A stretch of 64,000 nucleotides of DNA from Alphaproteobacteria bacterium (GTDB lineage: Bacteria; Pseudomonadota; Alphaproteobacteria; UBA828): NCBI GenBank assembly GCA_963422645.2, contig CAXXVO010000002.1, positions 1 through 64,000 of the forward strand, in the 5' to 3' direction. This document shows positions 1-64,000 of this stretch, piece after piece. The notes under the pieces are model-generated. The model was given only the letters and a program-made list of their open reading frames with translations. It had not been told where the DNA came from and made no database searches. The position numbers were made by a program, and so were the translations under genes. The number at the start of each line of letters is the position of its first letter. Positions within the stretch are counted from its first letter, which is position 1.

Positions 1-1
1 C

Positions 2-1579
2 GACTTTTCCGTAATTCCAATGACGGATCGTTGGGAGTCTATGCAGATTGGGACTGGTCTAACCTATGTCGTGCAAACGGCTCCTACAGCGATCCAACGC
101 TGCATCTTGATGACGACCGATCCGGGCGATCTCGTATTGGACCCGACATGCGGCTCTGGCACCGCGGCCACCGTTGCCGAGCAGTGGGGCCGGCGCTGGA
201 TCACCATCGACACCTCCCGCGTGGCCCTCGCGCTGGCGCGGGCGCGCATCATGGGCGCCCGCTACCCCTGGTATCTGCTCGCCGACAGCCCCGAAGGGCA
301 GAAGAAGGAAGCCGAGATCACGCAGCGCGCACCCTCGGAGGCACCCACCGGCGGCGACATCCGCCAGGGCTTCGTCTACGAGCGCGTGCCGCACATCACC
401 CTGAAATCCATCGCCAACAATGCCGAGATCGACGTGATCTGGGAGCGCTGGCAGGAGACCCTGGAACCGCTCCGCGCCCGGCTCAACGCCGCCCTCGGCG
501 AGACATGGGAGGAATGGGAAATCCCGCGCGAGGCGGGCGACGACTGGCCTTCCGACGCCACGGCCGCGCACGCCGCGTGGTGGGAGGCCCGCATCGCCCG
601 CCAGAAGGCTATCGACGCCTCCATCGCCGCCAAGGCGGACCACGAATACCTCTACGACAAGCCCTATGCCGACAACGCGCGCATCCGCGTCGCCGGCCCC
701 TTCACGGTGGAGAGCCTTGCGCCGCACCGGATGCTGGCGGTGGACGAGAACGACGAGCTCTTCTCAGCGCTTACCGACACGAAGCTCGGCTACGGCGAGG
801 CGCCCAACTTCACCGAGATGATCCTGGAGAACCTCAGGACGGCGGGCGTGCAGCAGGCGCACAAGGAGGACCGCATCGCCTTCACCGCGCTCACGCCCTG
901 GCCCGGCCACTATGTCTGCGCCGAGGGGCGCTACGTGGAGGGCGGCGGCGAGGCCGGCGCCACGCGCCGCGCCGGCGTCTTCATCGGACCGGAGTTCGGC
1001 ACCGTCGCACGGCCGGACCTCGTCGCCGCCGCGCGCGAGGCCGCCGACGCCGGCTTCGACGTGCTGATCGCCTGCGCCTTCAGCTACGACGCCCACGCCG
1101 CCGAGTTCGAGAAGCTCGGCCGCATCCCGGTGCTCAAGGCGCGCATGAACGCCGACCTGCACATGGCCGGCGACCTCAAGAACACCGGCAAGGGCAACCT
1201 CTTCGTCATCTTCGGCGAGCCCGATATCGACATCCTGGAGGATGGCGACGACACTATCCGGGTGCGGATCAACGGCGTGGACGTCTTCCACCCCAACACC
1301 GGCGAGGTGCGGAGCGACGGCGCCGACGGCATCGCCTGCTGGTTCGTCGACACCGACTACAACGAGGAGAGCTTCTTCGTCCGCCACGCCTACTTCCTCG
1401 GCGCGAACGACCCCTACAAGGCGCTGAAGACGACGCTCAAGGCGGAGATCGACCCCGATGCCTGGGCTACGCTGAACAGCGACACCTCCCGCCCCTTCCC
1501 CAAACCCGACTCCGGCCGCATCGCCGTCAAGGTCATCAACCACCTCGGCGACGAGGCGATGAAGGTGTTCCGGGTGTGA
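2..1579 (+). CDS. Site-specific adenine DNA methyltransferase (type III Mod-like), C-terminal part; 5' end lies outside the window
   Basis: SAM-binding motif DPTCGSGT after 'IQRCILMTTDPGDLVLD'; C-terminal 'RIAVKVINHLGDE' is typical of this Mod-like family; frame is open to the window edge. Confidence 0.85.
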   Translation, partial: DFSVIPMTDRWESMQIGTGLTYVVQTAPTAIQRCILMTTDPGDLVLDPTCGSGTAATVAEQWGRRWITIDTSRVALALARARIMGARYPWYLLADSPEGQKKEAEITQRAPSEAPTGGDIRQGFVYERVPHITLKSIANNAEIDVIWERWQETLEPLRARLNAALGETWEEWEIPREAGDDWPSDATAAHAAWWEARIARQKAIDASIAAKADHEYLYDKPYADNARIRVAGPFTVESLAPHRMLAVDENDELFSALTDTKLGYGEAPNFTEMILENLRTAGVQQAHKEDRIAFTALTPWPGHYVCAEGRYVEGGGEAGATRRAGVFIGPEFGTVARPDLVAAAREAADAGFDVLIACAFSYDAHAAEFEKLGRIPVLKARMNADLHMAGDLKNTGKGNLFVIFGEPDIDILEDGDDTIRVRINGVDVFHPNTGEVRSDGADGIACWFVDTDYNEESFFVRHAYFLGANDPYKALKTTLKAEIDPDAWATLNSDTSRPFPKPDSGRIAVKVINHLGDEAMKVFRV

Positions 1580-1606
1580 CGCGAGCGGTGCGCAAGGAAT
1601 AGCCCC

Positions 1607-2734
1607 ATGGAACCTGGAACGATTGAAGTGGTACCGGTAGAACGGCTTCGATTGGATCGCCGGAACCCTCGTCTGATCGGTGGCGCGGAGGACTCTTCGG
1701 ACGAATCCATCATTGCCCTGCTGTACAGCAACTCAGCACTAGGCGAACTGCTCCAGTCGATGTCCACCAACGGATACCTGGACATTGAACCGTTGGTGGT
1801 CACGCCGGCATCTGAAGGCGATGAACTTATTGTGCTCGAAGGCAATCGACGACTCGCGGCACTGCGAGTGTTGCGGGACCCCGATCTGGCTGACCGGATT
1901 GCGGTATCCGAAGGTCTTCGCATCACAGTCCCCCCAATCGAAGACTCGCTACGCGAGACGTTGGATCGCGTGTCAGTCTACCTCGTCACTAACCGCGAGG
2001 AAGCCCGATCATTCATCGGATTCAAGCACATCAATGGTCCGGCCAAATGGGACGCGTATGCAAAGGCGCGCTTCGCGGCGGCTTGGTACGAAAATGAGCG
2101 GTCCAGCGGTATCGATCTGAAGGACATCGCAAACGCTATCGGCGACAAACACGACACCATAAAGCGTATGGTATCTGCCGTTTACGTGCTCGATCAGGCC
2201 GAGAGGGAAGGGCTCTACAGTTTAGAGGACCGATACTCGACAAGGTTCAATTTTTCACATCTTTATGTGGCACTGTCCCGTTCTCAGTACATGGAATATC
2301 TCGGCCTCGGAACTGGTTGGGCACGACTCGATCCAGGGCCGGACCAAGTTTCGCGAGAGAAATTCGATGAGCTTCGGAAGGTTCTTGTCTGGATCCACGG
2401 CTCGAAGGAAGACGATTCCCCGCCGGTCATACGCTCGCAGAATCCGGACATCAAGAGGCTCGGAGAAGTCCTTGCACATGCGGAAGGACGCCACATCCTG
2501 GAAGCGACGGGCGATTTGGAAGCGGCCCACGCGAGCACCGAGCCAGTAGACAGGCAATTTACAGCATCCCTGATACGTGCACGCGACGAAATACGGGACG
2601 CCGCGGGATCGCTCAGAGCGTATGACGGACGAGACCAATCGCTGCTAGACATTGCGGACGACGTCAAGGAAACGAGCGCGACCGTCTATGAACGCATGGC
2701 CAGAAAGCGACGAGAAGCGGGTGTCGCCGAATGA
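1607..2734 (+). CDS. ParB/Srx-like N-terminal domain protein
   Basis: 'LDRRNPRL' and 'VLEGNRRLAAL' ParB/sulfiredoxin-type motifs; ATGA overlap with the next gene. Confidence 0.75.
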   Translation: MEPGTIEVVPVERLRLDRRNPRLIGGAEDSSDESIIALLYSNSALGELLQSMSTNGYLDIEPLVVTPASEGDELIVLEGNRRLAALRVLRDPDLADRIAVSEGLRITVPPIEDSLRETLDRVSVYLVTNREEARSFIGFKHINGPAKWDAYAKARFAAAWYENERSSGIDLKDIANAIGDKHDTIKRMVSAVYVLDQAEREGLYSLEDRYSTRFNFSHLYVALSRSQYMEYLGLGTGWARLDPGPDQVSREKFDELRKVLVWIHGSKEDDSPPVIRSQNPDIKRLGEVLAHAEGRHILEATGDLEAAHASTEPVDRQFTASLIRARDEIRDAAGSLRAYDGRDQSLLDIADDVKETSATVYERMARKRREAGVAE

Positions 2735-3732
2735 CAGTCCACATGTGTTTTCCTATAGACGATGCAACTGGAGATAGGATCGATTTCGACCGTGTCGCCG
2801 ACTTTCTGGAACTTACGGCCTTCTTCGCGAACGATTGCAGCGCTTTAGCATCCGATATTGCAAATCAAGCCATGATCGGTGCGGGAGAAGACCATGCTGA
2901 CTTGGATGAAGAAATGCGGAAAGGCGAAGAGGAGATCATCACGGGTACGGTCGTACGGATAGAGGAGCGACAGTCTGCTCTCGATACCACATATCCTTTC
3001 GAGCTCAGCATCGATGGCAGCATCCTGACCTATGCTCCGACGCGGGCTTCCTTTGGGCAAGCGGCTTACACTCTTAGTCTCGTGCTGTCCAACCTGAGAG
3101 CCATTTCGCCGATACTCGATGGCTCCGGTGTCCATCCTGAAGACGGTGAAGTCCGAACGCTTCGGCAATACTTCCAGTACTTCGCGACAGCTGCACTGGC
3201 AGCCGAAATCCAAGGTCATGCTTGGTCGTTTGGATTCCCGCGACCGGATGGTACAGGGTTCATCGCCAAGCTGGCTGAGATTTGGCAGGTGCTTGGAGAT
3301 GGACGTGTAGAAGCCCAAATTGGAGCACCCTTGCGCCCCAAGGACGATCAGGTGGACGTATTCGCCGCACGCCCGCATCCGGATCGGCTGCCAGGATTTC
3401 CGGTAGCCGCCGCGCAGGTCGCGACCGGGAAGGACGCCCAAGACAAGTCGCTACGGGGGCATCTGGGGGCGTTCAAAGGCCGTTGGTTCGCCCAACAGCC
3501 AGTGACTGACTTCGCCCCATACATGATCGTGCCATTCGCAAGGGACAAGGATGGATTCATTGACGACGTTCGGGTGATGGGAAATGTTCTACACCGCCTG
3601 CGAGTGCCCCGTCGAGTTGCAGAAGCTGAACAACTCGTCGCGGCGAGCGTGACAATAGAAGGATACGACCACCTCGCCGATGCAGCACAGTGGGTTGAGG
3701 ACTATCGAGCGAGTGCGGAGGATGCAGCATGA
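2731..3732 (+). CDS. Hypothetical protein, possible PD-(D/E)xK-like restriction endonuclease
   Basis: 'KDDQVDVFA...AAAQVATG' resembles D-x-D...QxxxG nuclease variants; translationally coupled between the ParB-like gene and the MTase. Confidence 0.5.
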   Translation: MTVHMCFPIDDATGDRIDFDRVADFLELTAFFANDCSALASDIANQAMIGAGEDHADLDEEMRKGEEEIITGTVVRIEERQSALDTTYPFELSIDGSILTYAPTRASFGQAAYTLSLVLSNLRAISPILDGSGVHPEDGEVRTLRQYFQYFATAALAAEIQGHAWSFGFPRPDGTGFIAKLAEIWQVLGDGRVEAQIGAPLRPKDDQVDVFAARPHPDRLPGFPVAAAQVATGKDAQDKSLRGHLGAFKGRWFAQQPVTDFAPYMIVPFARDKDGFIDDVRVMGNVLHRLRVPRRVAEAEQLVAASVTIEGYDHLADAAQWVEDYRASAEDAA

Positions 3733-4826
3733 GGCACCGTTTCCACTCGATCTGTCCATACTTCGCGATGTTTCCTGAGACTTTCGTCGAAAAGCATCTG
3801 GCTGCTAGTCCACATAAGGGCGTGGTCTTCGATCCGTTCTGCGGTCGTGGTACGACAGTATTCCAATCGCTTCTACAAGGCCGGAATTCGGCCGGCTGCG
3901 ATCTGAACCCGGTGGCTGCTTGCATTTCTGGTGCCAAATGCGATCCACCTGAGCGATCTGAGGTCGAGGCGCGGCTAACCGAATTGCGCCAGAATTTCCG
4001 TGGTATCGGCAGGACCGATTTCTCGGAGAACTTCAGACCGTTCTTCGAACTCTGCTTCCATGAGGACACGCTCGGACAGGTCCTGTACCTCAGATCGGAG
4101 TTCGATTGGCGCGGCCGCAAGGATGATCGATTTCTCGCCGCATTATGCTTGAGCGCATTGCACGGAGAGTCTCATCGTTCGCCCAATTATTTCAGCAATC
4201 GAATGCCCCGCACAATCAGTACGAAGCCGAGCTATTCGGTTCGATGGTGGCGGCGACATGGTTATGCGCCTCCGTCGCGCGACGTCTTCGAAATACTAGA
4301 GCGTATGATCGAGTACCGATTTCGCAGTCGCCCACCACTAAGAGCTGGCATTGTTCTTCAAATGGATGCTCGGCGCGCAGCACAAGGCTTTCCGGCGTTT
4401 ATGGGTCACGTCACCGATGTGATTACTTCACCTCCCTACCTCGACACCACAAACTACCGAGAAGACCAATGGTTGCGTCTGTGGTTCCTCGGCCACGAAT
4501 TGATGGTTTCACATGATCGTGGTGATGACCGTCACTATAGTAAAGAACTGTACTGGGAATTCCTTCGTGCTTCTTGGCAGGGTATAGGCTCACTTCTGGC
4601 CGAACAGGCCAGGTTAGTTGTCCGTGTAGGCGGTCGCCATTTTCAAAAGACTGAGCTACGAACAGGACTGCTAAAATCGCTCAAGGACGGCTTGGATCGT
4701 GATGTAAGGCTTATGGATGATGGTGTCAGTTCAGAGGTTAGAAGTACTCAAGCGACTGCGTTTAGGGGTAGCAAGACGTCGCGCCTCGTTGAACACGACT
4801 TCTGCTTTTCCACAACGGACTTATAG
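3729..4826 (+). CDS. DNA amino-methyltransferase (N4-C/N6-A, alpha motif order)
   Basis: Motif I DPFCGRGTT near the N-terminus; motif IV ITSPPY near the C-terminus. Confidence 0.85.
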   Translation: MRHRFHSICPYFAMFPETFVEKHLAASPHKGVVFDPFCGRGTTVFQSLLQGRNSAGCDLNPVAACISGAKCDPPERSEVEARLTELRQNFRGIGRTDFSENFRPFFELCFHEDTLGQVLYLRSEFDWRGRKDDRFLAALCLSALHGESHRSPNYFSNRMPRTISTKPSYSVRWWRRHGYAPPSRDVFEILERMIEYRFRSRPPLRAGIVLQMDARRAAQGFPAFMGHVTDVITSPPYLDTTNYREDQWLRLWFLGHELMVSHDRGDDRHYSKELYWEFLRASWQGIGSLLAEQARLVVRVGGRHFQKTELRTGLLKSLKDGLDRDVRLMDDGVSSEVRSTQATAFRGSKTSRLVEHDFCFSTTDL

Positions 4827-4931
4827 AAAAGGCTGAATCACCATTGCCCGCCTCCGCACTCCACACACTTGCATGGGTTTCGCATCTCACCAACGGTGTC
4901 CACGATGCTTCGTGGATGGAAACTGGCCCAA

Positions 4932-7027
4932 GTGGATTTCCGTATCGCCCACACATTCACGGATAGCCTCGCCAGGCTGACCGGGAGCGAGCAGAAGGCG
5001 GCCAAAACCACGGCCTTCGACCTGCAAATGGACCCGTCTGGGGCGGGGCTTTCGTTTCATCGGATAGACCGCGCCAAGGACCGGAACTTCTGGTCGGTCA
5101 GGGCCAGTCGGGACATTCGCCTGATCGTGCATCGAACCGAGTCCAGCGTCCTGCTCGCCTATGTCGGCCACCACGATGCCGCGTACCGGTGGGCCGAGCG
5201 GCGGCGGATCGAGCGGCATCCCAAGACTGGTGCAGCCCAGTTAGTTGGTCGAGATCCGCGAGACCGTGCGCGAGATCGAAGTTCTACCTCCTCCCGCCGC
5301 GGAAGCCGTTTCTAACTCGCGGCTTCCAGCCCAGCCCGCACTCTTCGTCGGTGCTTCTGACGATGAGCTGCTGGCCTACGGTGTACCCGAGACATGGCTG
5401 GAGGACGTGCGAGGCGCGGACGAGGACTCCTTGCTGGGCCTCGCAGACCACCTGCCGGCCGAGGCGGCGGAGGCGCTGCTGGAGCTCGCAACAGGCGGCA
5501 CGCCGGAACGGTCGGCAGACGCGGACGCCGATGCGGATCCCTTCGCACATCCGGATGCGCAACGCCGGTTCCGCCTCGTGGAGAACGCGGACGAGTTAGA
5601 ACGCGCGCTCGAGTATCCGTGGGATAAATGGACCGTATTCCTTCATCCGGCACAGCGCCGTATCGTGGAGGCTGCATACAGCGGCCCCGCCCGCGTCTCC
5701 GGTTCGGCCGGCACAGGAAAGACCATCGTCGCGCTCCATCGCGCCGTTCATCTCGCCCGCGCGCATCCCCATGCCCGGATCCTCCTGGCCACCTTCTCGG
5801 ACACGCTCGCGAACACGTTGCGCGTGCGGCTCGGGCGTCTGATCCACAATCGACCCAGCATCGCAGAGCGGCTGGAGGCGAACTCAATGGCCGGCATCGG
5901 CCGGCGCCTTTACCAGGCGAACTTCGGGGCAGCAACCTTGGTCACCGAAGGTGAGGTGCGGGCGGTGATCGACCTGGCAACCGCCGAGGTCGGGGAGCAC
6001 ACGTTCAGCCCCCACTTCCTGTGGACCGAGTGGAGCCGGGTGGTCGATGCGTGGCAGCTCGAAAGTTGGGAGGACTACCGGGATGTCATGCGGCTTGGTC
6101 GCAAGACCCGCCTGGCAGAATCTCAGCGTGCGCTGCTCTGGTCGATCTTCGCCAAGGTACGCGATGGCCTGGACGAACGAGGGTTGCTCACCGAGCCCCG
6201 CTTGTTCCGGCGTGTGGAACGGCATATCGCGGAGGGAGCGCATCCGCCGTTCGAGTTCTGCGTCATCGACGAGGCCCAGGACATCGACGTGTCGGAACTG
6301 CGCTTTCTTGCGGCCCTCGGCGGTGGCCGCCCCAACAGTCTGTTTTTCGCTGGCGATCTCGGCCAGCGCATCTTCCGCACGCCCTTCTCCTGGCACGCGC
6401 TAGGCGTCGACGTGCGCGGGCGCTCGCACACGTTGCGCATCAACTACCGAACCTCTCACCAGATACGACGGCAAGTGGACCGCTTGCTGCCGCCCGAGCT
6501 GGCCGACGTGGATGGCATCGCCGAGCGGCGCGGCGGCACCGTCTCCGCCTTCAATGGGCCCGAGCCGGACATCAGGGTTCTTGCATCGCCCGATGAGGAA
6601 GCCTCCGCCATCGCCGACTGGCTAACGGAGCTTCGGCAGGAGGGTTTTGCGCCGCACGAGATCGCCCTTTTCGTCCGATCCGAGGGTGAGATAGCGAGGG
6701 CAGAAGCAGCCGTCCATCTGGCTGACCAGAACTCGATGGTGTTGCACGAACGCTCAGACGGAGAATCGGACAGAGTGGTGATCGGCACGATGCATCTTGC
6801 CAAGGGACTGGAATTCCGGGCGGTGGCGGTCGTGGCCTGCGACGACGAGATTCTTGCCCCTGCAATCGCGCATCGAGAACGTGGCCGACGAAGCCGACCT
6901 GGAGGACACCTACAGCACGGAACGGCACCTGCTTTACGTGGCCTGCACGCGCGCCCGCGATCGTCTTCTGGTGACTGGCGTCGAGCCCGCGTCCGAGTTC
7001 CTCGACGATCTGCGGATGGAAGCGTGA
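4932..7027 (+). pseudogene. UvrD/REP-like SF1 helicase with a RelE/ParE-like N-terminal domain; two frameshifts (~5240, ~6855)
   Basis: GTG start (MDFRIAHTF); Walker A GSAGTGKT, DEAQD, GDLGQRIF, NYRT, HLAKGLEF and ERHLLYVACTRARD spread over three frames; AGTT duplication at ~5239-5246. Confidence 0.8.
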
Positions 7028-7064
7028 ACTCGTCAACTCGTCAGTGGGCGCGGCGACAACCGAG

Positions 7065-7185
7065 ATCATCGCCGCGCCAGAACCGAAAGAACGCGCGCCA
7101 GCGCGGAGCCGTCCACCTCACGGTCGACAACCACCCACGAACCGTCCGACAGCGCGATCTCCATCCGCCCCGCCGGCGGCCTGGC
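7065..7185 (-). mobile_element. Remnant of an IS66 tnpA 3' end
   Basis: Encodes RMEIALSDGSWVVVDREVDGSALARVLSVLARR*, closely similar to the tnpA end at 40553-40660. Confidence 0.7.
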
Positions 7186-7263
7186 GCCCGTGGCACTATC
7201 CGTCGGTGGCACCAACTTCAATCTGAAGGGTGGGAGAGAACGAGGCAGTTTGGAGGCAGCATT

Positions 7264-7962
7264 GTGTTGGACGAACTAACGGAAGTCGCGATCCTACACA
7301 CCATCCAGAAATTTCGTGAACTGGGACGAGACGGATTCTTCGGTCATCATGGTGTCAGACAGCGGGCCAAGAGCTCGTTCATTCGTTACGAAGGCCAACT
7401 ATATGACCTCAAGGCCATCGCTCGCGTAGCTCTTGGCGTCCCCCAAGGACCCTTTCCTCATCGGGACCGGGTAAGGGAGGCCGTCGAAGGACTTGACTTC
7501 GAAGTCATCGTTGTTCGTCAGTCGGAATCGAGCGTATTGCGGCGCAAGGGTCGAGGTGAATTGCCGCGGCAATCTGATCCAGATCGGAAGGCTGAAATTG
7601 AGAAGGCAGCTATCGCCTATGTTGTCGAGGATTACCAGCGCAAGGGCTTTACGTGTACTTCCGTAGAAGCGGACAACAAAGGCTGGGATCTAGAGTGCAC
7701 GCGCGGTCGGACCAGGTTACTTGTCGAAGTTAAAGGTTGCTCAGGAACAGCGGCCCAAGTTGAACTCACGCCAAACGAGTACCGGTCAATGCGATGTCGC
7801 AAGAAGCAGTATCGTCTAGCGGTAGTCACGAGTGCGTTGGACGATCCTGGATTGTCAATAGTTCGGTTCAAGAACGAAGCTTGGCGTGATCGACATGGCC
7901 GGGAAGTAGAGCTGGAGGAAAGAACAGGAGCGCGAGTTACGATGAACGGCGACGCACCATGA
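7264..7962 (+). CDS. DUF3883 (PD-(D/E)xK) nuclease with a ScoMcrA-like N-terminal domain
   Basis: GGAGG RBS then GTG/TTG start; N-terminal 'AILHTIQKFRELGRDGFF...YDLKAI'; C-terminal 'IEKAAI...NKGWDL...VEVKG...LTPNEY'. Confidence 0.7.
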   Translation: MLDELTEVAILHTIQKFRELGRDGFFGHHGVRQRAKSSFIRYEGQLYDLKAIARVALGVPQGPFPHRDRVREAVEGLDFEVIVVRQSESSVLRRKGRGELPRQSDPDRKAEIEKAAIAYVVEDYQRKGFTCTSVEADNKGWDLECTRGRTRLLVEVKGCSGTAAQVELTPNEYRSMRCRKKQYRLAVVTSALDDPGLSIVRFKNEAWRDRHGREVELEERTGARVTMNGDAP

Positions 7963-8066
7963 TGGAAACGAACGATGTATCTGATCCAGGCTTGGTGGTT
8001 CACGCCGCACCCAGGCGTTCAGCGCATCGCGGCGGCCCGTCGTCGGATCATTCCCGCTTCCCGGCC

Positions 8067-9212
8067 TCACCCTGCCACTGCGGCGATGCGGCTTGCAATC
8101 CGATTTGCGGCGGACTTGACGGGATCGTTGGCGAGGTGGGCGTAGCGGGCGGTGGTCTGGACCTGGGTGTGCCCGAGAAGCTTGCCGATCATGGGCAGGC
8201 CCTCGCCGACCAGCAGTCCGCCGCTGGCGAAGCTGTGGCGCAGGTCATGGATCCGCACATCGTCGAGACCAGCGCGCTCTCTGATGCGCCTCCATGGGTG
8301 CTGCAAATCGGTCAGGTGGCTCCCCGGCTTGCGTCCCGCGATCACCCACGGGTTGTCTTCCTGCTTCTTTATCCCCCGCAAGACGGCGATGGCGGGGTCG
8401 CCGAGATGCACCACCGTGGCTCCAGTCTTCGAATCCGGCAGCCTCAACTCCCCGGCATCGAGATCGACATGCTCCCACCGCAGCTTCTGGATCTCCGACA
8501 GCCGGCACCCGGTCAACATCAGCAGACGTATCGCGGCAATGGCGGAGGCCGCCTCCGAGTGCTCCTGCTCGATCTCCTTCAGCGCCGCGCCCAGGCGCTG
8601 GTACTCCTCATCCGACAGGAACCGCTCCCGCTTCTCCTCCTTGAACCGCTTCACATGCCGGCAGGGGTTCGAACCGTCCGGCCGCAGCTCCCACAGCTCG
8701 GCGAGGTTCATCATCTTCGACAGCACACCCAGCGTTCGGTTGGCCTGATAGGGGGTGTCGCGCATGTTGTGATGCAGTGCGGCGATGTCGCTCCGCTGAA
8801 TGTCCGGCACCCGCAGCTTGCCGATGCGGGGGTCGATGAACAGCTCGATTGAGCGGCGGTACTCCTCCGCCGTGCTCGCCTTGCAATGATCAGGAACGTA
8901 TTCCTTGAGGAACCGTTTCCCCAGATCACGCATGGTCGGTGCCCCGGACCTGCGCCCCGCAGGGTTCTTCCCGGCCCTCGCGTCAGTGATGATCTCTGCG
9001 GCCCGCACGCGGGCAAGGGTAGCGGAAACGGCCGTGCACGGCCCGATGGTCATCTTGATGGCCCGGCCGCGGTGGCGCGTCTTGACGATGAAGACCTTGC
9101 GCCCGGAGGGATGGACCCTCACCCCGAAGCCCTTGAGTTCGTCGTCCCAGACGACGCGCTCGCGCTCGTGGGGCTTGAGGGCATCGACGGTGCGCTTGGT
9201 GATCCTGGGCAT
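8067..9212 (-). CDS. Tyrosine recombinase/integrase with an N-terminal arm-binding (DUF4102-like) domain
   Basis: 'WDDELKGFGVRV'; catalytic residues in GCRLSEI, SKTG, HDLRH, LLGH, TARY. Confidence 0.92.
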   Translation of the reverse strand: MPRITKRTVDALKPHERERVVWDDELKGFGVRVHPSGRKVFIVKTRHRGRAIKMTIGPCTAVSATLARVRAAEIITDARAGKNPAGRRSGAPTMRDLGKRFLKEYVPDHCKASTAEEYRRSIELFIDPRIGKLRVPDIQRSDIAALHHNMRDTPYQANRTLGVLSKMMNLAELWELRPDGSNPCRHVKRFKEEKRERFLSDEEYQRLGAALKEIEQEHSEAASAIAAIRLLMLTGCRLSEIQKLRWEHVDLDAGELRLPDSKTGATVVHLGDPAIAVLRGIKKQEDNPWVIAGRKPGSHLTDLQHPWRRIRERAGLDDVRIHDLRHSFASGGLLVGEGLPMIGKLLGHTQVQTTARYAHLANDPVKSAANRIASRIAAVAG

Positions 9213-9410
9213 GGCGATATTCCTTGCGTCCCGACCTCAGGTACCCTATAGGTACCTACGAAAAGCAAACTCAGGGGTGTTCTAGACCGCTCCGCACTGC
9301 GAAGGAAGCGCAGAAACACAAGGAAAATCGTAACTGCCCAGGTCTGATTCGGCCGAGCACTCACACTTGATGGATTGCTGATTCTGGTTTGGTGGTGCTG
9401 ACGCGAGCTT

Positions 9411-10940
9411 TCAGAAGCGCAGTTGCGGGATCAGCTGGATGGGACCGGGGTGCGCCAGCGTTTCGAGGACATTCCAGCCTTGCTTTCGGGCGGTGGCGAT
9501 GACGGAGCGCAGGTTGGCGAAGTCGCAGGCGCCTTGCATCGAGCGGAAGCCGCCTGAGATTTTCTGGCGCAGCTTGCCCATTCGGAGGTCGCGCTCGGCC
9601 TCGTTATTCGAGAACGGAGTTCGCGGGTCGGTGAGGAAGCGCAGGCACCCTTCCTTGTACTTCTGGAGCCGGAGCGCGAGGTTGTGACCGATGCGGCGCT
9701 TTTTTCGTCCGCGCTTTCCGCTCTGGAGCGGCGGCATCTCTTCGTGAGAGGTGATGGCCCGCTCGAGGATGCGTTCCCAGGCTTGCGAGATGCGGGCCAC
9801 CAGTGAGGCGGGCAGGTCGCGGTCGTTCTCACGGGCGAAGCGGGCGGCTCTGTGGGCGCGGGTGAGGAGCCGGTGCGTGCTCGTTGCCCAGTCTTCCTTC
9901 TCGATCTCGATCAGGGCCTGGAGCTCACGCAGGTGATGGGCGTTGCAGGCCCCGTGGCGCACGCCCTCGAGAGCGAAGTAGGAGGCGTAATCGTCATGAA
10001 TGACGATGCCATTGAGCTCCTCGTCGAAATGGCTGCGCCCGGTAGCGATGCGCAGGATGGTGAGCAACGGGGTGCACAGCACATGGAGCCAATGGGTCCG
10101 GGCGGCGATGCGTATGCCGGTCTCGTCGAGGTGTTTGACCGGGACTGCGGTGCGGATGATCTCTGCGACACGATCGAGGAAACCCTCGAAGCGCCGGGCG
10201 GTGCGCCTGCCCATGGCGGCGATGGTGGCTGTTGAGAGCTTCACCGCGAAGAGGTCGCTCATGACCTCGGCGACGCGCTTCTCGGGAATGAACTGGGCGT
10301 GCAACAGGTAGGTCACCCACGCGGTGATGCGCGGCCCGTACTGGACCGGGGCTCTCACGCCGTTCGGGAACACGGCTGTCGTCACGGCGCCGCAGGCGGC
10401 GCAGAGGCAGCGATGACCGCGATGTTCGGTGACCTCGAGGGGCTGCGGCTCGGGCACATCGAAGACCTGCCGACAGACGGGGTCAGCGTCCGACAGCGGC
10501 GCGCCGCAGCCTGCACAGGCGGACGGATCATGATCCACGGAGTGGTCCGGGTTCTCGGTCCACGCCAAGGTGGTTCCCTTGTGGCCCGGCTGGCCGCCAC
10601 TGGGCTTGGCGGACTTGCCGCGCTGGCTGCGGGTGCGCTTCTTCTGGGTTCCGCTCTTCTTTCCCAGGCCGTCGCTGGCTGGCGGCTTGGAGCTGGTGGT
10701 GCTGTCGAGCGCGGCGCTGCGCTCGAGTTCGGCGATCCGTTCGCGCAAGCTGGCGTTCTCCCGCTCGAGCGCGTCATTCTCCTTGACCAGCGCCGCGCTC
10801 AGGCGCAGCAGCCCCTGGCCCCATTCCCGGATGGCTTTGACGGCGGTCATTGCGAAGGATTGTGGGGTGAGAAGGTCCTGCAGGCACGCGAAGGCCTCGT
10901 CGTGGGCAGCGAGGTCCTCGTGCCAGCGCGACACTGTCAC
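9411..10940 (-). CDS. IS66-family transposase (ISBst12-like)
   Basis: Coiled coil, 'SSKPPASDG', 'GGQPGHKG', Zn finger, HLDETG, 'NNEAERDLRMGK'; GTG start overlaps the MTase stop. Confidence 0.9.
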   Translation of the reverse strand: MTVSRWHEDLAAHDEAFACLQDLLTPQSFAMTAVKAIREWGQGLLRLSAALVKENDALERENASLRERIAELERSAALDSTTSSKPPASDGLGKKSGTQKKRTRSQRGKSAKPSGGQPGHKGTTLAWTENPDHSVDHDPSACAGCGAPLSDADPVCRQVFDVPEPQPLEVTEHRGHRCLCAACGAVTTAVFPNGVRAPVQYGPRITAWVTYLLHAQFIPEKRVAEVMSDLFAVKLSTATIAAMGRRTARRFEGFLDRVAEIIRTAVPVKHLDETGIRIAARTHWLHVLCTPLLTILRIATGRSHFDEELNGIVIHDDYASYFALEGVRHGACNAHHLRELQALIEIEKEDWATSTHRLLTRAHRAARFARENDRDLPASLVARISQAWERILERAITSHEEMPPLQSGKRGRKKRRIGHNLALRLQKYKEGCLRFLTDPRTPFSNNEAERDLRMGKLRQKISGGFRSMQGACDFANLRSVIATARKQGWNVLETLAHPGPIQLIPQLRF

Positions 10941-11605
10941 GGATCCTCGTCGGCCTCGACGGCCATGATCGCGGCCAGCACCGCCAGGCGTTCGCCCGCC
11001 GGCATGGCCTCGTAGCGCCGGCCCCAGTTGGCCGCCTTGCGCTTGATGCGCTGGCGGTCGGTGAAGTTCCGGCCCGCGTAGCTCGCCCAGTGCACCCGGT
11101 CGGGCGCGAAGTTGAACCACACGACCTCGGTTCGCACCTGGGCCTGGGTCGTCACCTGCAGCGCCAGCCGGTGCCAGCCCGCCAGCAGCTCGTCATAGAG
11201 CGCAGACGGGTGGCCCGAGACCATCACCTGGCAGGGCAGACCCTTGAGCAGTTCGAGGAGCACGACATGGTCGGCCTCCTCGTACTCGAAGCGGTAGCGC
11301 TGCGACGAACGCCGGGTCGCGTGCAGATAAGGCGGATCGCTGTAGACCAGCTCCGGGCCCAGGAACGGGAACGATGCCAGGAAAGAATGGGCGCAGCCGT
11401 GCACCAACTCCACCGGGTAGTCGCAGCCAAAAGCCTCAAGCGCCCGCCCGTCGCGGTCGATCCCGATCGAGCGCACAGCCGGCGGCTTGCGCTTCATCAG
11501 CGCCCCGCCCCCCAAGTGGCTCTCGATATAAGCAGAGTGCGGGGGCATCAGCGCAATCAGCGCCTGGCACAGACCGGTCGTCGCCTTCGATCCGAAATAC
11601 CCCAC
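10937..11605 (-). CDS. Dam-like (D12 class) N6-adenine methyltransferase, IS passenger
   Basis: 'YFGSK', 'YIESHLGGGA', catalytic DPPY. Confidence 0.85.
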   Translation of the reverse strand: MGYFGSKATTGLCQALIALMPPHSAYIESHLGGGALMKRKPPAVRSIGIDRDGRALEAFGCDYPVELVHGCAHSFLASFPFLGPELVYSDPPYLHATRRSSQRYRFEYEEADHVVLLELLKGLPCQVMVSGHPSALYDELLAGWHRLALQVTTQAQVRTEVVWFNFAPDRVHWASYAGRNFTDRQRIKRKAANWGRRYEAMPAGERLAVLAAIMAVEADEDP

Positions 11606-11787
11606 CGGCTGCTCCTCTCATACGAGAGTGCAACCCATAGGCGCGCGCGCCTATACAGTCAAGCGCCGATCAACCACGCGCTGCACCAACGGCGAAACGG
11701 TGCCGCTGGCGAACAACATCAGGACGAAGTCACGCTTGGGGTACCTGGGTAGTTACGTTTTTATTGTCGTATTTTCATTCTTTTCCC

Positions 11788-13675
11788 GTAACTGCCCAGG
11801 TCGTCTGATTTGTCATTTTGGGCCAGTGGATTGAGGCGTTTCTCGTTCGGAGTTGGTGGAAAGGGCTTGACGGGAATTTCGGGAAATGACTCAACAACGA
11901 CATGAGCAATCCCGAGTCGCCGCGCGGCCCTTCGACGGGAGCAGCGCCCGAAACGCCCGCGCAGAAGATCGCCCGCCTGGAGGAGGAGAACGCCCGGCTT
12001 CGGGAGGAAAATGCCTGGCTTCGGCAGCAGAACGCGCGGCTGGAAGAGCAAGTCGCGCGTCTCGTCGAGCGCATCGAGGAGTTGGAGCGCCGTCTCGGCC
12101 TCAACAGCGGCAACAGCGGCAAGCCGCCTTCGAGCGATGGGCTGAGGAAGCCGAATTCGAAGCGGCGAACCCGAAGCCTGCGCGGCAAATCGGGCCGCAA
12201 GCCCGGTGGCCAGCCCGGCCACAAGGGCAAGACGCTGCGCCGCGCCGATCACCCGGATCGGGTGAAGGATCACGTCCCGGCTTCCTGCAAGGGATGCGGT
12301 TCGCCGCTTTCGGACGCGGCCAGGGCGGGAACGCCCGTCGCCCGCCAGGTGTTCGATCTGCCCGAGCCGAGCCCCCTGGAGGTGACCGAGCACCGGGCGC
12401 ATGCCAAGTGCTGCGGGCATTGCGGGACGGTGACCCGGGCGGCGTTCCCCGACGGGGTGTCGGCGCCGGTGCAGTACGGCCCGCGCATTGCCGGGGTGGC
12501 GGTCTACCTTCAGCACGCTCACTTCCTGCCGGAGGATCGGCTGTCGCAGGTGATGGCCGAGCTCTTCGGCGCGCCGGTGACGGCTGCGACGTTGGCGACG
12601 ATGAGCGAGAGGGCGGCCGAGCGGCTGCGGGACGCGGCCTTGCACATACAGGACCTGGCGGCGGGCACGGCGCGGGTGAAACACATGGACGAGACCGGCT
12701 TGCGGATCGGCGGTCAGACGCAGTGGCTTCATGTGATCTGCACGCCGCTGCTGGCGGCGTACCGGGTCAGCGGCAAGCGCGGCGCCCTGCTCTCGGGTGT
12801 CTCCGGCATCGTCGTGCACGATCACTGGAAGCCGTACTTCGCGATGGAAGGGGTGGAGCACGGCCTGTGCAACGCCCATCACCTGCGGGAGTTGCAGGCG
12901 CTGGTGGACATCGAAGGGGAGGCTTGGGCCCGGCGGATGCAGCAGCTCCTGCGCCGAGCCAATCGCGCCGCCCGCATCGCGCTGGACAAGGATATCGCCG
13001 TTCCGGCGAGGCTTGTGGCGCTGATCGAGCGCCGATACGACGAGGTCATCGCCGATGCGCTGGCCTTTCACGAGAGCCAACCACCGTTCTCGCCTGGCAA
13101 GAGGAAGAAGCGCCGGAAGCGAAGGATCGGTCACAATCTGGCCTTGAGGCTGCGCGACCACAAATGCGCGGTGCTCCGGTTCCTGATCGACCTCGAGGTC
13201 GGGTTCACGAACAACGAGGCCGAGCGCGACCTTCGGATGATGAAGCTGCGCCAGAAGATCTCCGGGGGCTTCCGGTCCGCGCAGGGGGCCGAGAACTTCG
13301 CCATCCTGCGCAGCGTCATCACCACCGCCAGAAAGCAGGGCTGGAATATCATCGAAGCCCTGACCAGCCCATCGGATCGGCTCATCGCCACCGTCAAGTG
13401 CGCGTAAGCTCACCTGGCACGGGTTCTCCAACAGCGGAGCCATTCTCATAAACGATCATGGTCGACGCCGTGCTGGACCACCCCATAGAATGAAAATCGG
13501 TGCCCGTCGCGCGGGCGGACTTCGGGCCACATCGGGGTAGCTTACCGGTCGCAGTCCGCAAGAGGGGCATCGTGAGCTGTGAAACCCGGCGACCACAGAG
13601 GAGCACACGGGCGTCGCGTGGGTAGCGTTGTGCCGAATCCCAGAGAATTTTCACAGCAAGAACCTGGGCAGTTAC
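11788..13675 (+). mobile_element. Intact IS66-family element (ISBst12-like), copy 1
   Basis: Perfect 14-bp TIR GTAACTGCCCAGGT; 8-bp target duplication CTTTTCCC on both sides. Confidence 0.95.
11902..13407 (+). CDS. IS66-family transposase
   Basis: 'NSGKPPSSDG', 'GGQPGHKG', HMDETG, 'TNNEAERDLRMMK'. Confidence 0.93.
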   Translation: MSNPESPRGPSTGAAPETPAQKIARLEEENARLREENAWLRQQNARLEEQVARLVERIEELERRLGLNSGNSGKPPSSDGLRKPNSKRRTRSLRGKSGRKPGGQPGHKGKTLRRADHPDRVKDHVPASCKGCGSPLSDAARAGTPVARQVFDLPEPSPLEVTEHRAHAKCCGHCGTVTRAAFPDGVSAPVQYGPRIAGVAVYLQHAHFLPEDRLSQVMAELFGAPVTAATLATMSERAAERLRDAALHIQDLAAGTARVKHMDETGLRIGGQTQWLHVICTPLLAAYRVSGKRGALLSGVSGIVVHDHWKPYFAMEGVEHGLCNAHHLRELQALVDIEGEAWARRMQQLLRRANRAARIALDKDIAVPARLVALIERRYDEVIADALAFHESQPPFSPGKRKKRRKRRIGHNLALRLRDHKCAVLRFLIDLEVGFTNNEAERDLRMMKLRQKISGGFRSAQGAENFAILRSVITTARKQGWNIIEALTSPSDRLIATVKCA

Positions 13676-13868
13676 CTTTTCCCTTGCCAAGGTGCTTGCA
13701 TCTGCGGCGAGGGTGCGCTTTCATGGACATCCCAACGGGTTCAGTCGGTTGCGATTTGCTTCCGCATATTTTGGGGCCGTCCAGCGCAGGAGGAAAGCGT
13801 TCGGTCACGCGGTGATGGCGGCGACGCCGTCCGTGGGGATTGGACCCGGCCCATCCGAGGAGAGCGAC

Positions 13869-15050
13869 ATACCTGCCAGAGTTGCCGTCAAGCTCACCAT
13901 GCGGAGCGTGGACGCGCTGTCGAGCGAGGCGCGCGACGCGATGTTCTGGGACCGCGATCTGCCCGGCTTCGGGGTGCGCGTGTACCGCACGGGCCGCAAG
14001 GTCTACATCGTCCAGGCGCGCGGACCCAAAGGTTCGCGGCGCGCCGTGGTCGGGCGGCACGGAGACATCGACGTCCGAGGCGCGCGTCGGAAGGCGATGG
14101 TCATGATTGACCGCATCAAGCGCGGCCTCGACCCGGCGCCGGCGCCGCCCGCGCGGGAGCCCGCGGTGGCGGATCTCGCCGAGCGCTACATGACGGCGCA
14201 CGTGGAGGTGAACTGTCGTCCCAAGACAGTCGAGACGTTCGGGCGGGTCGTCAGGCACTACATCGTTCCGGAACTCGGCCATCTCGCGCTCTCGGCGGTG
14301 GACCGCTCCCACGTGTCGGCGCTGCACTACAAGATGCGGGACAAGCCGTACCAAGCCAACCAGACGGTGGGCGTTCTGGCCAGGATGTTCAAACTGGCGG
14401 AGGGCTGGGGCATGACGCCGCCACGGCGCAACCCGTGCCGCTCGGTTCGCAGATACAAGGAGCATCGGCGCGAGCGGTTTCTGACGCGCGAGGAATACCG
14501 GCGCCTGGGGCGGGTGCTGGCCGAGGCGGAGGCGGACGGATCGGTGTTCCCCTCGGCGGCGCCCGCGATTCGGCTGCTGCTTCTGACCGGCTGCCGCAGG
14601 AACGAGATCGTGACGCTCAGGTGGGACGACATCGACCGCACGGCAAGGGAGCTTCGGCTGAGCGAGGCGAAAACGGGGCCACGGCGGGTGCCGCTGACCC
14701 CGGCGGTCGAACGGGTGCTCGAACGCATCCCGCGGATCGAGGGCAACCCCTGGGTGATCACCGGGCAGAAGGAGGGGGATCACCTCAAGAACCTGGACGC
14801 GATCTGGCTGCGCCTGCGCGCGCGGGCCGGCCTGAAGGATGTGCGGCTTCATGACTGCCGCCACTCCTTCGCCTCGCGGGCGCTGGCGCTCGGCGAGGGG
14901 CTGCCGGCGATCGGCCGGCTGCTGGGCCACCGCAAGGTGACGACGGCGGCGCGCTACGCCCATCTGGAGCGCGACACGGAGAAGGCGTCGATGGCGAAGG
15001 TGGGCGGCAGCATCGGCGCCGACCTGCTGGGTGGGACGAAGGCGGCGTGA
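13869..15050 (+). CDS. Tyrosine integrase (DUF4102-type); the apparent start codon is ATA
   Basis: GAGGAG RBS followed by ATA-CCT-GCC (xPARVAVKLT); GCRRNEI, AKTG, HDCRH, LLGH, ARY. Confidence 0.88.
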   Translation: MPARVAVKLTMRSVDALSSEARDAMFWDRDLPGFGVRVYRTGRKVYIVQARGPKGSRRAVVGRHGDIDVRGARRKAMVMIDRIKRGLDPAPAPPAREPAVADLAERYMTAHVEVNCRPKTVETFGRVVRHYIVPELGHLALSAVDRSHVSALHYKMRDKPYQANQTVGVLARMFKLAEGWGMTPPRRNPCRSVRRYKEHRRERFLTREEYRRLGRVLAEAEADGSVFPSAAPAIRLLLLTGCRRNEIVTLRWDDIDRTARELRLSEAKTGPRRVPLTPAVERVLERIPRIEGNPWVITGQKEGDHLKNLDAIWLRLRARAGLKDVRLHDCRHSFASRALALGEGLPAIGRLLGHRKVTTAARYAHLERDTEKASMAKVGGSIGADLLGGTKAA

Positions 15051-15081
15051 GCGCGCGGCCGGACGGGAAGCGGAGCAAGCG

Positions 15082-16281
15082 ATGGCGGTGTTGAAGACGA
15101 GGACGATTTCGCGGCGCACGGTGGAGGCGCTGAAGGTCGAGAAGGACACGGTGTTCTGGGACCCGGAGCTGTCGGGCTTCGGGGTACGGGTCTATCCCTC
15201 GGGAAGCAAGGTCTACGTGGTGCAGACCCGGGCCGGGGGCGAGGCCGCGAAGCGGGTGACGGTGGGTCGCCACGGGGTGGTCACGGCGGAGGAGGCGCGG
15301 CGCCGGGCGGCGCTGATCGTGGCGCGCATCAAGGCGGGCGAGGACCCGGCGGCGGAGCCGCTGGCAGCGCGCCCGGTGGAGGGGCCGACGGTGGCGGAGC
15401 TTGCCCGGCGCTGGCTCGAGGAGCACGTCGCGGTACGCTGCAAGCCGAAGACGGAATCGACGTACCGGCTGATCGTGGAGAAGCACATCCAGCCGGCGCT
15501 GGGGAAGATGCCGGCGCTCGCGGTGGAGCATGCCCGGGTGACGGAGCTCCACCATCGCCTGCGCGCGACGCCGGTGATGGCGAACCAGGTGGTGGACACG
15601 CTGTCGCGGATCTACAACGCGGCCGGGGATCGGGGGCAGATCCCGGAGACCTGCAATCCGTGCCGGCTGGTGGCGAAGAACCGCGAGCGCAAGCGCGAAC
15701 GGTTCCTGACCGATGCGGAGCTGCGCCGGCTGGGGGCGGTGCTGGACGAGGCCGGGAGGCGGAAAGGGGTATCGGTCCATGCGGCGGCGGCGATCCGGCT
15801 GCTGCTGCTGACCGGCTGCCGCAAGGGCGAGATCCTGAACCTGCGGTGGGACGAGGTGGACCTGGAGGCGCGGGAGCTGCGGCTTCCGGACACCAAGGTC
15901 GGCCCGCGGACGATCGCGCTGTCACGGGAGGCGGCGGAGGTACTCGCGGCGCTTCCCCGGGTCGAGGGCAACCCGTTCGTCATTCCGGGCAAGGTCAGGG
16001 GAAGGCCCATGCGCAATCTCAACGACCCCTGGGACGAGGTGTGCCGGCGTGCCGGCCTGAAGGACGTGCGGATTCATGACTGCCGTCATTCGTTTGCATC
16101 GCGCGCGCTGGCGCTCGGCGAATCGCTGCCGATGATCGGGCGCCTGCTCGGCCATGCGCAGGTCGAGACGACCGCGCGCTACGCCCATCTGGCGAAGGAC
16201 TCGGTACACGACTCGGCGGCGCGGGTGTCGGACAGCATTGCGGCCGACATCTTTGCGAACGACCGGCCCCCGGTGCCGTAG
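15082..16281 (+). CDS. Tyrosine integrase (DUF4102-type)
   Basis: 'FWDPELSGFGVRV'; GCRKGEI, TKVG, HDCRH, LLGH, TARY. Confidence 0.92.
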   Translation: MAVLKTRTISRRTVEALKVEKDTVFWDPELSGFGVRVYPSGSKVYVVQTRAGGEAAKRVTVGRHGVVTAEEARRRAALIVARIKAGEDPAAEPLAARPVEGPTVAELARRWLEEHVAVRCKPKTESTYRLIVEKHIQPALGKMPALAVEHARVTELHHRLRATPVMANQVVDTLSRIYNAAGDRGQIPETCNPCRLVAKNRERKRERFLTDAELRRLGAVLDEAGRRKGVSVHAAAAIRLLLLTGCRKGEILNLRWDEVDLEARELRLPDTKVGPRTIALSREAAEVLAALPRVEGNPFVIPGKVRGRPMRNLNDPWDEVCRRAGLKDVRIHDCRHSFASRALALGESLPMIGRLLGHAQVETTARYAHLAKDSVHDSAARVSDSIAADIFANDRPPVP

Positions 16282-16311
16282 CGCAGGGCGGAGACGGCGG
16301 GAGGCGGCCCG

Positions 16312-16725
16312 AATGCGGCGCCGGGGCCAGCCCGACGGCTACCGCCGATGGGCGGAGAAGCACATCGCGCCGACGCTTGGGAAGCTGCCGACCGGGAGCG
16401 TGCGGCGCGAGCACATGCGCGACCTCCACTACGCGATATGGACGACGCCGGCGATGGCGAACCGGACGCTGGACCTCCTGTCGCGGATGTTCAACATGGC
16501 CGAGTCTTGGGGGTTGATGCCCGAAGGAAGCAATTTGTGCCGGCACCAGATCAAGTACCGGGAGCAGCCGCGCGAGCGGTTCCTCACCGCGGCCGAGTTC
16601 CGCCGGCTCTGGCGCGCGCTCGACGAGGCCAAGGCGGGCGGCGCCGTTCCGGTGCATGCCGCCGCGGCGATCCGCCTCCCGATGCTAACCGGTTACCGGA
16701 AGAACGAGATCCTGACGCTGCGCCA
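16312..16725 (+). pseudogene. Fragment of a fourth tyrosine integrase (core region)
   Basis: 'EKHIAPTLGKL...PAMANRTL...RERFLT...AAAAIRLPMLTGYRKNEILTLR', paralogous to its neighbours and cut by an IS end. Confidence 0.8.
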
Positions 16726-16967
16726 GCAGTCTGTCGGACTTTGGGGGATGTTCAGTTAGAATTCGTCTACGAGCAGATTCGTGGACTGCGGGCGGGACCA
16801 GGCGTTTTTGCTTCCGCCCGATCTTCGGGAGTGGATCCCGGAGGATGATCTGGCGCACTTCGTGATCGAAGTGGTTGAGCGCGTCGACATGAGCGCCTTC
16901 AAGGTGTGTCGCGGCACCGGCTCGGCGCAGTATCACCCCCGTATGATGCTGGCCCTGTTGATCTACT
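16726..16967 (+). mobile_element. IS1182-family 5' remnant truncated by IS66
   Basis: 'RDQAFLLPPDLREWIPEDDLAHFV...YHPRMMLALLIY' transposase N-terminus. Confidence 0.7.
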
Positions 16968-18513
16968 GTAAGCGGTGGCCTGACCCCATATCGGGATCGG
17001 GGTTGACTTCAGGGATATTGGAAGGGCGGCTTGAGCGCCGGCGTCAGCCGGGGTCGGTCGCGGGCTCGAAGTTCCAGGGCAGCAGTTCGTGGATCCGCGA
17101 TTGCGGATGCCCCGCGGCGATCTTCTCCAGCGTGCTCTTGAGCCAGGCGTAGGGCTCGACGCCGTTCATCTTGCAGGTCTCGATCAGCGAGGCGACGCGG
17201 CCCCACGCGGCAGCGCCTTCGTCATGGCCCGCGAACAGCGCGTTCTTCGCGGTCAGCTTCACCGGGCGAATGCGGTTCTCGACGAAGTTCGTGTCGATCT
17301 CGACGCGGCCGTCGTACAGGAACGCCAGCAGCCCGTCCCACTGGTTGGCGATGTAGGTCAGCTTCTCGCCGAGGCGCGAGCGCGGCGAGATCCGCGAGCG
17401 CTGCTCGTCGAGCCACACGCCGAAGCCGTTCACGAGCGGCGCCGATTCCGTCCAGCGGATTGCCTGGCGCGTCGCCGCCGGCTCGCCCCGGATCTTCTCC
17501 TCGATCGCATAGAGCCGCGCGATCCGTTGCAGACCGGCCTTCGCGATCGCGGACCCGCTTGAGTCGAACACCTCCTTCAGCCCGCGCCTCGCGTGCGCCC
17601 AACAGGCGGTGAGCGTCAGCGCCCCGTCCGGCCGGTCCGACCGGCGCAGCCGGTTGTACCCGGAGTAGCCGTCGATCTGCAGCGTCCCCGAAAAACCCTC
17701 GAGAAGCTTCTCGCCATGCTTGCCGCCGCGGCCGGGCGCATAGGAATAGACGACGCCCGGCGGATCCGCGCCCGACCACGGCCGCTCGTCGCGCACCATC
17801 GTCCACATGTAGCCCGTCTTCGTCCTGCCCCGGCCCGGGTCGAGAACCCGAACCGTGGTCTCGTCCATGCCCAGCTTCGCCGATGTCTTCAACGCCCTCG
17901 CCAGGCAGTCGACCACCGGCCGCAGGTGGAACGAGGCCCGGCCCACCCACGAGGCCAGCGTCGAACGGTGCAGCTCGACCCCGGAGCGCGCGTAAATCTG
18001 AGACTGCCGGTAGAGGGGAAGGTGGTCGCCGTATTTCGAGATCAGCACATGCGCCAGCAGGCCCTCGGTCGGAAGACCGCCCTCGATCAGCGACGCCGGA
18101 GCCGCAGCCTGCACCACCCCGCCGCCCTTGCACCTGTTGCAGGCATAGCGCGGGCGCACCGTCTCGATCACCAGGAACCGCGCCGGCACGATGTCGAGCC
18201 GTTCGCTGCGGTCCTCGCCGATCTTCGCCATCTCGCCGCAACCGCAAGGGCAGAGCGTGCTCGCCGGCTCGATCACCTCCACCCGGCGCTCAAGCCGGGC
18301 CGGGAACCGTGCCCCGGGGCGCGCCGCCCGCCGCCGGCGGCGGGCCTCGGCCTCCCCGCCCTGTTCGTCCGCCGCCGGCTCGCCGCCGGCTTCCGCGACC
18401 ACCGTCAAGCCAAAATCGGTCATCCCGATCCCTCCTCCAAGCCTCGTTGCCAAGGCGTAAAGTCAGACCGAAAAGAAGACCCGGCGAAAGTATGGGGCGC
18501 GCTAACCGCTTAC
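16968..18513 (-). mobile_element. Compact IS66 element with tnpC only (CDS 17044-18423)
   Basis: Imperfect TIRs GTAAGCGGTGGCCTGACCCCATA / GTAAGCGGTTAGCGCGCCCCATA; TnpC motifs 'KYGDHLPLYRQ', MDET, CWAHARR, 'IDTNFVENRIRP', 'LLPWN'. Confidence 0.88.
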
Positions 18514-18819
18514 GGTGTGGCGGGATGGCACCGAGTTCCAGTTCACGCGCGAAGACGCGATGGCGCTTCGGACGGCATAAGCGCAGCTGCACCCCATGGG
18601 CAGACAACAAGGAGAGTTGGAAAGAGCGGCGCTCGAAGGTGAGGTGGCCTCGCCTATTCGGACAGCCTGGCGGCTCGGCTAAGGTGTATTCCGGTTGAAG
18701 TTCAGGCCGCCAGAATCCCCTTGAATCGATCTTCCTGTTGCTGCTGTTGCGCCTGTGGAGATGTGGGCAAGGCGCGGAGCGGCTTGTCCATCATATCCAC
18801 AGGCGTCTCGCCTCGGTAG

Positions 18820-20243
18820 CACGCTCAGGGGCGGCCAGACCGTCTTCCACGGCATCCGGATGTGGGGGCAGCTCTTCCGGGCGGCGATGCTGTTCGCCGC
18901 CTTCACGACGGTGGCGGTGCCGGCCTGGACGCTCTGGCACCGCACGACGGGGGCGGAGTGGTACGCCGCCGGCATGGTGACGCTTGGCCGAGGTCAAGCT
19001 GACGCTGGGCTACGACCCCGGTTCCGGCCAGGAAATCCGCTTCGAAGACGGGACGCGGCGCGTCCTGCGCATCCGCGACATCGCCGCCTCGGTCCCGGCC
19101 CGCGAGGCGCGCGAACGGATCAAGTCGGAGATGTTCGCCAGCGCCGGACTCGGCGCGATGTCCGGCGCCGGGCTGATCGGGCTTTTCCTGGTGGCGTTCT
19201 GGTGGCGCGGCGCGCAGCTCGGCCGCCAGAAGCGCATCAGGGGCGCGGAGATGGTGACCGACGGGGAACTGCGCCGCCGGCTGCAATCCCCCCATGAGCG
19301 GTTCCTGGCGCGCCTGCCCGGCGGCAAGCGGTTCCGGCCCTATTCCATCGCCGGCATCCCGTATCCGGAGCGCACCGAGACCCAGCACACGATCGTCTCG
19401 GGCACCACGGGATCGGGCAAGACGGTGCTGATCTCCGACCTGGTGGCGCAGATCCGGGCCAGGGGCGAGCGCTGCGTCCTCTACGACAAGATGGGCTCCT
19501 ACACGCGATCCTTCTTCGATCCGGACCGCGACGTGTTGATGAACCCGCTCGACGCCCGTGCGCCGCGCTGGTCGCCCTTCCTCGAAGCCCGGAACCCGCG
19601 CGACTTCGACATGATGGCCGCCGCGCTCATTCCGCAGCAGAAGGACACGGTGGACCCGTTCTGGGTAACCGCCGCGCGCCAGCTCTTCTCCAACGGCGCC
19701 GGGGTGCTCCGGCAGAAGGGGGTGAAGGACAACAAGGTCCTGGTCGACCACCTGTTGAAGACCGACCTGACGGCGCTCGCCGAGGCGATGGAAGGCACGG
19801 TGGCGCAGTCCATCGTCGATCCCGACAACCCGAAGACCGCGCTCTCGGTGCGGGCCATGCTGACCGCCAACCTGTCGGCGCTGGAGTTCCTGCCGGACGA
19901 GGGCAGGCCGTTCTCGATCCGCGAGTGGATATCGGACGAGGACCGGGACGGGTTCCTGTTCCTGACCTCGCGGGGCGACCAGCACGCGTCGCTGCGCGGG
20001 CTGATCTCGACCTGGCTGGAGATCGCGGTCAACGCGATGCTGACGCTGGCCCAGGACGACGGCAGGCGCATCTGGGTGATCCTCGACGAACTGCCGACGC
20101 TGCACCAGGTGCCGTCGCTCCAGCCGGGGCTCGCTGAATCCCGCCAGTTCGGCGGCTGCTTCGTGCTCGGCGTCCAGGTCGCCTCGGCTCTGCGCGACCT
20201 CTACGGACGCAACGGCGCCGAGACGATCTCCGGCCTCTGCGGC
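18820..20243 (+). pseudogene. traD: Type IV secretion coupling protein (TraD/TrwB-like), frameshifted at ~18985 and 3'-truncated
   Basis: N-terminal TM segments, Walker A GTTGSGKT, 'VLYDKMG', Walker B 'VILDEL', 'ESRQFGG'. Confidence 0.85.
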
Positions 20244-20302
20244 ATGCGCGTACTGGAATGCCTCGCGCAGCTTCGGCTCGTGCCGGAGATTGATGACGGC
20301 GC

Positions 20303-21120
20303 TCATCGACTCCCTCCTCCGTTCGGGTCGGCTCGCCCGACCCGCCGCTCCTCTCTTCCTCCCGCGCAGCGGAACAGCGGCGCGAAGCGGGCGCGCAGCG
20401 CCGCCGCGCCGAGGTCGACCAGGTCGTCGTTGAAGTCGTTGCCGACGGGCACGATCACCGTGGCGGCGACGCCCGCCCGCGCGCAGCGCCGGGCGAGGCG
20501 CTCGGCCGCGAGCGCGCCGTCCTCGTCGTTGTCCCGCGCGATCACCAGCCGCGCGAGGCCGGGCGGAGGCGCGAACGCGCCGAGGCTGCCGGCGGAGAGC
20601 GCGGCGGCGGCCGTGATCTCCGGCACGGCGGTGACCAACGACAGCACCGTCTCGATGCCCTCCCCGACGACGAGCGCAGCATCGTCGGAGGGCGCGCCGA
20701 AGCGCACCGCGAGGCCGTGGATGCGGCCGAGCGCCTTGCGAGGCGCCGCGACGCCCGCCTTGGCGGGCGACCGCGGATCGAGCCAGGTGCGCTGCACGCC
20801 GAAGATCCGACCGCCGTCGCCGGCGGTGACGGCGGCGACCAGCGCCGGGAACCGGCGCACGGACGAGCCTTCGCGGTAGCGAAGCTCGGGATGGAAGCGC
20901 AGTGCCGCGAAGCGGCAGCGCGACAGACCCCGCGCTTGCAGATAGCGTTCGGCGTGGCTGCCGTCGACAGCGCGGCAGCGCCGCCACAGGCGGCGCGCCG
21001 CCTCGGTCGCGTCGTAGGGCGCGTCCGGAGCCCCCGGAACGTGGTCCGGGGCAGGCTCCAAGGCGAGGAAGGCCCGCGCCTCGTCGAGCGCCGCGCGCAG
21101 CGTCGGCGCGCTGGTGCGGT
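20303..21120 (-). pseudogene. Toprim-domain primase-like protein (plasmid/ICE type), N-truncated
   Basis: 'AERYLQARGL', 'GVQRTWL', 'VGEGIETVLS', 'IARDND', 'NDFND'. Confidence 0.75.
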
Positions 21121-21693
21121 ATTCGTTGAGATGGAGCGCACCCGCCGCCCGGTCGCCCAGCGCGCACTGCGCCATCACCGCCAGCATCCCGGTGCCGGCG
21201 GAGGGTTCCAGCACGATGTCGCCGGGCCGGATCGCAGCGGCCTGGAGCGCGGCGTAGGCGAGCGGCAGCGGCGTCGAGAACTGCTGGAGCCGCACCTGTT
21301 CCTCGGAGCGCCTGGTATGCGACGGCTCCAGCGCGGCGACCGCCTCCAGCATCGCCAGCATGCGGCGCGGCCCGCCGTCGCCGGCGCCGGCGTTCCGGCG
21401 CATGCCCCGGCCGTAGCGCTGGAGGAACAGCACGGCGGCGCCTTCGGCGGCTTCGTAGGCGTCCTTCCAGACCCAGCCGCCCTCGGCGTCCGACGCACCG
21501 AAGGCGCGCGTCATGGCGTCCCGGAGGGTCGCGGCATCGAGCGGCCGGCCTCCAGCACGGGCAGCAGGGCCTGGGCTGTGGCGAAGAGGGCATCGCCCGC
21601 GGACGGACGGGCCGGCGATGCAGGCGGGTCGGTGGCGAGTGCGGGAAGGGGCGGACGCGCGAGGGCGTCCGGCGCCGGGTTGGCGTCGAGCAT
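21121..21693 (-). pseudogene. N-terminal fragment of a strawberry-notch/methylase-helicase
   Basis: 'GWVWKDAYEAAE', 'RRSEEQVRLQQFSTP', 'VLEPSAGTGMLA', 'LHLNE'; frameshift at ~21545. Confidence 0.75.
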
Positions 21694-21734
21694 GGGCCGG
21701 TCTCCGTGCTGAAGGGCATCGGGCCGGCGTTGGC

Positions 21735-22158
21735 TGCCACAGGCGATCAGCGAGGCGCCCTCGGGCAGCGCGTACTCGCCGCACTTGCGCTCCAGGAAGA
21801 GCTGGTAGAGCGCCGCCTGTACCATCGGGACCGCGGACGGCAGCTCTTCCAGGTTGATGAGCCACAGGCCGGGATCGTCCGTCGGCGGCAGGAACACCGG
21901 CGGCGCCCAGCGCGTGCGGTCGTCGCTGTCGCGCCACGGGATGCCGCGCAGATCGACGGGGTCCAGGAGGAGCGCCCGGACGTCGACATAGTTGCGGTTG
22001 GCGGCGACGGCGACCTGCCGGGCGATCATCGATTTCGCCGCTCCGGGCGGTCCCCAGACCATGGTCGGCTGGCGTGCCTCGACCAGCAGGGCGAGGACCT
22101 CGGCGAGCTCGCTGGGGCGCAGCGTGTAGTCGGCGGAGATGGTCTCGGGAAGGGTCAT
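21735..22158 (-). pseudogene. MoxR-like AAA+ ATPase, N-terminal fragment
   Basis: Walker A WGPPGAAKS, 'DPVDLRGIP', Walker B 'INLEEL'; breaks after 'LIACG'. Confidence 0.75.
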
Positions 22159-22306
22159 GGGCGTGCTCCGGATGGCTGGAACGCAGCGCCGACACCTCTC
22201 CAGGCGCCGGCCGTCACCGGAACCTCCGCGGCCCTCTGCTCGTTTTCCTGCGGGGTGTGCGGCCGGCGCGCCAGGCGGGAAACCGGCGCCGGGCCGGCGT
22301 GTACGG

Positions 22307-23122
22307 TCAGGCGCCGGTCGGGCCGGTCAGGTCTTCGTGTCCGCCGCCGGCGGGCAAGGGAACGCCTGTCACTTCCGGAAGCGGCCGGCGCGTTGGCGAC
22401 AGCGTGTGGCCGATGCGCCGCTCAAGCTCCGCGTAGGTGCGGTAGAGGTCCGGGCGGAGCTCGGCGGCCCGGCGCAGATCGGCGCGGGATGCCAGGATGC
22501 AGAAGCTGCAACTCAGCCTCGACATGCCGGCGGCGTAGGCCCAGTGCGGCGACTGGCCGGCCTCGCGGATGACGCGGAAGACCTCTTCCGTCGAAAGATG
22601 GAAGACCGGCAGCCAGTCGAAGACCTCGCGGCCCGCGACGCTCATCCGGTCGTTGCGCCGCCACGGCACCTTCCGGGCGCGCGCCGGACTTTCCTCCGCG
22701 CGCATGCCCATGGCGCTGACGATCCTGCCGAAGCGGGGATGGGTCTTCAGATAGCGGCGCAGCTCGCGCTGGATAGGTCCGGACTTGAAATCGCTAGTAC
22801 ACCAGCGCGCTGAATTCGATGGCCAGAGACCCCGTTCCTCGACCCGTTGGAGCAGCGTCTGAGCGCGCGCGACGGGCGCGAATATCAGTGGCACGCCCGC
22901 GGGCAGCGTTGCCGAGATATGCTCGATCGTGCCGGGCCACTCGACCTCGCCGAGCGGGGCGTGCACCGCCACCAGCCGGTCTCGGAGGACGATCCGCGAC
23001 AGCAGGATGGTCATGGACTGTGAGTCCTTGCCGCCCGAGTGCGACACTGCGACGAGGGCGCCCGTCCGGATCATTTCCCGGCACTCCGGAGGGATACGAA
23101 TGTCGGCGGGGTCGGCGGACAT
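22307..23122 (-). CDS. Phosphoadenosine-phosphosulfate reductase family protein (mobile-element type)
   Basis: PP-loop SGGKDS, 'RWCTSDFK', 'GMRAEES', 'SRLSCSFC'. Confidence 0.85.
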   Translation of the reverse strand: MSADPADIRIPPECREMIRTGALVAVSHSGGKDSQSMTILLSRIVLRDRLVAVHAPLGEVEWPGTIEHISATLPAGVPLIFAPVARAQTLLQRVEERGLWPSNSARWCTSDFKSGPIQRELRRYLKTHPRFGRIVSAMGMRAEESPARARKVPWRRNDRMSVAGREVFDWLPVFHLSTEEVFRVIREAGQSPHWAYAAGMSRLSCSFCILASRADLRRAAELRPDLYRTYAELERRIGHTLSPTRRPLPEVTGVPLPAGGGHEDLTGPTGA

Positions 23123-23281
23123 GGATGGGTCTCCCGGTTGGCGACGCCGGGGCCGCTCGCCGGCCTCCGGTTTCGCCCGGAAGGCGCCGCCCTCCGACTC
23201 CTCCCGTCGCGCTCCCGGCGAGGCGTCAGGTCATGGCTGTCGGGGATCGGATTCGGGTGTGCGCCGTGGTACCAGTGGGGC

Positions 23282-24139
23282 ATGTCTGAAATCGTTGTCA
23301 ATCCCGCTTCCCCGGAGAGCGCGGCGCCGCGATCGCGACGCAGTTCCCGCGCCGGCGAACGCCCACGTCGTGCGCGCCTGGCAGCCATTGCGCTCGCGGC
23401 GGCGATGAGCCTGGCGCCCGGAGTGGCGGTTGCGGACGACTACTACCTGCGCGGCGGCATCGGCCTCGACCGGCCGGGGGAGGCGGCGTTCACCGATACC
23501 GATTGCTCCGGTGCAGTTCCGGCGGCGCTCTACGGCTGCGGGACCGGCGGAGACGGCGCGCGCTTGCGGTCGGCAGGGGAATTCGGGACGGTTCCGGCGG
23601 TGGAGCTCGGGCTCGGCTACGCGACCGGAGCGATCCGCTTTGAGGCGTTGGTCGAATACCGGCCGCACTACACGTTCGAAGGCCGTGCCAATTTCCTGGC
23701 GCCGGACCGGCGGCAGGACGTGTCAGCGAAGCTGTCGTCGGTATCTGGGATGGTGGCCGGCTTTGTCGATCTTGCCGCGCTCGGGCTGCCGAAGCCCGGC
23801 CCCTTCGCGCCGTTCATCGGCGCTGGCGTCGGCGCCGTGCATACCCGCATCGGCAACACCACCATGACCTTTCCGGCCACGACCACGACCGTGCCGGGCG
23901 GGAGCCGGACGGGGCTGGCCTGGATGGCGACGGCAGGGGTCGCGGTGGCCCTGGACGAGCGCGTCGTGCTCGATCTGGCCTGGCGCTACAGCGACCTTGG
24001 CGAGGTGCGCACGCCGCGGGGTCCGGGCCGGGTGGTGTGGCGCGACGGGAGCCGGGAGCCGCTGCCGCTCGATCTGGCGCCGACGAAGGCGCGGCTGAAG
24101 GGCCACGGAGTCCGGCTGTCGCTGCGCTACGCCTTCTGA
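23282..24139 (+). CDS. Outer-membrane beta-barrel protein (opacity/Ail-like)
   Basis: Signal peptide ending AVA-DD; 'PFIGAGVG', 'LAWMATAGVAV', 'DLAWRYSDLG'; C-terminal LRYAF. Confidence 0.8.
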   Translation: MSEIVVNPASPESAAPRSRRSSRAGERPRRARLAAIALAAAMSLAPGVAVADDYYLRGGIGLDRPGEAAFTDTDCSGAVPAALYGCGTGGDGARLRSAGEFGTVPAVELGLGYATGAIRFEALVEYRPHYTFEGRANFLAPDRRQDVSAKLSSVSGMVAGFVDLAALGLPKPGPFAPFIGAGVGAVHTRIGNTTMTFPATTTTVPGGSRTGLAWMATAGVAVALDERVVLDLAWRYSDLGEVRTPRGPGRVVWRDGSREPLPLDLAPTKARLKGHGVRLSLRYAF

Positions 24140-24303
24140 GCGTTCGGCGCGGCCATCGGGCGCGGGACGGGGCTTGCGCGCCGCGGGCCGGCGGCGCGGG
24201 GTCGGTCGCAATCCCGGACACGGTTCTGGCGGCCGGCGCGTCCGCCTGAGAAAGCGGATGTCCCGGGGCGGGTTTCCTGGGCGAGGAAAGCGGACAGAGC
24301 GGT

Positions 24304-27300
24304 TTGGCGACCTTCGCAACGTCTGACATCGAGCACGCGGTCGGAGAAAGCTCTTACCTGCGGGGGCTGGACTATTTCCGGCGCGGCATGTGCGTTCGGT
24401 CAAGTTTGGAGAACCCGGCCGGATCCACGGCGAGGTTTCGGGCAGCCGGCCCGAGCCCTATACGGTCGTGGCGAGGTACGAATCGGGCAGCGGCGACAAG
24501 CTGGTTCCGGTCGGGGGGCACTGTTCCTGCCCGGTGGGCCACAACTGCAAGCACACGGCCGCCGTGCTGCTGGCCGCCCGGTATCTCTCGCCGGAGGCGC
24601 GCCACATCGCCGACGGGAGCGCCGACGGGAGCGCCGACGAGAGCGTGTCCGGGGACGTGCGCCGCTGGCTGGACGACTGGCCCGGGTCGGCCAAGGCAAG
24701 TCCGGACGCCCGCCCGCCAGGTCCGCCCGAGCCCGGTCGGGACCATCTGTTCTACGTCGTCCACCGCGACGAGACGGGCGGCATGCGCATCGATCCCTGG
24801 CGCGCCTATCTGAAGAAGGACGGCGAGATCGGCCGGAATGTCCGGGAGTACCGCGAGGGAACGGCGTCCGCGGAGGGCGGGTTCGCGACCGCGGAAGACG
24901 CCGCATTCCTGGGCCGGCTCGGCCATTACCGGAGGGGCATCTGGCCCCTGCGCTACGACTGGCCGGAGGGCGACGAGCTGGTCGCGCTGGTGCGCGGAAT
25001 CGTCGAGACCGGGCGGACGCGGGCCGACGACGTCCGCGGCATGGCGCTTTCGTGGGCGGCGCCGCGGCGCTGCGAACTCGCCTGGGAGGTCGACGGGGCC
25101 GGCCGGCAGCGGGTCGCGGCGCGCGACGATGCGGGCGCGCGGCTGACGCTGCTGCCCTTCCCGACCCCGCTCTTCCTGGACCCGGAGACCGGCGAAATCG
25201 GCGCCGCGGAAACCGGCCTGCCGGCGCGACTGGCAGCATGGTTCGCGGCCGCGCCGCCGGTCGAGCGCGGGTCGATCGATGCGGTCGCGGCGAAACTGTC
25301 CCGGATCGGCCGGCACGCGCCGGTGCCGAAGCCGCACCGGGTCGAGGAACGGAACGATATCCGGCCGGAGCCGGTCCTGAAGCTGTTCGGCTGCGAGCAC
25401 CGGCCGATGCGATACGCCCACGACGGCAGGCGGCTCGTCAGCGTGGGCCGTGGCGATGCCGTCTTCTATCCCTGCGCCCGGCTGGAAGTCGTCTATCCGG
25501 GCGCCGGGGGCCGGCTGCGCGCCGGACAGGGAGACGACATCGCGGTAAAGGACGGAAACCGCTACGCGATCGTCCGGCGCGACCGGGCGCGCGAAGCGGG
25601 GTTCCTGGAAACCCTGCGGGAAGCGGCAAGGCCTCATGCCTGGTCGGACGGCGAACGGCTGCGCGACGGCCTGGGCGGGCAGGACGAGGTTCCGGACGCC
25701 GATATCGTGTTCCCGCCCCCCGGCAGCGGGGAAGACGATGCGAGCGGGGCCGGGGAGGGCTTCGCCGCCAGGGCGGTGCCGTGGCTGCGGGCCGCGGGCT
25801 GGCGTATCGAGGTCGACGGGTCATGGCCGTTCCGGCTGCACGATGGGCCGGTCGCGTTCTCGACCGCGCTGGAAGACGCGGAGAACGACTGGTTCTCGCT
25901 CCGCCTCTCGCTGGAGGCGGACGGAAAGAAGTTCGACGTGGCGCCGATCGTGCTGCAGCTGGTCGCGCAGCTTCCCGTCGACGAATGGGGCCGGCTGGAG
26001 GCGGGGTTCGACGTCGAGCGCCATCTGGTCGGCAGAAGCTTCCAGGTCCGGCTGGACGACGGCAGCTGGGTCGTGCTGGATGCGATACGGTTCGCGCCAT
26101 TTGCCGAGGCCTTTCTGGAAGCCCAGGGGCTGCTGGACTTTCACCGCGCCGATGCGGGCCGGCTGTTCGCGCTGGCCGAGGCGCTTGAGGGAAGCGGCGC
26201 GCTCTGGACCGGCGGGCGGGAGATCCTCGATCTGGGCGCCCGGCTGCGGGCGCTGGCCGAGGCGCCGGAGGAGGAGCCGCCCGCCTCGCTGAAGGGAGAG
26301 CTGCGTCCCTACCAGCGCACCGGCTACGGCTGGCTGAAGGCGCTCTCGGAGAGCGGCTTCGGCGGGGTGCTGGCCGACGACATGGGTCTCGGCAAGACCG
26401 TGCAGACCCTCGCCCTGCTGGGGCACCGGCATCTGGAGGAGAAGGCGGACCGGCCGAGCCTGCCGGTGGTGCCGACGAGCCTGGTCGGCAACTGGCGGCG
26501 CGAGGCCGCGCGCTTCGTGCCCGATCTGAAGCTGCTGGTGCTGCACGGCCCCGACCGGCGGCGACGGTTTGCGGAGATTGCGGGTCATCACCTGATCGTC
26601 ACGACCTATCCGCTGCTTGATCGGGACGGCGATGCGCTGTTCGACCGCGACTACGAGATCGCGGTGCTGGACGAGGCCCAGGCGGTGAAGAATCCTGCCT
26701 CGGCGCTCGCGAAGCGCATCCGGGAGATCCGCGCGCGCCAGCGGCTGGCGCTGACCGGGACGCCGCTGGAGAACAGCCTCCAGGAGCTGTGGGCACTCTA
26801 CGACTGGCTCGTGCCGGGCCTGCTCGGCAACCGCAAGAAGTTCACCACGGAGTTCCGCACGCCCATCGAGAAGCACGGCGACCGCGCCCGGCAGCGGCTG
26901 CTGGCGGCCCGGGTGAAGCCCTTCCTGATGCGGCGCACCAAGGAGGAGGTCGCCCCCGAGCTGCCGGAAAGGACGGTGATAGACGAGACGATCCCGCTCG
27001 AAGGCGCCCAGGCCGCGCTCTACGAGAGCATCCGGGCGACCATGGACAGGCAGGTCCGTGAGGCGATCGCCGGGAAAGGCATCGCGGCATCGCAGACGGC
27101 GATATTCGAGGCGCTGCTCAATCTGCGCCAGGTCTGCTGCGATCCGGGGCTGGTGAAGCTGGCCGCGGCCCGCAAGGTCACCGCGAGCGCCAAGCGGGCG
27201 CGGCTTCTCGCGCTGCTCGAGGAGCTGGTCGCCGAGGGGCGCAGGGTGCTGGTCTTCTCCCAGTTCGTGGAGATGCTGAAGCTGATCGAGCGGGATATCG

Positions 27301-27719
27301 CGGCGCGCGGCTGGGGCTACGCCATGCTGCACGGCTCGACGAAGGACCGGGACGGCCAGGTCGCGGCCTTTCAGTCCGGCGACCTGCCGCTGTTCCTGGC
27401 GAGCCTGAAGGCCGGCGGCACCGGCCTCAACCTCACGGCCGCCGACACGGTGATCGTCTACGATCCCTGGTGGAACCCGGCGGCGGAGCGCCAGGCCATG
27501 GACCGGGCGCACCGGATCGGCCAGGACAAGCCGGTCTTCGTGCACCGCCTGATCGCCGAGAATACCGTCGAGGCCGCCATCCAGCGCATGCAGGCGCGCA
27601 AGCAGGGCCTGGCGGACGCGCTGTTCGAAGGCACGGGCCGGGGGCCGCTGGGGCTGACGGGCGAGGATATCGACGCGCTGTTCGGGCCGGCGCAAACGGG
27701 CTCCCCTGCCGGCCCGTGA
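24304..27719 (+). CDS. SWIM zinc-finger SNF2-family helicase; frameshift near 24390
   Basis: CSCPVGHNCKH; LADDMGLGKT, DEAQ, LTGTP, FSQF, GGTGLNL, DPWWNPA, QAMDRAHRIGQ. Confidence 0.9.
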
Positions 27720-27758
27720 ACGCGGTAGAAGAGTACCGCGGGGACGGGGAGACGGGGA

Positions 27759-27992
27759 ATGGAGCAGACGACTGAGCGCCGCTGGCACGAGGTCTGGAGG
27801 GAGCGGTGCGAGGCGGCCGAGACCATCCGGCTCAGACACGGCGTCGGGTCGACATTCGACTATGTCGTCGGGGAGAAGCTGCTCACCTTCGCGGCGGCAG
27901 CGGAGGAACATCCCGAGTTCGCGCGGGCATTGCCGCAGTTCGTCTCGGAGCTCAGACGCATCCTGACTTCGACGATTGATTCGCGTAAGTAG
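27759..27992 (+). CDS. Small hypothetical protein, possibly truncated
   Basis: RBS-like GGGGA before ATG; plausible helical sequence directly after the SNF2 gene. Confidence 0.45.
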   Translation: MEQTTERRWHEVWRERCEAAETIRLRHGVGSTFDYVVGEKLLTFAAAAEEHPEFARALPQFVSELRRILTSTIDSRK

Positions 27993-28043
27993 TTGATATT
28001 GACCGGTTCTCATTTCCGGCTAGGCACTACATCCGGCAGTGCT

Positions 28044-33256
<5,213 letters not shown>

Positions 33257-33393
33257 CTCACTGGGACCGGCGCCGACTGGTGCCGGGCCGTTGCAGACAT
33301 CGCACGGGTTAAGTGAGAAGCCCCCACTTATTCGCCAAGCGTGGGGAGCGACCCCTCGCCGGATAGCAGGCTGTTGTATTCAGCGGGCGACCC

Positions 33394-34649
33394 GGGGCTT
33401 ATAGACTAGAGTAACCACGACTCCGATCAGGTATTTTCGTCGTATTCGATCCTCACGTCGCACACGACGGCACGCAGGAGATCCTCGGGCGTGGTGTCGA
33501 TGCCGATGTCTTCCTCCATCTCCGCCTTGCTCGGCTGGTAGGAGGAGGGCTTGAGCCGGACCGCCGGCTTGTCCTTGATCGTCTCCATCCGGGTTCTCGC
33601 TTCCCCGTGCTGCTACGACGCGGTCAGGTCGGCATAGCTGATCCGCCGCCCGATCATGCCCCGTACGATATTCCCCATCTGGTCGAGCGTGTCGGCCTGC
33701 CGGTCGTTGTGCCGGCCCGCGAACTCCGTCACATAGCGATCCATGTGCTTCGGGCTGATCTTGTGGAATGTCCCCGTATGGGCTCGCTTGAGCATCGCCC
33801 AGAACGACTCGATGCCCTGCGTTCCCGCGTCGCCCCGCACATACTCGCCCTTCGAGTGGTTGACGCTCTCGTGATCGTGGAAGATCAACCCGAGCCAGGA
33901 CGCGTGCTCGTCGGTGTAGACCTTGGCGTCGGCGACGACCCGGTCCTCGACGAAGCTCTGGAGCGTCCAGCCGTCCATGCCCTCGACCACGGCCGCGCTC
34001 ACCTTGTTCGTCCGTCGATCCCTGGCGCCGGCGACGATGGTCTTGCCCGCGAGGGAACCGGCGCCCTTCATCGCCTCGCGCCTGGACTTCGGCATGTTCT
34101 TGCGCTTGCCGCCGATATAGGCCTCGTCGGCCTCGACCGGACCGGCGAACGGATCGCCGACCTCCTTCCACGCCTCGCGAATGCGGTGTGCGAGATACCA
34201 CGCGGACTTCTGGCCGATGCCCAGGTCGCGGTGGAGCTTCATCGACGAAACCCCCTTGAGGTTCGTCGCCACCAGGTAGATCGCGGCGAGCCATGTTCGA
34301 TAGCCGAGCGGCGAGCCCTGCATCACCGTCCCGGTCTTGAGCGAGAACATGCGCCGCTTCGGGCAGTCGCGGCACCGATGCGTCATGGTCGGATGCGCGA
34401 TGCCGCACTGGATATTGCGAGAGCCGCAGTGCGGGCAGTACGGCCCATCCGGCCAGCGCTCCGCCGTGAACCATGCCTCGGCCGCCTCGTCGGTCGGAAA
34501 CATCCGGAAGAGCCGGTCCAGAGACAGACCCTCGCGATATGACTTCCCCGGCCCCTTGCTCATCGATCCTGTCGCCATCCTGTTACTCTATTGTAAATGA
34601 CGGGATCGCAACACAGAAGCCAGAATTGTTACTCTAGTCTATAAGCCCC
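33394..34649 (-). mobile_element. IS1595-family element (tnp 33613-34578)
   Basis: Perfect 22-bp TIR GGGGCTTATAGACTAGAGTAAC; 8-bp TSD GGCGACCC; Zn ribbon CPHC..CRDC, VEADEAY, YTDE, IESFW. Confidence 0.95.
33427..33588 (-). CDS. 53-aa passenger ORF inside IS1595
   Basis: METIKDKPAVRLKPSSYQPSKAEMEEDIGIDTTPEDLLRAVVCDVRIEYDENT*, downstream of tnp and inside the TIRs. Confidence 0.55.
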   Translation of the reverse strand: METIKDKPAVRLKPSSYQPSKAEMEEDIGIDTTPEDLLRAVVCDVRIEYDENT

Positions 34650-34738
34650 GGCGACCCGACTCAGCGGGACCCGTTCGATGTCTGCAATATCGATTAGAGC
34701 ACAGCCGCCCCGACAGTGGTAGCTATTGCCTCAGGTAT

Positions 34739-36010
34739 CAGGGCGAATTTATTGTCCGCCCGTCGAGCAGGGTGAGCTGAAGTCGGGTCTGGCCATTCCG
34801 TTCTCGATGTGGCAGTGTGCCGCTCATGGCGACGCTGCCGGTCCCAGGTTCGTTCATTGATCTGCGCGCGGTCACGGTGCGCCCGACCTGGGGGGGCGCA
34901 GGAGCACCGGCGCTGGGACCGGTTGGTGGAGCAGCACCACTACCTGCGGTTCCACGGCGTCATCGGCAAGGGCCTGCGCCATGTCGCGGTGCATGGCGAG
35001 ACTTGGCTCGCACTGATCGGCTGGCAGCCCGGCGCGTTCAAGCTGGCCGCGCGCGATCGCTGGATCGGGTGGTCGGCGGAGCAGCAGTTCAAGCGCCTTC
35101 ATCTGATCGCCAACAACTCGCGCTTCGTCATCCTGACTGCGCACCGGGTTCCGAACCTGGCCTCGCGGGTGCTGGGGCTGAGCCTGCGGCGGCTGTCTGC
35201 GGATATGCAGGCGGTGCATGGATATCCGGTCTTTCTGGCGGAGACGTTCGTGGATGTCTCGCGATTTGCCGGCACCTGCTACCGCGCGGCCAACTGGCGC
35301 TCGCTGGGGCTGACGCGCGGCTTCGCCCGCGAGCCCGGCGGGGCGGCGCGCTGGCGCCACCACGGCCAGCCCAAGGAGGTCTTCGTGTTCGAACTGACCG
35401 ACGGCGCCGACTGTGCGCTGAGCCGGCCCGAGATGCCGGCACACTGGAACGCCGAGCAACACACCGAGCCGATGGCCGCGCCCCGGCTGCGCAGTCTGTT
35501 CGAGTGTCTGGGCGAGGTGCCCGAGTACCGCCACGCCCGAGGCAAGCGCTATCCGCTCAACACCATTCTGACGCTTGCCGTCGCCGCCCGGCTTGCCGGA
35601 TACCGGGGGGTGAACGCATTCGCCCAGTTCGCCGCCCTGCTCTCCCAGGAGCAGCTCGAGGCGGTGGGCGCCTTCTGGAGCCCTTCCAAACAGCGCTACA
35701 CCCCGCCCGCGATCACCACCTTCCACAACGTCCTTGCCGCGCTTCCGCCAGAGACCCTGGACGACGCCATCGGCCAGTGGACCGGACAGCATGGCAGCGC
35801 GCACGCGCCCGTCGCCATGGACGGAAAGGACCTGCGCGGCGCCTCGAAACAGACCGAGGACGGGCGCAGGATGATGGTCGCGGCGGTGGAGCATGACAGC
35901 GGCGTGGTCCTCGGCCAGGTCGAGGTCGACAGCAAGAGCAACGAAATCCCGGCCGTGCGCGAACTCTCCGGCAGTCTCGACCTCACCGGCCGCATCGTCA
36001 CCATGGATGG
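34739..36010 (+). mobile_element. ISAs1-family element with a DUF4338-fused transposase; frameshift in a G-run at ~34890; 3'-truncated
   Basis: CAGGG end; DUF4338 'HHYL...ARDRWIGW...ANNSRF...ETFVD...GTCYRAANW'; ISAs1 'AMDGKDLRG', 'KSNEIPA'. Confidence 0.8.
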
Positions 36011-36155
36011 ATGGATGCGGACGTGGCTGGAACCCTTGGCGCAAGCGAACCTGGGCGTCCCTCGGCGTCCACGCCGCGTGGCAGAGCGTCCGGTATCAAC
36101 GCAGGGGATCAGCGGACAACACCAGGGCCATCGGAGCAGAGGCGGTGTGATGACC

Positions 36156-37725
36156 GTAACCATCCGCCGAAGACCGCGGGGTATTTGGGGCTGAGTTTGA
36201 CGGCGGGCAGTGCCGGTTGAAGCGCAGGGGTCTCGGCCTATGCAGCCTGATCGTGCCGCTGGCTGTCTTGCCAGTTCCAGGGAAGGAGTTCTTCGAGCCG
36301 GGTCTGCGGCGTCTCCGCGATCCGGCCGAGCACGTCGGCGAGCCAGGCCTGCGGATCGACGTCGTTAGCTTGGCGGTGCCGATGAGGGTGTAGATCGCCG
36401 CCGCGCGCAGGCCGCCGCGGTCGGAGCCGCAGAACAGCCACGACTTTCGGCCCAAAGCGATACCCCTGAGCGCCCTCTCGGCGGCGTTGTTCGTCAGGCA
36501 GATCCGGCCGTCGTCGAGGAAGCGGGCGAACAGCTCCCAGCGCCGGAGCATGTAATCCATCGCCTTGGCCACGGGGGAATGGCGCGACAGCTTCCTGCGC
36601 TCGGCCTGCATCCAGTTCTTGAGATCGGCCAGCACCGGCGCGCTGAGCTCCTTGCGTACGGCAAGGCGATGTTCGGCGGAGTCGCCGACGATCCCGCGCT
36701 CGATGTCGAACAGCACGTCGATCCGCTTCACCGCCTCCAGCGCCGGCGGCGAGATCGGCGGCGCGGTCTTGCCCCGTCGCTTGCTCGTCGCGATGTCGGC
36801 GAGCTCGTAGAACTTCCTCCGTGAATGCGCCCAGCAAGCCCCGCCGATGATGGGCCCAGGCGATCTCCCGGCCACATAGAGGGCGTTGTAGCCGGCGTAG
36901 ATGTCGGCCTGGAGGATGCCGGCGAACGTCTTCAGGTGTTCGACCGGGTGATCGCCGGAACGGTCCCGCGAGTAGCGGAACAGCGCCGCCGGCGGGTCCG
37001 GGCCGCCGAACGGCCTGTCGTCGCGGACATAGACCCACGCCCGGCCGGTGGCGCACTTGCCCTTGGCCAGCACCGGCACCGGGGTGTCGTCGCCGTGCAC
37101 GCGCGCCGCCGCCATGACATGGGCCTCGATCAGATCATGCAGCGGCTTCAGCGCCACCGTGCAGGCGCCGACCTGGTCGGCCAGGGTCGACAGGCTGAGA
37201 TCGACGCCTTCGCGCGCGTAGCGGTCGCGTTGCCGGTTCAACGGCTGGTGCTGGCCATACTTCTCGAACAGGATCATCGCCAGCAGGTTGGGCCCCGCCC
37301 AGCCACGCGGCGTCGCATGAAACGGCGCCGGCGGCTGGCTGATCTTCTCGCAACGCCGGCAGGTGAACTTCTCGCGCACCGTCTGGATCACCTTCCACTG
37401 GCGCGGGACCGCCTCCAGCGTCTCGGTCACGTCCTCGCCGATCTTCGACAGCTTGTCCGAGCCGCAGCACGTGCAGGTCACAGGCCCCGGCACTACCACC
37501 CGCTCGCGCGGAAGATGCGCAGGCAAGGGCTTGCGGACCGGCTTGCGGCGGCTGAACCCCTTGACCCCGGTGGTCTCCGCCGCCGCCTGCTCGGCCGCAA
37601 GCTCGTCCTCGGTCGCGCTTGCCTCGAGCTCGTCGAGCTGGAGCTCCAGCTGGTCGAGAAGCCGCTGCTTGCGCTCCGAGCGCCAGCCATACATCTCGCG
37701 CCGCAGCTTCTCGATGGTAAGCTTG
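36156..37725 (-). mobile_element. IS66 tnpC (5'-truncated, frameshift at ~36370) and right end
   Basis: 'YGWRSER', 'EKYGQHQPLNRQ', HGDDT, CWAHSRR; end GTAACCATCCGCCG. Confidence 0.88.
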
Positions 37726-38289
37726 AGGAACGCGTGTTGATGACGGTCTAAACCCGCGTTTATTCGCTTTTTTGGGGGCGCGTGATTTTGGTGGCGGCGT
37801 GGTTGACGGGTTTATGTTCCCGATGAATTGACCGCTTCTGTTGTTGCTGGACCTGTGGGGAAGTGGTCAGGCGCGGAGCGGCTGTCCACTTGTCCACAGG
37901 CCTCTTGCCGTCGCCCGCTTTTCCCAGCTTCGCCCAACTTCGTACACCTGACATCGAGATCGCCGGGGGTAGACTCGGACCGCTGAGAACGATGCGGCGC
38001 CGGCCCCGTTTGCTTGCCAGCAAGTGCCGACGCCGCACCCCGCGAGCCATGCCGTGCACGGCTCAGATGCACAGTATCGTGCGGGATTTAGCGGGGGTCG
38101 AGCCCGTTATCATCGACCGCCGCGATGCAGAACCTCGGCCGCCTGTTCCACTGTCTGAACCGCTCCGGCTTTCCCGGAGGCTCCATCTTCAGACTTCCTG
38201 ACCTCGTGATGCTGGCTGTTCTGGGCAGCGTGCCGGGAACTCCTTGAATTCTGATACATTTCGGTTGTTTCAGGCGGTTTTTCGCTGAT

Positions 38290-40269
38290 CTCGGGCCATC
38301 CGTCGGCGCTCTATGACGAGGTGCTGGCGGGATGGCGCCGGCTGGCGCTGCAGGTCACGACCCAGGGTCTGGTGCGAACCGAGGTCGTCTGGTTCAACTA
38401 CGCCCCCGACCGGATGCATTGGGCCAGCCACGCAGGCCGGAACTTCACCGACCGCCAGCGCATCAAGCGCAAGGCAGCCAACTGGGGCCGGCGCTACCAG
38501 GCCTTGCCGCCGGGCGAACGCCTCGCCGTGCTCGCCGCCATGATGGCCGTCGAGGCCGAAGACACGTGACGGTGTCGCACTGGCACGAAGACCTCGCCGC
38601 CCGTAACGAGGCCTTCTGCTGCCTGAAGGAGCTTCTCGAGCCATCATCCCTCGCAACCACTGTCGTCGTTGCCGTCCGGGAATGGGGGCAGGGGCTGCTG
38701 CGATCAGCCACCGCGCTCGCCCGGGAAAATGCCGCACTCGAGCAGGAGAACGCGGCCCTGCGCGAGCGCATCGCCGAACTCGAGCGCAGCGCGGCCCTCA
38801 ACAGCACCACAAGCAGCAAGCCCCCCGCCAGCGACGGGCTCAAGAAGAAAAGCGGAGCCCAGAGGCGCACCCAAAGCCAGCGCGGAAAGTCCGGCGGGCC
38901 CAGTGGCGGCCAGCCCGGCCACAAGGGAACCACCCTCGCGCGGAGCGACAGCCCGGACCGTGTCGTCGATCACCACCCCTCCACCTGTTCCGGCTGTGGC
39001 GTCGAGCTCTCGGACGCCGACCGGCAAGGCGCGCCCGCCTGTCGGCAGGTCTTCGACGTACCCGAGCCGCAGCCTCTCGAGGTCACCGAACACCGCGCCC
39101 ATCGCTGCCTCTGCGGCGCATGCGGCACGCTGACACGAGCCGCCTTCCCGCCGGGCGTCACCGCCCCGGTCCAGTACGGCCCTCGCATCACCGCTTGGGT
39201 GAGTTACCTGCTGTACGCCCAGTTCGTGCCCGAGAAGCGTCTGGCCGAACTCATGAGCGACATCTTCGCGGTGTCCATCTCCACTGCCACGATCGCCGCC
39301 ATGGGCCGGCGCACAGCGCAGCGCTTCGAGGGCTTCCTCGACCATGTCGCCGATCTGATCCGCACGCAGGCGCCGGTCAAGCACCTCGACGAGACCGGCC
39401 TGCGTATCGCCGCCCGTACCCGCTGGCTCCATGTGCTGTGCACCCCGTTGCTCACCGTCCTGCGCATCGGCGAGGGACGCGGCGATGTCGAAAAGAACCT
39501 GAAAGGCATCCTCGTCCACGACGACTTCGCCCCCTACTTCACCATCAAGGGCGTCCGCCACGGCGCCTGCAACGCACATCACCTGCGCGAACTCCAGGCC
39601 CTGATCGACATCGAGAAGGAGGAATGGGCGGCGAGCATGCACCGCCTGCTTCAGCGCGCGCGCAGGGCCGCCCGCTTCGCCCGTGAGAAAGACCGTCAAG
39701 TCCCCGCCTCCCTGGTGGCCCGCATCTCAAGGGCATGGGACCGTATCCTCGAAGAAGCCATCGCCTTCCATGAGGCCCAACCGCCGCTCCAGATCGCAAA
39801 GCGAGGGCGAAAGAAACGCCGCATCGGCCACAACCTCGCGCGCCGCCTTCAAAAGCATAAGGAGGGCTGCCTGCGCTTCCTCACCGACCTGCGCACGCCG
39901 TTCACGAATAACGAGGCGGAGCGTGACATCCGTATGAACAAAGTGCATGAGAAGATCTCAGGCGGCTTCCGCTCCCTGCAAGGCGCCTGCAACTTCGCCG
40001 GAATGCGCAGCGTCATCGTCACCGCTCGAAAGCAAGGCTGGAACATCCTGCAAATCCTGGCGCACCCGGAACCGATGCAGCTGATCCCTATACTGCGCTC
40101 CTGAACTTCTCCGGCTCATCCTGAGTATCGCTGTCCTCTCATCTTGTTCGCGACGCGGCGTTCATCATCCTCTCGCGCTCAAGAGAGTAGGCACCCCCGC
40201 GGCGTGGGGGCGTTGACGCAAAAGGAACTGGCTTGTTCCATAAGAGAGAGGGGGTACCTGGGCAGTTAC
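38290..40269 (+). mobile_element. Second, diverged MTase-carrying IS66 element: MTase 3' remnant (to 38569) and transposase 38566-40104
   Basis: MTase C-terminus 'RTEVVWFNY...RNFTDRQRIKRKAANW' as in the 10937-11605 gene; same GTGA coupling; TIR ACCTGGGCAGTTAC at 40269. Confidence 0.88.
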
Positions 40270-41049
40270 AGGTAACCCAGCTGCGCCGCGCTGATCGACA
40301 CCGCGCCGCCCGACGTCGCCGGCCACTGGAACCGGCCGCGCTCAAGCCGCTTGGCGTAGAGCGACGTCCCGACCCCGTCACTCCAAAGAATCTTGACCAG
40401 GTCGCCTCTGCGTCCCCGAAAAATATAGAGATCGCCCGCATGCGGGTCGTGACCGAGATCCTCCTGGACCTGAAGCGCAAGCGTGTTCATGCCGCGCCGC
40501 ATGTCCGTCACCCCACTCGCCAGCCAGACACGAACCCCGCCCGGAACCGGGATCATCGCCGTGCCAGGACCGAAAGGACCCGCCCCAGCGCCGTGCCGTC
40601 CACCTCCCGGTCGACAATCACCCGTGCACCGTCCGCCAGCGCGATCTCCATCCGCCCCGCCGCCGGCACGGCGCCGGAACCGGCATCGGGCGGTGACGGC
40701 AGCAGGCGATCCGGCTCGACAACCACCGGCACGAAACCACCCCGCTCGCGAAACCGCCGCCGCCAGGTGAATACCAGGTTGGCGTTCACGTCGTTGCCCC
40801 GGGCCACCACCGAGACCGATACCCCGGGCCGGTAGCTCTCCGCGACGATCCGGCGCTTCTCCGCCTCGCTCCACCGACGCCGGGAGGTCGACGGCCTCGT
40901 CGCCAACCGCGGCGACTTCTCATCTACATCAGACATCTGCGATCGTGTCCATTATGGCCTTGGTGGACACCTCCAGGGTGTCCACTCCCAATCGGACAGC
41001 TTCACTCGATCACACTAGACCCGGTAGGCGGCCCACGCCGGAGGCTTAC
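40270..41049 (-). mobile_element. IS66 left end with tnpA (40553-40936) and truncated tnpB (40270-40556)
   Basis: tnpA 'RRRWSEAEKRRIVAES'; tnpB 'TDMRRG...KILWSDG...KRLERG'; end GTAAGCCTCCGGCG at 41049. Confidence 0.88.
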
Positions 41050-41236
41050 GGAGATCGTCCAAGGACGCCACGTGCGCCAGCAACCGTGAGAACACGCCAT
41101 CCGCCAGATCGACCATCGGTTGCTACCGACGCCGTACCTTCTCCGAGATGGACCGGTTGCACTGATATTGGCTTGTCAGTCACCGGCATGGCGACTTCAC
41201 ATGGTGACCTTCCATCCTGAGCAGGGTGGCTGATCG

Positions 41237-43750
41237 TTAGAGGTCCGGGAGGTAGTAGGCGACGAGCAATCTCGTGAGGATTTCGCCACGGAGCGCCAAA
41301 CGATCAACATCCTCTTTTGGCATGGCTGCGAAGTCGGTTGGGTAGTGCCGGACCTCGTCGCGTGTTGGGAGGTCCGCTGGAATCCAGGGCAAGGCATTGT
41401 CCTTCTGTCCGAGATAGGCCAACGCGAAGCCCGAGAGTTTTCCGTCGTCAGCAAAGTAGTGCAGGCGTTTTCGAGTAGCGTCCTGGACCTTGCGAAAGAC
41501 TGTGAGAAAGGACCGGTACATCCTAGTAGGCCAGCGGGTCGGGTAGCTGTCGGCGTCGAATAGGCCCGCGCCAGCGTCGCAACAAATGATGTACTCGGGG
41601 TCGAAAACATTCGTGCTGATAGAAGCTATCCGCCCAGGCTCCATCGGGTTAACGCCCAGATTCTCGAATACTCCACCATCGGTGAGCAGAACACGAGTCG
41701 GCGTACTGGTTTTCCCGTTCTTGACAAAGCGGTACTTGCGTTCAAGTGCAGGCAGAAAGACCGGATAGGCTGCCGAAGCGGCCACGGCATCGGCGACCAG
41801 AGCGTCTTCGGGGGCAATCGTTCCAAAACGCCAACAGCCGCTATGCCGACTTCCGAACCGGAATGCGGATCCGGTTCGCAGCTCGGTGGCATTGATAACC
41901 GTATCGAGCGATTCCCGGGAGACTTCGCGCACAATGGTATCGCCGAACATGGATTGAGCGATGACTTCCTTGAACGCCTCCGTGCGGCTGAACGTGCGCT
42001 CCACCGGCTGACTCACGCGATCAGGGTTGTTCGATGGGATCGCGACGCGAGCCAGGCGATGAAGTATGCGGGCGATGAAGCACAGACACGCGACAAAATG
42101 AACTCTGACAACCTTGCGGATGGAGCCCTGTAGAAACACCTGGCGAAAGATGTCGCGGTGAAGTCCTTTGTCCAGAAGCTGTAGTGCGCGCGCTTCAAAC
42201 TCCGGGAACGGATCGTCTGAATAGGCATACATTGCGGAGATCACAGAACCGCCAGACACACTCGAAATCACCTGGAGGCGATCAAGCAAATCCAGGTCGT
42301 GCAGAGCACGCAGACATCCCAGGTGAAACGCGATGGCGCGCGATCCCCCGCCGGAGAGCGCGAGCCCCACATTTCTCGGCTTCTGGAGGCGTGGCCCAAG
42401 CTGCGTCGTTGCTGCTGTGTTTCGTTCAATTCGAATGAAATTCTTGTCGGACAGTGTTGTCCTGAATGCATGCGCGCCAAGAATTGGATCGTCGGGATTC
42501 CCGGAGAGGATCAGGATCAAGCAGGTTCTTCGGGCGGAGACCGGGTCGGCTAGGAGCTGTGCGACGGCATCAATGTCGATATCGCTTGGGTGCGGCGAGG
42601 ACGAGGGGTGGGTATGCCAACTGCCGACGCAATCGACCGATCCGCGGAACCGGTCGCGCTTACTTTCGGCAGCCTCTATCATCCCTTTGACTCCGCAGGT
42701 GAAGTGCTCCTCGCTTGCGTCGCTGTCTGGCGGCGGTCCCTCCACCTCCGTGACCCAAAGCACGCCCGCGGCTTCGTTCAACTCACCAAATACCAGCCCG
42801 CCGGTCTCAATTCCTGGTCCCACCGTTCGCGCAGATCGTCTTGCCCATCCGCGCATTTCTCGCGCAGCAGTCGCAGATACCCGGACCGAATAGCCGCGCC
42901 CCTCGTCCCTGAGAGTATGTTCCGGGGGCCACGAAAACTCATGGACAGGTCCGGATTCTTCGCAAGTCCAGCCAAAGCCCGTGTGGCAGTCATCGGTCCC
43001 TTGGATCGCACGAGCGATAGAATTCAGCATGCGCGCTGACAGTCCTGCGAGATCGGCGTTGGAACCGATGAACGTCGGCTCCGAACAGCCAGGTTCTGGT
43101 TGAAATTCCTCGCCTGGCGCCGATCGCGGCCAGAAAGCCTGAAGCGGTCTCGCGAGCTGCGCACTTCGACACGCTTCGAGTTTGAGGCACCGAGTCAGGT
43201 CGAGCGTGCCGCCGCTATGGTTCCCTCGCGAAAGAGTAGCAATGCCGTTGGCGGCCTGACTGTCGATGGCGATGGATGCAATTGGAGGTCGCGTGTCCGG
43301 GGCGTCGCGTAGCACATGCTCCAGGGCCGTCCGAACCGCCATTGAGGCCGTGCAATCGAGCAGAAGGTCGACCATCGGAAGTGGATCGGCGCCTGTTACT
43401 CGTTGAATAAGGTCGCCGGTCGAAGCGACAGCTTCCAGATCGGGATCGATCCTTTTCAAGCGATCGGCCAGCGCGTGAGCCTTGAACCTTCCGATATCGG
43501 CGTCTTCAAAGCCTTGTCGTACTAGGAGACCGGGGGCGACCGTCTTGTTGTCTACAAGCTCTACCGTTCTGGCACCGGCCCGTACGACGCTTTCCGCCAC
43601 GTGGGTCCCTACAGCGCCGCATCCCCAAATCGCCACACGCTTACCGGAAAACCAAGCCATGGGGGATGCTTGATCCCGCCTCCTGGTGACCTCAGGACGC
43701 ATTTCCCTGACTCTGCACCAACCCACATCGGCCAAGACCGACCATTCCAC
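41237..43750 (-). CDS. ThiF/E1-like + JAB + patatin-like phospholipase fusion (probably the C-terminal part of an E2-E1-JAB-patatin protein)
   Basis: GCGAVG, 'LVRQ', 'LDCTA', 'EPGCSEPTF' (Cap2-type catalytic Cys); ETGG...WHTHP..PSDID; patatin LSGGGSRA, SVSGGS, DGG. Confidence 0.88.
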   Translation of the reverse strand: MEWSVLADVGWCRVREMRPEVTRRRDQASPMAWFSGKRVAIWGCGAVGTHVAESVVRAGARTVELVDNKTVAPGLLVRQGFEDADIGRFKAHALADRLKRIDPDLEAVASTGDLIQRVTGADPLPMVDLLLDCTASMAVRTALEHVLRDAPDTRPPIASIAIDSQAANGIATLSRGNHSGGTLDLTRCLKLEACRSAQLARPLQAFWPRSAPGEEFQPEPGCSEPTFIGSNADLAGLSARMLNSIARAIQGTDDCHTGFGWTCEESGPVHEFSWPPEHTLRDEGRGYSVRVSATAAREMRGWARRSARTVGPGIETGGLVFGELNEAAGVLWVTEVEGPPPDSDASEEHFTCGVKGMIEAAESKRDRFRGSVDCVGSWHTHPSSSPHPSDIDIDAVAQLLADPVSARRTCLILILSGNPDDPILGAHAFRTTLSDKNFIRIERNTAATTQLGPRLQKPRNVGLALSGGGSRAIAFHLGCLRALHDLDLLDRLQVISSVSGGSVISAMYAYSDDPFPEFEARALQLLDKGLHRDIFRQVFLQGSIRKVVRVHFVACLCFIARILHRLARVAIPSNNPDRVSQPVERTFSRTEAFKEVIAQSMFGDTIVREVSRESLDTVINATELRTGSAFRFGSRHSGCWRFGTIAPEDALVADAVAASAAYPVFLPALERKYRFVKNGKTSTPTRVLLTDGGVFENLGVNPMEPGRIASISTNVFDPEYIICCDAGAGLFDADSYPTRWPTRMYRSFLTVFRKVQDATRKRLHYFADDGKLSGFALAYLGQKDNALPWIPADLPTRDEVRHYPTDFAAMPKEDVDRLALRGEILTRLLVAYYLPDL

Positions 43751-43758
43751 GACCGCAA

Positions 43759-44655
43759 CTATCGCTGCACAGCCCGTTGTGCTGGATCATCGGCTGACGA
43801 CGAGACATTCAGCTCTCGCAGCTTGTCTGCGTCGGCAGTAGCGATTTCCCATACTGCGAGATGCTGAAGGGCTCGACCGCCCGGGTCTATTCGGCGCATC
43901 GGGGTACCGAGCACTACGGCCAGCGGGGTCACGGCGCCGCTGTTTCGCGCGTACAGCCCGAGTTGGCGGATGAACGGACCGTAGTCGAGACCGTGAGATT
44001 CCAGCTCTTTCAATAGGGAGTGGACAGTCTTTGGGTATTCGAAAGGCAGGTTCCTATGGAGCAAGATTGCGGGAGCGAAGTGGGCCGGCAGTTCATGACC
44101 ATGCTCCTGCCAGCCGACGATTTCGGTGCGATGGTGTCGTTCACGTAGTTCCGCCAACCCGAACCAAGGCGAGTCGTCAACCGGAGGAGTATCCGCCCTC
44201 GGCACAAATAAGCGGTCAACGATTGGATAGGCGACCGGCGGATGGAGTGGCGCGTCGTCGGGATCGAGGTTGTTGACTGCTGCGTCACGTATCCAGGAGT
44301 CTAACCGCTTGACAAAGCCGTACATCCCGTTTTCCGGGCGCCAGTCGGCGGAACTCCCGTAGAGGCAGAGTTGCCTCCGCCACTGGACGTGATTGAAGCC
44401 GGAGAAGCGAACATGCGGAGTCACGACCAGTGGATGCTCGAACGGGAAGGTAGGAGGTACGAGCACGCAGAAAGCCTCACGTGCTCGCACCGGTAGCCCA
44501 TCCTCGCCCCGCTCCAGGCCGTCGAATCGAATGCTTATCTCGAACAGGCGATAGGCGTCGACAAGCTGAGTGGCTTCGTAGAGCTGTACGGTGCCGTCCG
44601 AGGCATCCGCAATCTCCCTAAGCTGTTCCCAGGCGAGTTCGAAGGCATCGGCCAT
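43759..44655 (-). CDS. E2/UBC-like domain protein (N-terminal half of a Cap2-like fusion; likely frameshift at ~43770)
   Basis: 'VPPTFPFEHP...HVQWRRQLCLY....WRP....GFVKRLDSW' UBC-fold pattern with Cys. Confidence 0.75.
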   Translation of the reverse strand: MADAFELAWEQLREIADASDGTVQLYEATQLVDAYRLFEISIRFDGLERGEDGLPVRAREAFCVLVPPTFPFEHPLVVTPHVRFSGFNHVQWRRQLCLYGSSADWRPENGMYGFVKRLDSWIRDAAVNNLDPDDAPLHPPVAYPIVDRLFVPRADTPPVDDSPWFGLAELRERHHRTEIVGWQEHGHELPAHFAPAILLHRNLPFEYPKTVHSLLKELESHGLDYGPFIRQLGLYARNSGAVTPLAVVLGTPMRRIDPGGRALQHLAVWEIATADADKLRELNVSSSADDPAQRAVQR

Positions 44656-45779
44656 CAGGCCCGGCCGTACGTGTGAGCACTTTCGGGAGCTTCGTTTGAG
44701 CCCTTCGCTGCATCGGCGGCTTCCGAAGCGGTCATGGCGGCGGTCGCCACGCCGGCGAGCACGATCTTTCCATCCTTAAGTTCAGCCATGATCGGCTCGT
44801 CCTGATCCATTGTGCAAAGAAAGGACTCGGTGGTCGACTCGTACTGCGTCTTGGCCTTTGCATGGGGAGGGTTGTCACCGGCCTTGTTGGAGGACGGTAC
44901 CGTATTGGAGCTGGATATGACCCGATTGGGTTTCAAAGACGCCTTCTCCATTTCCTCAACGATGTGCTTCTTGAGCTTCTCCTCGTCGTCCCCTTCCTCC
45001 TTCCAGTACATCGCGGCCTTTGAGCAGTGGTGCGGTGCCAGCAGCACGTTCCATGCGAGATCGTCGTCTTCGTTGACGCCAAATATTCTCTTGATGATCG
45101 GGTAGGAAAGATCACCGAGGAGCAGCGCGCGCAGTATCTTGTCTCCGTCGTAAAGCGTGACCTGCATGCCGAGGCTCGTGTCGTTCCGCTCGCCGGCGTC
45201 ATCGTCCTTGAACGGGGCATGGACAAATGCCCGGAACTTGTCAGACACGTCCTTTTCGTCAATCGTGGTCACTTCGTTACCCGGTATCGTCAACCGATCT
45301 TCCGGAAAATCCTTGTAATCGTCCTCTTCCAGCAACTCCGAGTAGCCGAAAATACGCACGCGGTCGCCGGCGCCTGGATCGCCCTTGGCCTCGATCGTCT
45401 TCTTGACGCGCCGTTCCGCCTCCTTCTTGAAATCCTTCGCGTCGTCGCAGAGATCCTTATTATACTCGGCAAAGATTCTGGGCGTGAACCACAACTCGCC
45501 AATATCTACCTTGTCGAGGAGGTCCGAGAAACCCCGGCAATGGTCCTGATCAGGGTGAGTCAGAGCAAACACGGCCAGGTACGGTCGTCCATTGACCTTG
45601 GGCAACCGTTCTGAGAGCTCATCGACAACGGCCCAGCTGGCATCGTCGTCGTCGTCGGACTTTTGCAGATGATTGAGATCAACCTGCAGATACGTCTTCG
45701 AGTCGACAACAATGGATGTGCTGTCGCCATTTGCCACCGGCCAGAAGACCAGTCCGCGGTCAGGAAGTTCGAAGGCCAT
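44655..45779 (-). CDS. Metallo-beta-lactamase-fold hydrolase (ComEC/Rec2-like) with a C-terminal tail ending HTYGRA
   Basis: 'VANGDS', THPDQDH, 'NDTS', LLGD, APHHCS; low-complexity Ala-rich tail. Confidence 0.88.
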   Translation of the reverse strand: MAFELPDRGLVFWPVANGDSTSIVVDSKTYLQVDLNHLQKSDDDDDASWAVVDELSERLPKVNGRPYLAVFALTHPDQDHCRGFSDLLDKVDIGELWFTPRIFAEYNKDLCDDAKDFKKEAERRVKKTIEAKGDPGAGDRVRIFGYSELLEEDDYKDFPEDRLTIPGNEVTTIDEKDVSDKFRAFVHAPFKDDDAGERNDTSLGMQVTLYDGDKILRALLLGDLSYPIIKRIFGVNEDDDLAWNVLLAPHHCSKAAMYWKEEGDDEEKLKKHIVEEMEKASLKPNRVISSSNTVPSSNKAGDNPPHAKAKTQYESTTESFLCTMDQDEPIMAELKDGKIVLAGVATAAMTASEAADAAKGSNEAPESAHTYGRA

Positions 45780-45874
45780 GTTTCATGCTCCGTTTGGTTT
45801 TGGTTTTCGTGTTTGGCAAGGTTGATGCAGTGCTGACTTGAACGCGGTCTAATGGTTTCGGGAAGCAAAGATCA

Positions 45875-47755
45875 TCATCGTACACACCGTGTGACAAACC
45901 CATTGCCGCCGCGTGCTGTAAGCAACGACACGCCATCTTCGATGTTTGTTTGAAAGACTTGTCGAGCTACTTTGCCGTACAGCTTGACTGCCTTTGCGTC
46001 TGGATGCCCGTATTGATTGTCGACCCCGGCGCTGATCAAGACCGTGTCCGGGGACACAAGTAGCGCCATTTTGGGATGAGCCGCATTCTTTGAGCCGTGA
46101 TGCGGGGCACTCAAGACGTCGGAAGAAAGACTATTTCCGAACAATCTGGTTAACCGCTTATGCACATGGCTCCGGTTCGATCAACATGCTGTAGGTAAGG
46201 GGTTTTGCATTGGTGGCGATGCGGAAGAGCGAGCGGAAAGCAGCGTGGCGGGTTTTGCGGCGGTTGAAGCGAAAGGCGAACTCATCGAGATAGGCCTGCA
46301 GATGCTTGCGGCGCAGCCCGTGGTAGACGCCTCGCGCCCATCCTTTGAGGTTGGAGAAGACTTGGTGGATCCACGGCAGGACGAGGTGAGCGGCGGTCTT
46401 CCCGACGACATGGACATTGTGGCGATCGGCGGGGACCGCAGCGTAGCCGGACCAGCCGTCGGTTTTCGCGATGGCGTCGGGATCGGCGGCGGTTTCGACG
46501 AAGTGTCCGAGGTCGGCGGCGCCGTAGGAGGAGATTTCGGCCAGCCGCAGGCGGCCCGGGATGGTTCCATCCCCCAGTTCGATGGCGCCGACGATGAGCA
46601 TCTTGCCGTCGTGGCTGCGTCCTTGCCCTCCGGTGGGAGGATCGTCTTTGGTCCGGAATGGAAGGCTGGCCTCGTCGATTTCCACCAGGCCCGACAACGG
46701 GTTGCGCTCGGGGTCGACCATGCTGGCGCGCAGCTTGTGGGCGAGCAGCCAAGCGCTGCGGTAAGAGCCGATACCGAGCTGTTTCTGGAGCTGCAGGGCA
46801 GAGATGCCGTTGGAGTGGGTCGCCATCAGGTAGGCGGCCCAGAACCAGACGGTGAGCGGCAGCTTGCTGGCGTGCAGGATCGTCCCGGCCGTCACCGAGG
46901 TCTGCCGGCGGCAGCCGGCGCACTCGAAGGTGTGTGCTTTTCTGCGCAGCGCCCATCCCTTTTCATGGCCGCACGCGGGACAGACGAAGCCGTCCGGCCA
47001 GCGCATTTCGATCAGCCAGGCGGCGCAGGCGTCATCGTCCGGGAACATGTGCTGGAAGGCGAGGAGGCTGTCGGCGACCTGTTTCATGTGGTGGCTCCGT
47101 CGGCAGGAACGTATAGGCAACATTCTACCCGTTCTCCCGCCCTAACCTCAACCTCAACATCTGGTGGCAAACTCTCGCGACCGGAGCCATGTGCATAAGC
47201 GGTTCTGGTTATTGTGTCCCAGCGGTCGTTTTCCGTATCTCCCGTTATCAGATAAGGAAACCCATTCCCGCCAATTCCCGACAACTTGAGGACTATGCTA
47301 CAGTTGTTGGAATTATCCATGTCTTCACTATGCGGAGAAAACAGCTCATAGGAAAAATACTTGGAAAGCCCATTCAGTTTTCGCGAATGGAGGTCCAACC
47401 GTACCGAGAGCTTCTTTAGGGGCTTTCCTGTATTCCTTCGCCGGCGCTCATGCTTGTTGATAACCTTGAACACGTCGGTGGCATTATCGGTATCCTTGTA
47501 ATACTTCGGATACATGATCCAATTGGGTTTGTACTCTCCCAGAATGTTGTCAACCCCATACGGGTCAGCATGGTCGTTATCGAACCCTGTCAATACGAGG
47601 CCCGCTAAGTCCTGATTGCGGAGAAACACCTGCAATTGCTTCTCGATTGCTTTAGCGTGTTCGTCGGGCCAGCGCGAATCGACGATCACGGCTTCTCCGC
47701 GGTGGCGGATGGCGATCAACTCACCCTGTCCTACGTATACCGTCAGCGTCTGCAT
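45875..47755 (-). pseudogene. MBL-fold (ComEC/Rec2-like) hydrolase interrupted by IS1595
   Basis: 'VGQG', TGFDNDH, NNCS, ITGD, APHHGS, YGHP; removing the IS and one TSD restores in-frame ...WDTITR-LFGN... Confidence 0.88.
46153..47203 (-). mobile_element. IS1595-family element (tnp ~46158-47087)
   Basis: TIR ACCGCTTATGCACATGGCTCCGG; 8-bp TSD TCTGGTTA; CPAC..CAGC, VEIDE, TDGW, 'YLDEFAFRFNRR'. Confidence 0.95.
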
Positions 47756-47757
47756 TG

Positions 47758-48696
47758 CTATTGCCCACTCCGTTCGCTGATGGCCCAATACAGCGATTGG
47801 TTCAATTCTCTCTCGAACGCACTCACCGCCTGTGCCGCAGACCCGAACTGCCGTCCGCTGAAGTCCTCGTAGACCCCTGCGCACACGCTTGGCAGCTTCT
47901 TGGCCAGAACTTGGTAATAGGAAGCCTCTCCGTCCTCCGATGTGTCTATTTCGGGGACCGTGACATCTATCGATGACCCGTCAACCAGTTCCAGCTCTCC
48001 CTTCCAATACAGAGTGCCGGCGCGTTTCGACCAGTACGGCTGAAGCGACGGGAAGAGGTCTGGAATGGTCGCACTATCCCTGGTCCGGACTTCCTTGCTG
48101 TGCCCCGCCTCTGTCTTGCTCAGCTCCGGCCTCGATCCAAGGGGCCAAACGGGTGCGTCTCTCGTAAGGGTGACTTTCGCGGGTTCGACCTCGTAAACGG
48201 CATCGTCACCCCGTAACAGGATGTAGTGCCTGACGCTGTAGCGTGACGCCGCCTCTCCACCAGCCAGCCGGGAAACGACGAGTAGTGCATAAAAGAAATC
48301 AAGGTTGTGCTTTTCGTGATTCACTATCCTTCTGTAGGTTGCAATGTCGCCGCCGCTGAGGTTTGGAAATCCATTCACATGATGTGTGTGCCAATTGCCA
48401 AGATGCTCAACTTCAGGGCGCGCGCTCTCGATCTGGCGAAATATCTCCGCTTGGTAGTCGCCGTCCTGGAAGAAACTTGTGGTGGACCTCCGCGCATTCG
48501 GTCCAGCCTCGATGACACCGGTAACCGTGACCTCCAATGAGCCATCGGCGCAGCGCCGAAACCGTCCTACGATCCGCCCACCCGTCTCGTCATGGTCATA
48601 ACGATCGCAGTCATCGAAGATCGACTCCAGTACCAGCGAAGGGATCGATAGCGTAGCGTTGGCATCCTTTAGGTCGCTATTCATTGGAACCTCCAC
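47758..48696 (-). CDS. JAB/MPN (JAMM) metallo-isopeptidase with a C-terminal extra domain
   Basis: ETGG...GNWHTHH....LSGGD JAMM motif; ~110-aa C-terminal extension. Confidence 0.88.
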   Translation of the reverse strand: MEVPMNSDLKDANATLSIPSLVLESIFDDCDRYDHDETGGRIVGRFRRCADGSLEVTVTGVIEAGPNARRSTTSFFQDGDYQAEIFRQIESARPEVEHLGNWHTHHVNGFPNLSGGDIATYRRIVNHEKHNLDFFYALLVVSRLAGGEAASRYSVRHYILLRGDDAVYEVEPAKVTLTRDAPVWPLGSRPELSKTEAGHSKEVRTRDSATIPDLFPSLQPYWSKRAGTLYWKGELELVDGSSIDVTVPEIDTSEDGEASYYQVLAKKLPSVCAGVYEDFSGRQFGSAAQAVSAFERELNQSLYWAISERSGQ

Positions 48697-49519
48697 AAAC
48701 TAGGCAACCCTCCTGCCGATGCAGGGTGATTCTTTGCAGCTCGAAGCTCTTGCTGAATGGATGTATCGGTCGATTTCCCCAAACCACGTAATTTTCCGGG
48801 ATAGCGGGAAGAAACGCTGGCCGTTGTGGGGCCAGCCGAGCCAAAGCGTCCATCACATAGCGCACGTGAAAAAGCGTGATGAACCCGATGTCTACCGCGA
48901 GGCCTGGGGAATCCTTTATCTCTTGAGGATCCAATCCGTACATTTGCTCCCGGTCTTCTTCGGAAGCGAGATCAATCTCCCTGACACCGTCTCGGAATTT
49001 AGTTCGTTCGAGAACACCCTCCAGACAAGCAAGACACCCACTCTCGCCCGGACGATAACCAAACACCTCTCCGCCAATCCCGCGGGTGAACACTTTTCCG
49101 ACAACGAATGGTGTTTCATTTCGAACACACAATTCGTTCATTTGAAATCGTGTCGGATCATTGTCGGTGGCAAGTACGACGATGTGGGAGCGTTGGACCT
49201 CACTCTCCAAGCCATGCCACTGCATCAGATCTTCTTCGACTTTCAGTACAGAAATATCTGGGTTTCGATCCTTGAGTACGTCTTCCAGTGCATCAACCTT
49301 CTTGCGACCGACAAATCGAAGTCCGCAAACATGCCGAATCACATTTTCGGATTTCATCACGTCTTTATCGATCAACGTGAAGTGTTTGACGCCTGACATG
49401 ACAAGTTGGAGCGCAACCTGGCCCCCGCCAGACCCGCAACCTGCGATGAGTACACGGGATTCGGCGAAGGCCTCGACGTCAAACAGACCTTCAATTCTCG
49501 CAAATAGGTTTTCGTGCAA
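48677..49519 (-). CDS. ThiF/MoeB/E1-like adenylyltransferase
   Basis: GCGSGG, 'IDKD...ENVIRH', 'KKVDAL', 'ATDN', Zn motifs CLAC and CLVC; TTG start directly after the upstream stop. Confidence 0.9.
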   Translation of the reverse strand: MHENLFARIEGLFDVEAFAESRVLIAGCGSGGGQVALQLVMSGVKHFTLIDKDVMKSENVIRHVCGLRFVGRKKVDALEDVLKDRNPDISVLKVEEDLMQWHGLESEVQRSHIVVLATDNDPTRFQMNELCVRNETPFVVGKVFTRGIGGEVFGYRPGESGCLACLEGVLERTKFRDGVREIDLASEEDREQMYGLDPQEIKDSPGLAVDIGFITLFHVRYVMDALARLAPQRPAFLPAIPENYVVWGNRPIHPFSKSFELQRITLHRQEGCLVCGGSNE

Positions 49520-49520
49520 T

Positions 49521-50048
49521 TCAGGTGCCCTCCCGCTCGGGCCAATTGCCGGTAGTGGACCACAATGCATAGCCGCTTAGCCATCGCCGACACAGTTTCA
49601 AGGTATGAACCACATCGTGTCGCCCGGGATTCCAGGTTTCCATGGCGCCAAAAATGCAAAGAGAGCCGTCAAGCCAGAGATGAGGAGATGATGGGTCTAT
49701 CGGATCGGCTGTAACCACCGGGGACTTGTTCGGATACCCGTGGGGTAGCGTGATGCATAAACGGATATCCTTCTCTTGGCCTGGTTCAGTAAGAATTAAT
49801 TGTATTTCCCTATTCTCCGTTATAGATACGCGAAATGGTTCACTTTCGGCAGCAAGACCATCAAGTTCCTGCGATATCCTGTTCGGGGAGATATCAGGCA
49901 GGAAGACGGAAATGGGCACCAGACATGCCTTTTGTTGTCCGCTTCTCTCTACAACATAGGCACGACCGCGTACCGCGACGTCATCCAGAATTTCTCCGGG
50001 TCGGCTGCGGAGATCCATCATGGATAGAGGTTGGAAGTCGATGTGCAT
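49521..50048 (-). CDS. Phd/YefM-like DNA-binding domain fused to an E2/UBC-like domain
   Basis: N-terminal 'SMMDLRSRPGEILDDV...YVVERSGQQKACLVPI'; C-terminal 'ITLPHGYPNKSP...PHLWLDGSLCIF....WNP'. Confidence 0.75.
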   Translation of the reverse strand: MHIDFQPLSMMDLRSRPGEILDDVAVRGRAYVVERSGQQKACLVPISVFLPDISPNRISQELDGLAAESEPFRVSITENREIQLILTEPGQEKDIRLCITLPHGYPNKSPVVTADPIDPSSPHLWLDGSLCIFGAMETWNPGRHDVVHTLKLCRRWLSGYALWSTTGNWPEREGT

Positions 50049-50054
50049 GGCAGA

Positions 50055-50429
50055 TCAATGGGCAATGCCCGCACCGGGCCAACGACGCTGAACGCAATAG
50101 ACTTCGTATTTGGCTAGCCATTTGGCCGCTCGCGCAATGACGAAGCGGAGGTCATGACGTCCAGGGTTCCAAAAATTCGGATGCAAGTAGCAAAGTTGAT
50201 TATCGGTGTACCGATGAGGGGAGGGTTGCAGCGCAGGTGTCCGGACGAAAACCTGGGGCATCGCATTCGGGTACGACTGCGGGAACGTTACTGCCAGTGT
50301 GTAGTAGCGGAGCGACGTCTGTAGCGCGACCAAAGCCATCAATCCGCCTGCGTTGGTGGGGTGCGCCTCGACGTAGTCGAAGTGCTGCTGCGCGGTCGCA
50401 ATATCCCGTTGGATTCTTGTCAGATTCAC
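50055..50429 (-). CDS. E2/UBC-like conjugating enzyme
   Basis: 'VTFPQSYPNAMPQV...PHRYTDNQLCYL....WNP...VIARAAKWL'; GTG start overlaps the stop of the 64-aa ORF. Confidence 0.8.
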   Translation of the reverse strand: MNLTRIQRDIATAQQHFDYVEAHPTNAGGLMALVALQTSLRYYTLAVTFPQSYPNAMPQVFVRTPALQPSPHRYTDNQLCYLHPNFWNPGRHDLRFVIARAAKWLAKYEVYCVQRRWPGAGIAH

Positions 50430-50620
50430 CGCGAGTCTCCACGGGCGCTGTATTCGCCTCCTAGGTCTTCCCTCATCGTGATCGGCTTGCGATAGCCGCT
50501 TTCCGCAGCAGCGCTTCCGCCGAGCTCCCGCACCTCGCCGTTGGGCAGGATTTCGATCGGGGAGTCCTCCTCCTCGTCCAAGATCGCCTCGAGTTCGTGG
50601 ATTGTCGGTTTTCTCGCCAT
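50426..50620 (-). CDS. 64-aa acidic peptide with an LGG motif; first gene of the operon
   Basis: AGGTG RBS, ATG, GTGA coupling to E2; MARKPTIHELEAILDEEEDSPIEILPNGEV...KPITMREDLGGEYSARGDSR. Confidence 0.7.
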   Translation of the reverse strand: MARKPTIHELEAILDEEEDSPIEILPNGEVRELGGSAAAESGYRKPITMREDLGGEYSARGDSR

Positions 50621-50644
50621 TTCGCGTCACCTATGAGGATCGTG

Positions 50645-50682
50645 CGGTTATGATAGTTGTACAGTTCATAACCGGCTGTCAA
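50645..50682 (-). promoter_or_regulatory. Putative promoter/operator of the ubiquitin-like operon
   Basis: TTGACA (-35, 50677-50682); perfect IR CGGTTATGA-N12-TCATAACCG (50645-50674) enclosing TGTACA; -10 box is not canonical. Confidence 0.6.
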
Positions 50683-50859
50683 GGGAAGAAGCCGGCTCTA
50701 GCGGATGGTGTCCTGGGCATCGCGCTACGCGGCACCAAGCCGTGGACATGACGGCGAGCCATGGTCAGGCGTCGTCGAGGGCAAGGCGTTGGAGGAGGGA
50801 GGTGCAGCCCTCCCGCACGATGGCGGGGGCCCGCGCCCGTTTCTGAGGATGGAGGAAGA

Positions 50860-51000
50860 ATCGAGGCGTCGCGGCGAGGCCGGCAAAGGTCTACAGGTAC
50901 TCAACCGGATGATCGCCGGACCGATACCGGGAGTAGCGAAACCATGCCTTCGGCAGGTGCGGAGCTTCGAACGGCCCGTCGCCGCGGACATAGACCCGGG
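50860..51000 (-). mobile_element. Degenerate IS66 tnpC remnant
   Basis: 'VYVRGDGPF...FRYSRYRSGDHPVEYL' matches the tnpC segment at ~36930-37040. Confidence 0.65.
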
Positions 51001-51130
51001 ACCGTACGGTGCTCCCGATCGGGCTGGACCGCTTCGGAATTCCGGATCGTGATTGCGAAGGCGACCGGCATGAAGTACCTCGGTGGCCCTTCGCCGGCCG
51101 GCGGGCCACGAGAGCTTGGTGTGCTCGTCC

Positions 51131-51204
51131 GCAATGTTCGCTGCGCAGCGAATATTGCCAGGTTCTCGAATATCCGCTAGAAGGCATATATTTGCTGCGC
51201 AGCA
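51131..51204. promoter_or_regulatory. Two palindromes with a GCTGCGCAGC core upstream of the AbiEi-like gene
   Basis: GCAATGTTCGCTGCGCAGCGAATATTGC (28 bp, one mismatched pair) and TGCTGCGCAGCA (51193-51204). Confidence 0.65.
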
Positions 51205-51219
51205 GAATAGGCTTGAACG

Positions 51220-52317
51220 GTGATGCTTGACTCGGACGTAATGGAAGGACAGCTGGTTGACGGGTTCCTGGAAGCCCTGCGGGAGCTCCCCGATGCGCAG
51301 GCGGAGGTCAGTGAGGCCGAACAGCCGGGCGGCCGCGATCGAGGACATGACGTCCAGGTTGACCTCCGGGTGGGTGGGAAGGCGGCCACCCTGCTGATTG
51401 AGATGAAGAAGGACGTATATCCCCGTGACGTGCGGCAGGTACTTTGGCAGCTCCGCGGCTCCGCACGGAGAAGGCCGCACCCGGAAGAAAAACGGGAAGC
51501 GGTGTTCTTCCTGATCGCCCGATCGATTTCACCTGGAGCCAAGGAGCTGTTGAGGAACGAGCGGGTCGGCTACTACGACAGCGGCGGCAGCCTGTTTCTG
51601 CCCGCCGGCAACATCTACGTGTATGTGGACAAGCCGCCCCCGAAAAGCCTGTCGCGGTCCATCCGTTCCGTGTTTTCGGGCCGTCGTGCGCAAGTGCTGC
51701 ACGCGGTCCTGCTGCGACATCGCGAGTGGTTCGGGGTGAATGACATCGCCAACCAAGCCCGGGTATCGCCCGCGACCGCCTCGCAGGTTCTGATGGAAAT
51801 GGAGAAGTTCGAATGGGTGGTGTCGCGTGGACAGGGGCCAGGAAAAGAACGCCATCTGCAAGAGCCAGGCGCCTTGCTGGATGCATGGGTGAACCAGCAG
51901 GCGGTGATGCGGCCGCTGTCCATGCGGCGTTACTTCGTGCCGTCGGCGGGCGCGGAAGGGCTGGTGGAGAAGTTCGCCGAGGTCTGCGCAGAGAGCAAGG
52001 CCGAATACGCGATCACTCACGAGGCGGCAGGGCAACGGTACGCGCCATTTCTGTCAACTGTCTCCCAGGTGCGTTGCCGGCTGCTGGAGGGCCCGGCAGC
52101 AGATCGGGGTCTTAGCGCAATTGATGCTCGATTCGTGGACCAAGGCGCGAACCTTGCGGTCATCGAGGTCAAGTCGCCGAGCGAGTTGCTGTTTCGCGAA
52201 TTCGTGAACGGGATCTGGCTGGCAAGTGCTGTGCAGGTCTACCTCGACCTGATGCGCAGCGAGGGCCGCGCTAGGGAAATGGCGGAGCACCTGCGCCACG
52301 AAAGGATCGGCTTCTGA
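51220..52317 (+). CDS. AbiEi-like (type IV TA antitoxin) transcriptional regulator
   Basis: Central wHTH 'VNDIANQARVSPATASQVL', 'PGALLDAW', C-terminal 'VQVYLDL...GRAREMAEHL'. Confidence 0.72.
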   Translation: MMLDSDVMEGQLVDGFLEALRELPDAQAEVSEAEQPGGRDRGHDVQVDLRVGGKAATLLIEMKKDVYPRDVRQVLWQLRGSARRRPHPEEKREAVFFLIARSISPGAKELLRNERVGYYDSGGSLFLPAGNIYVYVDKPPPKSLSRSIRSVFSGRRAQVLHAVLLRHREWFGVNDIANQARVSPATASQVLMEMEKFEWVVSRGQGPGKERHLQEPGALLDAWVNQQAVMRPLSMRRYFVPSAGAEGLVEKFAEVCAESKAEYAITHEAAGQRYAPFLSTVSQVRCRLLEGPAADRGLSAIDARFVDQGANLAVIEVKSPSELLFREFVNGIWLASAVQVYLDLMRSEGRAREMAEHLRHERIGF

Positions 52318-53231
52318 TGGTGAAGCCCGCGACGTTCGACGGCTACAGCGATCGGTACACGGTCGAATGCGAGCGGGTCCTCGTAACTCTGCTGCGCGGA
52401 CTGGGCCCGTGGAAGGAGTCCGTGTTTCTGGTGGGCGGACTGACTCCCAGATACTTGGTGGCGGCTCGGCCGCCGGAAGTGCCGGCGCATGCCGGCACGC
52501 TCGACGTGGACATCGTCATCGATCTGCAGATCCTGGCTGACACTGCGGGCTATCGCACGCTTGAGGAGAACCTGCGAGCGATGAGGTTCGAGCGGTCGAT
52601 GAACGAGAGAGGCCAGAGGCTTTCATGGCGGTGGCAGACTCGCACCGAAAGCGGTGCGCTGATGGTGGTCGAGCTGCTCGCCGACGCGCCGGACATCGCT
52701 GGTGGCAGGGTCGAACCGCTGCCTACGGAAGGGAACATTTCCGCGCTCAACATCCCGCATTCGTCCATTGTCTTCGAAATGCACCAGGTCGCGGAGATTC
52801 GGGCAGAGCTCCTGGGCGGTGGGGGAAACGCCGTCGAAGTGGTGAGGCACGCCGATTTGGTGAGCTTCACTTGCTTGAAGGCTTTCGCCTTCGACCAGCG
52901 CTTCGAGCGGAAGGACGCCCATGACCTGATGTATTGCATTGAACACGCGGAGCGAGGTCTCGACGGAGCCGCGTACATGTTCCGCGAGGCCTTGGGGGGC
53001 AAGCACGGCGCAGTGATTTGGGACTGTTTGTCAATTCTTCGCAATCGTTTCGCAGGGGACGGCGAAGTCGAGGGGTATCGGAAAGACGGTCCGGTAGCGG
53101 TGGCCCGCTTCGAACTGGGTGAGGGTGACGATGCTGGTCAGCGCGAAGCTCGGTTGCTGAGGCAGCGGGAGGTCAACAGCGTGATGGAGCAACTTCTGGG
53201 TCGGATCGCTTCGGAGGCGGCATGGCGGTAA
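52317..53231 (+). CDS. AbiEii-like nucleotidyltransferase (type IV TA toxin-like)
   Basis: 'LVGGL', 'GTLDVD', 'LKAFAF..R...KDAHDL'; coupled to the upstream gene. Confidence 0.72.
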   Translation: MVKPATFDGYSDRYTVECERVLVTLLRGLGPWKESVFLVGGLTPRYLVAARPPEVPAHAGTLDVDIVIDLQILADTAGYRTLEENLRAMRFERSMNERGQRLSWRWQTRTESGALMVVELLADAPDIAGGRVEPLPTEGNISALNIPHSSIVFEMHQVAEIRAELLGGGGNAVEVVRHADLVSFTCLKAFAFDQRFERKDAHDLMYCIEHAERGLDGAAYMFREALGGKHGAVIWDCLSILRNRFAGDGEVEGYRKDGPVAVARFELGEGDDAGQREARLLRQREVNSVMEQLLGRIASEAAWR

Positions 53232-53422
53232 AGGCGATTCTTCTCGGGGTCAACAGATTTCCGGATCCCACGATTTCAGAGCTTGGCGGTGCGCGACGAG
53301 ACTGCGCTAGTGCGCTCTGGGCATTGTTCACCGGCACCATCGAGGGGCTGGAGGAATGTATCGGAGTCGGTGGGGCATCGCTGTTACAGCCGAAGCCCGG
53401 TATCAAGGGTGGAGCGCTGTGA
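53222..53422 (+). pseudogene. Caspase-like domain, N-terminal fragment
   Basis: 'AILLGVNRFPDPTISELGGARRD..ALWALF' resembles a peptidase C14 start, then degenerates. Confidence 0.5.
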
Positions 53423-53426
53423 ATTC

Positions 53427-56400
53427 GTAACTGCCCAGGTCGTCTGATTTGTCATTTTGGGCCAGTGGATTGAGGCGTTTCTCGTTCGGAGTTGGTGGAA
53501 AGGGCTTGACGGGAATTTCGGGAAATGACTCAACAACGACATGAGCAATCCCGAGTCGCCGCGCGGCCCTTCGACGGGAGCAGCGCCCGAAACGCCCGCG
53601 CAGAAGATCGCCCGCCTGGAGGAGGAGAACGCCCGGCTTCGGGAGGAAAATGCCTGGCTTCGGCAGCAGAACGCGCGGCTGGAAGAGCAAGTCGCGCGTC
53701 TCGTCGAGCGCATCGAGGAGTTGGAGCGCCGTCTCGGCCTCAACAGCGGCAACAGCGGCAAGCCGCCTTCGAGCGATGGGCTGAGGAAGCCGAATTCGAA
53801 GCGGCGAACCCGAAGCCTGCGCGGCAAATCGGGCCGCAAGCCCGGTGGCCAGCCCGGCCACAAGGGCAAGACGCTGCGCCGCGCCGATCACCCGGATCGG
53901 GTGAAGGATCACGTCCCGGCTTCCTGCAAGGGATGCGGTTCGCCGCTTTCGGACGCGGCCAGGGCGGGAACGCCCGTCGCCCGCCAGGTGTTCGATCTGC
54001 CCGAGCCGAGCCCCCTGGAGGTGACCGAGCACCGGGCGCATGCCAAGTGCTGCGGGCATTGCGGGACGGTGACCCGGGCGGCGTTCCCCGACGGGGTGTC
54101 GGCGCCGGTGCAGTACGGCCCGCGCATTGCCGGGGTGGCGGTCTACCTTCAGCACGCTCACTTCCTGCCGGAGGATCGGCTGTCGCAGGTGATGGCCGAG
54201 CTCTTCGGCGCGCCGGTGACGGCTGCGACGTTGGCGACGATGAGCGAGAGGGCGGCCGAGCGGCTGCGGGACGCGGCCTTGCACATACAGGACCTGGCGG
54301 CGGGCACGGCGCGGGTGAAACACATGGACGAGACCGGCTTGCGGATCGGCGGTCAGACGCAGTGGCTTCATGTCCCAAGTTGGCACTTTTTCCGTTTGTT
54401 CGGGGCCGAATTGGCCAGGTTTTTCCGGCTGACACACCAGATATAGCGTTGACGAGAAGGGCACGCCCCTACATTTGCGATTGCCGTCTCGAACTCCCTT
54501 TGTAGTGCCAGGGAATGGTGGGTTTGCAGGATTTCCCTTGACCCCACCACCAAAGCCGACATATCTGAACCCGCCACGACCAAAACGTGCCGGGCGACAT
54601 GTTCATCAGGGCAACCAAGACCCACACTACCGAAGGCAAGCCGGTCCGCAGCCATCGCCTCGTGCTCTCGCAGCGCATCGGCGACAAGGTCAGGCAGCGC
54701 ACGCTTCTCAACCTCGGCACCGACTATCCGGTGCCGAAGGAGAAATGGCGCGAAGTTGCCGGACTCGCCGAGGCGCTGCTCAACGGCCGCCCGCCGCTGC
54801 TCGAAGCCGCGCCGGACGTGCAGGCCGCAGCCGAGGACATCGTCGCCAAGCTCAGGGCCAGGGGGTTCCGCCCCGAGGCGATACAGGAAGAGGCGCGCAA
54901 GCCCGACATCGCCACCGTCGACCTCGATACCCTGGAGCACGAGAACCCGCGCACGGTCGGCTGCGAGCGCCTGTGCCTCAAGGCCCTCGACGACCTCGGC
55001 TTCGCCGACATCCTCCACGGCCTCGATATCAAGGGCCGCGACGGGCGCATCGCCAGCGCGCTGATCGTCGCCAGGATGGTCCATCCCGCCAGCGAGCGTG
55101 ACACCAGCCGCTGGCTGCGCCGCGACAGCGCGACCGCCGAGCTCCTGGGGCTGGAGGGCGACCGCAAGGCGCTGCGGCGCAAGACGCTCTACCGCATCGG
55201 CGACCTGCTCTGGCGCCACCGGGCCGCCATTCAGCGGGAGCTGTTCAACCGCGAGCGCGCGCTGCTCGACCTGCCCGAAACGATCGCCTTTTACGATCTC
55301 ACCAATGTCCACTACCACGGCCACACCCACGGCCAGCTTCCCAGGTTCGGGCGCTCCAAGCAGAAGCGCGACGACTGTCCGCTGATCACGCTGGCGCTGG
55401 CGCTCGACGGCGCAGGCTTCCCGCGCAGTTGCGAGATCCTGCCGGGCAACGTGAGCGAGCCGGGCACGCTGGAGGACGCGCTGGTCAGGCTCGAGGCGGT
55501 GTGCGGCGGCACGGCGCCGAAGCCCACGGTGGTCATGGACGCGGGCATCGCCACCGAGGAGAACGTCGCGTGGCTGGGCGAGCAGGGCTACGACTGGATC
55601 GCGGTCAGCCGCGGCGCCAGGCCGCCGCTGCCCGAGGGCGGGCCCGAGGCTCTGCTGATCACCAGCGCGCGGCACGAGGTGCGCGCCTGGCGGCTTGCCA
55701 GCGAGGACGGCGAGGCGCGGCTCTACGTCGTCAGCGAGGGCAAGAAGAAGGCCGAGAACGCGATCATCGGCCTCAGGCGGAACCGCTTCGAGGCGGCGCT
55801 GGAAAGGCTCCATAGCGGCCTGCCGGTCAAGGGCCGCCTCAAGCGCTACGACAGGGTGCTGGAGAGCATTGGCCGTCTCAAGCAGCGCTTCTCCACCGTC
55901 GCCAGACACTACGAGGTCACGGTCGAGAAGGCGAAAACCGGCCCCAACGCCGCCGCCGTGCGCTTCAAGCGCAGGCCGCAATACGACGAGGCCGACGAGG
56001 GCGCCGGCGCCTATGTGCTGCGCACCAGCCACGTCGACTGGGATATCGAGACGATCCTGCGGACCTACTGGCGCATCACCGACATCGAGGCCACCTTCCG
56101 CAGCCTGAAATCCGAGCTCGGCCTTCGCCCGATCTGGCACCAGCTCGACCGTCGCATCGCGGCCCACCTGCTGATCGCCGTGCTGGCCTATCACGCCGTG
56201 CATCTGATCCGTACCCGACTGGCCGCGCGGGGCATCCACAAGTGCTGGGCATCGATCCGCGAGGGCATGCGGACCTGGGTGCGGATCACCACGCGACTGC
56301 GCCAGACCGACGGCACCTTGATCGTCAACCGCCAGGACACGCGCCCGGCCGCCGAGGTCGCCCAAATCTCCTCGGCGGCGGGTGTTGACCCCGCCATCCA

Positions 56401-57477
56401 CCGCACGAGGACCCGCCTGACGAGCTGACAGAATCTCACAAAATGTAGTGCCATGTTGGAATCGGCAGAGAAAAATATTGCGCCATATCAAAGCGATAAA
56501 CGACAGCAGAACACAAAAAGTGCCAACCTGGGATGTGATCTGCACGCCGCTGCTGGCGGCGTACCGGGTCAGCGGCAAGCGCGGCGCCCTGCTCTCGGGT
56601 GTCTCCGGCATCGTCGTGCACGATCACTGGAAGCCGTACTTCGCGATGGAAGGGGTGGAGCACGGCCTGTGCAACGCCCATCACCTGCGGGAGTTGCAGG
56701 CGCTGGTGGACATCGAAGGGGAGGCTTGGGCCCGGCGGATGCAGCAGCTCCTGCGCCGAGCCAATCGCGCCGCCCGCATCGCGCTGGACAAGGATATCGC
56801 CGTTCCGGCGAGGCTTGTGGCGCTGATCGAGCGCCGATACGACGAGATCATCGCCGATGCGCTGGCCTTTCACGAGAGCCAACCACCGTTCTCGCCTGGC
56901 AAGAGGAAGAAGCGCCGGAAGCGAAGGATCGGTCACAATCCGGCCTTGAGGCTGCGCGACCACAAATGCGCGGTGCTCCGGTTCCTGATCGACCTCGAGG
57001 TCGGGTTCACGAACAACGAGGCCGAGCGCGACCTTCGGATGATGAAGCTGCGCCAGAAGATCTCCGGGGGCTTCCGGTCCGCGCAGGGGGCCGAGAACTT
57101 CGCCATCCTGCGCAGCGTCATCACCACCGCCAGAAAGCAGGGCTGGAATATCATCGAAGCCCTGACCAGCCCATCGGATCGGCTCATCGCCACCGTCAAG
57201 TGCGCGTAAGCTCACCTGGCACGGGTTCTCCAACAGCGGAGCCATTCTCATAAACGATCATGGTCGACGCCGTGCTGGACCACCCCATAGAATGAAAATC
57301 GGTGCCCGTCGCGCGGGCGGACTTCGGGCCACATCGGGGTAGCTTACCGGTCGCAGTCCGCAAGAGGGGCATCGTGAGCTGTGAAACCCGGCGACCCCAG
57401 AGGAGCACACGGGCGTCGCGTGGGTAGCGTTGTGCCGAATCCCAGAGAATTTTCACAGCAAGAACCTGGGCAGTTAC
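53427..57477 (+). mobile_element. IS66-family element, copy 2 (near-identical to 11788-13675), interrupted by IS1634
   Basis: Same TIRs; 8-bp TSD GTGAATTC; tnp split into 53541-54373 and 56533-57209. Confidence 0.95.
54374..56532 (+). mobile_element. IS1634-family element (tnp 54599-56428)
   Basis: TIR CCCA(A/G)GTTGGCACTTTT; ATGT duplicated; 'MFIR...RQRTLLNLG', YDLT, MDAG, 'IEATFRSLKS'. Confidence 0.9.
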
Positions 57478-57860
57478 GTGAATTCAATGTCAGACGCCCT
57501 TCTTGGTGCTGCGTCCGAATACGTAGCGCAAACGCGCCGCCTGAACAGCCTCGGCAGCACGACAGAGGAGACATTCTATCCGGCGATCCGCGATCTGCTG
57601 TCGGCCATCCTGCGGACGCAGGACCTGCCCTTCGAGGTGCGTACCGGAACATCGGAAGAAAGGGAGCGCGGCACGGATCGGCCGGATTTCGTACTGGCCG
57701 ATGCGGCGCTCTTCGTCGGCGTCTTCGGCGAGGTCAAGAAGAGCGACGTTTCCATCGGGGAGATTGCGGATTCAACGGACCGGGACGACCAGATCGGCCG
57801 GTACCTGGCACGCACCGGCGTTGTGCTGGTTTCGAATGTCCGGGGTTTCGGCCTCCTGGT
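57478..57860 (+). pseudogene. N-terminal (nuclease) fragment of a type ISP/IIG restriction-modification enzyme
   Basis: 'TTEETFYPAI', 'RPDF...FGEVK', 'QIGRYL', 'LVSNVRGF'; IS66 sits at its start and the 3' part is missing. Confidence 0.65.
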
Positions 57861-57875
57861 GAGCGCGCGCCCGGT

Positions 57876-58377
57876 AATTGATGGTGGGGTTTTCGGATTA
57901 TTCGATGGTCGTGATGCGGTGCTCGGTTGATCCGCGAGAGCGGTGAGTGGCGGGTTTTCATCGAGACCGCAGCAGTATCTCGTTCCAGTCCTTGGCGCCG
58001 CCTGGGCGCAGCCTGATCACTCTCGGGTCGTTGGCGGCGAGACGCTCGGCGGCACCGTCACCGGCGCTGTCGGCGTCGTAGGCGCAGATGATGCGCTTTG
58101 GTTCCCAGTCCTCGATCCAGGTCGGGACCGAGCTGGCGATGCCGGCGGCCGAGGCGACGACGGCGCCGTTCTCGCGCGTCCCCTCGACGCGCAGGCTTCG
58201 TGCAGAGATGGCGTCGACGGCGCTCTCGGTGAGGATGACGACGGCAGGCTGGTTTCGGTCGCAGTGGAGCCAGAAGCCGCCACGCGCCTTGCGCGAGCCG
58301 GGCGCCATGGCCCTGAAGCGCTTTGTGCCGGCGTGCGGCGCGGTGCCGAGGATCTCGGCGCCGGTCGTGTGCCCGCT
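57876..58377 (-). repeat. Diverged duplicate of the toprim gene 3' end (copy of ~59020-59520)
   Basis: Same 'GHTTGAEILG...ESAVDAIS...CAYDADSAGD' coding sequence and the same downstream DNA. Confidence 0.85.
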
Positions 58378-59003
58378 TGTCAATCGGCTTTCAATACTGA
58401 CCCCCGATCGGCGTGCAAAATTGACCCCCCTGAGTGGCACGGCGGAGGTTGTCCCGGTAGCCAATAGGGGGGACCCGCGCGGCTTCGTGTGGCGCCCTGC
58501 GCTACGCGGAGCGAAGCCGCGTGGGGGGTCCCTGTTGGCCCACCGGGGCAACCGGGCCGCAAGGGAGGCCGGCGGCGGGTCAGGAGCGGTTCTTGAAGCG
58601 CCAGCTCTCGTTGCCGGTCTCGATGATCTCGCAATGATGGGTGAGGCGATCGAGCAGCGCTGTGGTCATCTTGGGGTCGCCGAAGACGGATGGCCATTCG
58701 CCGAAGGCGAGGTTTGTGGTGATGACGATCGAGGTGCGCTCGTAGAGCCGGCTCATCAGATGGAAGAGCAGCTGCCCACCGGCCTGGGCGAAGGGCAGGT
58801 AGCCGAGCTCGTCGAGGATGACGAAGTCGCGGCGGACGAGCTGGTCTGCAGTGCGGCCCTGGCGTCCGGCGCGAAGCTCGGCCTCGAGGAGGTTGACCAG
58901 GTCGACGACGTTGTAGCACCGGCCGCGCGCGCCCTTGCGGATGCAGGACCGCGCGATGGCGACGGCGAGATGGGTCTTGCCGGTACCGGTGCCGCCGACC
59001 AGT
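58378..59003 (-). mobile_element. istB: IS21-family right end and istB 3' fragment
   Basis: TGTCAATCGG...TTGACCCC end; [15 protein letters not shown], '[10 protein letters not shown]', 'LDRLTHH'. Confidence 0.88.
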
Positions 59004-59143
59004 GAGCGTGCGCCCAGCATTTGATGGTGCGGTTTTCGGATTATTTGATGTTCGTGATGCGGCGCTTGGTTGATCTGCGAGAGCGGTGAGTGGCCTGGCT
59101 TTCATCGAGACCGCAGGAGCATCTCGTTCCAGTCCTTGGCGTG

Positions 59144-59971
59144 TCATGGGCGCAACCTTTTCACCCTTGGATCGTTGAGCACGAGATGCTCGGCGGCAGT
59201 GTCGCCGGCGCTGTCTGCGTCGTAGGCACAGACGATGCGACGTGGCTTCCACTCCTTGATCCAGGGCGGGACCGAGCTGGCGATGCCGGCGGTTGAGGCG
59301 ACGACGGCGCCGTTCTCGCGCGTCCCCTCGACGCGCAGGCTTCGTGCAGAGATGGCGTCGACGGCGCTCTCGGTGAGGATGACGAGGGCGGGCTGGTTTC
59401 GGTCGCAGTGGAGCCAGAAGCCGCCACGCGCCTTGCGCGATCCCGGGGCCATGCCCCTGAAGCGTTTTGTTCCGGGCTGCGGCGCGGTGCCGAGGATCTC
59501 GGCGCCGGTCGTGTGCCCGCTGGCGTTTCGGCAGATGAAGACGGCGTTGATCCTGTCATCGGCGTAGAGGAGGCCTCGGCCGTGGCAGGCTTCGAGCACG
59601 TCGGTGCCGATAGCGCGTTGGCGGATGAGGGCGTCCCGGACCCTGGGCCAGGCGCGGGGACTGGGCCTTGGCAGCCGCAGGCGTCGCGGGGCGGCTGGGA
59701 TGGTGGTGATCTCCCTCCGCCCCTCATGGCTTCCGAGGAAGCGGAGGGCTTCCGGGAAGCGGCATCCCGTCGCATGGATGACGAGGTCGATGGCGCCACC
59801 CCCTCCCGTGCCGCGCAGGTGATCGAAGAACTTCTCGCCGTTGATGCTGATGACCGAGCCCCCGCGCTTGAAGCGCGCCCGGTCGGTCGGGTCTCTGCGG
59901 TAGCCGAGGGCGGCGGCGACCCGGTCGAGGGGGATGTTGCGGCAGGTGGCCAGGGGATCGCCGCCGCTCAT
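59144..59971 (-). CDS. DUF3991/toprim primase-like protein
   Basis: 'GGGAIDLV', 'LTESAVDAIS', 'CAYDADSAGD'. Confidence 0.75.
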   Translation of the reverse strand: MSGGDPLATCRNIPLDRVAAALGYRRDPTDRARFKRGGSVISINGEKFFDHLRGTGGGGAIDLVIHATGCRFPEALRFLGSHEGRREITTIPAAPRRLRLPRPSPRAWPRVRDALIRQRAIGTDVLEACHGRGLLYADDRINAVFICRNASGHTTGAEILGTAPQPGTKRFRGMAPGSRKARGGFWLHCDRNQPALVILTESAVDAISARSLRVEGTRENGAVVASTAGIASSVPPWIKEWKPRRIVCAYDADSAGDTAAEHLVLNDPRVKRLRP

Positions 59972-60073
59972 TGCCGGGTCCCGGCGAAGGTCTGCTTGGA
60001 AGGGAGGCTGACGGCGTTCCCGTTCCTGTACCCTTCAACGCTTAAGAGTTCCGGGAACGGGAACGGGAACGCC

Positions 60074-61418
<1,345 letters not shown>

Positions 61419-61835
61419 GGGTGCGTTTTGGATTACGGTAAAGTGCTGTTGAGACGAAGCCAGTGCAAAGCTTATCTCATCGTCGTAATTCGTAGTCAAA
61501 TAGCAAGCAAACGGCCATCGCGCGATTAATTCATAGAGCATTCCCTTCTTTTTCTTTGAGGGGATCAACAATGGTTGAATTAGGTCAATGAGAGCTTGAC
61601 GATTTCCTCCCAAATCACGTTCAATTTGTCGAAAGAGTTCAGCGTACTTGCTGTTATCAAGATACTTTCGGTACGAATTGTCATCAATAGGGACGCCGGA
61701 ATGCGATAGTTGTTGATAGCTCTGTTCTGCGAGCCGATGCCAGGAAGGGTAACCAATTTCGCAAGACAGGCCGGATCCGACGAGGACGAGGCAACGGCCA
61801 GTGTTGATTTTGCGTATGAGATTTTTATCAAGCAT
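61419..61835 (-). pseudogene. SIR2-like domain protein, N-terminus only, truncated by IS3
   Basis: 'VLVGSGLS...YPSW', 'YLTTNYD'; visibly AT-richer DNA. Confidence 0.75.
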
Positions 61836-62109
61836 GAGTTGGCTCGGGACTGAGCTAGAGGCAGATCGGTTTAGTCAGATTGAAGAGAGGATCACAATGG
61901 CCGTGACAATGTGGGTGGTTTGCATTGAGAATGATGATTGGTCTTGTGCGGGAATGAGGCTCGCGATCATCGTGCTGGACATACAGTCGGTTTCACGGCG
62001 GAGGTGGTCGTGGCTCTGTCAGACTTTGGCAGAAGTCTTTCGTGACAGCAACAAGGAATCAATTCGTCGGATTGTTGATGCAGTGCGACGGCTTCCCGAT
62101 CCGGGGGGA

Positions 62110-63965
62110 TGACGATGCGTTCGGCATAGACCCGCACGTCGACGGGTCTCGCCGAGCGCGGCGGTACAAGAAGCCCGCGTCCAGCGCGTTCGACAGGAGC
62201 CGCCAGGCCAGCACATAGCGGCTCGCCCAGTCCATGATCGTCACTAGCCCGACTTATTCGTGGGACGCCGCGTTTATCGGTTAAGTTCGAGCGCGCAGGG
62301 GTTGGCGTTCGGCGCCATTTCGGTGCCGGGATCTGAAGTTTTCGGTGTCGGGGTTGGGGGTTGAAGGGTCTCGGGTTCGCGGGGCACGGCGCCCCGGCGA
62401 TCAGGGGCCCGAGGCGGCGAGGCGCCCGGCCAGCAGGCGGAACAGGGCGGCGTCGGGACAGGCCGAAGCGAAGTGGATGCGGATGCGGGCGGCCCTCTCG
62501 ACGACGCGGGCGCCGATCTTGAGCAGGCTTTTCCTGAGGGTCGCGAACTCGGCCCAGGCGAGCGGCATCCTGCGGGGCACGGCATCGCGCAGGGCGAGCA
62601 TCAGCCAGTAGGCCGCGGTGTGCAGGACCAGCCTGAACTGGTTGGCGAGCGGGCTCTGGCAGGAGGTCCGGTCCGAGGCGAGCTGGCCCTTGTGCAGCTT
62701 GATGAGGTTTTCCGCCTGTCCGCGGGCGCAGTAAATATCTTCATAGAGATGGCGGGCGTCACCGCCGAGCGAGGTGACGATGTAGCGGGCGTCGAAGCCG
62801 CGCGCGGTGGCCTCCAGCCGGGCGACGACCCGGCGTTCGCGGTTCCACGAACCGGCGGCGTAGTCGAAGGCGGCGAAGCTCCGCATCTTTTCGGCGCCGG
62901 CCTCGGCGCGGCGCACCTTGAGGTCGTCGGCGACGCCGTATGCGAAGCGGTGCAGCACGGGATTGCCCGCCAGGCCGAAGATGTAGTCGACGCCGTTCTC
63001 CTCGCACCACGCCATGGCCTCGGTCCGGCCGTAGTGGCTGTCCCCCCGGAATGTGAGCCGGGTGCGCGGCCAGTGCCGGCGGATGCGCCGCACCAGGTGC
63101 TTGAGGAGGATGCGGACCTCGGCGCCCGACGGCGTCTTGCCGGGGCGCAGGAGAACCGCCACCGGCTTGCCGCTCTCGACATGGTAGACGTGCACCGGCA
63201 GGAAGCACCGCGTGTCGTAAAAGGCGTTGAACAGCGACAGCTGTTGATGGCCGTGCACCGCGTCGCAGGTGTCGTCGATGTCGAGCGTGATCGCCGCGGG
63301 CGGGCTCGGGAAGGAGCGGCAGAAGATATCGACCAGGGCAGCCGTCATGCGCGCCACCTCGCTGCGCGAGGGCGCGTTCTCCAGCCGACTCATGGTGGGT
63401 TGGGAACAGAGATCGCGGCCGCTCTCCGGCGCCCGGCCCACGGCCAGTTTGAAGAGGGGATCGCCGCGCAGGGCGTCGCAGTCGTCGGCATCCTCATATC
63501 CGCAGGCGATCGCGAACATGCGGAAGCGAAGCATCGCCGGCAGCGTGTGGACCACCCGCTCCGGGTCGCGCCACTCCCGGATGCAGCCCGCCAGCGCCTC
63601 GGCCAGGCCGAGCCGGCGCTCCGCCGCGCGCAGCAGCACCAGCCCGCCGTCCGACGAGATCGACCCGCCCGCGAAATCGGCGGTTACCTTCTTGCGTTGT
63701 ACGGCTGGAAGATCGAACGGGAGAAGAGTATCTTCGGTCATGGCGGCGTGGCGCTTTCGTGGCTTCGGCAGAAATGCGCTGGGAAACGAATTTCTACCCG
63801 ATGCCAACGACTTACGCCACGTTCGCCATCACATCCTCTCGCCGTGACGCATAATGCGGGCTAGGTAGAGGAAGCCGCGGCAAACCGGGATGTAGGTGAT
63901 GTCGCTGCGCCAGACATGGTTCGGTCGCTCGATGTCCAGGCCTCGCAGCAGATACGGGTAAACCG
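62110..63965 (-). mobile_element. IS3-family orfB remnant split by IS1380
   Basis: Rejoins as 'YPYLLRGL...VWRSDITYIP..RGFLYL|VTIMDWASRYVLAW'. Confidence 0.75.
62248..63860 (-). mobile_element. IS1380-family element (tnp 62401-63741)
   Basis: CCCG...CGGG ends, CTAG duplicated; 'SSDGG', 'LDIDDT', 'RGDS', 'RGQAENLIK'. Confidence 0.92.
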
Positions 63966-64000
63966 TATCACCTTCAATGGATGATCGCGGCAAGCCGCTC

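What the first reader, a model, noticed from the sequence alone, without database searches (positions are those of the whole stretch)
41237..45779. MBL + E2-E1-JAB system with a patatin phospholipase fused at the C-terminus
Seen: the MBL gene is coupled to an E2 ORF that one added base near 43770 would join to E1-JAB-patatin (~1140 aa in total); E1, JAMM and patatin motifs look intact. Established: MBL + E2-E1-JAB operons (6A-MBL type) are known, and patatin is the CapV effector of CBASS. Inference: fusing a membrane-damaging effector to the conjugation/deconjugation enzyme, with no cyclase, looks like an unusual variant in which conjugation or JAB processing directly controls the lipase.
Basis: partly seen in the sequence, partly recalled or inferred. 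Interest (0 to 1): 0.78.

Follow-up and report, generated by a model that had tools for sequence, protein, structure and literature searches.

The report
Broken 6A-MBL defence operon with patatin lipase
This is a frameshift-split copy of a widespread but apparently undescribed branch of the 6A-MBL anti-phage system, in which a ubiquitin-like conjugation enzyme is fused or paired with a membrane-cutting patatin lipase.

Summary
On the minus strand lie an MBL gene (44655-45779), an E2 ORF (43759-44655) and an E1-JAB-patatin ORF (41237-43750), the last two in frames one base apart.

The fusion is not a local accident. 106 of the 120 best database relatives are about 1137-aa proteins with all four domains, and the MBL gene lies directly upstream in 27 of 30 genome loci.

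NCBIfam equivalog models place the pair in the known anti-phage 6A-MBL system. The patatin part lies outside those models and matches nothing in PADLOC or NCBIfam.

The same patatin subfamily also occurs as a separate third gene right after E2-E1-JAB. Of 54 assessable metagenome loci, 39 had it separate, 15 fused, and none lacked E1/JAB upstream.

MBL tails end in an invariant glycine followed by 0-3 residues, as ubiquitin-like precursors do. A complex model places the MBL tail helix on the E2 domain.

The window's copy is split by two extra bases (TG repeated, 43768-43771). The same sequence stands in contigs of four sequencing runs, so it is real DNA and not an assembly error.

Verdict: a new variant of a known kind. 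The family is interesting. This particular copy is damaged or at best two-piece.

The parts
44655..45779 (-). MBL-fold gene (374 aa), the '6A-MBL enzyme'. It has an HxDxDH metal motif (H75, D77, D79, H80) plus H187, D223, H250 and H251. Its C-terminal tail has a helix at 351-358 and then ...HTYG372-RA.
   Evidence: ORF. NCBIfam NF058524 scores 290.2 bits against a cutoff of 220. Invariant residues are in alignment A2 and kept in the window. The model has pLDDT 77 and pTM 0.83. Its best PDB match is the ComEC MBL domain 9ic4, E 2.4e-10, TMt 0.74.
43759..44655 (-). First piece of the split cap2_3-patatin gene: the E2 (UBC-like) domain plus linker domain, 298 aa, with catalytic-type H89 and C97. 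It ends at TAG 43761-43759, which is out of frame relative to homologs.
   Evidence: Pfam Prok-E2_A 1.2e-18. PADLOC E1-E2 model PDLC00857 positions 16-258. NF058523 positions 4-254, 80.9 bits. 86% identical to P0001 residues 1-296.
43768..43771 (-). The break: two extra bases (TG TG where three in-frame homologs have one TG), in the linker between the E2-linker domain and the first helix of the E1 domain.
   Evidence: DNA alignment A5 with L011, L020 and L001. Frames read. Logan contigs of runs X15, X17, X18 and X19 cover the site with 0 other letters and 0 gaps.
41237..43786 (-). Second piece: open frame from 43786, first start codon GTG at 43750 (837 aa). It encodes E1 (ThiF) at about 43642-43316, JAB/JAMM at about 42844-42524, and patatin from about 42364 to the natural C-terminus (...YYLPDL) at 41240.
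   Evidence: Pfam ThiF, Prok-JAB and Patatin. NF058523 positions 271-653, 253.2 bits. 94-95% identical to P0001. Catalytic residues kept.

Best explanation
The locus is a member of the anti-phage 6A-MBL system (Iyer 2006 type 6a). An MBL-fold enzyme is paired with a Cap2/Cap3-like E2-E1-JAB protein. This member belongs to a large branch that also carries a patatin-like phospholipase, either fused to the C-terminus of E2-E1-JAB (as here) or encoded as the next gene.

Proposed working, by analogy with type II CBASS; the steps are inferred, not shown:
1. The JAB peptidase trims the 0-3 residues that follow the invariant C-terminal glycine of the MBL protein.
2. The E1 domain adenylates that glycine and takes it onto a cysteine (C523 in P0001 numbering).
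3. The E2 cysteine (C97) passes it to a target amine.
4. JAB also reverses the conjugation.
5. The patatin Ser-Asp lipase is the membrane-damaging output. Its activity is gated by the conjugation state of this complex, not by a cyclic-nucleotide signal, because there is no cyclase.

In this genome the E2-E1-JAB-patatin gene has been split by a 2-bp insertion between E2 and E1. The change is real and recent. The copy is either newly inactivated or works as two polypeptides.
For: Family membership:
- The window's MBL passes NF058524 (290.2 bits, cutoff 220) and the 95%-identical intact homolog P0001 passes NF058523 (345.5 bits, cutoff 320).
- The window's two pieces match consecutive parts of NF058523, positions 4-254 and 271-653.
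- Iyer 2006 Table 1 row 6a describes the E2-E1-JAB triple-module protein next to an MBL (passages read).
- 6A-MBL is listed among known jumbo-phage defence systems (passage). It is cited as an 'MBL pathway' that uses a fused E2-E1 to conjugate its signalling enzyme (passages of PMC11601596).

Conserved four-domain family:
- 106 of the 120 listed hits carry PF14457, PF00899, PF14464 and PF01734 at about 1136-1138 aa.
- 28 of 30 genome loci from at least 8 named phyla are of the patatin type.
- The MBL gene is directly upstream in 27 of 30 loci.
- Both genes are intact in 22 of the 28 patatin-type loci.

Patatin as an integral partner:
- The stand-alone form follows E2-E1-JAB in 39 of 54 assessable metagenome loci, the fused form occurs in 15, and none lacks E1/JAB upstream.
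- Three-gene operons with 4-nt gene overlaps are annotated on Rhodococcus and Phaeobacter plasmids and occur in a same-genus genome.

Catalytic centres: all are invariant in 57 proteins down to 30% identity and kept in the window.

MBL tail:
- All 23 patatin-type MBL ORFs in the genome loci end in (T/D)YG plus 0-3 residues, and 4 of them end exactly at G.
- 42 of 44 metagenome MBL tails end in [VI]GFG plus 0-3 residues.

Fold: Cap2 7to3_A E 7e-21; Cap3 9ild_A TMt 0.75; patatins PlpD 5fqu_B TMt 0.72 and CBASS CapE 9ion_C TMt 0.67.

Complex model, window MBL with P0001 residues 1-575:
- ipSAE 0.71 against a best control of 0.00. That mark was reached by 58 of 80 solved complexes and 2 of 110 mismatched pairs.
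- The runs agree in at least 85% of their contacts, and the partner's pLDDT is at least 86.
- The interface is MBL 344-359 and 307-320 on E2 residues 11-24, 41-61 and 109-120.
- A like complex (Cap2-CdnD) is solved, so part of the pass may reflect likeness.

The break is real: contigs of 4 runs from 2 studies are identical across it.

The break is recent or tolerated: dN/dS of the window against L011 and L020 is 0.14-0.23, compared with 0.13-0.17 between intact homologs.
Against: - No experiment here shows conjugation, JAB trimming, lipase activity or phage defence for any patatin-bearing member.
- The primary paper on 6A-MBL (van den Berg 2024) and its supplements could not be read. What is already known of the mechanism, or of a patatin partner, may be missing from this report.
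- The predicted interface puts the MBL tail helix on the E2 domain. The terminal glycine itself was not placed in the E1 pocket among the confident contacts.
- The MBL metal site is also invariant. MBL, not patatin, could therefore be the main effector, and many 6A-MBL relatives have no patatin within reach (L029 and L030).
- In this window the gene is split. No RNA data were available: 0 of the rows holding the stretch were on record as RNA.
- The GTG that follows the stop has no clear Shine-Dalgarno sequence (read).
- The runs laid were contigs, not raw reads, and some may be the source of this assembly.
Confidence: 0.75

Rival explanations
1. The split is harmless: this copy still works as a three-polypeptide system. 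E2 with its linker domain is made from the first ORF. E1-JAB-patatin is made by re-initiation at GTG 43750, eight bases after the TAG. This would resemble Bil systems, which have separate E1 and E2.
For: - The break lies in a low-confidence linker. pLDDT is below 50 at residues 286-288, just before helix 291-307 of the P0001 model.
- There are no further stops or frameshifts in 3.4 kb.
- The window's dN/dS is not raised.
- The same allele is in contigs of several samples.
- Domain boundaries in this family are labile: patatin is fused or separate.
Against: - None of the 28 patatin-type genome loci shows an intact natural E2 | E1 split at this point. The E1-JAB-PAT-only proteins among the representatives (8 of 150) may be fragments or similar lesions.
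- There is no clear ribosome-binding site before GTG 43750.
- Cap2 works as one E2-E1 chain in the solved structures that match best.
Confidence: 0.3
2. The frameshift is an assembly or sequencing error and the gene is really intact.
For: Single-indel errors are common in some long-read assemblies, and every other feature of the gene is intact.
Against: - Independent contigs of runs X15, X17 (word depth 50.6), X18 and X19 show 0 other letters and 0 gaps over the site. X19 comes from another study and another organism label.
- The site is a TG repeated twice, not a homopolymer.
Confidence: 0.04
3. The patatin module is not the killing effector. It is a lipid-handling or membrane-targeting part of the conjugation chemistry itself. 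For example, the Atg7/Atg3-like E2-E1 could attach the MBL glycine to a membrane lipid amine, as in Atg8-PE, and the patatin could bind or remodel that lipid or remove the conjugate.
For: - The E2-E1 part is Atg7-like in fold. Matches include 3vh1, 4gsk and 4gsl, which cover the Atg7-Atg10 and Atg7-Atg3 complexes. The Atg7 relationship is also stated in PMC11601596.
- In every assessable locus, this patatin subfamily is linked to the conjugation enzyme and not to any signal-making enzyme.
- The target of Cap2-type conjugation is called unknown in the passages read.
Against: - There is no direct evidence.
- Patatins linked to defence systems are, as far as described, effectors. CapV is described that way in the passage read, and the structural matches CapE and PlpD are lipases.
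- The Ser-Asp dyad and oxyanion loop are invariant, as expected of a hydrolase.
Confidence: 0.08

Closest known systems
6A-MBL anti-phage system (Iyer et al. 2006 type 6a; NCBIfam NF058523 'cap2_3' and NF058524 'MBL-fold protein')
   Same: It has an MBL gene directly upstream of an E2-E1-JAB protein in the same order and on the same strand. Both NCBIfam equivalog cutoffs are passed: by the window's MBL, and by the 95%-identical intact homolog for cap2_3.
   Different: - It carries about 385 extra C-terminal residues forming a patatin phospholipase. These lie outside the 665-position cap2_3 model, and no PADLOC or NCBIfam model covers them.
- Iyer 2006 has 0 occurrences of 'phospholipase'.
- In this window the gene is split by a 2-bp insertion.
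Type II CBASS (CD-NTase + Cap2 + Cap3 + effector such as the patatin CapV/CapE)
   Same: - It has an E2-E1 of the Cap2 type (7to3_A E 7e-21), a JAB of the Cap3 type (9ild_A TMt 0.75) and a patatin with a CapE-like fold (9ion_C TMt 0.67).
- The partner enzyme has a conserved C-terminal glycine tail.
- One plasmid operon has HTH + ImmA/IrrE regulator-like genes upstream.
   Different: - There is no nucleotide cyclase. An MBL-fold enzyme of the ComEC type stands in its place.
- E2-E1, JAB and often the lipase form one chain.
- No second messenger is evident.
Bil and Bub bacterial ubiquitination-like operons
   Same: They share E1, E2 and JAB-type chemistry in defence-island contexts (passages of PMC11601596).
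   Different: Those conjugate a separate beta-grasp Ubl protein. Here no Ubl gene is conserved next to the pair, and the MBL enzyme's own tail appears to be the conjugated end.

Membership tests
6A-MBL anti-phage system | MBL-fold partner protein of the 6A-MBL type | tested here: met
   The window's MBL scores 290.2 bits on NF058524 (equivalog, cutoff 220), covering residues 12-327.
6A-MBL anti-phage system | Triple-module E2-E1-JAB protein, with the domains in that order | tested here: met
   The domain order is given by Pfam and PADLOC. The intact 95% homolog P0001 scores 345.5 bits on NF058523, cutoff 320. The window's pieces match model positions 4-254 and 271-653.
6A-MBL anti-phage system | The E2-E1-JAB modules lie in a single polypeptide | tested here: not met
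   In this copy a 2-bp insertion at 43768-43771 separates E2 from E1-JAB-patatin. Each piece alone is below the model cutoff, at 80.9 and 253.2 bits. The feature is met in 22 of the 28 patatin-type genome loci.
6A-MBL anti-phage system | The two genes are adjacent on the same strand, with MBL first | tested here: met
   In the window the stop and start overlap by 1 base. The same arrangement holds in 27 of 30 loci.
6A-MBL anti-phage system | Protects against phage | not testable with these tools
   Defence is reported only for other members, cited in the passages. The primary paper is not held.
Type II CBASS | CD-NTase cyclase in the operon | tested here: not met
   No such family was found among the window ORFs scanned. 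No conserved neighbour other than MBL appeared in 30 loci.
Type II CBASS | Cap2-like E2-E1 and Cap3-like JAB | tested here: met
   PDB profile search: Cap2 7tsq E 6e-13. Foldseek: 7to3_A E 7e-21 and 9ild_A TMt 0.75.
Patatin-like phospholipase (PF01734) | Oxyanion GGGxR loop, nucleophile serine in a GxSxG-type turn, and catalytic Asp in DGG | tested here: met
   Pfam 9.9e-20. G768-G770, R772, S800 (in the turn S-V-S-G-G) and D992-G994 are invariant in 57 proteins. They are present in the window as 467-471, S499 and D691. The motif names are recalled, not taken from a call.

The most novel reading that the evidence does not exclude
In a large branch of 6A-MBL systems the conjugation reaction itself, with no nucleotide second messenger, would be the switch for a phospholipase. 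The Atg7-like E2-E1 would attach the MBL enzyme's C-terminal glycine to the patatin module or to a membrane lipid amine (Atg8-PE-like), and JAB would reset it. That would be a cyclase-free immune pathway in which ubiquitin-like chemistry is wired directly to membrane destruction.
Probability: 0.2. Interest if true: 0.8.

Novelty: new variant of a known kind. Interest (0 to 1): 0.55.

Why it matters
6A-MBL is a validated but mechanistically open defence system. In the passages I could read, what the MBL enzyme does and what Cap2-type enzymes conjugate it to are both called unknown. This work shows that a whole branch of the family is tied to a patatin lipase, fused in some lineages and a separate overlapping gene in others.

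That gives the system a plausible output module and a 'Rosetta-stone' hint of physical coupling between the conjugation machine and the effector. It also provides cultured, plasmid-borne examples (Rhodococcus, Phaeobacter, Rhizobium, Streptomyces) in which the roles of the MBL glycine tail, the E1 and E2 cysteines, JAMM and the lipase serine can be tested.

The current annotation libraries (NCBIfam release 20, PADLOC 2.0) do not recognise the patatin partner. For the window itself the result is more modest: a recently split copy in an IS-rich island.

Tried and rejected
- Local accidental fusion: rejected.
- Assembly error: rejected as unlikely, with the caveat that the runs were contigs, not raw reads.
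- Programmed -1 frameshift: I see no X XXY YYZ slippery site in the 28-base overlap 43759-43786 (read). Three homologs are simply in frame without the extra TG. No structure search was run.
- Long-standing pseudogene: not supported by dN/dS.
- Intact paralog elsewhere in the genome: none found with P0001 in the 5.9-Mb, 23-contig assembly.
- Separate patatin gene near the two classic three-domain loci L029 and L030: none within the fetched flanks.
- Single origin of the fused form. A FastTree of the E2-E1-JAB part of 130 rows needs 29 changes of the fused/not-fused label, at least 18 of them forced by starred branches, against a shuffled mean of 36.8. Some 'not fused' rows may be fragments or may have a separate patatin gene, so this shows lability of the fusion, not gain and loss of the lipase. 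Rows left out: 20 of the 150 representatives that lacked one of the E2, E1 or JAB hits.
- Promoter and terminator scan of 40900-46200: no more matches than in shuffles, so uninformative.
- Frequency. The family was found in 3 of 18 other genomes of the genus and in 1 of 300 other genomes sampled from the class. It is sparse, as defence genes are, and absence in those searched is not absence.
- Habitat. One search listed runs labelled sponge, coral or marine metagenome with small word shares (0.05-0.14).
- Literature. Eight searches ran. From these I saw listings and abstract starts. I read passages of PMC1779556, PMC11601596, PMC11601603, 10.1101/2023.09.26.559546, 10.1101/2025.09.30.679545, PMC13276650, PMC13069673 and PMC13373217. 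None mentions a patatin joined to E2-E1-JAB or to 6A-MBL. Not held, so unseen: van den Berg 2024 Cell Host Microbe and Burroughs 2015 NAR (the PMC id was from memory). Supplements were not requested and are closed; they may list such architectures.


Full report
WHAT IS THERE

Three collinear ORFs lie on the minus strand: a 374-aa gene at 44655-45779, a 298-aa ORF at 43759-44655, and an 837-aa ORF at 41237-43750. The first two overlap by one base.

Pfam gives Prok-E2_A (1.2e-18) for the 298-aa ORF. For the 837-aa ORF it gives ThiF (3.8e-18), Prok-JAB (5.2e-08) and Patatin (9.9e-20). Pfam is silent on the first gene. NCBIfam calls it the '6A-MBL system MBL-fold protein', NF058524, at 290.2 bits against a cutoff of 220. 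Its model (pLDDT 77, pTM 0.83) is closest to the MBL domain of ComEC, 9ic4, E 2.4e-10, TMt 0.74.

The PADLOC E1-E2 model PDLC00857 is matched by the E2 ORF at positions 16-258 and by the next ORF at positions 318-558. NCBIfam NF058523 ('6A-MBL cap2_3') is matched at positions 4-254 and 271-653. The two ORFs are therefore consecutive parts of one gene.

THE BREAK

The E2 frame ends at TAG 43761-43759. The E1 frame is open from 43786. The frames are one base apart.

Aligned with three in-frame homologs (L011, L020, L001), the window has two extra bases, TG written twice, at 43768-43771. The site falls in a low-confidence linker of the homolog's model (residues 286-288), just before helix 291-307.

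Logan contigs of four runs cover the site with no differences. These are X15, X17 (word depth 50.6) and X18 from one study, and X19 from another study with another organism label. They are contigs, and some may be the source of this assembly. Even so, an assembly error is unlikely.

The genome holds no second copy. dN/dS of the window against L011 and L020 is 0.14-0.23, like the 0.13-0.17 between intact homologs. The lesion is therefore recent, or it is tolerated.

All residues invariant across 57 four-domain proteins are kept in the window.

THE FAMILY

The 837-aa ORF finds 849 proteins at E <= 0.001 among 8000 scored candidates. Of the 120 listed, 106 carry all four Pfam families at about 1136-1138 aa. 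Ten lack the E2 family and are shorter, and four lack the JAB call. The best hit, P0001, is 95% identical and 1138 aa long.

In the library clustered at 50% identity, P0001 has 558 hits at E <= 1e-30. Among the best 150, my domain HMMs find 43 E2-E1-JAB-patatin proteins, 86 E2-E1-JAB proteins, and 21 partial forms.

Thirty genome loci were fetched, and 28 are of the patatin type. They come from at least eight named phyla at 43-91% identity, which points to horizontal spread. The MBL gene is directly upstream in 27 of the 30. Both genes are intact in 22 of the 28. Five are damaged (L015, L016, L020, L024, L028) and one contig is too short to tell. No other neighbour is conserved, apart from a second cassette in three loci.

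PATATIN AS A PARTNER, FUSED OR NOT

A same-genus genome (G012) has an MBL gene (387 aa), an E2-E1-JAB gene (757 aa) and a separate patatin gene (409 aa) in a row. Stand-alone patatins of 364-410 aa that cover the whole domain at about 50% identity are numerous.

I scanned metagenome contigs with an alignment of such stand-alone patatins and scored the flanks with my HMMs. Of the 80 loci, 26 had too little upstream DNA. Among the 54 assessable loci:
- 39 had the patatin as its own frame directly after an E1/JAB-bearing frame. Of these, 33 also had MBL upstream. Two (L060, L110) had only a distant E1 hit.
- 15 had the patatin fused.
- None lacked E1/JAB upstream.

RefSeq and GenBank plasmids of cultured Rhodococcus and Phaeobacter show the three-gene operon with 4-nt gene overlaps. 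The genes are annotated 'hypothetical protein', 'ThiF family adenylyltransferase' and 'patatin-like phospholipase family protein'.

On a FastTree of the E2-E1-JAB part, fused and unfused forms are interleaved. The tree needs 29 changes, at least 18 of them forced by well-supported branches. The fusion state is labile.

Neither PADLOC 2.0 nor NCBIfam release 20 has a model that matches this patatin.

HOW IT LIKELY WORKS

The full-length model (pLDDT 83.2, pTM 0.77) matches the following PDB entries:
- Cap2: 7to3_A, E 7e-21.
- Cap3: 9ild_A, TMt 0.75.
- Atg7 entries.
- Patatin lipases: PlpD (5fqu_B, TMt 0.72) and the CBASS effector CapE (9ion_C, TMt 0.67).

The MBL proteins fit that picture:
- An invariant glycine sits 0-3 residues from the C-terminus. 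It appears as (T/D)YG in all 23 patatin-type MBL ORFs of the genome loci, 4 of which end exactly at G. It appears as [VI]GFG in 42 of 44 metagenome tails.
- The glycine is preceded by a conserved helix.

The complex model places that helix (344-359) on the E2 domain. The score is 0.71 against a best control of 0.00. That mark was reached by 58 of 80 solved complexes and 2 of 110 mismatched pairs. The runs agree in at least 85% of contacts, and the partner's pLDDT is at least 86. A like complex is solved, so the pass may partly reflect likeness.

The following steps are inferred, not shown:
1. JAB trims the tail.
2. E1 adenylates the glycine and thioesterifies it.
3. The E2 cysteine transfers it to a target.
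4. JAB resets the system.
5. The patatin is the membrane-damaging output, gated by this cycle.

The MBL metal site (HxDxDH and later His/Asp residues) is also invariant, so MBL keeps an enzymatic role of its own.

COMPARISON AND NOVELTY

The pair is a member of 6A-MBL by the curated models and by Iyer's 2006 description. It differs by the patatin module. It works like type II CBASS without a cyclase.

I found no paper that describes the patatin partner. However, the primary 6A-MBL paper and an older comparative study are not held, and supplements are closed.

I rate it a new variant of a known kind. The family-level finding is of moderate to good interest. The local copy is a split gene in an island rich in IS66 and IS1595 elements.

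LIMITS

- There are no raw reads, no RNA data and no experiment.
- The tree is a quick one.
- The HMMs were built from the family itself.
- The counts come from loci chosen by their likeness to stand-alone patatins.

Noticed in passing
window 45875-51480 (minus strand): A second, unfused ubiquitin-like cassette lies directly upstream. It has two small proteins with weak RWD/UBC-like hits (50055-50630, 49521-50048), an E1 (48677-49570), a JAB (47758-48696) and a ComEC-like MBL gene. The MBL gene is cut in two (47084-47884 and 45875-46165) by an IS1595-family transposase (46158-47123). The same cassette, with an uninterrupted MBL, sits in the same place next to the 6A-MBL-patatin pair in L001, L003 and L011, which is 3 of 30 loci. 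NCBIfam has no name for it.
   Followed up: partly
window 36096-40936: A nest of IS66-family elements lies just downstream of the patatin end. It has transposases at 36096-37694 (-) and 38332-40104 (+), and IS66 Orf1/Orf2-like genes at 40553-40936 and 40266-40874 (-). GC content is 0.51-0.63 across the two cassettes, except 0.67 in the IS1595 transposase at 46500-46999, against 0.62-0.70 in the flank from 36000 to 41000.
   Followed up: partly
L001-L028: The four-domain protein is 55-91% identical across at least eight named phyla (Acidobacteriota, Pseudomonadota, Binatota, Spirochaetota, Gemmatimonadota, Actinomycetota, Chloroflexota, Myxococcota). That is far closer than the organisms themselves, so the operon moves horizontally.
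   Followed up: partly
L015, L016, L020, L024, L028; G011:C1:2128745-2136940: Damage recurs in other copies: an N-terminally cut gene without MBL (L015, L020), an MBL interrupted by about 1.8 kb (L016), a one-base frame change (L024), an insertion of about 1.6 kb in the big gene (L028), and pieces 4.7 kb apart with a TAG (G011). Loss of this system seems frequent.
   Followed up: no
L120 283-1170 (Phaeobacter sp. G2 plasmid): The three-gene operon is preceded by a divergent HTH protein and an ImmA/IrrE metallopeptidase. This is the kind of regulator pair reported upstream of CBASS operons; I saw only the abstract start of that paper, 10.1101/2022.04.27.489752. An AbiEi antitoxin gene lies next door.
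   Followed up: no
L047, L071, L076: These three metagenome loci have E2-E1-JAB followed by a separate patatin. They have 2.2-3.7 kb of upstream DNA, yet no MBL hit to my HMM on that strand. They may have another partner or a diverged MBL.
   Followed up: no
P0218 (985 aa): This is an E2-E1-JAB protein with 244 C-terminal residues that match neither my patatin HMM nor Pfam. It may carry a different fused module.
   Followed up: no

Follow-up and report, generated by a model that had tools for sequence, protein, structure and literature searches.

What do the six co-oriented genes on the minus strand at 45875-50620 do together, and is the small peptide encoded by the first of them the molecule on which the others act? 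They lie in a 64,000-nucleotide stretch of an alphaproteobacterial contig (CAXXVO010000002.1; the window), where an earlier note had proposed a distinct conjugation pathway. This proposal is supported by a gene set with no named match, by UBC folds that pass structural comparison and by conserved synteny. With a probability of roughly 0.55, the genes form a new, horizontally mobile, self-contained E1/E2/JAB conjugation system, in which a short, acidic, non-beta-grasp peptide of ~55 residues, for the most part unfolded, serves as the tag. We infer the biochemical steps, the target and a defence role, most likely against phages, from the evidence below.

Layout and conservation of the operon

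All six genes were recovered where the earlier note had placed them, coupled in the order peptide, E2a, Phd-E2, E1, JAB, MBL. Their reported overlaps and near-abutments also hold: the TGA stop of the peptide gene overlaps the GTG start of E2a (GTGA), and the MBL ATG lies 2 nt beyond the JAB stop. The features of the locus are as follows.

50621..50682, minus: operon promoter and leader (sequence reading; motif counts across upstream regions)
50682-50677, minus: TTGACA in the leader
50674-50645, minus: inverted repeat CGGTTATGA-12 nt-TCATAACCG in the leader
50426-50620, minus: 64-aa acidic peptide gene, first of the operon, proposed ubiquitin-like tag
50055-50429, minus: E2a, 124-aa minimal UBC-fold enzyme (PADLOC CBASS E2 model, E 9.3e-11)
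49521-50048, minus: Phd-E2, Phd/YefM-like N-domain (~residues 5-43) and second UBC-fold domain (~55-166)
48677-49570, minus: stand-alone, single-domain ThiF/MoeB/MccB-type E1 adenylating enzyme, 297 aa (ThiF E 1.3e-30)
47758-48696, minus: JAB/JAMM metallopeptidase (PADLOC JAB match, E 1.5e-14)
47205..47755, minus: 5' part of the ComEC-like MBL-fold hydrolase gene, from the ATG at 47755 to an insertion at about codon 183
46152-47204, no strand assigned: IS1595-family insertion sequence, 1053 bp, interrupting the MBL gene
46158-47123, minus: IS1595 transposase gene (DDE_Tnp_IS1595, E 5.7e-26)
45875..46151, minus: 3' part of the MBL gene, with APHHGS and GHP motifs
41237..45779, minus: second system, a 6A-MBL variant, directly downstream (NCBIfam and Pfam matches)
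44655-45779, minus: 6A-MBL-type MBL of that system
43759-44655, minus: Prok-E2_A of that system
41237-43750, minus: E1-JAB-patatin fusion of that system

The low GC content noticed earlier was confirmed (0.51-0.58 over 47000-50500 vs 0.62-0.70 in the flanks), and this IS-rich island of the operon adjoins the 6A-MBL variant. On this locus, PADLOC 2.0 returned generic CBASS E2, E1-E2 and JAB matches only and found no cyclase gene, as had been claimed. The 6A-MBL models of NCBIfam 20.0 scored the operon proteins far below their cut-offs (57 and 46 bits against 320; 17 bits against 220). The set has no name among the PADLOC, NCBIfam and Pfam models, and a literature search did not find it described, which bears out the earlier impression that it matches no named system.

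Fifteen genome loci, which span at least six phyla or classes (Alpha- and Gammaproteobacteria, Binatia, Acidobacteriota, Verrucomicrobia, Chloroflexota), preserve the order of the six genes. In answer to the synteny check that the earlier note had called for, it is likewise preserved in 80 metagenome loci retrieved by the peptide alone. Counting only contigs with room for the gene, E2a was present in 72/72 of these, Phd-E2 in 52/53, E1 in 42/42, JAB in 37/37 and MBL in 30/31. E1 identity is 59-95% across phyla, and the operon occurred in none of 400 other sampled genomes of the same phylum; the system is rare.

The peptide and the enzymes around it

The peptide gene is preceded by AGGTG, 6 nt upstream of its ATG, and its product contains 15 Asp and Glu residues vs 8 Lys and Arg. 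In all seven orthologue comparisons, changes are commonest at the third codon position of its frame (e.g. 17/10/33). An alignment of 13 sequences has 23 invariant columns, and the conserved blocks PTIxELExIL, PIEILPNGE[VI]R and KP[LI]TMRE[DN]LGGEY are followed by a variable tail. The family comprises 532 representative clusters at E<=1e-3, across which the ILPNGE...LGGEY signature is near-invariant; GGEY is present in 138 of the best 150 of the 532 clusters. The [LMIVF]GG motif occurs in 143 of the same best 150, with 2-155 residues after the GG; ...GGEY forms the very end of 15 of the 143 peptides, GG of none. The earlier note spoke of an "LGG peptide", but it is LGGEY and not LGG that marks the conserved end. 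Conservation of EY equals that of GG, which we count against the preferred reading; peptides terminating at ...GGEY would need trimming all the same if a glycine were the donor.

Natural in-frame fusions of the peptide to E2a also occur: 11 of 90 longer homologues carry an E2-CBASS domain, including one cluster with 4 members and one with 3, while several are singletons on short contigs. In 10 of the 11, the junction consists of ...LGGEY and 1-4 residues before E2a begins, and in one protein the peptide occurs twice in tandem ahead of the E2.

The E1 retains GCGSGG, R79, D136, C179xxC182 and C289xxC292 as invariant residues, in agreement with the ThiF-type enzyme with two CxxC motifs read earlier; its true start may lie ~15-20 codons further in, as in orthologues. 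By profile, its closest solved relatives are the peptide-adenylating MccB (1.4e-18) and the homodimeric MoeB (1.9e-17) and ThiF (7.8e-16), and PaaA was also matched (1.7e-10). ThiF carries its cysteine after the first CxxC. The E1 alignment has no invariant cysteine downstream of the first CxxC, which casts doubt on a thioester step at the E1.

A complex of two E1 chains and the peptide was predicted with an ipSAE of 0.72 vs 0.02 for the best control; this value, attained by 58/80 solved complexes and 2/110 mismatched pairs, is the model's assessment of itself from shallow 13-row alignments. The fold runs had at least 36% of their contacts in common, and confidence in the peptide was low outside the E1 interface (pLDDT 51-56). 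In the predicted pose, peptide residues 21-28 lie on residues 277-287 of one protomer, and residues 46-60 contact G46-G49, N76, R79, D136 and 158-168 of the other, placing the peptide tail in the ATP site. Such a pass may also stem from the predictor having memorized E1-Ubl complexes of solved structure. Together with the fusions, the model lends support to the earlier placing of the peptide in the substrate slot.

The same E1 relatives would suit a small-molecule pathway, with the peptide as precursor of a microcin C-like peptidyl-nucleotide or as a JAB-trimmed sulfur carrier like ThiS, MoaD or QbsE. MccB/MccA and PaaA are E1-like enzymes acting on an unfolded ribosomal peptide, and in QbsE/QbsD a JAB trims two residues after GG, a precedent for such trimming here; the QbsE/QbsD siderophore operon is listed in Iyer 2006 (row 4a). 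We nevertheless regard this pathway as very improbable. The microcin C and PaaA systems work without E2 or JAB, whereas two E2 genes are conserved here, one with an invariant catalytic cysteine. MccA is a heptapeptide ending in Asn whose product is an antibiotic and not a conjugate, whereas our peptide has 55 or more residues, with conserved blocks far from its C-terminus, and is found fused to E2. Moreover, no rhodanese, sulfurtransferase, exporter, immunity or biosynthetic family was matched, either by an operon protein or by a neighbour found in at least three loci.

Both UBC-like domains proposed earlier withstood structural comparison, their AlphaFold2 models matching solved E2/UEV structures at Foldseek E values of ~2-3e-4. 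The E2a model (pLDDT 92.2) resembles Rad6 and Ubc9 (E 2.8e-4, TMq 0.62-0.65); the Phd-E2 model (pLDDT 89.6) has a beta-alpha-alpha-beta-beta unit followed by a UBC core and matches UFC1, Vps23 UEV and UbcH5. Phd-E2 also matches the PADLOC CBASS E2 model (E 7.6e-9). Its N-domain matches PF02604 below the cut-off (E 0.0059), and many of its 667 homologues are annotated with PF02604 and PF26395 'E2-CBASS'. The cysteine-containing 'LC....WNP' motif attributed to both enzymes holds for E2a, where the cysteine of PHRYxxxx[LI]C-YLHPxxWNPGxH is invariant (12/12 sequences), but not throughout for Phd-E2, where it is serine in 5/12 genome loci; the 120 best database relatives of Phd-E2 have Cys in 114, Gly in 2 and Arg in 1, and 3 miss the motif. 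Judging from these alignments, some lineages can dispense with the cysteine of Phd-E2, a point overlooked earlier, and we would guess that the protein is probably an adaptor or regulator. The JAB fits the JAMM assignment made earlier, with E37, H103xH105, S114 and D117 of the E...HxH...SxxD motif invariant in 13/13 sequences; its C-terminal extension (~150 aa) is conserved as well but falls outside all known families.

A proposed tagging pathway and its relatives

We propose that the JAMM peptidase would cleave at the invariant LGGEY, the putative site, removing the variable tail or freeing the peptide from a fused E2. The homodimeric E1 would bind the peptide in trans, its ILPNGE strand docking against one protomer's C-terminal strand and its KPLTMRExLGG tail entering the ATP site of the other, where the new C-terminus would be adenylated. 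The invariant cysteine of E2a would then accept the peptide as a thioester and pass it to an amine on the target. Phd-E2 may act as a UEV-like adaptor with a non-essential cysteine, its Phd/YefM domain being a likely autoregulator that binds the repeated leader motifs. The ComEC-like hydrolase (MBL) would form the putative effector arm together with a seventh gene, which varies between loci (patatin lipase, small membrane protein or second MBL system).

Among known systems, Type II CBASS (Cap2/Cap3; Iyer 2006, row 6b) has E2s of the same sequence family (PADLOC CBASS E2; Pfam 38.1 PF26395 on homologues), a ThiF-type E1, a Cap3-like JAB and patatin as a frequent associated effector. In contrast, the operon has no CD-NTase, encodes E1 and E2 separately instead of as a single Cap2 fusion, and has two E2 paralogues (one Phd-fused), a peptide gene in first position and a core MBL. 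PMC11601596 describes fused E2-E1 proteins of Type II CBASS, of Pycsar and of 'MBL' pathways as conjugating the signalling enzyme itself. By the same logic, also that of 6A-MBL, the MBL or the seventh-gene effector might be conjugated through its own C-terminus. The peptide would then not be the tag but a brake on E1/E2, as an inhibitor, a pseudo-substrate or something like an antitoxin, and its phage copies would keep this brake engaged. The E2-CBASS family of the E2s and the core status of the MBL would fit, and both the Phd/YefM domain and the acidic peptide, labile in appearance, bring toxin-antitoxin pairs to mind.

The stand-alone homologues of the peptide found in 11 viral contigs would likewise suit an anti-defence brake. 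No operon genes were detected beside the peptide gene in these contigs, and five of the records, searched whole, contain no E1 or E2; one of the five has a sub-threshold JAB-like match distant from the peptide gene. As the phage copies retain the motifs without E1 or E2, what these motifs do may be intrinsic to phages and have nothing to do with conjugation, a point against the preferred reading; the lone copies also hint at a virus-host arms race. We consider conjugation of the MBL or effector, with the peptide as a brake, unlikely, however. MBL C-termini are variable (...AANA, ...TTLIP, ...TRLVR) and give no hint of a target, the predicted pose holds the peptide tail in the adenylation site as a true substrate would be, E1, E2 and JAB each have a gene of their own, in contrast to Cap2, and the recurrent peptide-E2 fusions and tandem precursor mirror polyubiquitin and BubAB precursors.

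Returning to peptide tagging, Bub Type I (BubAB and BubCD), as described in PMC11601596, offers three parallels: a modifier that can be E2-fused and must be freed by a JAB peptidase, a minimal homodimeric E1 without an obvious catalytic cysteine, and serine at the E2 catalytic position, a precedent for the five Phd-E2s. In that same description, a Bub modifier consists of one to three beta-grasp domains and Bub E2s have serine throughout, whereas E2a has cysteine in 12/12 sequences; the operon JAB and E1 are separate genes, and none of the operon proteins matches DUF6527/BubE. Bil (BilABCD) likewise has modifier, E2, JAB and E1 as separate genes and is a precedent for a tag conjugated to phage structural proteins. 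However, its modifier BilA is a Ubl of the beta-grasp type, its E1, BilD, combines several domains (IAD-AAD-CYS) whereas the operon E1 has a single one, and Bil is not known to include an MBL or a second E2.

Putative effector genes, neighbouring system and leader

The two MBL halves match the ComEC/Rec2 model (2e-11 and 5e-10, both below its cut-off), consistent with the ComEC-like hydrolase named earlier. The IS1595 element between them has 25-nt perfect inverted ends and a target duplication, CTGGTT, at 46146-46151 and 47205-47210; as it breaks the MBL gene, the locus is probably crippled in this genome. Among 42 loci with room for a seventh gene, this was a patatin in 12, a second MBL in 9 and a small membrane protein in ~15.

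In the window, this slot is filled by the next three genes, a variant of the named 6A-MBL system that the earlier note overlooked. They match NF058524 (290 bits, above the 220 cut-off) and, split, NF058523 (80.9 and 253.2 bits, below 320), and Pfam identifies Prok-E2_A, ThiF, Prok-JAB and Patatin; the same pairing recurs in loci L001, L003 and L047. The anti-phage system 6A-MBL corresponds to row 6a of Iyer 2006, and its name comes from a 2024 study, as cited in PMC13276650. It shares an E2/E1/JAB module and an MBL-fold hydrolase with the operon, but the operon MBL is ComEC-like. Unlike the operon, 6A-MBL includes a single triple-fusion protein and lacks a gene for the peptide.

A role unrelated to phages would be a Pup-like marking of host proteins for degradation or regulation under stress, and the earlier note too had allowed a 'stress-responsive' function. 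Pup has ~60 residues, is acidic and intrinsically disordered, ends in a Gly-Gly-acidic motif, and is ligated through a Glu side chain by the glutamine-synthetase-like PafA; no E1, E2 or JAB is known to take part. Our peptide resembles Pup in size, acidity, disorder and the GG-E motif near its end, and no phage-sensing domain was evident in the PADLOC, NCBIfam and Pfam results. The patchy, horizontal spread, the IS-rich island adjoining a named defence system, the swappable patatin, membrane-protein and MBL genes typical of abortive-infection effectors, and the lack of a conserved protease or unfoldase partner among operon neighbours make host-directed tagging improbable.

A CGCACGA motif also lies in the leader (50621..50682), as does the ribosome-binding site AGGTG; a simple promoter scan did not call this leader site. 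No separate regulator gene is conserved among operon neighbours, while the leader motifs are repeated and conserved: of 84 distinct upstream regions, 52 contain TTGAC[AG] (shuffled mean 4.8), 39 contain TGCAAT or TACAAT (3.4) and 23 contain GCACGA (1.1).

Layout and conservation of the operon

The operon is real, conserved and without a name. As an earlier note on this DNA had described from the sequence alone, it consists of six co-oriented, closely packed genes (minus strand, 45875-50620) in lower-GC DNA, with a GC fraction of 0.51-0.58 across 47000-50500 and 0.62-0.70 outside. Its parts are as follows.

50426-50620, minus strand: peptide gene, 64 codons, with AGGTG 6 nt 5' of the ATG
50055-50429, minus strand: E2a, a minimal UBC-fold protein, 124 aa
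49521-50048, minus strand: Phd-E2, a Phd/YefM-like N-domain followed by a second UBC-fold domain, 175 aa
48677-49570, minus strand: E1, 297 aa, one ThiF domain
47758-48696, minus strand: JAB, 312 aa
45875-47755, minus strand: MBL, with its ATG at 47755, 2 nt past the JAB stop, interrupted by an insertion sequence at about codon 183, the 3' part ending at 45875
46152-47204: IS1595-family insertion inside the MBL gene, 1053 bp, with an IS1595-type transposase

The TGA stop of the peptide gene overlaps the GTG start of E2a in a shared GTGA, and the start of E1 in the window is uncertain because its orthologues begin ~15-20 codons later. The IS1595-family element is a clean, apparently recent insertion: its inverted ends match perfectly over 25 nt, and the target site CTGGTT is duplicated. 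In L001, a near-identical genome locus, the MBL gene is intact. Because the insertion splits the MBL gene, the window copy of the operon is probably disabled.

Transposase genes flank the island (34809-40104, 53541-54446 and 62401-63807): two of the IS66 family, one truncated IS66-family gene, one DDE_Tnp_1 with a DruA-like N-terminal region and one DDE_Tnp_1_4; transposases, of the IS66 family and others, abound in the wider region. Two overlapping plus-strand ORFs (365 and 304 aa, 51220-53231) lie immediately upstream of the operon; they matched no Pfam family and gave only a weak LacI-type HTH match; a guess that they form an AbiE-like pair was dropped for want of Pfam support.

A scan with E1 of one genome per species retrieved 15 loci, from Paracoccaceae, Binatia, Acidobacteriota, Verrucomicrobiae, Limnocylindrales and Alpha- and Gammaproteobacteria. 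The identity of E1 among these loci is 59-95%, which argues for horizontal spread. The order peptide-E2a-Phd-E2-E1-JAB-MBL is kept, save at contig ends and in a few decayed copies (L003 and L015, and L011, where the MBL gene is frameshifted), and no upstream gene or extra gene is conserved across the 15 loci. In an independent test, metagenome contigs were searched with the peptide profile alone, which gave 287 confirmed stretches, and the best 80 were kept. Synteny of the gene set in other genomes, on which the proposal of a distinct pathway depended, is thus found both in the genomes and in these 80 stretches; the latter count is silent on distant members because the 80 are the query's closest relatives.

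Operon genes beside the peptide gene in metagenomes, among the best 80 of 287 stretches. Only contigs with room for the gene are counted.
Gene: contigs with the gene/contigs with room
E2a: 72/72
Phd-E2: 52/53
E1: 42/42
JAB: 37/37
Both MBL halves: 30/31

The slot after MBL is variable. In the 42 loci where 900 nt or more were available there, it is filled by a patatin-like lipase in 12, a second MBL in 9, small membrane proteins of several families in about 15 and other genes in 3, with none in the remaining 3. In the window, in L001 and L003, and in the metagenome locus L047, a second MBL is followed by a Prok-E2_A gene and then by an E1-JAB(-patatin) protein. In the window these are:

44655-45779, minus strand: 6A-MBL-type MBL (NF058524, 290.2 bits, above the cut-off of 220)
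43759-44655, minus strand: Prok-E2_A gene (Pfam)
41237-43750, minus strand: ThiF + Prok-JAB + Patatin gene, 837 aa, with the patatin phospholipase domain C-terminal

The latter two genes jointly span the 'cap2_3' model, are split and score under its cut-off. The stretch 41237-45779 thus varies on a named anti-phage system, 6A-MBL (row 6a of Iyer et al.), with the usual single E2-E1-JAB protein split in two; a review (PMC13276650) credits the 6A-MBL name and anti-phage activity to a 2024 study. On the Acidobacteriota contig of L011, inspection by eye suggests a CBASS-like cluster upstream of the operon and next to it (L011:1740-4746, minus strand), made up of one patatin-like gene and two apparent CD-NTase-type nucleotidyltransferase genes.

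The leader is conserved across phyla. It includes a TTGACA box. We compared 120 nt 5' of the peptide start at 84 loci with distinct upstream regions (window part 50621-50682) and found TTGAC[AG] in 52 (shuffled mean 4.8) and a TGCAAT/TACAAT box in 39 (shuffled mean 3.4). Just 5' of the ribosome-binding site stand 2-5 tandem copies of an 8-11-nt unit, of GCACGA or ACAATT type according to lineage; the GCACGA-type motif occurs in 23 of the 84 regions (shuffled mean 1.1) and the ACAATT type in others. The window carries the inverted repeat CGGTTATGA-12 nt-TCATAACCG at 50674-50645, and the operon promoter escaped a simple sigma-70 scan. Since a separate regulator gene is not conserved, the best candidate binder of the leader motifs is the Phd/YefM domain of Phd-E2. 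The leader could be an operator array to which this domain would bind, or an RNA element.

The genome of the window has a single operon copy. In a sample of 400 other genomes of its phylum, the Phd-E2 profile had no match at E<=1e-10. Database relatives of Phd-E2 number 667 at E<=1e-3 and are nearly all metagenomic; the few named ones are called 'hypothetical protein' or 'ubiquitin-protein ligase', and the Atlas clusters 'Phd/YefM antitoxin'. The family is large (hundreds of sequence clusters, mainly from environmental metagenomes), rare in sequenced genomes, and hidden because automatic annotation labels it 'Phd/YefM antitoxin'. Short contigs from RNA libraries (four runs, in fact two data sets deposited in duplicate) cover 50218-50581, 48806-48956 and 45800-45961 at 95-99% identity, and one crosses the peptide-E2a junction; they may represent DNA carry-over, and a lack of coverage elsewhere is uninformative.

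Conjugation enzymes and comparison with named systems

The stand-alone ThiF/E1 with two CxxC motifs and the JAMM isopeptidase that had been read from the sequence were both confirmed. E1 matches Pfam ThiF (E 1.3e-30), and GCGSGG, R79, D136 (ATDN), C179xxC182 and C289xxC292 are invariant in 13/13 sequences, as are C45, C82 and C148. Among solved structures, the E1 profile is closest to MccB (1.4e-18), then MoeB (1.9e-17) and ThiF (7.8e-16), Cap2 being a much weaker relative (8e-8); MccB works on an unfolded peptide, a kinship that speaks for the operon peptide as the E1 substrate. ThiF has its cysteine after the first CxxC, and the 13 aligned E1 orthologues have no invariant cysteine there. Transfer could proceed directly from the adenylate to E2a, with no E1 thioester. 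The Bub E1 is likewise described as having no catalytic cysteine (PMC11601596). JAB matches the PADLOC JAB model (1.5e-14), keeps the JAMM motif E...HxH...SxxD in 13/13 sequences (E37, H103xH105, S114, D117) and bears a conserved C-terminal extension of ~150 aa outside known families.

The two E2s gave no match to the E2 models of a Pfam release that lacks PF26395; the PADLOC CBASS E2 models match them at 9.3e-11 and 7.6e-9, and PF26395 on their homologues is 'E2-CBASS' (Atlas label, Pfam 38.1). Their assignment as UBC-like holds structurally. The AlphaFold2 model of E2a (pLDDT 92.2) has a helix, four strands and a long helix, with Rad6 and Ubc9 as top Foldseek matches (E 2.8e-4, TMq 0.62-0.65). 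That of Phd-E2 (pLDDT 89.6) opens with a beta-alpha-alpha-beta-beta N-domain and continues into the same UBC core, with UFC1, Vps23 UEV and UbcH5 as top matches. The earlier note had placed a cysteine-containing motif in both proteins: this stands for E2a, whose cysteine at the catalytic position is invariant (12/12), and not for Phd-E2 throughout, where serine replaces it in 5 of 12 genome loci. In the best 120 database relatives of Phd-E2, the residue is Cys in 114, Gly in 2 and Arg in 1, and the motif is absent from 3. The N-domain of the window protein scores 16.8 bits against PF02604 (Phd/YefM), under the cut-off of 29.8; the family is recorded on many homologues and on 27-60% of members in the two nearest Atlas clusters, and the predicted secondary structure agrees with the Phd/YefM fold. 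No toxin gene partnering this domain was found.

Both halves of MBL match the C-terminal MBL region of ComEC/Rec2 (TIGR00361, 2e-11 and 5e-10), far under the full-length cut-off of 190 bits. The motifs DxDH, SPH, GDTE, HHGS and GHP are kept in 10 intact orthologues, the classic motif lacks its first HxH, and the C-termini are variable.

In the bacterial E1/E2/JAB systems known so far, what is conjugated is either an enzyme, through its own tail (Type II CBASS, Pycsar, 6A-MBL), or a folded beta-grasp Ubl (Bil, Bub). The operon is of this general kind, having an intact E1 adenylation domain, a UBC-fold E2 with a cysteine and a JAMM motif. Type II CBASS, however, has a CD-NTase in its operon, whereas no cyclase lies among the six genes, the PADLOC 'Cyclase' matches covering only model residues 453-542 of 542, the same E2 region that the E2 models match; moreover, its Cap2 is an E2-E1 fusion, whereas E2a, Phd-E2 and E1 are separate genes at all loci. 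Against the 6A-MBL cap2_3 model (NF058523, cut-off 320), E1 reaches 57.1 bits, JAB reaches 45.6 bits and the E2s have no match; against the 6A-MBL MBL model (NF058524, cut-off 220) the 5' part of the operon MBL reaches 17.1 bits. Bil uses a beta-grasp Ubl and a multidomain IAD-AAD-CYS E1, whereas here the E1 is a 297-aa single-ThiF protein and the peptide is without a known family. Bub has a catalytic serine in both E1 and E2 (oxyester chemistry), whereas the E2a cysteine is invariant and serine occurs only in some Phd-E2s; it also has the DUF6527/BubE protease, and no operon protein matches DUF6527.

None of rows 6a-6e of Iyer et al. describes the gene set, and PADLOC, NCBIfam and Pfam returned generic or sub-threshold matches only. 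The earlier impression of an operon with no named counterpart, no visible cyclase and no visible beta-grasp Ubl is upheld, and the low pLDDT of the peptide outside its E1 contacts, in the model of the complex, agrees with the last point. Full-text literature gave no description of the gene set, LGGEY or PF26395, within a coverage of subscription papers and supplements incomplete enough that an earlier description is possible. The operon is a new variety of E1/E2/JAB conjugation systems. It stands apart in that the modifier slot holds a non-beta-grasp peptide, the second E2 is fused to a Phd domain, a ComEC-like MBL is a core gene and the effector slot is swappable. Its defence role and every one of its biochemical steps are what we infer from these parts.

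The peptide as a putative E1 substrate

The peptide is present in 13 of the 15 genome loci; of the other two, L003 has lost it with half of E2a and L013 ends at a contig edge. The 13 sequences have 23 invariant columns and share the blocks PTIxELExIL, PIEILPNGE[VI]R and KP[LI]TMRE[DN]LGGEY, followed by 0-7 variable residues. Third codon positions change most in 7/7 orthologue comparisons of the frame, and the peptide gene is genuine. It belongs to no Pfam, NCBIfam, PADLOC or PHROG family and gave no usable match as a query against Atlas. Its profile, run against 1.84 billion representative proteins, retrieved 532 at E<=1e-3 and 239 at E<=1e-10. GGEY is present in 138 of the best 150 homologues and an [LMIVF]GG motif in 143, with 2-155 residues past GG; GGEY is the exact end in 15 of those 143, and none ends at GG. 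Because EY is as conserved as the GG it follows, the sequences allow a putative JAB cut after G55 or after Y57 and leave more than one candidate for the adenylated residue.

Folding two E1 chains with the peptide gave an ipSAE of 0.72 (three runs, 0.69-0.77; best control 0.02), a mark attained by 58/80 solved complexes and 2/110 mismatched pairs; this score is the model's confidence on our own 13-row alignments and may partly reflect solved E1-Ubl complexes that the model has memorised. The runs share at least 36% of contacts, and the peptide pLDDT is 51-56, low outside the E1 contacts. The model pairs peptide residues 21-28 (the ILPNGE strand) with E1 277-287 of one protomer and brings residues 46-60 (PITMREDLGGEYSAR) into contact with G46-G49, N76, R79, D136 and loop 158-168 of the other, so that the tail would reach the E1 ATP site in trans. 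Binding in trans is also reported for UBA5-UFM1, in the title of a paper cited by PMC11601596.

An E2-CBASS domain occurs in 11 of the 90 longer peptide homologues, and in 10 of these fusions ...LGGEY is followed by 1-4 residues and then by E2a sequence. One fusion cluster has 4 members and another 3; one protein has two tandem peptide copies ahead of E2. Several are singletons on short contigs, and the fused or extended forms P0162, P0227, P0246 and P0229 are weaker as individual cases because they are singletons. These natural fusions parallel the Ubl-E2 fusion BubAB, which is cleaved by the JAB domain of BubCD according to PMC11601596.

If the peptide is indeed the modifier, the same E1/E2/JAB machinery can use a short unfolded peptide, which would bear on the evolution of ubiquitin-like tagging and on the minimum of Ubl fold that an E1 requires. 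Having its own ligase and protease set, a tag of 55 residues could also find use in labelling proteins.

Copies of the peptide in phages

Among IMG/VR viral contigs, 11 loci (L016-L026) matched the peptide profile. Ten of them keep the ILPNGE and [RK][ED]NLGGEY blocks, L026 matching the first only; the kept blocks are those predicted by the model to contact the host E1. E2, E1, JAB and MBL were not found (tblastn, E<1e-4) within 7 kb of the phage peptide gene where the contig reaches. Five phage records were searched whole, four of them 94-100% complete (CheckV), and showed no ThiF or E2 match; one had a sub-threshold JAB-like match far from the peptide gene. In the same viral collection, the E1 profile found nothing and the Phd-E2 profile two loci, matching the Phd part only. 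From the whole records and these scans, we conclude that phages carry the peptide alone.

At four of the 11 loci (L019, L022, L023 and L025) the peptide gene follows the portal, or an ORF in portal position, in the head module; at the other seven it lies amid small genes. In L019 the portal (phrog_156, E 2.5e-112) is followed by a gene for a 356-aa protein with the peptide as its N-terminus (L019:6995-8062), which matches no PHROG family. The order in L022 is portal, peptide (L022:7001-7171), phrog_322, scaffold phrog_8865 and major head protein phrog_283. The portal calls in L023 and L025 are by position and size only, and the ORF in portal position of L025 (peptide 3036-3227) has no PHROG match.

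Solitary copies that keep the modelled E1-docking blocks fit a decoy or trigger; a role intrinsic to the phage, as the source of the bacterial tag, also fits. The peptide tree (221 rows, 58 columns) did not resolve and gives no transfer direction: its 10 viral rows are scattered, with 9 changes against a shuffled mean of 9.9, and 56 of 500 shuffles were as low. A bolder reading, to which we give roughly three chances in ten, is that the tag is a stripped-down 'mini-ubiquitin', with only an E1-docking strand and an LxxxLGG-type tail, common to bacteria and phages. The phage copies would be decoys jamming the host E1/E2, or triggers that set it off. The reverse may also hold: bacteria may have domesticated a peptide of the phage head module as their tag, which would direct conjugation to virions under assembly. 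Such a mini-ubiquitin would imply a ubiquitin-like arms race in which the weapon is a peptide of 55 residues, and would add to beta-grasp Ubls and Pup a third chemical class of protein modifier. With its swappable effector slot and the phage-borne peptide copies, the operon offers a directly testable candidate defence/counter-defence pair.

Among database relatives of the peptide, P0272, P0306, P0221, P0229 and P0246 show unusual modules, mostly as single sequences: two tandem peptides before E2 (polyubiquitin-like), a Phd or HAD-like domain ahead of the peptide, and zinc-ribbon-like Cys clusters before or after it.

Follow-up and report, generated by a model that had tools for sequence, protein, structure and literature searches.

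What turns a bacterial ubiquitin-like conjugation operon off and on? Operons with E1, E2, and JAB genes, among them CBASS type II, Bil, Bub, and 6A-MBL, are now studied as phage-defence relatives of eukaryotic ubiquitination. The window analyzed here, a stretch of 64,000 nt from an alphaproteobacterial contig, holds such an operon, in which a protein of 175 aa (49521–50048, minus strand) joins a Phd/YefM N-domain to a C-terminal E2/UBC fold. On balance, we favor the reading that this fusion regulates, from within, the transcription of its own six-gene conjugation operon (E1/E2/JAB/MBL), and is a putative binder of an octamer, YGTGCRAT, that recurs upstream of related operons.

The whole operon lies on the minus strand. 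Its first gene (50426..50620) codes for an acidic peptide of 64 aa, conserved up to ...TMREDLGGEY and then continued by a variable tail, and is preceded by the Shine-Dalgarno-like AGGTGA (50627..50632, minus strand), 6 nt ahead of the ATG. The standalone E2 (124 aa, 50055..50429) has a GTG start that shares bases with the stop codon of the small ORF. It is followed by the fusion, where residues 1–50 (49899..50048) make up the Phd/YefM-type domain, a probable DNA-binding/dimerization module, and residues 55–175 plus the stop codon (49521..49886) the E2/UBC-like domain. Then come an E1-like adenylating enzyme of the ThiF family (48677..49570; Pfam ThiF 1.3e-30, PADLOC E1-E2 models to 3.2e-32) and a JAB/JAMM peptidase (47758..48696; Prok-JAB 1.3e-4, PADLOC JAB 1.5e-14, HxH...S..D motif in the translation), which carries a C-terminal extension of ~170 aa without assigned function. 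The sixth gene, of MBL fold and ComEC-like, is broken in the window by an insertion sequence. Its N-terminal part (47204..47755; TIGR00361 2e-11) has 73% identity to residues 1–187 of the intact, 276-aa protein of the related locus L012, its C-terminal part (45875..46165) has 78% identity to residues 185–276, and an IS1595-family transposase lies inside the gene (46158..47123; DDE_Tnp_IS1595 5.7e-26, Zn_ribbon_IS1595 1e-12), all on the minus strand. Contigs from RNA libraries (four runs, X15–X18, probably duplicate filings of two data sets) cover 50218–50552 and 50374–50581 at 95–99% identity and span the junction of the small ORF and the E2; such matches do not prove transcription. The remainder of the stretch, with the promoter and the fusion gene, is without such cover, which is of no evidential value, and the contigs reveal no start site.

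The operon is not particular to the window. At least 279 relatives were confirmed, of which 80 were kept, and by sequence comparison the Phd-E2 fusion is a widespread conserved family within a fixed operon: ~60-aa LGGEY peptide, E2, Phd-E2, E1, JAB, and MBL-fold gene. The small peptide is present in 88 of the 98 sequences examined, the remaining 10 being mostly cut by contig ends. Its LGGEY, at or near the C-terminus, is at least 95% conserved, and in 29 of 88 peptides the stop codon comes straight after the Tyr. A search of the ESM Atlas with this peptide gave no usable match.

The closest known systems, as far as the enzymes are concerned, are CBASS type II (Cap2/Cap3) and 6A-MBL. The E1, JAB, and E2 of the operon are nearest to their models (NF058523, partial; PADLOC; PF26395), with NF058523 giving 57.1 and 45.6 bits for a cutoff of 320. 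MBL-fold genes follow here too: the operon's own MBL reaches 17.1 bits with NF058524 (cutoff 220), and a genuine 6A-MBL gene of this family lies just downstream, at 44655–45779, outside the conserved six-gene core (2.1e-86, 290 bits). In contrast, 6A-MBL has a fused E2-E1-JAB protein (cap2_3), whereas this operon encodes its E2, E1, and JAB separately and has two E2 paralogs; the dedicated ~60-aa LGGEY peptide that leads the operon is a further difference from both systems. Unlike CBASS type II, the operon has no CD-NTase (cyclase) gene. A match to the PADLOC "Cyclase" model PDLC00816 was rejected as such, as it involves only profile positions 453–542, aligned to the E2 domains. None of the operon types 6a–6e, as they appear in the available part of PMC1779556, matches this one. 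CapH/CapP of CBASS and of Bil (6C) provide another example of a dedicated transcriptional regulator accompanying a bacterial ubiquitin-like defence operon; according to the available part of the source (bioRxiv 10.1101/2023.09.26.559546), these are separate genes with other folds and are DNA-damage-responsive, whereas in this operon a DNA-binding-type domain shares one polypeptide with an E2-like domain of the pathway itself. Our literature searches found no paper on a Phd/YefM–E2 fusion or on this operon, although supplementary tables of Bil, Bub, and defence-system papers might list such operons. An operon that combines a catalytic E2 and a putative E2-like regulator with a short LGGEY peptide is of a type for which we found no description.

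Is the N-terminal domain of the fusion truly of the regulator type? The original prediction recognized in it the Phd/YefM pattern, and a fold model and family-wide profile matches agree. PF02604 matches residues 9–47 of the window protein at E = 0.0059 (16.8 bits, the curated cutoff of 29.8 bits not being reached) and 61/61 aligned family members at E ≤ 0.01, with a best value of 1.2e-7. Searches against the sequences of PDB chains are at chance level: a profile of 18 sequences gives three chance-level matches only, the single sequence has 2odk as sole match (E = 0.43), and neither returns a Phd/YefM entry below E = 0.4. Hence, a comparison of folds was required. Searches with the whole protein, whether by sequence against the PDB or by Foldseek, detect the E2 half only. 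The AlphaFold2 model of residues 1–58 (pLDDT 89.6) has as best Foldseek matches in the PDB almost exclusively Phd/YefM-type antitoxins (2odk, 3g5o, 4zlx, 4zm2, 2a6q), mostly with an rmsd of 1.2–2.0 Å over ~46 residues; the small size of the domain keeps the E-values at only 0.01–0.1. Among the matches are 4zlx, a Phd DNA-binding domain (target TM 0.82, rmsd 1.5 Å over 46 residues), and two complexes of Phd with its operator, 4zm0 and 4zm2. As modeled, the fusion has the N-terminal β-α-β-β fold of the Phd/YefM family.

The fusion is also predicted to form a homodimer, with a score of 0.65 against 0.01 for the best of 3 controls; of proteins with solved structures, 20 of 30 homomeric pairs and 1 of 23 single chains reach the mark applied to this score. 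At least 95% of contacts agree among runs, and the pLDDT of the partner is at least 88. The predicted interface comprises residues 1–49 and 62–80, with strand 41–46 pairing with itself. This pass may mirror the likeness to Phd/YefM dimers that are already solved. An interface made of the Phd domain could also mean that this domain is a mere dimerization scaffold that makes the E2-like domain bivalent, e.g., in an E2/pseudo-E2 complex, while the octamers are bound by something else or are promoter/leader elements unrelated to the fusion. We consider this rather unlikely. Conservation within the fusion is highest in the N-domain (28 of 58 columns invariant among 18 sequences), where R14 and R35 are invariant in 88/88 relatives, and this speaks against a scaffold; C42 is likewise invariant in 88/88. 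Two arginines in the N-domain of YefM are reportedly required for DNA binding. Searches of the other operon proteins with Pfam, NCBIfam, and PADLOC profiles matched no DNA-binding family, a further point against the scaffold, although the extension of ~170 aa at the C-terminus of the JAB protein could hide another activity.

The regulator reading draws on what is known of YefM and Phd. [quoted passage not shown] It differs from them in that a folded E2/UBC-like domain stands where they have a disordered toxin-binding tail, and in the absence of a downstream toxin gene of the Doc, YoeB, or RelE type. Pfam, NCBIfam, and PADLOC profiles matched no toxin family among the neighboring genes, the neighbors being the E2 and the E1. 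The label "Phd/YefM antitoxin," automatically given to the fusion family in databases, is thus probably misleading.

Which DNA would the fusion bind? Upstream of the small ORF, the −35-like hexamer TTGACA occupies 50682–50677 (50677..50682, minus strand) and is followed by a perfect inverted repeat, CGGTTATGA-N12-TCATAACCG (50645..50674). The arms of this repeat, at 50674–50666 and 50653–50645, are complementary at 9/9 positions across the 12-nt spacer, and TGTACA lies at 50663–50658 on the minus strand, both as originally described. TTGACA was likewise correctly placed, but it does not strictly abut the repeat, as 2 nt (GC) intervene. The centre of TGTACA is 1 nt off that of the repeat, so that the two symmetries are not concentric. 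A consensus scan of 50300–51300 returned 0 promoter-like and 0 terminator-like sites, with neither a canonical sigma-70 promoter nor a properly spaced −10 partner for TTGACA; TATCAT, 21 nt after it, was rejected as too distant. Among the 78 unique homologous upstream regions, 50 contain TTGAC and 61 have SD-like words within their last 20 nt.

The original prediction took this 30-bp element, with its TGTACA core, as the operator, its occupancy perhaps being switched by thioester charging of the fusion's own Cys (Cys131); we regard this as improbable. The repeat is perfect, well placed between TTGACA and the ribosome site, and locally unusual, since one like it arises in only 71 of 5,000 shuffles (1.4%) of the 200-nt stretch that precedes the small ORF. 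Yet its symmetry is off-centre from TGTACA, and window-wide there is no excess, with 16 perfect 9-nt inverted repeats (0–20 nt spacer) for a mean of 12.5 and a maximum of 20 in 50 shuffles. One might still see palindromes as a family trait, as perfect inverted repeats with arms of at least 9 nt occur in 10/78 homologous upstream regions, but in most other loci these are built from the octamer itself. The arms CGGTTATGA and TCATAACCG did not prove conserved: they are present in 1/78 unique upstream regions, that of the window, and are thus lineage-specific. They are missing even from the related loci L001 and L002, despite Phd domains 100% and 98% identical to that of the window.

The octamer has a very different distribution. 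In an unbiased k-mer count over 66 upstream regions (including 5 duplicates, hence 61 unique), TCGCACGA is found in 24/66 for an expectation of 0.30 and an 8-mer maximum of 6 in 200 shuffles, and GTGCAAT in 21/66. In its degenerate form, YGTGCRAT has 56 exact sites in 46/78 unique upstream regions, for a mean of 1.62 and a maximum of 6 in shuffles, statistics that overstate independence, since the octamer was counted in the same, related sequences that defined it. Controls contain few sites: coding sequence of these loci, cut into 435 pieces, has 6, and 77 pieces from −240 to −121 have 1. An exact site is absent from 32/78 upstream regions. The octamers, frequently in tandem at 8 bp, are placed after the −35 box and ahead of the ribosome site, and in 29 of the 32 upstream regions with both TTGAC and an exact site, every site is downstream of TTGAC, mostly at +20 to +49 nt. 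Both orientations are found (33 plus, 23 minus), an argument that the element is recognized as double-stranded DNA rather than as RNA. Neighboring octamers are repeated at 8 nt (17 pairs), and inverted pairs occur at offsets of 15 (5 pairs) and 6 (4 pairs). For example, L078 has the octamer palindrome TGTGCAATT-N5-AATTGCACA and L083 a triple tandem. The loci come from MAGs labeled as several phyla and have unrelated flanks; the octamer therefore travels with the operon, which makes a host factor unlikely as its binder and again weighs against the scaffold. The strong enrichment of this family-specific octamer in promoter/leader regions of homologous operons makes an autoregulatory role for the fusion plausible, as far as sequences can tell.

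In the window, the octamer occurs in imperfect form only, as a copy with 1 mismatch and another with 2. The latter, TGTACAAC (50656..50663, minus strand), follows TTGACA in a register shared by CTGTGCAAT of L002 and CTATGCAAT of L001. The TGTACA of the window is inside this copy, in the same register as TGTGCAAT of the close relative L002. The former, CGTGCGGT (50641..50648, plus strand), is inverted with respect to the operon, starts 15 nt after the first copy, and lies at −28 in minus orientation, where L002 has CGTGCGAC. The operator sequences of YefM and Phd, as quoted in the available text of PMC1802561, resemble TGTRCAAT, whereas the octamers of the fusion operons are asymmetric and often in 8-bp tandem, in contrast with palindromes 12–13 bp apart. 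This asymmetry and spacing, unlike those of known Phd/YefM operators, and the degeneracy of the window's own sites speak for a scaffold with unrelated leader elements and against the autoregulator reading. The upstream regions that have no exact site, the sub-cutoff PF02604 score, the PDB sequence searches, and the failure to find a canonical promoter around TTGACA also weigh against the latter. A self-complementary reading of the motif, TYGYRCRA, was considered and rejected: its 44 sites (shuffle mean 2.7) are in 30/78 upstream regions, fewer loci than with YGTGCRAT, and flanking base counts are not symmetric, so the asymmetric description was kept. When sequences are grouped by GTGCAA and GTGCGA (19 vs 23 sequences), Phd columns 3, 11 (M/T), 16 (S/R), 20, 49, and 59 differ. 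This was not retained as evidence that the variant tracks Phd residues, because the groups are also clades, and L083, L090, and L095 have both variants.

What, then, is the role of the C-terminal half? The proposal that it is paralogous to the adjacent E2 is borne out by BLASTP (36% identity over 75 residues, E = 1e-15), and the WNPGRHD noted in both proteins lies inside the alignment; the broader WNPG.H motif is kept in both E2 paralogs. The full-length model (pLDDT 89.3) matches E2/UBC/UFC1 structures at E ~3e-4 (UFC1, Ube2W, Ubc13, and Rad6 at 3e-4 to 1e-3), and the C-domain of the model has the UBC fold. The PADLOC E2 model matches the fusion at 7.6e-9, PF26395 ("E2-CBASS") is precomputed on 116 of the 120 homologs listed, and RWD matches are found in 31/61 family members. 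The standalone E2 is matched by PADLOC E2 models down to 4.8e-11, and weakly by Pfam UQ_con and Prok-E2_B.

The two paralogs differ at the catalytic site. In the standalone E2, Cys80 and His72 are invariant in 85/85 unique relatives. The fusion of the window has both Cys131 and His123, as self-charging would require, but its relatives vary: of 87 that are ungapped here, 58 have Cys at position 131, whereas 19 have Ser, 6 Ala, and 1 Gly, and 64 have His at position 123. Cys131 is thus replaced in 26/87 relatives, in 7 of them by residues that cannot be charged (Ala/Gly). With a non-invariant Cys in the fusion and an invariant one in the standalone E2, the switch originally proposed, by charging of the fusion's own E2 Cys, is unlikely as a general mechanism, to judge from these alignments, and the E2-like domain is probably not an obligatory self-charging enzyme. 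The same counts bear on the possibility that the fusion is a DNA-tethered conjugation component, whose E2-like module tags DNA-bound proteins or senses a DNA signal, transcriptional control being secondary or absent. Retention of Cys or Ser in most relatives would suit it, as serine E2s acting via oxyesters are reported for Bub systems (PMC11601596, available text), and so would the WNPG.H common to both paralogs. However, relatives with Ala/Gly at the active-site position retain the Phd domain, and the conserved sites are in the operon's own promoter/leader, not elsewhere in the loci tested, making this reading very improbable.

Another comparison is with pairs of E2 proteins. Catalytic E2s are known to pair with inactive E2 variants, as Ubc13 does with Mms2/Uev1 (RWD/UEV domains). 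The operon is similar in that an E2 with an invariant Cys adjoins a paralog with a dispensable one, UEV structures are among the fold matches of the fusion, and RWD matches occur in about half of its family; it is different in that the paralog bears a DNA-binding-type (Phd) domain.

Under the autoregulator reading, the Phd/YefM N-domain would dimerize, as predicted, and bind repeated copies of YGTGCRAT, the operator of the window being the degenerate pair TGTACAAC and inverted CGTGCGGT. Since the candidate sites cover the −10 region, the start site, and the early leader, binding would repress the operon. The E2-like domain would replace the toxin-binding tail of classical Phd/YefM antitoxins and, by analogy with toxins acting as co-repressors, is most likely a signal-receiving or partner-binding module. 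Such a partner could be the catalytic E2, the E1, the LGGEY peptide itself, or a conjugate of that peptide, and the state of the conjugation machinery would thereby feed back on transcription. A bolder version, which we put forward tentatively and consider doubtful in full, is that the fusion is a transcription factor with an E2/UEV-like domain as its ligand-sensing half, and that the conjugation cascade sets operator occupancy by the Phd-E2 dimer, through docking of charged E2/E1 or attachment of the leader peptide. The LGGEY peptide would then be a new modifier without β-grasp fold, trimmed by the JAB and activated by E1/E2, and the operon a defence module complete in itself, with MBL-fold effectors and a readout of its own conjugation state. 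The small size and GGE motif of the peptide are reminiscent of Pup.

For the family, these results correct a database label, the so-called antitoxins having no toxin partner. The Phd-E2 proteins provide a testable case of control in bacterial ubiquitin-like operons, as a regulator domain whose biochemistry is well understood (Phd/YefM) is fused to a component of the pathway itself, and a simple repeated candidate operator can be read from comparative data.

The fusion protein, in which a Phd/YefM-type N-terminal domain precedes an E2/UBC-like C-terminal domain, is encoded by the third gene of a tight six-gene operon on the reverse strand (47.0–50.7 kb). The operon starts with a small ORF (64 aa, 50426–50620), whose stop is overlapped by the GTG start of a standalone E2 (124 aa, 50055–50429); the fusion (175 aa, 49521–50048), a ThiF-type E1 (48677–49570), a JAB peptidase (47758–48696), and an MBL-fold gene (45875–47755) follow, all on the same strand. 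The first five genes are intact. In the sixth, an IS1595-family transposase gene (46158–47123, reverse strand) interrupts the coding sequence near residue 187; its halves are 73% and 78% identical to the intact gene of a related locus (L012), and the system as a whole is probably non-functional in this genome. RNA-seq contigs from two studies (libraries X15–X18) match 50218–50581 at 95–99% identity and span the junction between the small ORF and the E2; these matches do not prove transcription, and they yielded no start site.

The family is widespread. Of 718 candidates from a word-index search with the fusion, 667 proteins had E ≤ 0.001. Almost all of the 120 homologues listed from these 667 have 155–220 aa and, by our count of the precomputed Pfam assignments, 116 of the 120 carry PF26395 (named E2-CBASS in the ESM Atlas output) and 41 also PF02604; the two nearest ESM Atlas clusters (98 and 393 members) are automatically named Phd/YefM antitoxins. 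The 17 genome loci are in MAGs labelled Binatia, Paracoccaceae, Gemmatimonadetes, Longimicrobiales, Terriglobia, Holophagales, and several Gammaproteobacteria, and a metagenome scan confirmed at least 279 further relatives, 80 of which were retained for analysis. Wherever ORF lists were inspected, gene order is constant (small ORF, E2, Phd-E2, E1, JAB, MBL-fold gene, the last of about 274–289 aa in related operons) and flanking genes vary between loci. Often the next gene after the core operon is patatin-like or encodes a second MBL-fold protein; like the window, other loci have an MBL-fold gene of 374–402 aa downstream of the core. At L006, L008, L009, L010, L015, L017, and L020, all related loci, a codon for Thr, Pro, or Arg aligns to Met1 of the fusion, and the reading frame opens 20–45 codons upstream (ORFs of 199–221 aa), so that some members have an N-terminal extension ahead of the Phd domain. 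The window's genome has one copy of the operon, with a G+C content of 54.9% (47758–50620) versus 64.7% for the window, and MAGs of two phyla, labelled Binatia and Paracoccaceae, share fusions that are 96% identical. On these grounds the operon is a mobile element, the low G+C and the near-identical fusions pointing to recent horizontal transfer.

Among known systems, the CBASS Cap2/Cap3 and 6A-MBL models are nearest to the E1, E2, and JAB, but their scores are far below the model cutoffs, and NCBIfam and PADLOC models found no cyclase gene in the operon. It fits none of the types 6a–6e as outlined in the accessible part of PMC1779556, and does not match Bub operons, which use oxyesters and a serine protease according to the portions available of PMC11601596. 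Bil (6C) operons can have separate CapH/CapP regulators (bioRxiv 10.1101/2023.09.26.559546, available text). In the main text of openly readable articles, no earlier description was found of an E2-like domain joined to a regulator domain, and this arrangement is apparently undescribed as far as our searches reach.

Directly downstream of the operon lies a second conjugation set (41237–45779, reverse strand), consisting of a genuine 6A-MBL MBL-fold enzyme (44655–45779; NF058524, 2.1e-86), a separate Prok-E2_A protein (43759–44655), and an 837-aa ThiF-JAB-patatin fusion (41237–43750); the set is a 6A-MBL-like system in split form that includes a phospholipase domain. Upstream of the operon, two divergent ORFs of 365 and 304 aa with a one-base overlap (51220–53231, forward strand) have no Pfam match at E ≤ 0.001, and we take their translations to be reminiscent of an AbiEi/AbiEii-type pair.

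The small ORF is recognisable in 88 of 98 sequences (97 loci and the window). Its acidic product has ~57–66 aa across relatives, with ILPNGE and ...KP.TM.E.LGGEY conserved at 95% or more; the stop comes directly after the Y of LGGEY in 29 of the 88 peptides, the rest having variable tails of 2–11 aa. The peptide, which has no match in Pfam, NCBIfam, PADLOC, or ESM Atlas, is a candidate modifier or substrate for the E1/E2/JAB set. In our judgement it looks too short, and its N-terminus too helical, for an obvious β-grasp fold.

The original prediction recognised a Phd/YefM domain at the N-terminus of the fusion and a paralog of the adjacent E2 in its C-terminal half, and both assignments stand. 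In the window's protein alone, PhdYeFM_antitox matches residues 9–47 below the Pfam cutoff (E = 0.0059, 16.8 versus 29.8 bits), and RWD, UQ_con, and UEV give weak Pfam matches; the Phd assignment is settled by the family, since each of the 61 aligned homologues hits PF02604 with E ≤ 0.01 (1.2e-7 at best). Between the C-terminal half and the neighbouring E2, identity is 36% over 75 residues (E = 1e-15). The full-length AlphaFold2 model based on the 61-homologue alignment (pLDDT 89.3) orders strand 5–9, helices 10–15 and 17–27, and strands 30–35 and 38–43, then a helix, four strands, and a long C-terminal helix, and as a whole it matches E2/UFC1/UEV structures with E from 3e-4. When residues 1–58 are modelled alone (pLDDT 89.6), the best PDB matches are almost only Phd/YefM-type antitoxins, including the isolated P1 Phd DNA-binding domain (4zlx) and Phd on its operator (4zm0, 4zm2), with rmsd mostly 1.2–2.0 Å over ~46 residues and E-values of 0.01–0.1, the level expected for so small a domain. 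A homodimer through the Phd domain is predicted with a score of 0.65, versus 0.01 for the best of three controls. Among solved homomers, 20 of 30 attain the homodimer mark, as does 1 of 23 single chains. At least 95% of contacts agree between runs (pLDDT ≥ 88), and the predicted interface comprises residues 1–49 and 62–80. Because Phd/YefM dimers are already in the PDB, the prediction would indicate likeness to these dimers, short of proof.

The two E2 copies differ in the conservation of their catalytic residues. Cys80 and His72 of the standalone E2 are invariant among 85 unique sequences, whereas at position 131 of the fusion (active-site Cys codon at 49656–49658, reverse strand) the 89 unique sequences (2 gapped here) have 58 Cys, 19 Ser, 6 Ala, and 1 Gly. 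His123 is retained in 64, and the Phd-domain residues R14, R35, and C42 are all invariant (88 of 88). Among closer homologues (alignment A1), Cys131 is at least 90% conserved, which masks the wider loss. By this distribution, the 124-aa protein is the catalytic E2 of the system and the fused copy tolerates nucleophile loss, as do UEV and RWD domains; RWD matches occur in 31 of 61 fusion family members. A rival reading of the fusion gives it a role as scaffold only. The proposal that operator binding is switched by charging of the fusion's own E2 Cys fails as the family's general mechanism, given the many members with another residue at position 131, and is possible in Cys-bearing members, including the window's fusion. 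Since position 131 is Ser in 19 of 87 relatives and Bub operons are reported to have serine E2s acting through oxyesters (PMC11601596, accessible portions), some fused copies may by analogy still be catalytic in another way. A DNA-tethered role in conjugation is a further rival.

The DNA upstream of the related operons carries a recurrent motif. We took the 120 nt 5′ of the small ORF: of the 98 sequences, 88 have this ORF, 84 of them have at least 120 nt, and 78 are unique. In a prior-free enumeration of 66 sequences, 5 duplicates among them, the commonest 8-mer is TCGCACGA, present in 24 versus 0.30 expected, with GTGCAAT second (21 of 66); the top 8-mer count never exceeded 6 in 200 dinucleotide shuffles. 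The two words are variants of a single octamer, YGTGCRAT, which in exact form has 56 sites in 46 of the 78 regions (shuffle mean 1.62, maximum 6), the motif having been derived from the same sequences, of related loci, in which it was counted. Non-coding DNA should be substitution-saturated at the 48–60% protein identity of these loci. As controls, 435 coding pieces of the same loci contain 6 sites, and 77 pieces from −240 to −121 contain 1. With one mismatch allowed, the octamer is in 50 of 61 regions versus a shuffle mean of 19. It occurs on both strands (33 versus 23), mostly 20–60 nt 5′ of the start codon. TTGAC is present in 50 of 78 regions; 32 regions have both it and octamers, and in 29 of these the octamers are downstream of TTGAC, mostly at +20 to +49. 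The commonest arrangement of neighbouring octamers is a same-strand spacing of 8 nt (17 pairs); in L083, L046, and L063, for example, runs of three or four units reach up to the ribosome site. Inverted pairs have offsets of 15 (5 pairs) or 6 (4 pairs), those of offset 15 forming perfect palindromes with 9-nt arms in L078 and L079.

In the window, the reverse strand upstream of the operon reads TTGACA (50682–50677), GC, CGGTTATGA (50674–50666), ACTGTACAACTA, TCATAACCG (50653–50645), CACGATCCTCAT, AGGTGA, six bases, and ATG. The palindromic operator of the original prediction is there in its elements: CGGTTATGA and TCATAACCG form a perfect inverted repeat (9 of 9, with ACTGTACAACTA as 12-nt spacer), TGTACA occupies 50658–50663, its centre displaced 1 nt from that of the repeat, and TTGACA stands beside the repeat, separated by GC rather than abutting it. 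Such repeats are not in excess window-wide (16 versus a shuffle mean of 12.5), but when the 200 nt upstream are shuffled, only 71 of 5000 trials yield one. Conservation upstream of homologous operons does not extend to these 9-nt arms, which are found in 1 of 78 regions; perfect repeats with arms of at least 9 nt occur in 10 of 78, most built of the octamer itself. The window's repeat may thus be a local elaboration of the putative operator, or chance. Its upstream region has no exact octamer; TGTACAAC (50663–50656, reverse strand) has two mismatches and, 15 nt beyond, the inverted CGTGCGGT (50641–50648, forward strand) has one. At the window's distances from TTGACA, L002 (Phd domain 98% identical to the window's) carries TGTGCAAT and CGTGCGAC, and L001 (100% identical) has TATGCAAT at the first site. 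In view of these relatives, TGTACA is the core of a real, homologous site.

According to the accessible text of PMC1802561, YefM and Phd each shut down their own operon from pairs of short palindromes over the −10 box, the YefM long repeat being 5′-TCATTGTACAATGA-3′ and Phd having two 8-bp palindromes with GTAC cores; their N-terminal part binds DNA and their C-terminal part binds the toxin, which is the co-repressor. In the fusion, this toxin-binding tail is replaced by the E2-like domain. Considering the fold, the cis evidence, and what is established for YefM and Phd, the most likely role of the Phd-E2 dimer, preferred over the exact original version of operator and self-charging switch, would be to repress the operon by binding the array of octamers that spans the −10 region, the start site, and the leader. 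By analogy with the toxin-binding tail, the E2-like domain would receive the signal through contact with the catalytic E2, with the E1, or with the peptide or conjugates of it.

What the first reader, a model, noticed from the sequence alone, without database searches (positions are those of the whole stretch)
50426..50620. 64-aa acidic peptide ending LGG-EYSARGDSR: a possible non-ubiquitin-fold (Pup-like) modifier
Seen: first gene of the operon, coupled to E2 by GTGA, very acidic, with no recognisable beta-grasp pattern and 'KPITMREDLGG' followed by a 9-residue tail. Established: Ubls end in GG after JAB/DUB trimming; actinobacterial Pup is an acidic disordered tag ending GGE/GGQ but uses a different ligase. 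Inference: JAB trims after LGG, E1 adenylates the Gly, and E2 transfers the peptide, giving a largely disordered tag handled by ubiquitin-type enzymes.
Basis: inference. Interest (0 to 1): 0.85.

Follow-up and report, generated by a model that had tools for sequence, protein, structure and literature searches.

The report
Small non-ubiquitin tag heading E1/E2/JAB operon
A real, very strongly conserved 57-64 residue acidic protein with an invariant LGGEY motif leads a bacterial ubiquitin-type enzyme operon and most likely serves as its attachable tag without having the ubiquitin fold, and relatives of it also sit in the head-assembly gene blocks of phages.

Summary
It is a real gene. A profile search found 593 clusters of relatives. 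In 45 genome loci from many phyla it heads the same operon: tag, E2a, Phd/YefM-E2b, ThiF-type E1, JAB, ComEC-like MBL. It is the best-conserved protein of that operon. L-G-G-E-Y is invariant at protein level while its codons vary. AlphaFold2 gives one helix, one hairpin and a low-confidence C-terminal half. It gives no beta-grasp.

Two further facts fit endoproteolytic maturation. The tag occurs naturally fused to E2a (9 clusters, one with two tandem copies). It also occurs at the C-terminus of unrelated enzymes.

No biochemistry was possible. E1 docking got only "weak support".

The enzymes are closest to type II CBASS Cap2/Cap3 and the 6A-MBL defence system, where non-ubiquitin substrates are already known. 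This is therefore a new variant. Unexpectedly, 16 viral contigs carry tag homologs without the enzymes.

In this window the MBL gene is broken by an IS1595 element.

The parts
50426..50620 (-). Tag gene (64 aa precursor, stop included)
   Evidence: conserved family; synonymous codon variation
50525..50608 (-). Residues 5-32: conserved N-terminal element (predicted helix 7-14/16 and beta-hairpin 22-24/30-32; I24 L25 P26 N27 G28 E29 nearly invariant)
   Evidence: AF2 (block pLDDT 76-83); column counts
50450..50464 (-). Codons for L53-G54-G55-E56-Y57, the invariant motif; candidate JAB cut and E1 activation site
50429..50449 (-). Codons for the variable tail S58-R64; also holds the GGAG ribosome-binding site 7 nt before the GTG of E2a
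   Evidence: Sequence; tail variability
50645..50674 (.). Perfect 9-bp inverted repeat (12-nt spacer) just downstream of a TTGACA, 25-54 nt upstream of the tag ATG: candidate promoter/operator
   Evidence: related TGTRCAA or CGCACGA motifs enriched about 20-fold upstream of the tag in other loci
50055..50429 (-). E2a, 124 aa, GTG start; Cys80 conserved 54/54, His83 53/54
49521..50048 (-). E2b, 175 aa: Phd/YefM-like N-terminal domain + second E2/RWD-like domain, Cys131 conserved 47/50
   Evidence: annotated 'Phd/YefM family antitoxin' in a RefSeq plasmid
48677..49570 (-). ThiF-type E1, 297 aa; GCGSGG loop, two CxxC pairs and Cys82/Cys148 invariant
   Evidence: Pfam ThiF 1.3e-30; PADLOC CBASS E1-E2 3.2e-32; PDB ThiF/MoeB/MccB/Cap2
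47758..48696 (-). JAB/JAMM peptidase, 312 aa, with a C-terminal extra region; E37, H103, H105, S114, D117 conserved 51/51
47205..47755 (-). N-terminal part of the ComEC/Rec2-like MBL gene (MBL1), cut by the IS
46151..47204 (-). IS1595-family insertion (transposase ORF 47123..46158) absent from the otherwise collinear locus L001
45875..46150 (-). C-terminal part of MBL1

Best explanation
ORF64 is the precursor of a dedicated, free-standing conjugation tag that does not have the ubiquitin fold. It belongs to a mobile E1/E2/JAB system related to type II CBASS (Cap2/Cap3) and to the 6A-MBL anti-phage system.

Proposed working (all steps inferred):
1. The N-terminal helix-hairpin element (residues ~5-32) is the docking surface for the enzymes.
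2. The flexible C-terminal half delivers the K-P-L/I-T-M-R-E-D/N-L-G-G stretch into active sites.
3. The JAB peptidase removes what follows Gly55. That is Glu-Tyr plus a short tail here, or the whole E2a domain or a second tag copy in fused relatives.
4. The ThiF-type E1 adenylates the new C-terminal Gly.
5. The tag passes as a thioester to Cys80 of E2a, perhaps helped or regulated by the Phd-E2b paralog, and from there to a lysine of an unknown target. The target could be a phage protein or the system's own ComEC-like MBL nuclease or another effector.
6. The JAB can also reverse the conjugation.

Shown here: the gene is real; it is the best-conserved gene of a fixed operon; its motif is under protein-level selection; the fold prediction is not a beta-grasp; the enzymes' catalytic residues are intact; fusions exist that need proteolytic release.

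Inferred: cleavage, the cut site, adenylation, transfer, the target and the anti-phage role.

In this particular genome the system is probably disabled, because MBL1 is split by an IS.
For: Synteny:
- Tag followed by E2a in 54 of 55 genome loci.
- E1 hit in 53, JAB in 51 and MBL in 47 of 55; several of the misses are contig ends.
- 45 of 55 loci have tag, E2a, Phd-E2b, E1 and JAB at >=70% coverage.

The tag is the most conserved component, as ubiquitin is. Median identity to the window's proteins over those 45 loci: tag 68%, E1 62%, MBL 55%, E2a 54%, E2b 51%, JAB 45%.

Motif:
- L53 128/129, G54 127/129, G55 127/129, E56 128/129, Y57 129/129.
- Synonymous codon turnover at these positions.

Fold: two AF2 runs (36 and 129 rows) give helix 7-14/16, hairpin 22-24/30-32 and the rest coil at pLDDT 53-67. 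Foldseek against the PDB gives no hit at E<=0.001, and no ubiquitin-like chain among the 24 weak rows.

Enzymes competent: E2a Cys 54/54, JAB E/H/H/S/D 51/51, E1 Zn cysteines 49-50/50.

Release step needed:
- 9 clusters are single ORFs reading tag-LGGEY-(1-7 aa)-E2a.
- P0270 has two tag copies before E2a.
- The same module ends or sits inside unrelated proteins: PF15891-, PF18143- and PF00929-bearing proteins, and P0290 = Phd domain + tag.

Enzyme kinship: PADLOC CBASS E1-E2 3.2e-32, JAB 1.5e-14, E2 4.8e-11.

Precedent: Cap2 adenylates the disordered, conserved C-terminus of cGAS, which is not ubiquitin-like (passages read).

E1 + tag complex prediction: ipSAE 0.56 in 3 runs against a best control of 0.00. 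The tool's verdict is 'weak support'. The mark was reached by 58 of 80 solved complexes and 2 of 110 mismatched pairs, but scores of 0.60 or under were reached by only 7 of those 80 solved complexes and by both mismatched pairs that passed. The runs agree in >=71% of contacts, and the partner's pLDDT is >=62.

The MBL1 C-termini are not conserved, so the nuclease itself is not the obvious conjugated substrate here.
Against: - No experiment: cleavage, adenylation, thioester and conjugates are all unobserved.
- Glu56-Tyr57 are as invariant as GG and residue 58 is small (A 54, G 36, S 12, C 4, T 3, other 6, of 115 sequences that have one). 14 of 129 and 7 of 55 homologs end at Tyr57, and 0 end at Gly55. 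A plain 'trim the junk after GG' model does not predict this.
- 16 viral contigs carry homologs, 14 of them with LGGEY. None has E2/E1/JAB/MBL within 6 kb, and no ThiF was found in 5 whole viral records, 3 of which are >=94% complete. The motif is therefore kept where the enzymes are absent.
- The AF2 models are only moderately confident (mean pLDDT 67.8 and 71.9, pTM 0.27-0.29), so absence of a fold is not proven.
- The complex score is in the band that the tool calls more often wrong than right without a strong prior.
- No invariant cysteine is obvious in the E1 crossover region. The E1 thioester step may be missing or may use Cys82 or Cys148.
Confidence: 0.55

Rival explanations
1. It is still a conjugated tag, but the mature, activated end is Tyr57 and not Gly55. 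The JAB (or another peptidase) cuts Tyr57|small residue. Homologs that end at ...LGGEY need no processing. The ThiF-type E1 adenylates a C-terminal tyrosine, and the GG only gives flexibility.
For: Y57 is the single invariant column (129/129). Residue 58 is A/G/S/C/T in 109 of 115 sequences. 14 of 129 and 7 of 55 natural proteins end at Y57, and none ends at G55. The closest solved relatives of the E1 by sequence include MccB (6e-13) and PaaA (3e-06). From recall, those enzymes act on non-glycine peptide C-termini.
Against: From established knowledge (recalled, not tested here), JAMM peptidases and E1 adenylation pockets act on Gly-Gly-type tails. The G436E change at the cGAS C-terminal glycine abolishes phage protection (passage read). 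L-x-G-G with an invariant Leu resembles the ubiquitin-type recognition tail. A recalled precedent exists for a JAB that removes a dipeptide after GG (QbsD on QbsE).
Confidence: 0.17
2. The peptide is not conjugated at all. It acts by binding, in one of three ways. It could be a pseudo-substrate or regulator that keeps E1/E2/JAB (or the Phd-E2b repressor) in check until infection. It could be a mimic of a phage head-module protein that senses or blocks phage assembly. For the phage copies, it could be a decoy that jams the host system.
For: Phage homologs keep the whole module, including LGGEY, without any E1. In 5 of 12 viral loci examined the gene lies in the head/neck block: after the portal and before scaffold and major head protein in L064, L059, L069 and L065, and between major head and neck proteins in L063. 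A Phd/YefM domain is fused to E2b in the operon and to the tag itself in P0290, which hints at a regulatory circuit. The operator-like repeats lie directly upstream of the tag.
Against: A pure binder would not need an invariant GG in a flexible tail next to catalytically intact E1, E2 and JAB genes. It also would not explain the recurrent in-frame fusions to E2a, nor the module's position at the C-terminus of unrelated enzymes, which is the pattern of conjugation handles in CBASS/Pycsar/MBL pathways (passages of PMC11601596).
Confidence: 0.2
3. It is a RiPP-like precursor peptide whose C-terminus is chemically modified by the ThiF-type enzyme (as MccA is by MccB), to give a small-molecule or peptide product rather than a protein tag.
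For: MccB and PaaA are among the E1's solved relatives. The substrate is a short peptide.
Against: Two E2-fold proteins with conserved cysteines and a JAB are not part of known MccB/PaaA-type clusters (recalled). PADLOC places all three enzymes with CBASS Cap2/Cap3 models. The neighbourhoods hold no export or immunity genes but do hold defence-type effectors: MBL, patatin and a membrane protein. The peptide is conserved along its whole length, unlike leader/core peptides.
Confidence: 0.04

Closest known systems
Type II CBASS Cap2 (E2-E1) / Cap3 (JAB) acting on the C-terminus of the CD-NTase (cGASylation)
   Same: The E1, E2 and JAB here score best against CBASS models. In both systems the substrate is not a beta-grasp protein. 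Its flexible, conserved, glycine-containing C-terminal stretch is what the E1 takes (passages of bioRxiv 10.1101/2022.03.31.486616). A JAB is encoded alongside.
   Different: Here the substrate is a free-standing ~57-residue peptide with no enzymatic domain. E2 and E1 are separate genes. There is a second E2 paralog with a Phd/YefM domain. There is no cyclase. The glycines are never at the natural end but are always followed by Glu-Tyr.
6A-MBL / 'MBL pathway' (Iyer et al. 2006 operon type 6a; reported as anti-phage by van den Berg et al. 2024)
   Same: E2 + E1 + JAB next to a specialised metallo-beta-lactamase-fold protein, sporadic and mobile (PMC1779556, section 14 and table rows read). PMC11601596 groups Type II CBASS/Pycsar/MBL as pathways that conjugate their own signalling enzyme (passages). 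A canonical-looking relative lies immediately downstream in this window (41237-45779).
   Different: Type 6a is described as a two-gene unit: a triple-module E2-E1-JAB protein plus the MBL, with no separate small protein. Here the enzymes are split, there are two E2s, and a dedicated tag gene comes first. The van den Berg paper is not in the library. I saw only its mention in a review (PMC13276650) and in a methods passage.
Bub pathway BubAB (Ubl-E2 fusion cleaved by a JAB domain) and Bil pathway (BilA Ubl pre-protein)
   Same: Natural modifier-E2 fusions that must be cut to free the modifier's C-terminus (abstract, outline and passages of PMC11601596). The tag-E2a fusions P0286-P0292, P0153, P0282 and P0270 are the same arrangement.
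   Different: BubA and BilA are beta-grasp Ubls, and Bub works through serine oxyesters. Here the fold is not a beta-grasp, and the E2a cysteine is invariant.
Pup (prokaryotic ubiquitin-like protein) and its ligase PafA
   Same: Small, acidic, largely disordered, with a GG near the C-terminus followed by Glu (recalled properties of Pup).
   Different: There is no sequence relation (no Pfam hit). The motif never ends at GGE/GGQ (0 of 129). The genome holds no Pup ligase (control genome positive). The linked enzymes are E1/E2/JAB, not a glutamine-synthetase-type ligase.
QbsE/QbsD (sulfur carrier ending GG-Cys-Phe, trimmed by a JAB) - recalled, not checked here
   Same: A JAB removes a C-terminal dipeptide to expose GG before a ThiF-type enzyme acts.
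   Different: QbsE is a ThiS-like beta-grasp sulfur carrier in a siderophore pathway. There are no E2s.

Membership tests
Ubiquitin-like beta-grasp modifiers (Ub, ThiS/MoaD, SAMP, BilA, BubA) | Beta-grasp fold | tested here: not met
   AF2 with 36 and 129 rows gives one helix, one hairpin and coil. Foldseek against the PDB gives no hit at E<=0.001 and no Ubl among 24 weak rows. Caveat: mean pLDDT is only 68-72.
Ubiquitin-like beta-grasp modifiers (Ub, ThiS/MoaD, SAMP, BilA, BubA) | Sequence membership in a known Ubl family | tested here: not met
   No Pfam hit at E<=1. No PDB sequence hit with the profile at E<=10. No usable ESM Atlas hit.
Ubiquitin-like beta-grasp modifiers (Ub, ThiS/MoaD, SAMP, BilA, BubA) | Conserved C-terminal Gly(-Gly), at the end or exposed by a peptidase | tested here: inconclusive
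   GG is 127/129 conserved but never terminal. It is always followed by an invariant Glu-Tyr.
Ubiquitin-like beta-grasp modifiers (Ub, ThiS/MoaD, SAMP, BilA, BubA) | Genetic linkage to E1 (and E2, JAB) | tested here: met
   45 of 55 loci have the full set.
Ubiquitin-like beta-grasp modifiers (Ub, ThiS/MoaD, SAMP, BilA, BubA) | Covalent attachment to targets through the C-terminus | not testable with these tools
   Needs biochemistry.
Pup / UBact | Ends in GGQ or GGE, ligated by PafA-type ligase | tested here: not met
   0 of 129 end in GGE/GGQ. There is no Pup_ligase (PF03136) in the 99.6%-complete genome, while the control genome Corynebacterium glutamicum is positive. No Pup Pfam hit.
Type II CBASS / Pycsar / MBL (Cap2-Cap3-type) pathways | E1, E2 and JAB homologous to Cap2/Cap3 | tested here: met
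   PADLOC: E1-E2 3.2e-32, E2 4.8e-11, JAB 1.5e-14. Cap2 is among the PDB hits of the E1 at 3e-05.
Type II CBASS / Pycsar / MBL (Cap2-Cap3-type) pathways | E2 and E1 fused in one protein | tested here: not met
   Separate genes in the window and in the 45 complete loci.
Type II CBASS / Pycsar / MBL (Cap2-Cap3-type) pathways | The conjugated substrate is the pathway's own enzyme (cyclase or MBL) through its C-terminus | tested here: not met
   A separate peptide carries the conserved GG motif. MBL1 C-termini are not conserved in the 44 locus homologs listed. By contrast, MBL2 of the neighbouring system ends in a conserved HTYG+2-3 aa.
Type II CBASS / Pycsar / MBL (Cap2-Cap3-type) pathways | Anti-phage activity | not testable with these tools
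   Only context: an accessory island, found in 0 of 60 relatives; IS elements and an AbiE-like pair nearby; swappable patatin, membrane-protein and MBL neighbours.
MccA/MccB-type RiPP precursor | Short precursor + ThiF-type enzyme with peptide clamp, export/immunity genes, no E2/JAB | tested here: not met
   Two E2s and a JAB are present. No transporter is conserved in the flanks. The only link is E1 similarity to MccB.

The most novel reading that the evidence does not exclude
The tag family is shared between a bacterial E1/E2/JAB defence operon and the head-morphogenesis blocks of phages. In some phages its gene overlaps the stop of the portal gene. The boldest reading that is not excluded has two forms. 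In the first, the bacterial system covalently attaches a mimic of a portal-associated phage assembly protein, a 'Trojan-horse' tag, to phage or host targets, either to poison capsid assembly or to aim the ComEC-like nuclease. In the second, the phage copies are decoys that jam the host E1/JAB. Either way it would be the first free-standing, non-beta-grasp, largely disordered modifier used by ubiquitin-type E1/E2 enzymes, with a built-in Glu-Tyr cap.
Probability: 0.2. Interest if true: 0.9.

Novelty: new variant of a known kind. Interest (0 to 1): 0.72.

Why it matters
Bacterial ubiquitin-type pathways (CBASS type II, Bil, Bub, 6A-MBL) are a young field. In every described case the transferred moiety is either a beta-grasp Ubl or the tail of a large enzyme. 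A widespread family (593 clusters) of ~57-residue tags with no beta-grasp, more conserved than their own E1, would define the minimal requirements for recognition by an E1/E2/JAB set. Those requirements would be a 30-residue docking element plus a flexible LGG-containing tail.

The family offers several things:
- A compact, genetically simple system for studying activation and transfer.
- A possible portable conjugation handle. Nature already fuses it to E2 and to unrelated enzymes.
- Through its phage homologs in head-assembly modules, a directly testable link between a defence system's modifier and phage morphogenesis or counter-defence.

The invariant Glu-Tyr 'cap' is an unexplained feature that a single mass-spectrometry experiment could resolve.

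Tried and rejected
**Considered and rejected**
- Chance ORF or nucleotide-level element. Rejected by synonymous codon turnover at fixed residues and by conservation across phyla.
- The 191-aa ORF 50630..50055, which overlaps the tag in another frame. It is only the E2a frame read upstream of its real GTG; 53 locus homologs start at the equivalent position.
- MBL1 as the conjugated substrate (as proposed for MBL pathways). Its C-termini are not conserved.
- Pup relationship. Rejected.
- The in-frame stops flagged (E1 of L013 and L053; JAB of 7 loci; MBL of L034). They lie at the gene ends and are artefacts of my extending tblastn hits past true starts or stops. They are not broken genes.

**Led nowhere**
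- Promoter/terminator consensus scan of 50300-51300: 0 sites.
- Profile against PDB sequences: 0 hits.
- ESM Atlas: no usable hit.
- Foldseek against the PDB: nothing at E<=0.001.
- PHROGs for 9 tags: nothing at E<0.01.
- Cultured-phage collection with a viral tag as query: no match.

**Literature**
- Searches for the motif LGGEY (7 unrelated papers), for YefM+JAB+ThiF (no paper holds YefM together with the others), for Cap2+Cap3+lactamase and for metallo-beta-lactamase+JAB+E1-like (2 papers) found no description of this peptide or of this operon type.
- The van den Berg 2024 paper and Burroughs 2011 (PMC5938088) are not held.
- Supplements are closed, so a mention there cannot be excluded.

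**RNA libraries**
- Contigs from metatranscriptome runs X1/X2 (identical figures, probably one data set) and X3 cover 50218-50552 and 50374-50581 at about 98% identity.
- They bridge the tag/E2a junction. Their changes are one synonymous change at L53, two in the tail (S58T, R60C) and two synonymous changes in E2a.
- These are contigs in RNA libraries. They are not proof of transcription and say nothing about levels or ends. Parts of the stretch without cover are not evidence of anything.
- A fourth run (X5, 'RNA' only by guess) gave a 171-letter contig identical to the window at 49942-50112, across the Phd-E2b start and the E2a end; it adds nothing on transcription.
Full report
**1. The observation**

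The ORF is exactly as described. It lies at 50620..50426 on the minus strand, starts with ATG and encodes 64 aa. The sequence ends ...KPITMREDLGG-EYSARGDSR. Its TGA overlaps the GTG of the next gene, giving GTGA. It is acidic: 15 D+E against 8 K+R, pI 4.54. No Pfam, PADLOC or PHROG family matches it.

The genes that follow on the same strand are:
- E2a, a 124-aa E2-fold protein.
- E2b, a 175-aa protein with a Phd/YefM-like N-terminal domain and a second E2/RWD-like domain.
- A 297-aa ThiF-type E1 (Pfam 1.3e-30).
- A 312-aa JAB/JAMM peptidase.
- A metallo-beta-lactamase-fold gene.

PADLOC places the three enzymes with the CBASS Cap2/Cap3 models: E1-E2 3.2e-32, E2 4.8e-11, JAB 1.5e-14.

**2. It is a real gene under strong selection**

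- A word-index search found 409 proteins of 35-112 aa. The best 120 are 72-100% identical to the query.
- A profile search of 1.84 billion cluster representatives found 593 clusters at E<=0.001 and 247 at E<=1e-10.
- A scan of one genome per species gave 55 loci. They come from Alpha- and Gammaproteobacteria, Acidobacteriota, Binatia, Gemmatimonadota, Planctomycetota, Verrucomicrobiota, Myxococcota, Nitrospirota, Elusimicrobiota, Armatimonadota and others, plus one Methanosarcinales MAG.
- At the motif codons the residues are fixed while synonymous codons turn over. L53 uses six codons and G54 and G55 use four each, in 55 sequences.
- The gene occurs once in its own genome. It was found in 0 of 60 related genomes searched, 20 of them in the same genus. 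It therefore belongs to an accessory, horizontally moving island.

**3. The operon**

tblastn with the window's proteins gave these counts over the 55 loci:
- E2a directly after the tag in 54.
- E1 in 53.
- JAB in 51.
- MBL in 47.

Several of the misses are contig ends. L047 and L055 lack the enzymes. A separate Phd-E2b is missing in L004, L016, L041 and L042.

Forty-five loci have tag, E2a, Phd-E2b, E1 and JAB at >=70% coverage. Across these, median identity to the window's proteins is tag 68%, E1 62%, MBL 55%, E2a 54%, E2b 51% and JAB 45%. The tag is thus the most conserved protein of its operon.

Catalytic residues are intact throughout:
- E2a Cys80 54/54 and His83 53/54.
- E2b Cys131 47/50.
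- JAB Glu37, His103, His105, Ser114 and Asp117 each 51/51.
- E1 CxxC pairs 49-50/50, with Cys82 and Cys148 50/50.

The MBL is related to the C-terminal nuclease-type domain of ComEC/Rec2 (2.4e-12 to 3.6e-08 against six solved chains).

Genes next to the operon vary: a patatin-like phospholipase in 18 loci, a membrane protein in 10, and a second MBL in 9. This is the swappable-effector pattern of defence systems.

A RefSeq Mesorhizobium plasmid annotates the set as hypothetical protein (the tag) / ubiquitin-conjugating enzyme E2 / Phd/YefM family antitoxin / ThiF family adenylyltransferase / two hypotheticals / patatin.

**4. The motif**

Genome loci:
- 53 of 55 read LGGEY. L047 reads LGGEH, and L055 is a divergent 168-aa protein without the motif.
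- 7 end exactly at ...LGGEY.
- None ends at ...LGG.

Deep alignment of 129 sequences, made of 107 cluster representatives at <=50% mutual identity, 6 viral and 15 genome-locus sequences, and the window:
- Y57 is the only invariant column (129/129).
- E56 128, L53 128, G54 127, G55 127.
- Residue 58 is A 54, G 36, S 12, C 4, T 3, other 6, and absent in 14.
- Tails after Y57 run from 0 to 28 residues.

In the window the tail also carries the ribosome-binding GGAG of E2a.

So the tail from residue 59 on looks unconstrained, but Glu-Tyr-(small) is not. Either it is the prime-side recognition element, a 'cap' that the JAB removes after Gly55, or Tyr57 is the mature end.

From recall, JAMM peptidases and E1 pockets prefer Gly-Gly tails, and a JAB that removes a dipeptide after GG is known (QbsD/QbsE). 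From the passages read, changing the C-terminal glycine of cGAS to glutamate abolishes CBASS function. I therefore favour Gly55, at roughly three to one.

**5. The fold**

AlphaFold2 with 36 rows gave mean pLDDT 67.8. With 129 rows it gave 71.9. Both predict a helix (7-14/16), a hairpin (22-24 and 30-32) with block pLDDT 76-83, and then coil at 53-67, with pTM 0.27-0.29.

Foldseek against the PDB found nothing at E<=0.001, and no ubiquitin-like chain among the 24 weak rows. The profile found no PDB sequence at E<=10.

With about 30 ordered residues there is no room for a beta-grasp. The confidence is only moderate, so folding upon binding is likely and a compact fold cannot be strictly excluded.

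**6. Fusions**

Among longer proteins, 91 had E<=0.001 of the 8000 candidates scored. I read 20 of them and 17 from the representative search.
- Nine clusters are single ORFs of tag-LGGEY-(1-7 residues)-E2a: P0286, P0287, P0288, P0289, P0291, P0292, P0153, P0282 and P0270 (alignment).
- P0270 carries two tag copies in tandem before E2a, like a polyubiquitin precursor.
- P0290 is a Phd/YefM domain (Pfam 2.7e-08) followed by the tag.
- The module also ends or sits inside proteins with precomputed Pfam domains PF15891, PF18143, PF00929, PF14354 (Lar-like) and PF00684, and inside zinc-ribbon-rich proteins.

Fusions to E2 are the arrangement of BubAB, which a JAB domain cuts to free the Ubl (PMC11601596; abstract, outline and passages). 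A C-terminal handle on enzymes is the arrangement of the CBASS/Pycsar/MBL pathways (same paper). Both fit a tag that has to be released by endoproteolysis and then activated at its C-terminus.

**7. Docking to the E1**

The tool's verdict is 'weak support':
- The mark was reached by 58 of 80 solved complexes and 2 of 110 mismatched pairs.
- Scores of 0.60 or under were reached by only 7 of those 80 solved complexes and by both mismatched pairs that passed.
- The runs agree in >=71% of contacts, and the partner's pLDDT is >=62.
- No contacts were given, so it does not say which residue reaches the adenylation site.

**8. Phage relatives**

A scan of IMG/VR gave 16 viral loci with homologs 43-58% identical to the window's tag. 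Fourteen have LGGEY. None has E2a, E2b, E1, JAB or MBL within about 6 kb.

In five whole viral records, three of them 94-99% complete, no ThiF domain was found, while the control genomes were positive. A JAB-like match below the family cut-off occurs in one of the five.

In 5 of 12 viral loci examined the gene lies in the virion-morphogenesis block:
- L064: portal (5e-97), tag, a 125-aa ORF, scaffold (2e-41), major head protein (3e-56).
- L059: collinear with L064 by BLAST. There the tag is the N-terminus of a 356-aa ORF.
- L069: a 736-aa ORF, tag, weak scaffold and head hits.
- L065: portal (1.6e-32), an 83-aa ORF, tag.
- L063: major head protein (5e-70), a 278-aa ORF, tag, a 173-aa ORF, neck protein (6e-37).

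In L064 and L059 the tag's start overlaps the portal gene's stop. No cultured phage in the annotated collection has a match.

Why phages keep the full module without the enzymes is unexplained. It could be a decoy, a trigger, or an original assembly function that the bacterial tag mimics. This is the main evidence for the non-conjugation rival and for the novel reading.

**9. Comparison with what is known**

Iyer et al. 2006 (section 14 and table rows read) list five E1/E2/JAB operon types. Type 6a is a triple-module E2-E1-JAB protein plus an MBL. None has a non-beta-grasp small protein or a Phd-E2.

[quoted passage not shown] It also names '6A-MBL' as an anti-phage system (a review passage; a methods passage). 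The primary paper is not held.

My literature searches found no description of this peptide. Supplements are closed, and two relevant papers could not be read.

I file it as a new variant of the Cap2/Cap3-type conjugation systems. It is not a member of the Ubl or Pup families.

**10. State of the system in this genome**

Against the collinear locus L001 (88-89% DNA identity), window 46151-47204 is an insertion that carries an IS1595-family transposase. It splits MBL1. The tag operon here is therefore probably non-functional as a system, although the tag, E2a, E2b, E1 and JAB genes are intact.

**11. Verdict**

The most likely function is a free-standing non-ubiquitin-fold conjugation tag (0.55). 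A further 0.17 goes to the same function with Tyr57 as the active end, about 0.2 to a non-covalent regulatory, mimic or decoy role, and 0.04 to a RiPP-like fate.

Noticed in passing
window 46151-47204 (transposase ORF 47123..46158, minus strand): An IS1595-family element (Pfam DDE_Tnp_IS1595 5.7e-26 plus its zinc ribbon) is inserted in the ComEC-like MBL gene of the tag operon. The collinear locus L001 lacks it, and the two alignment blocks overlap by 5 bases of L001, which is consistent with a short target duplication.
   Followed up: partly
window 41237-45779, minus strand: A second ubiquitin-type system lies directly downstream. It consists of MBL2 (374 aa, 45779..44655), a Prok-E2_A protein (298 aa, 44655..43759, Pfam 1.2e-18) and an 837-aa ThiF-JAB-patatin fusion (43750..41237). 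It has no tag gene. MBL2 ends in a conserved ...HTYG + 2-3 residues in the window and in L001, L003 and L023, like a CBASS-type conjugation tail. The pair of systems is syntenic in L001, L003 and L023.
   Followed up: partly
window 50645-50674 and the 110 nt upstream of the tag in L001-L054: A perfect 9-bp inverted repeat lies next to a TTGACA upstream of the tag. Across loci, TGTRCAA (13 of 55) or repeated CGCACGA (20 of 55) motifs are about 20-fold enriched upstream of the tag relative to the operon's coding DNA. They are possible operators for the Phd/YefM-like domain of E2b.
   Followed up: partly
L056-L071 (IMG/VR viral contigs), e.g. L064 6001-6171, L059 5995-7065: Tag homologs occur in phage head/neck gene blocks without E1/E2/JAB. 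In L059 the tag is fused to a ~300-aa C-terminal part that begins with a hydrophobic segment.
   Followed up: partly
window 51220-53231, plus strand: Two overlapping genes are divergent from the tag operon. One is a 365-aa protein with weak HTH and AbiEi_2 hits. The other is a 304-aa protein without a clear family. They may be an AbiE-like pair. They are not conserved next to the tag in other loci.
   Followed up: no
window 53541-57209, plus strand: An IS66-family transposase appears split. The N-terminal part (53541-54446) matches model positions 3-94 and the C-terminal part (56448-57209) matches positions 120-283. A DDE_Tnp_1 transposase gene (54587-56428) lies between them, i.e. a nested IS insertion.
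   Followed up: no
P0290 (145 aa, from a metagenome contig): A Phd/YefM domain is fused directly to the tag, whereas in the operon that domain is fused to E2b. This domain shuffle links the tag to the putative DNA-binding module.
   Followed up: no
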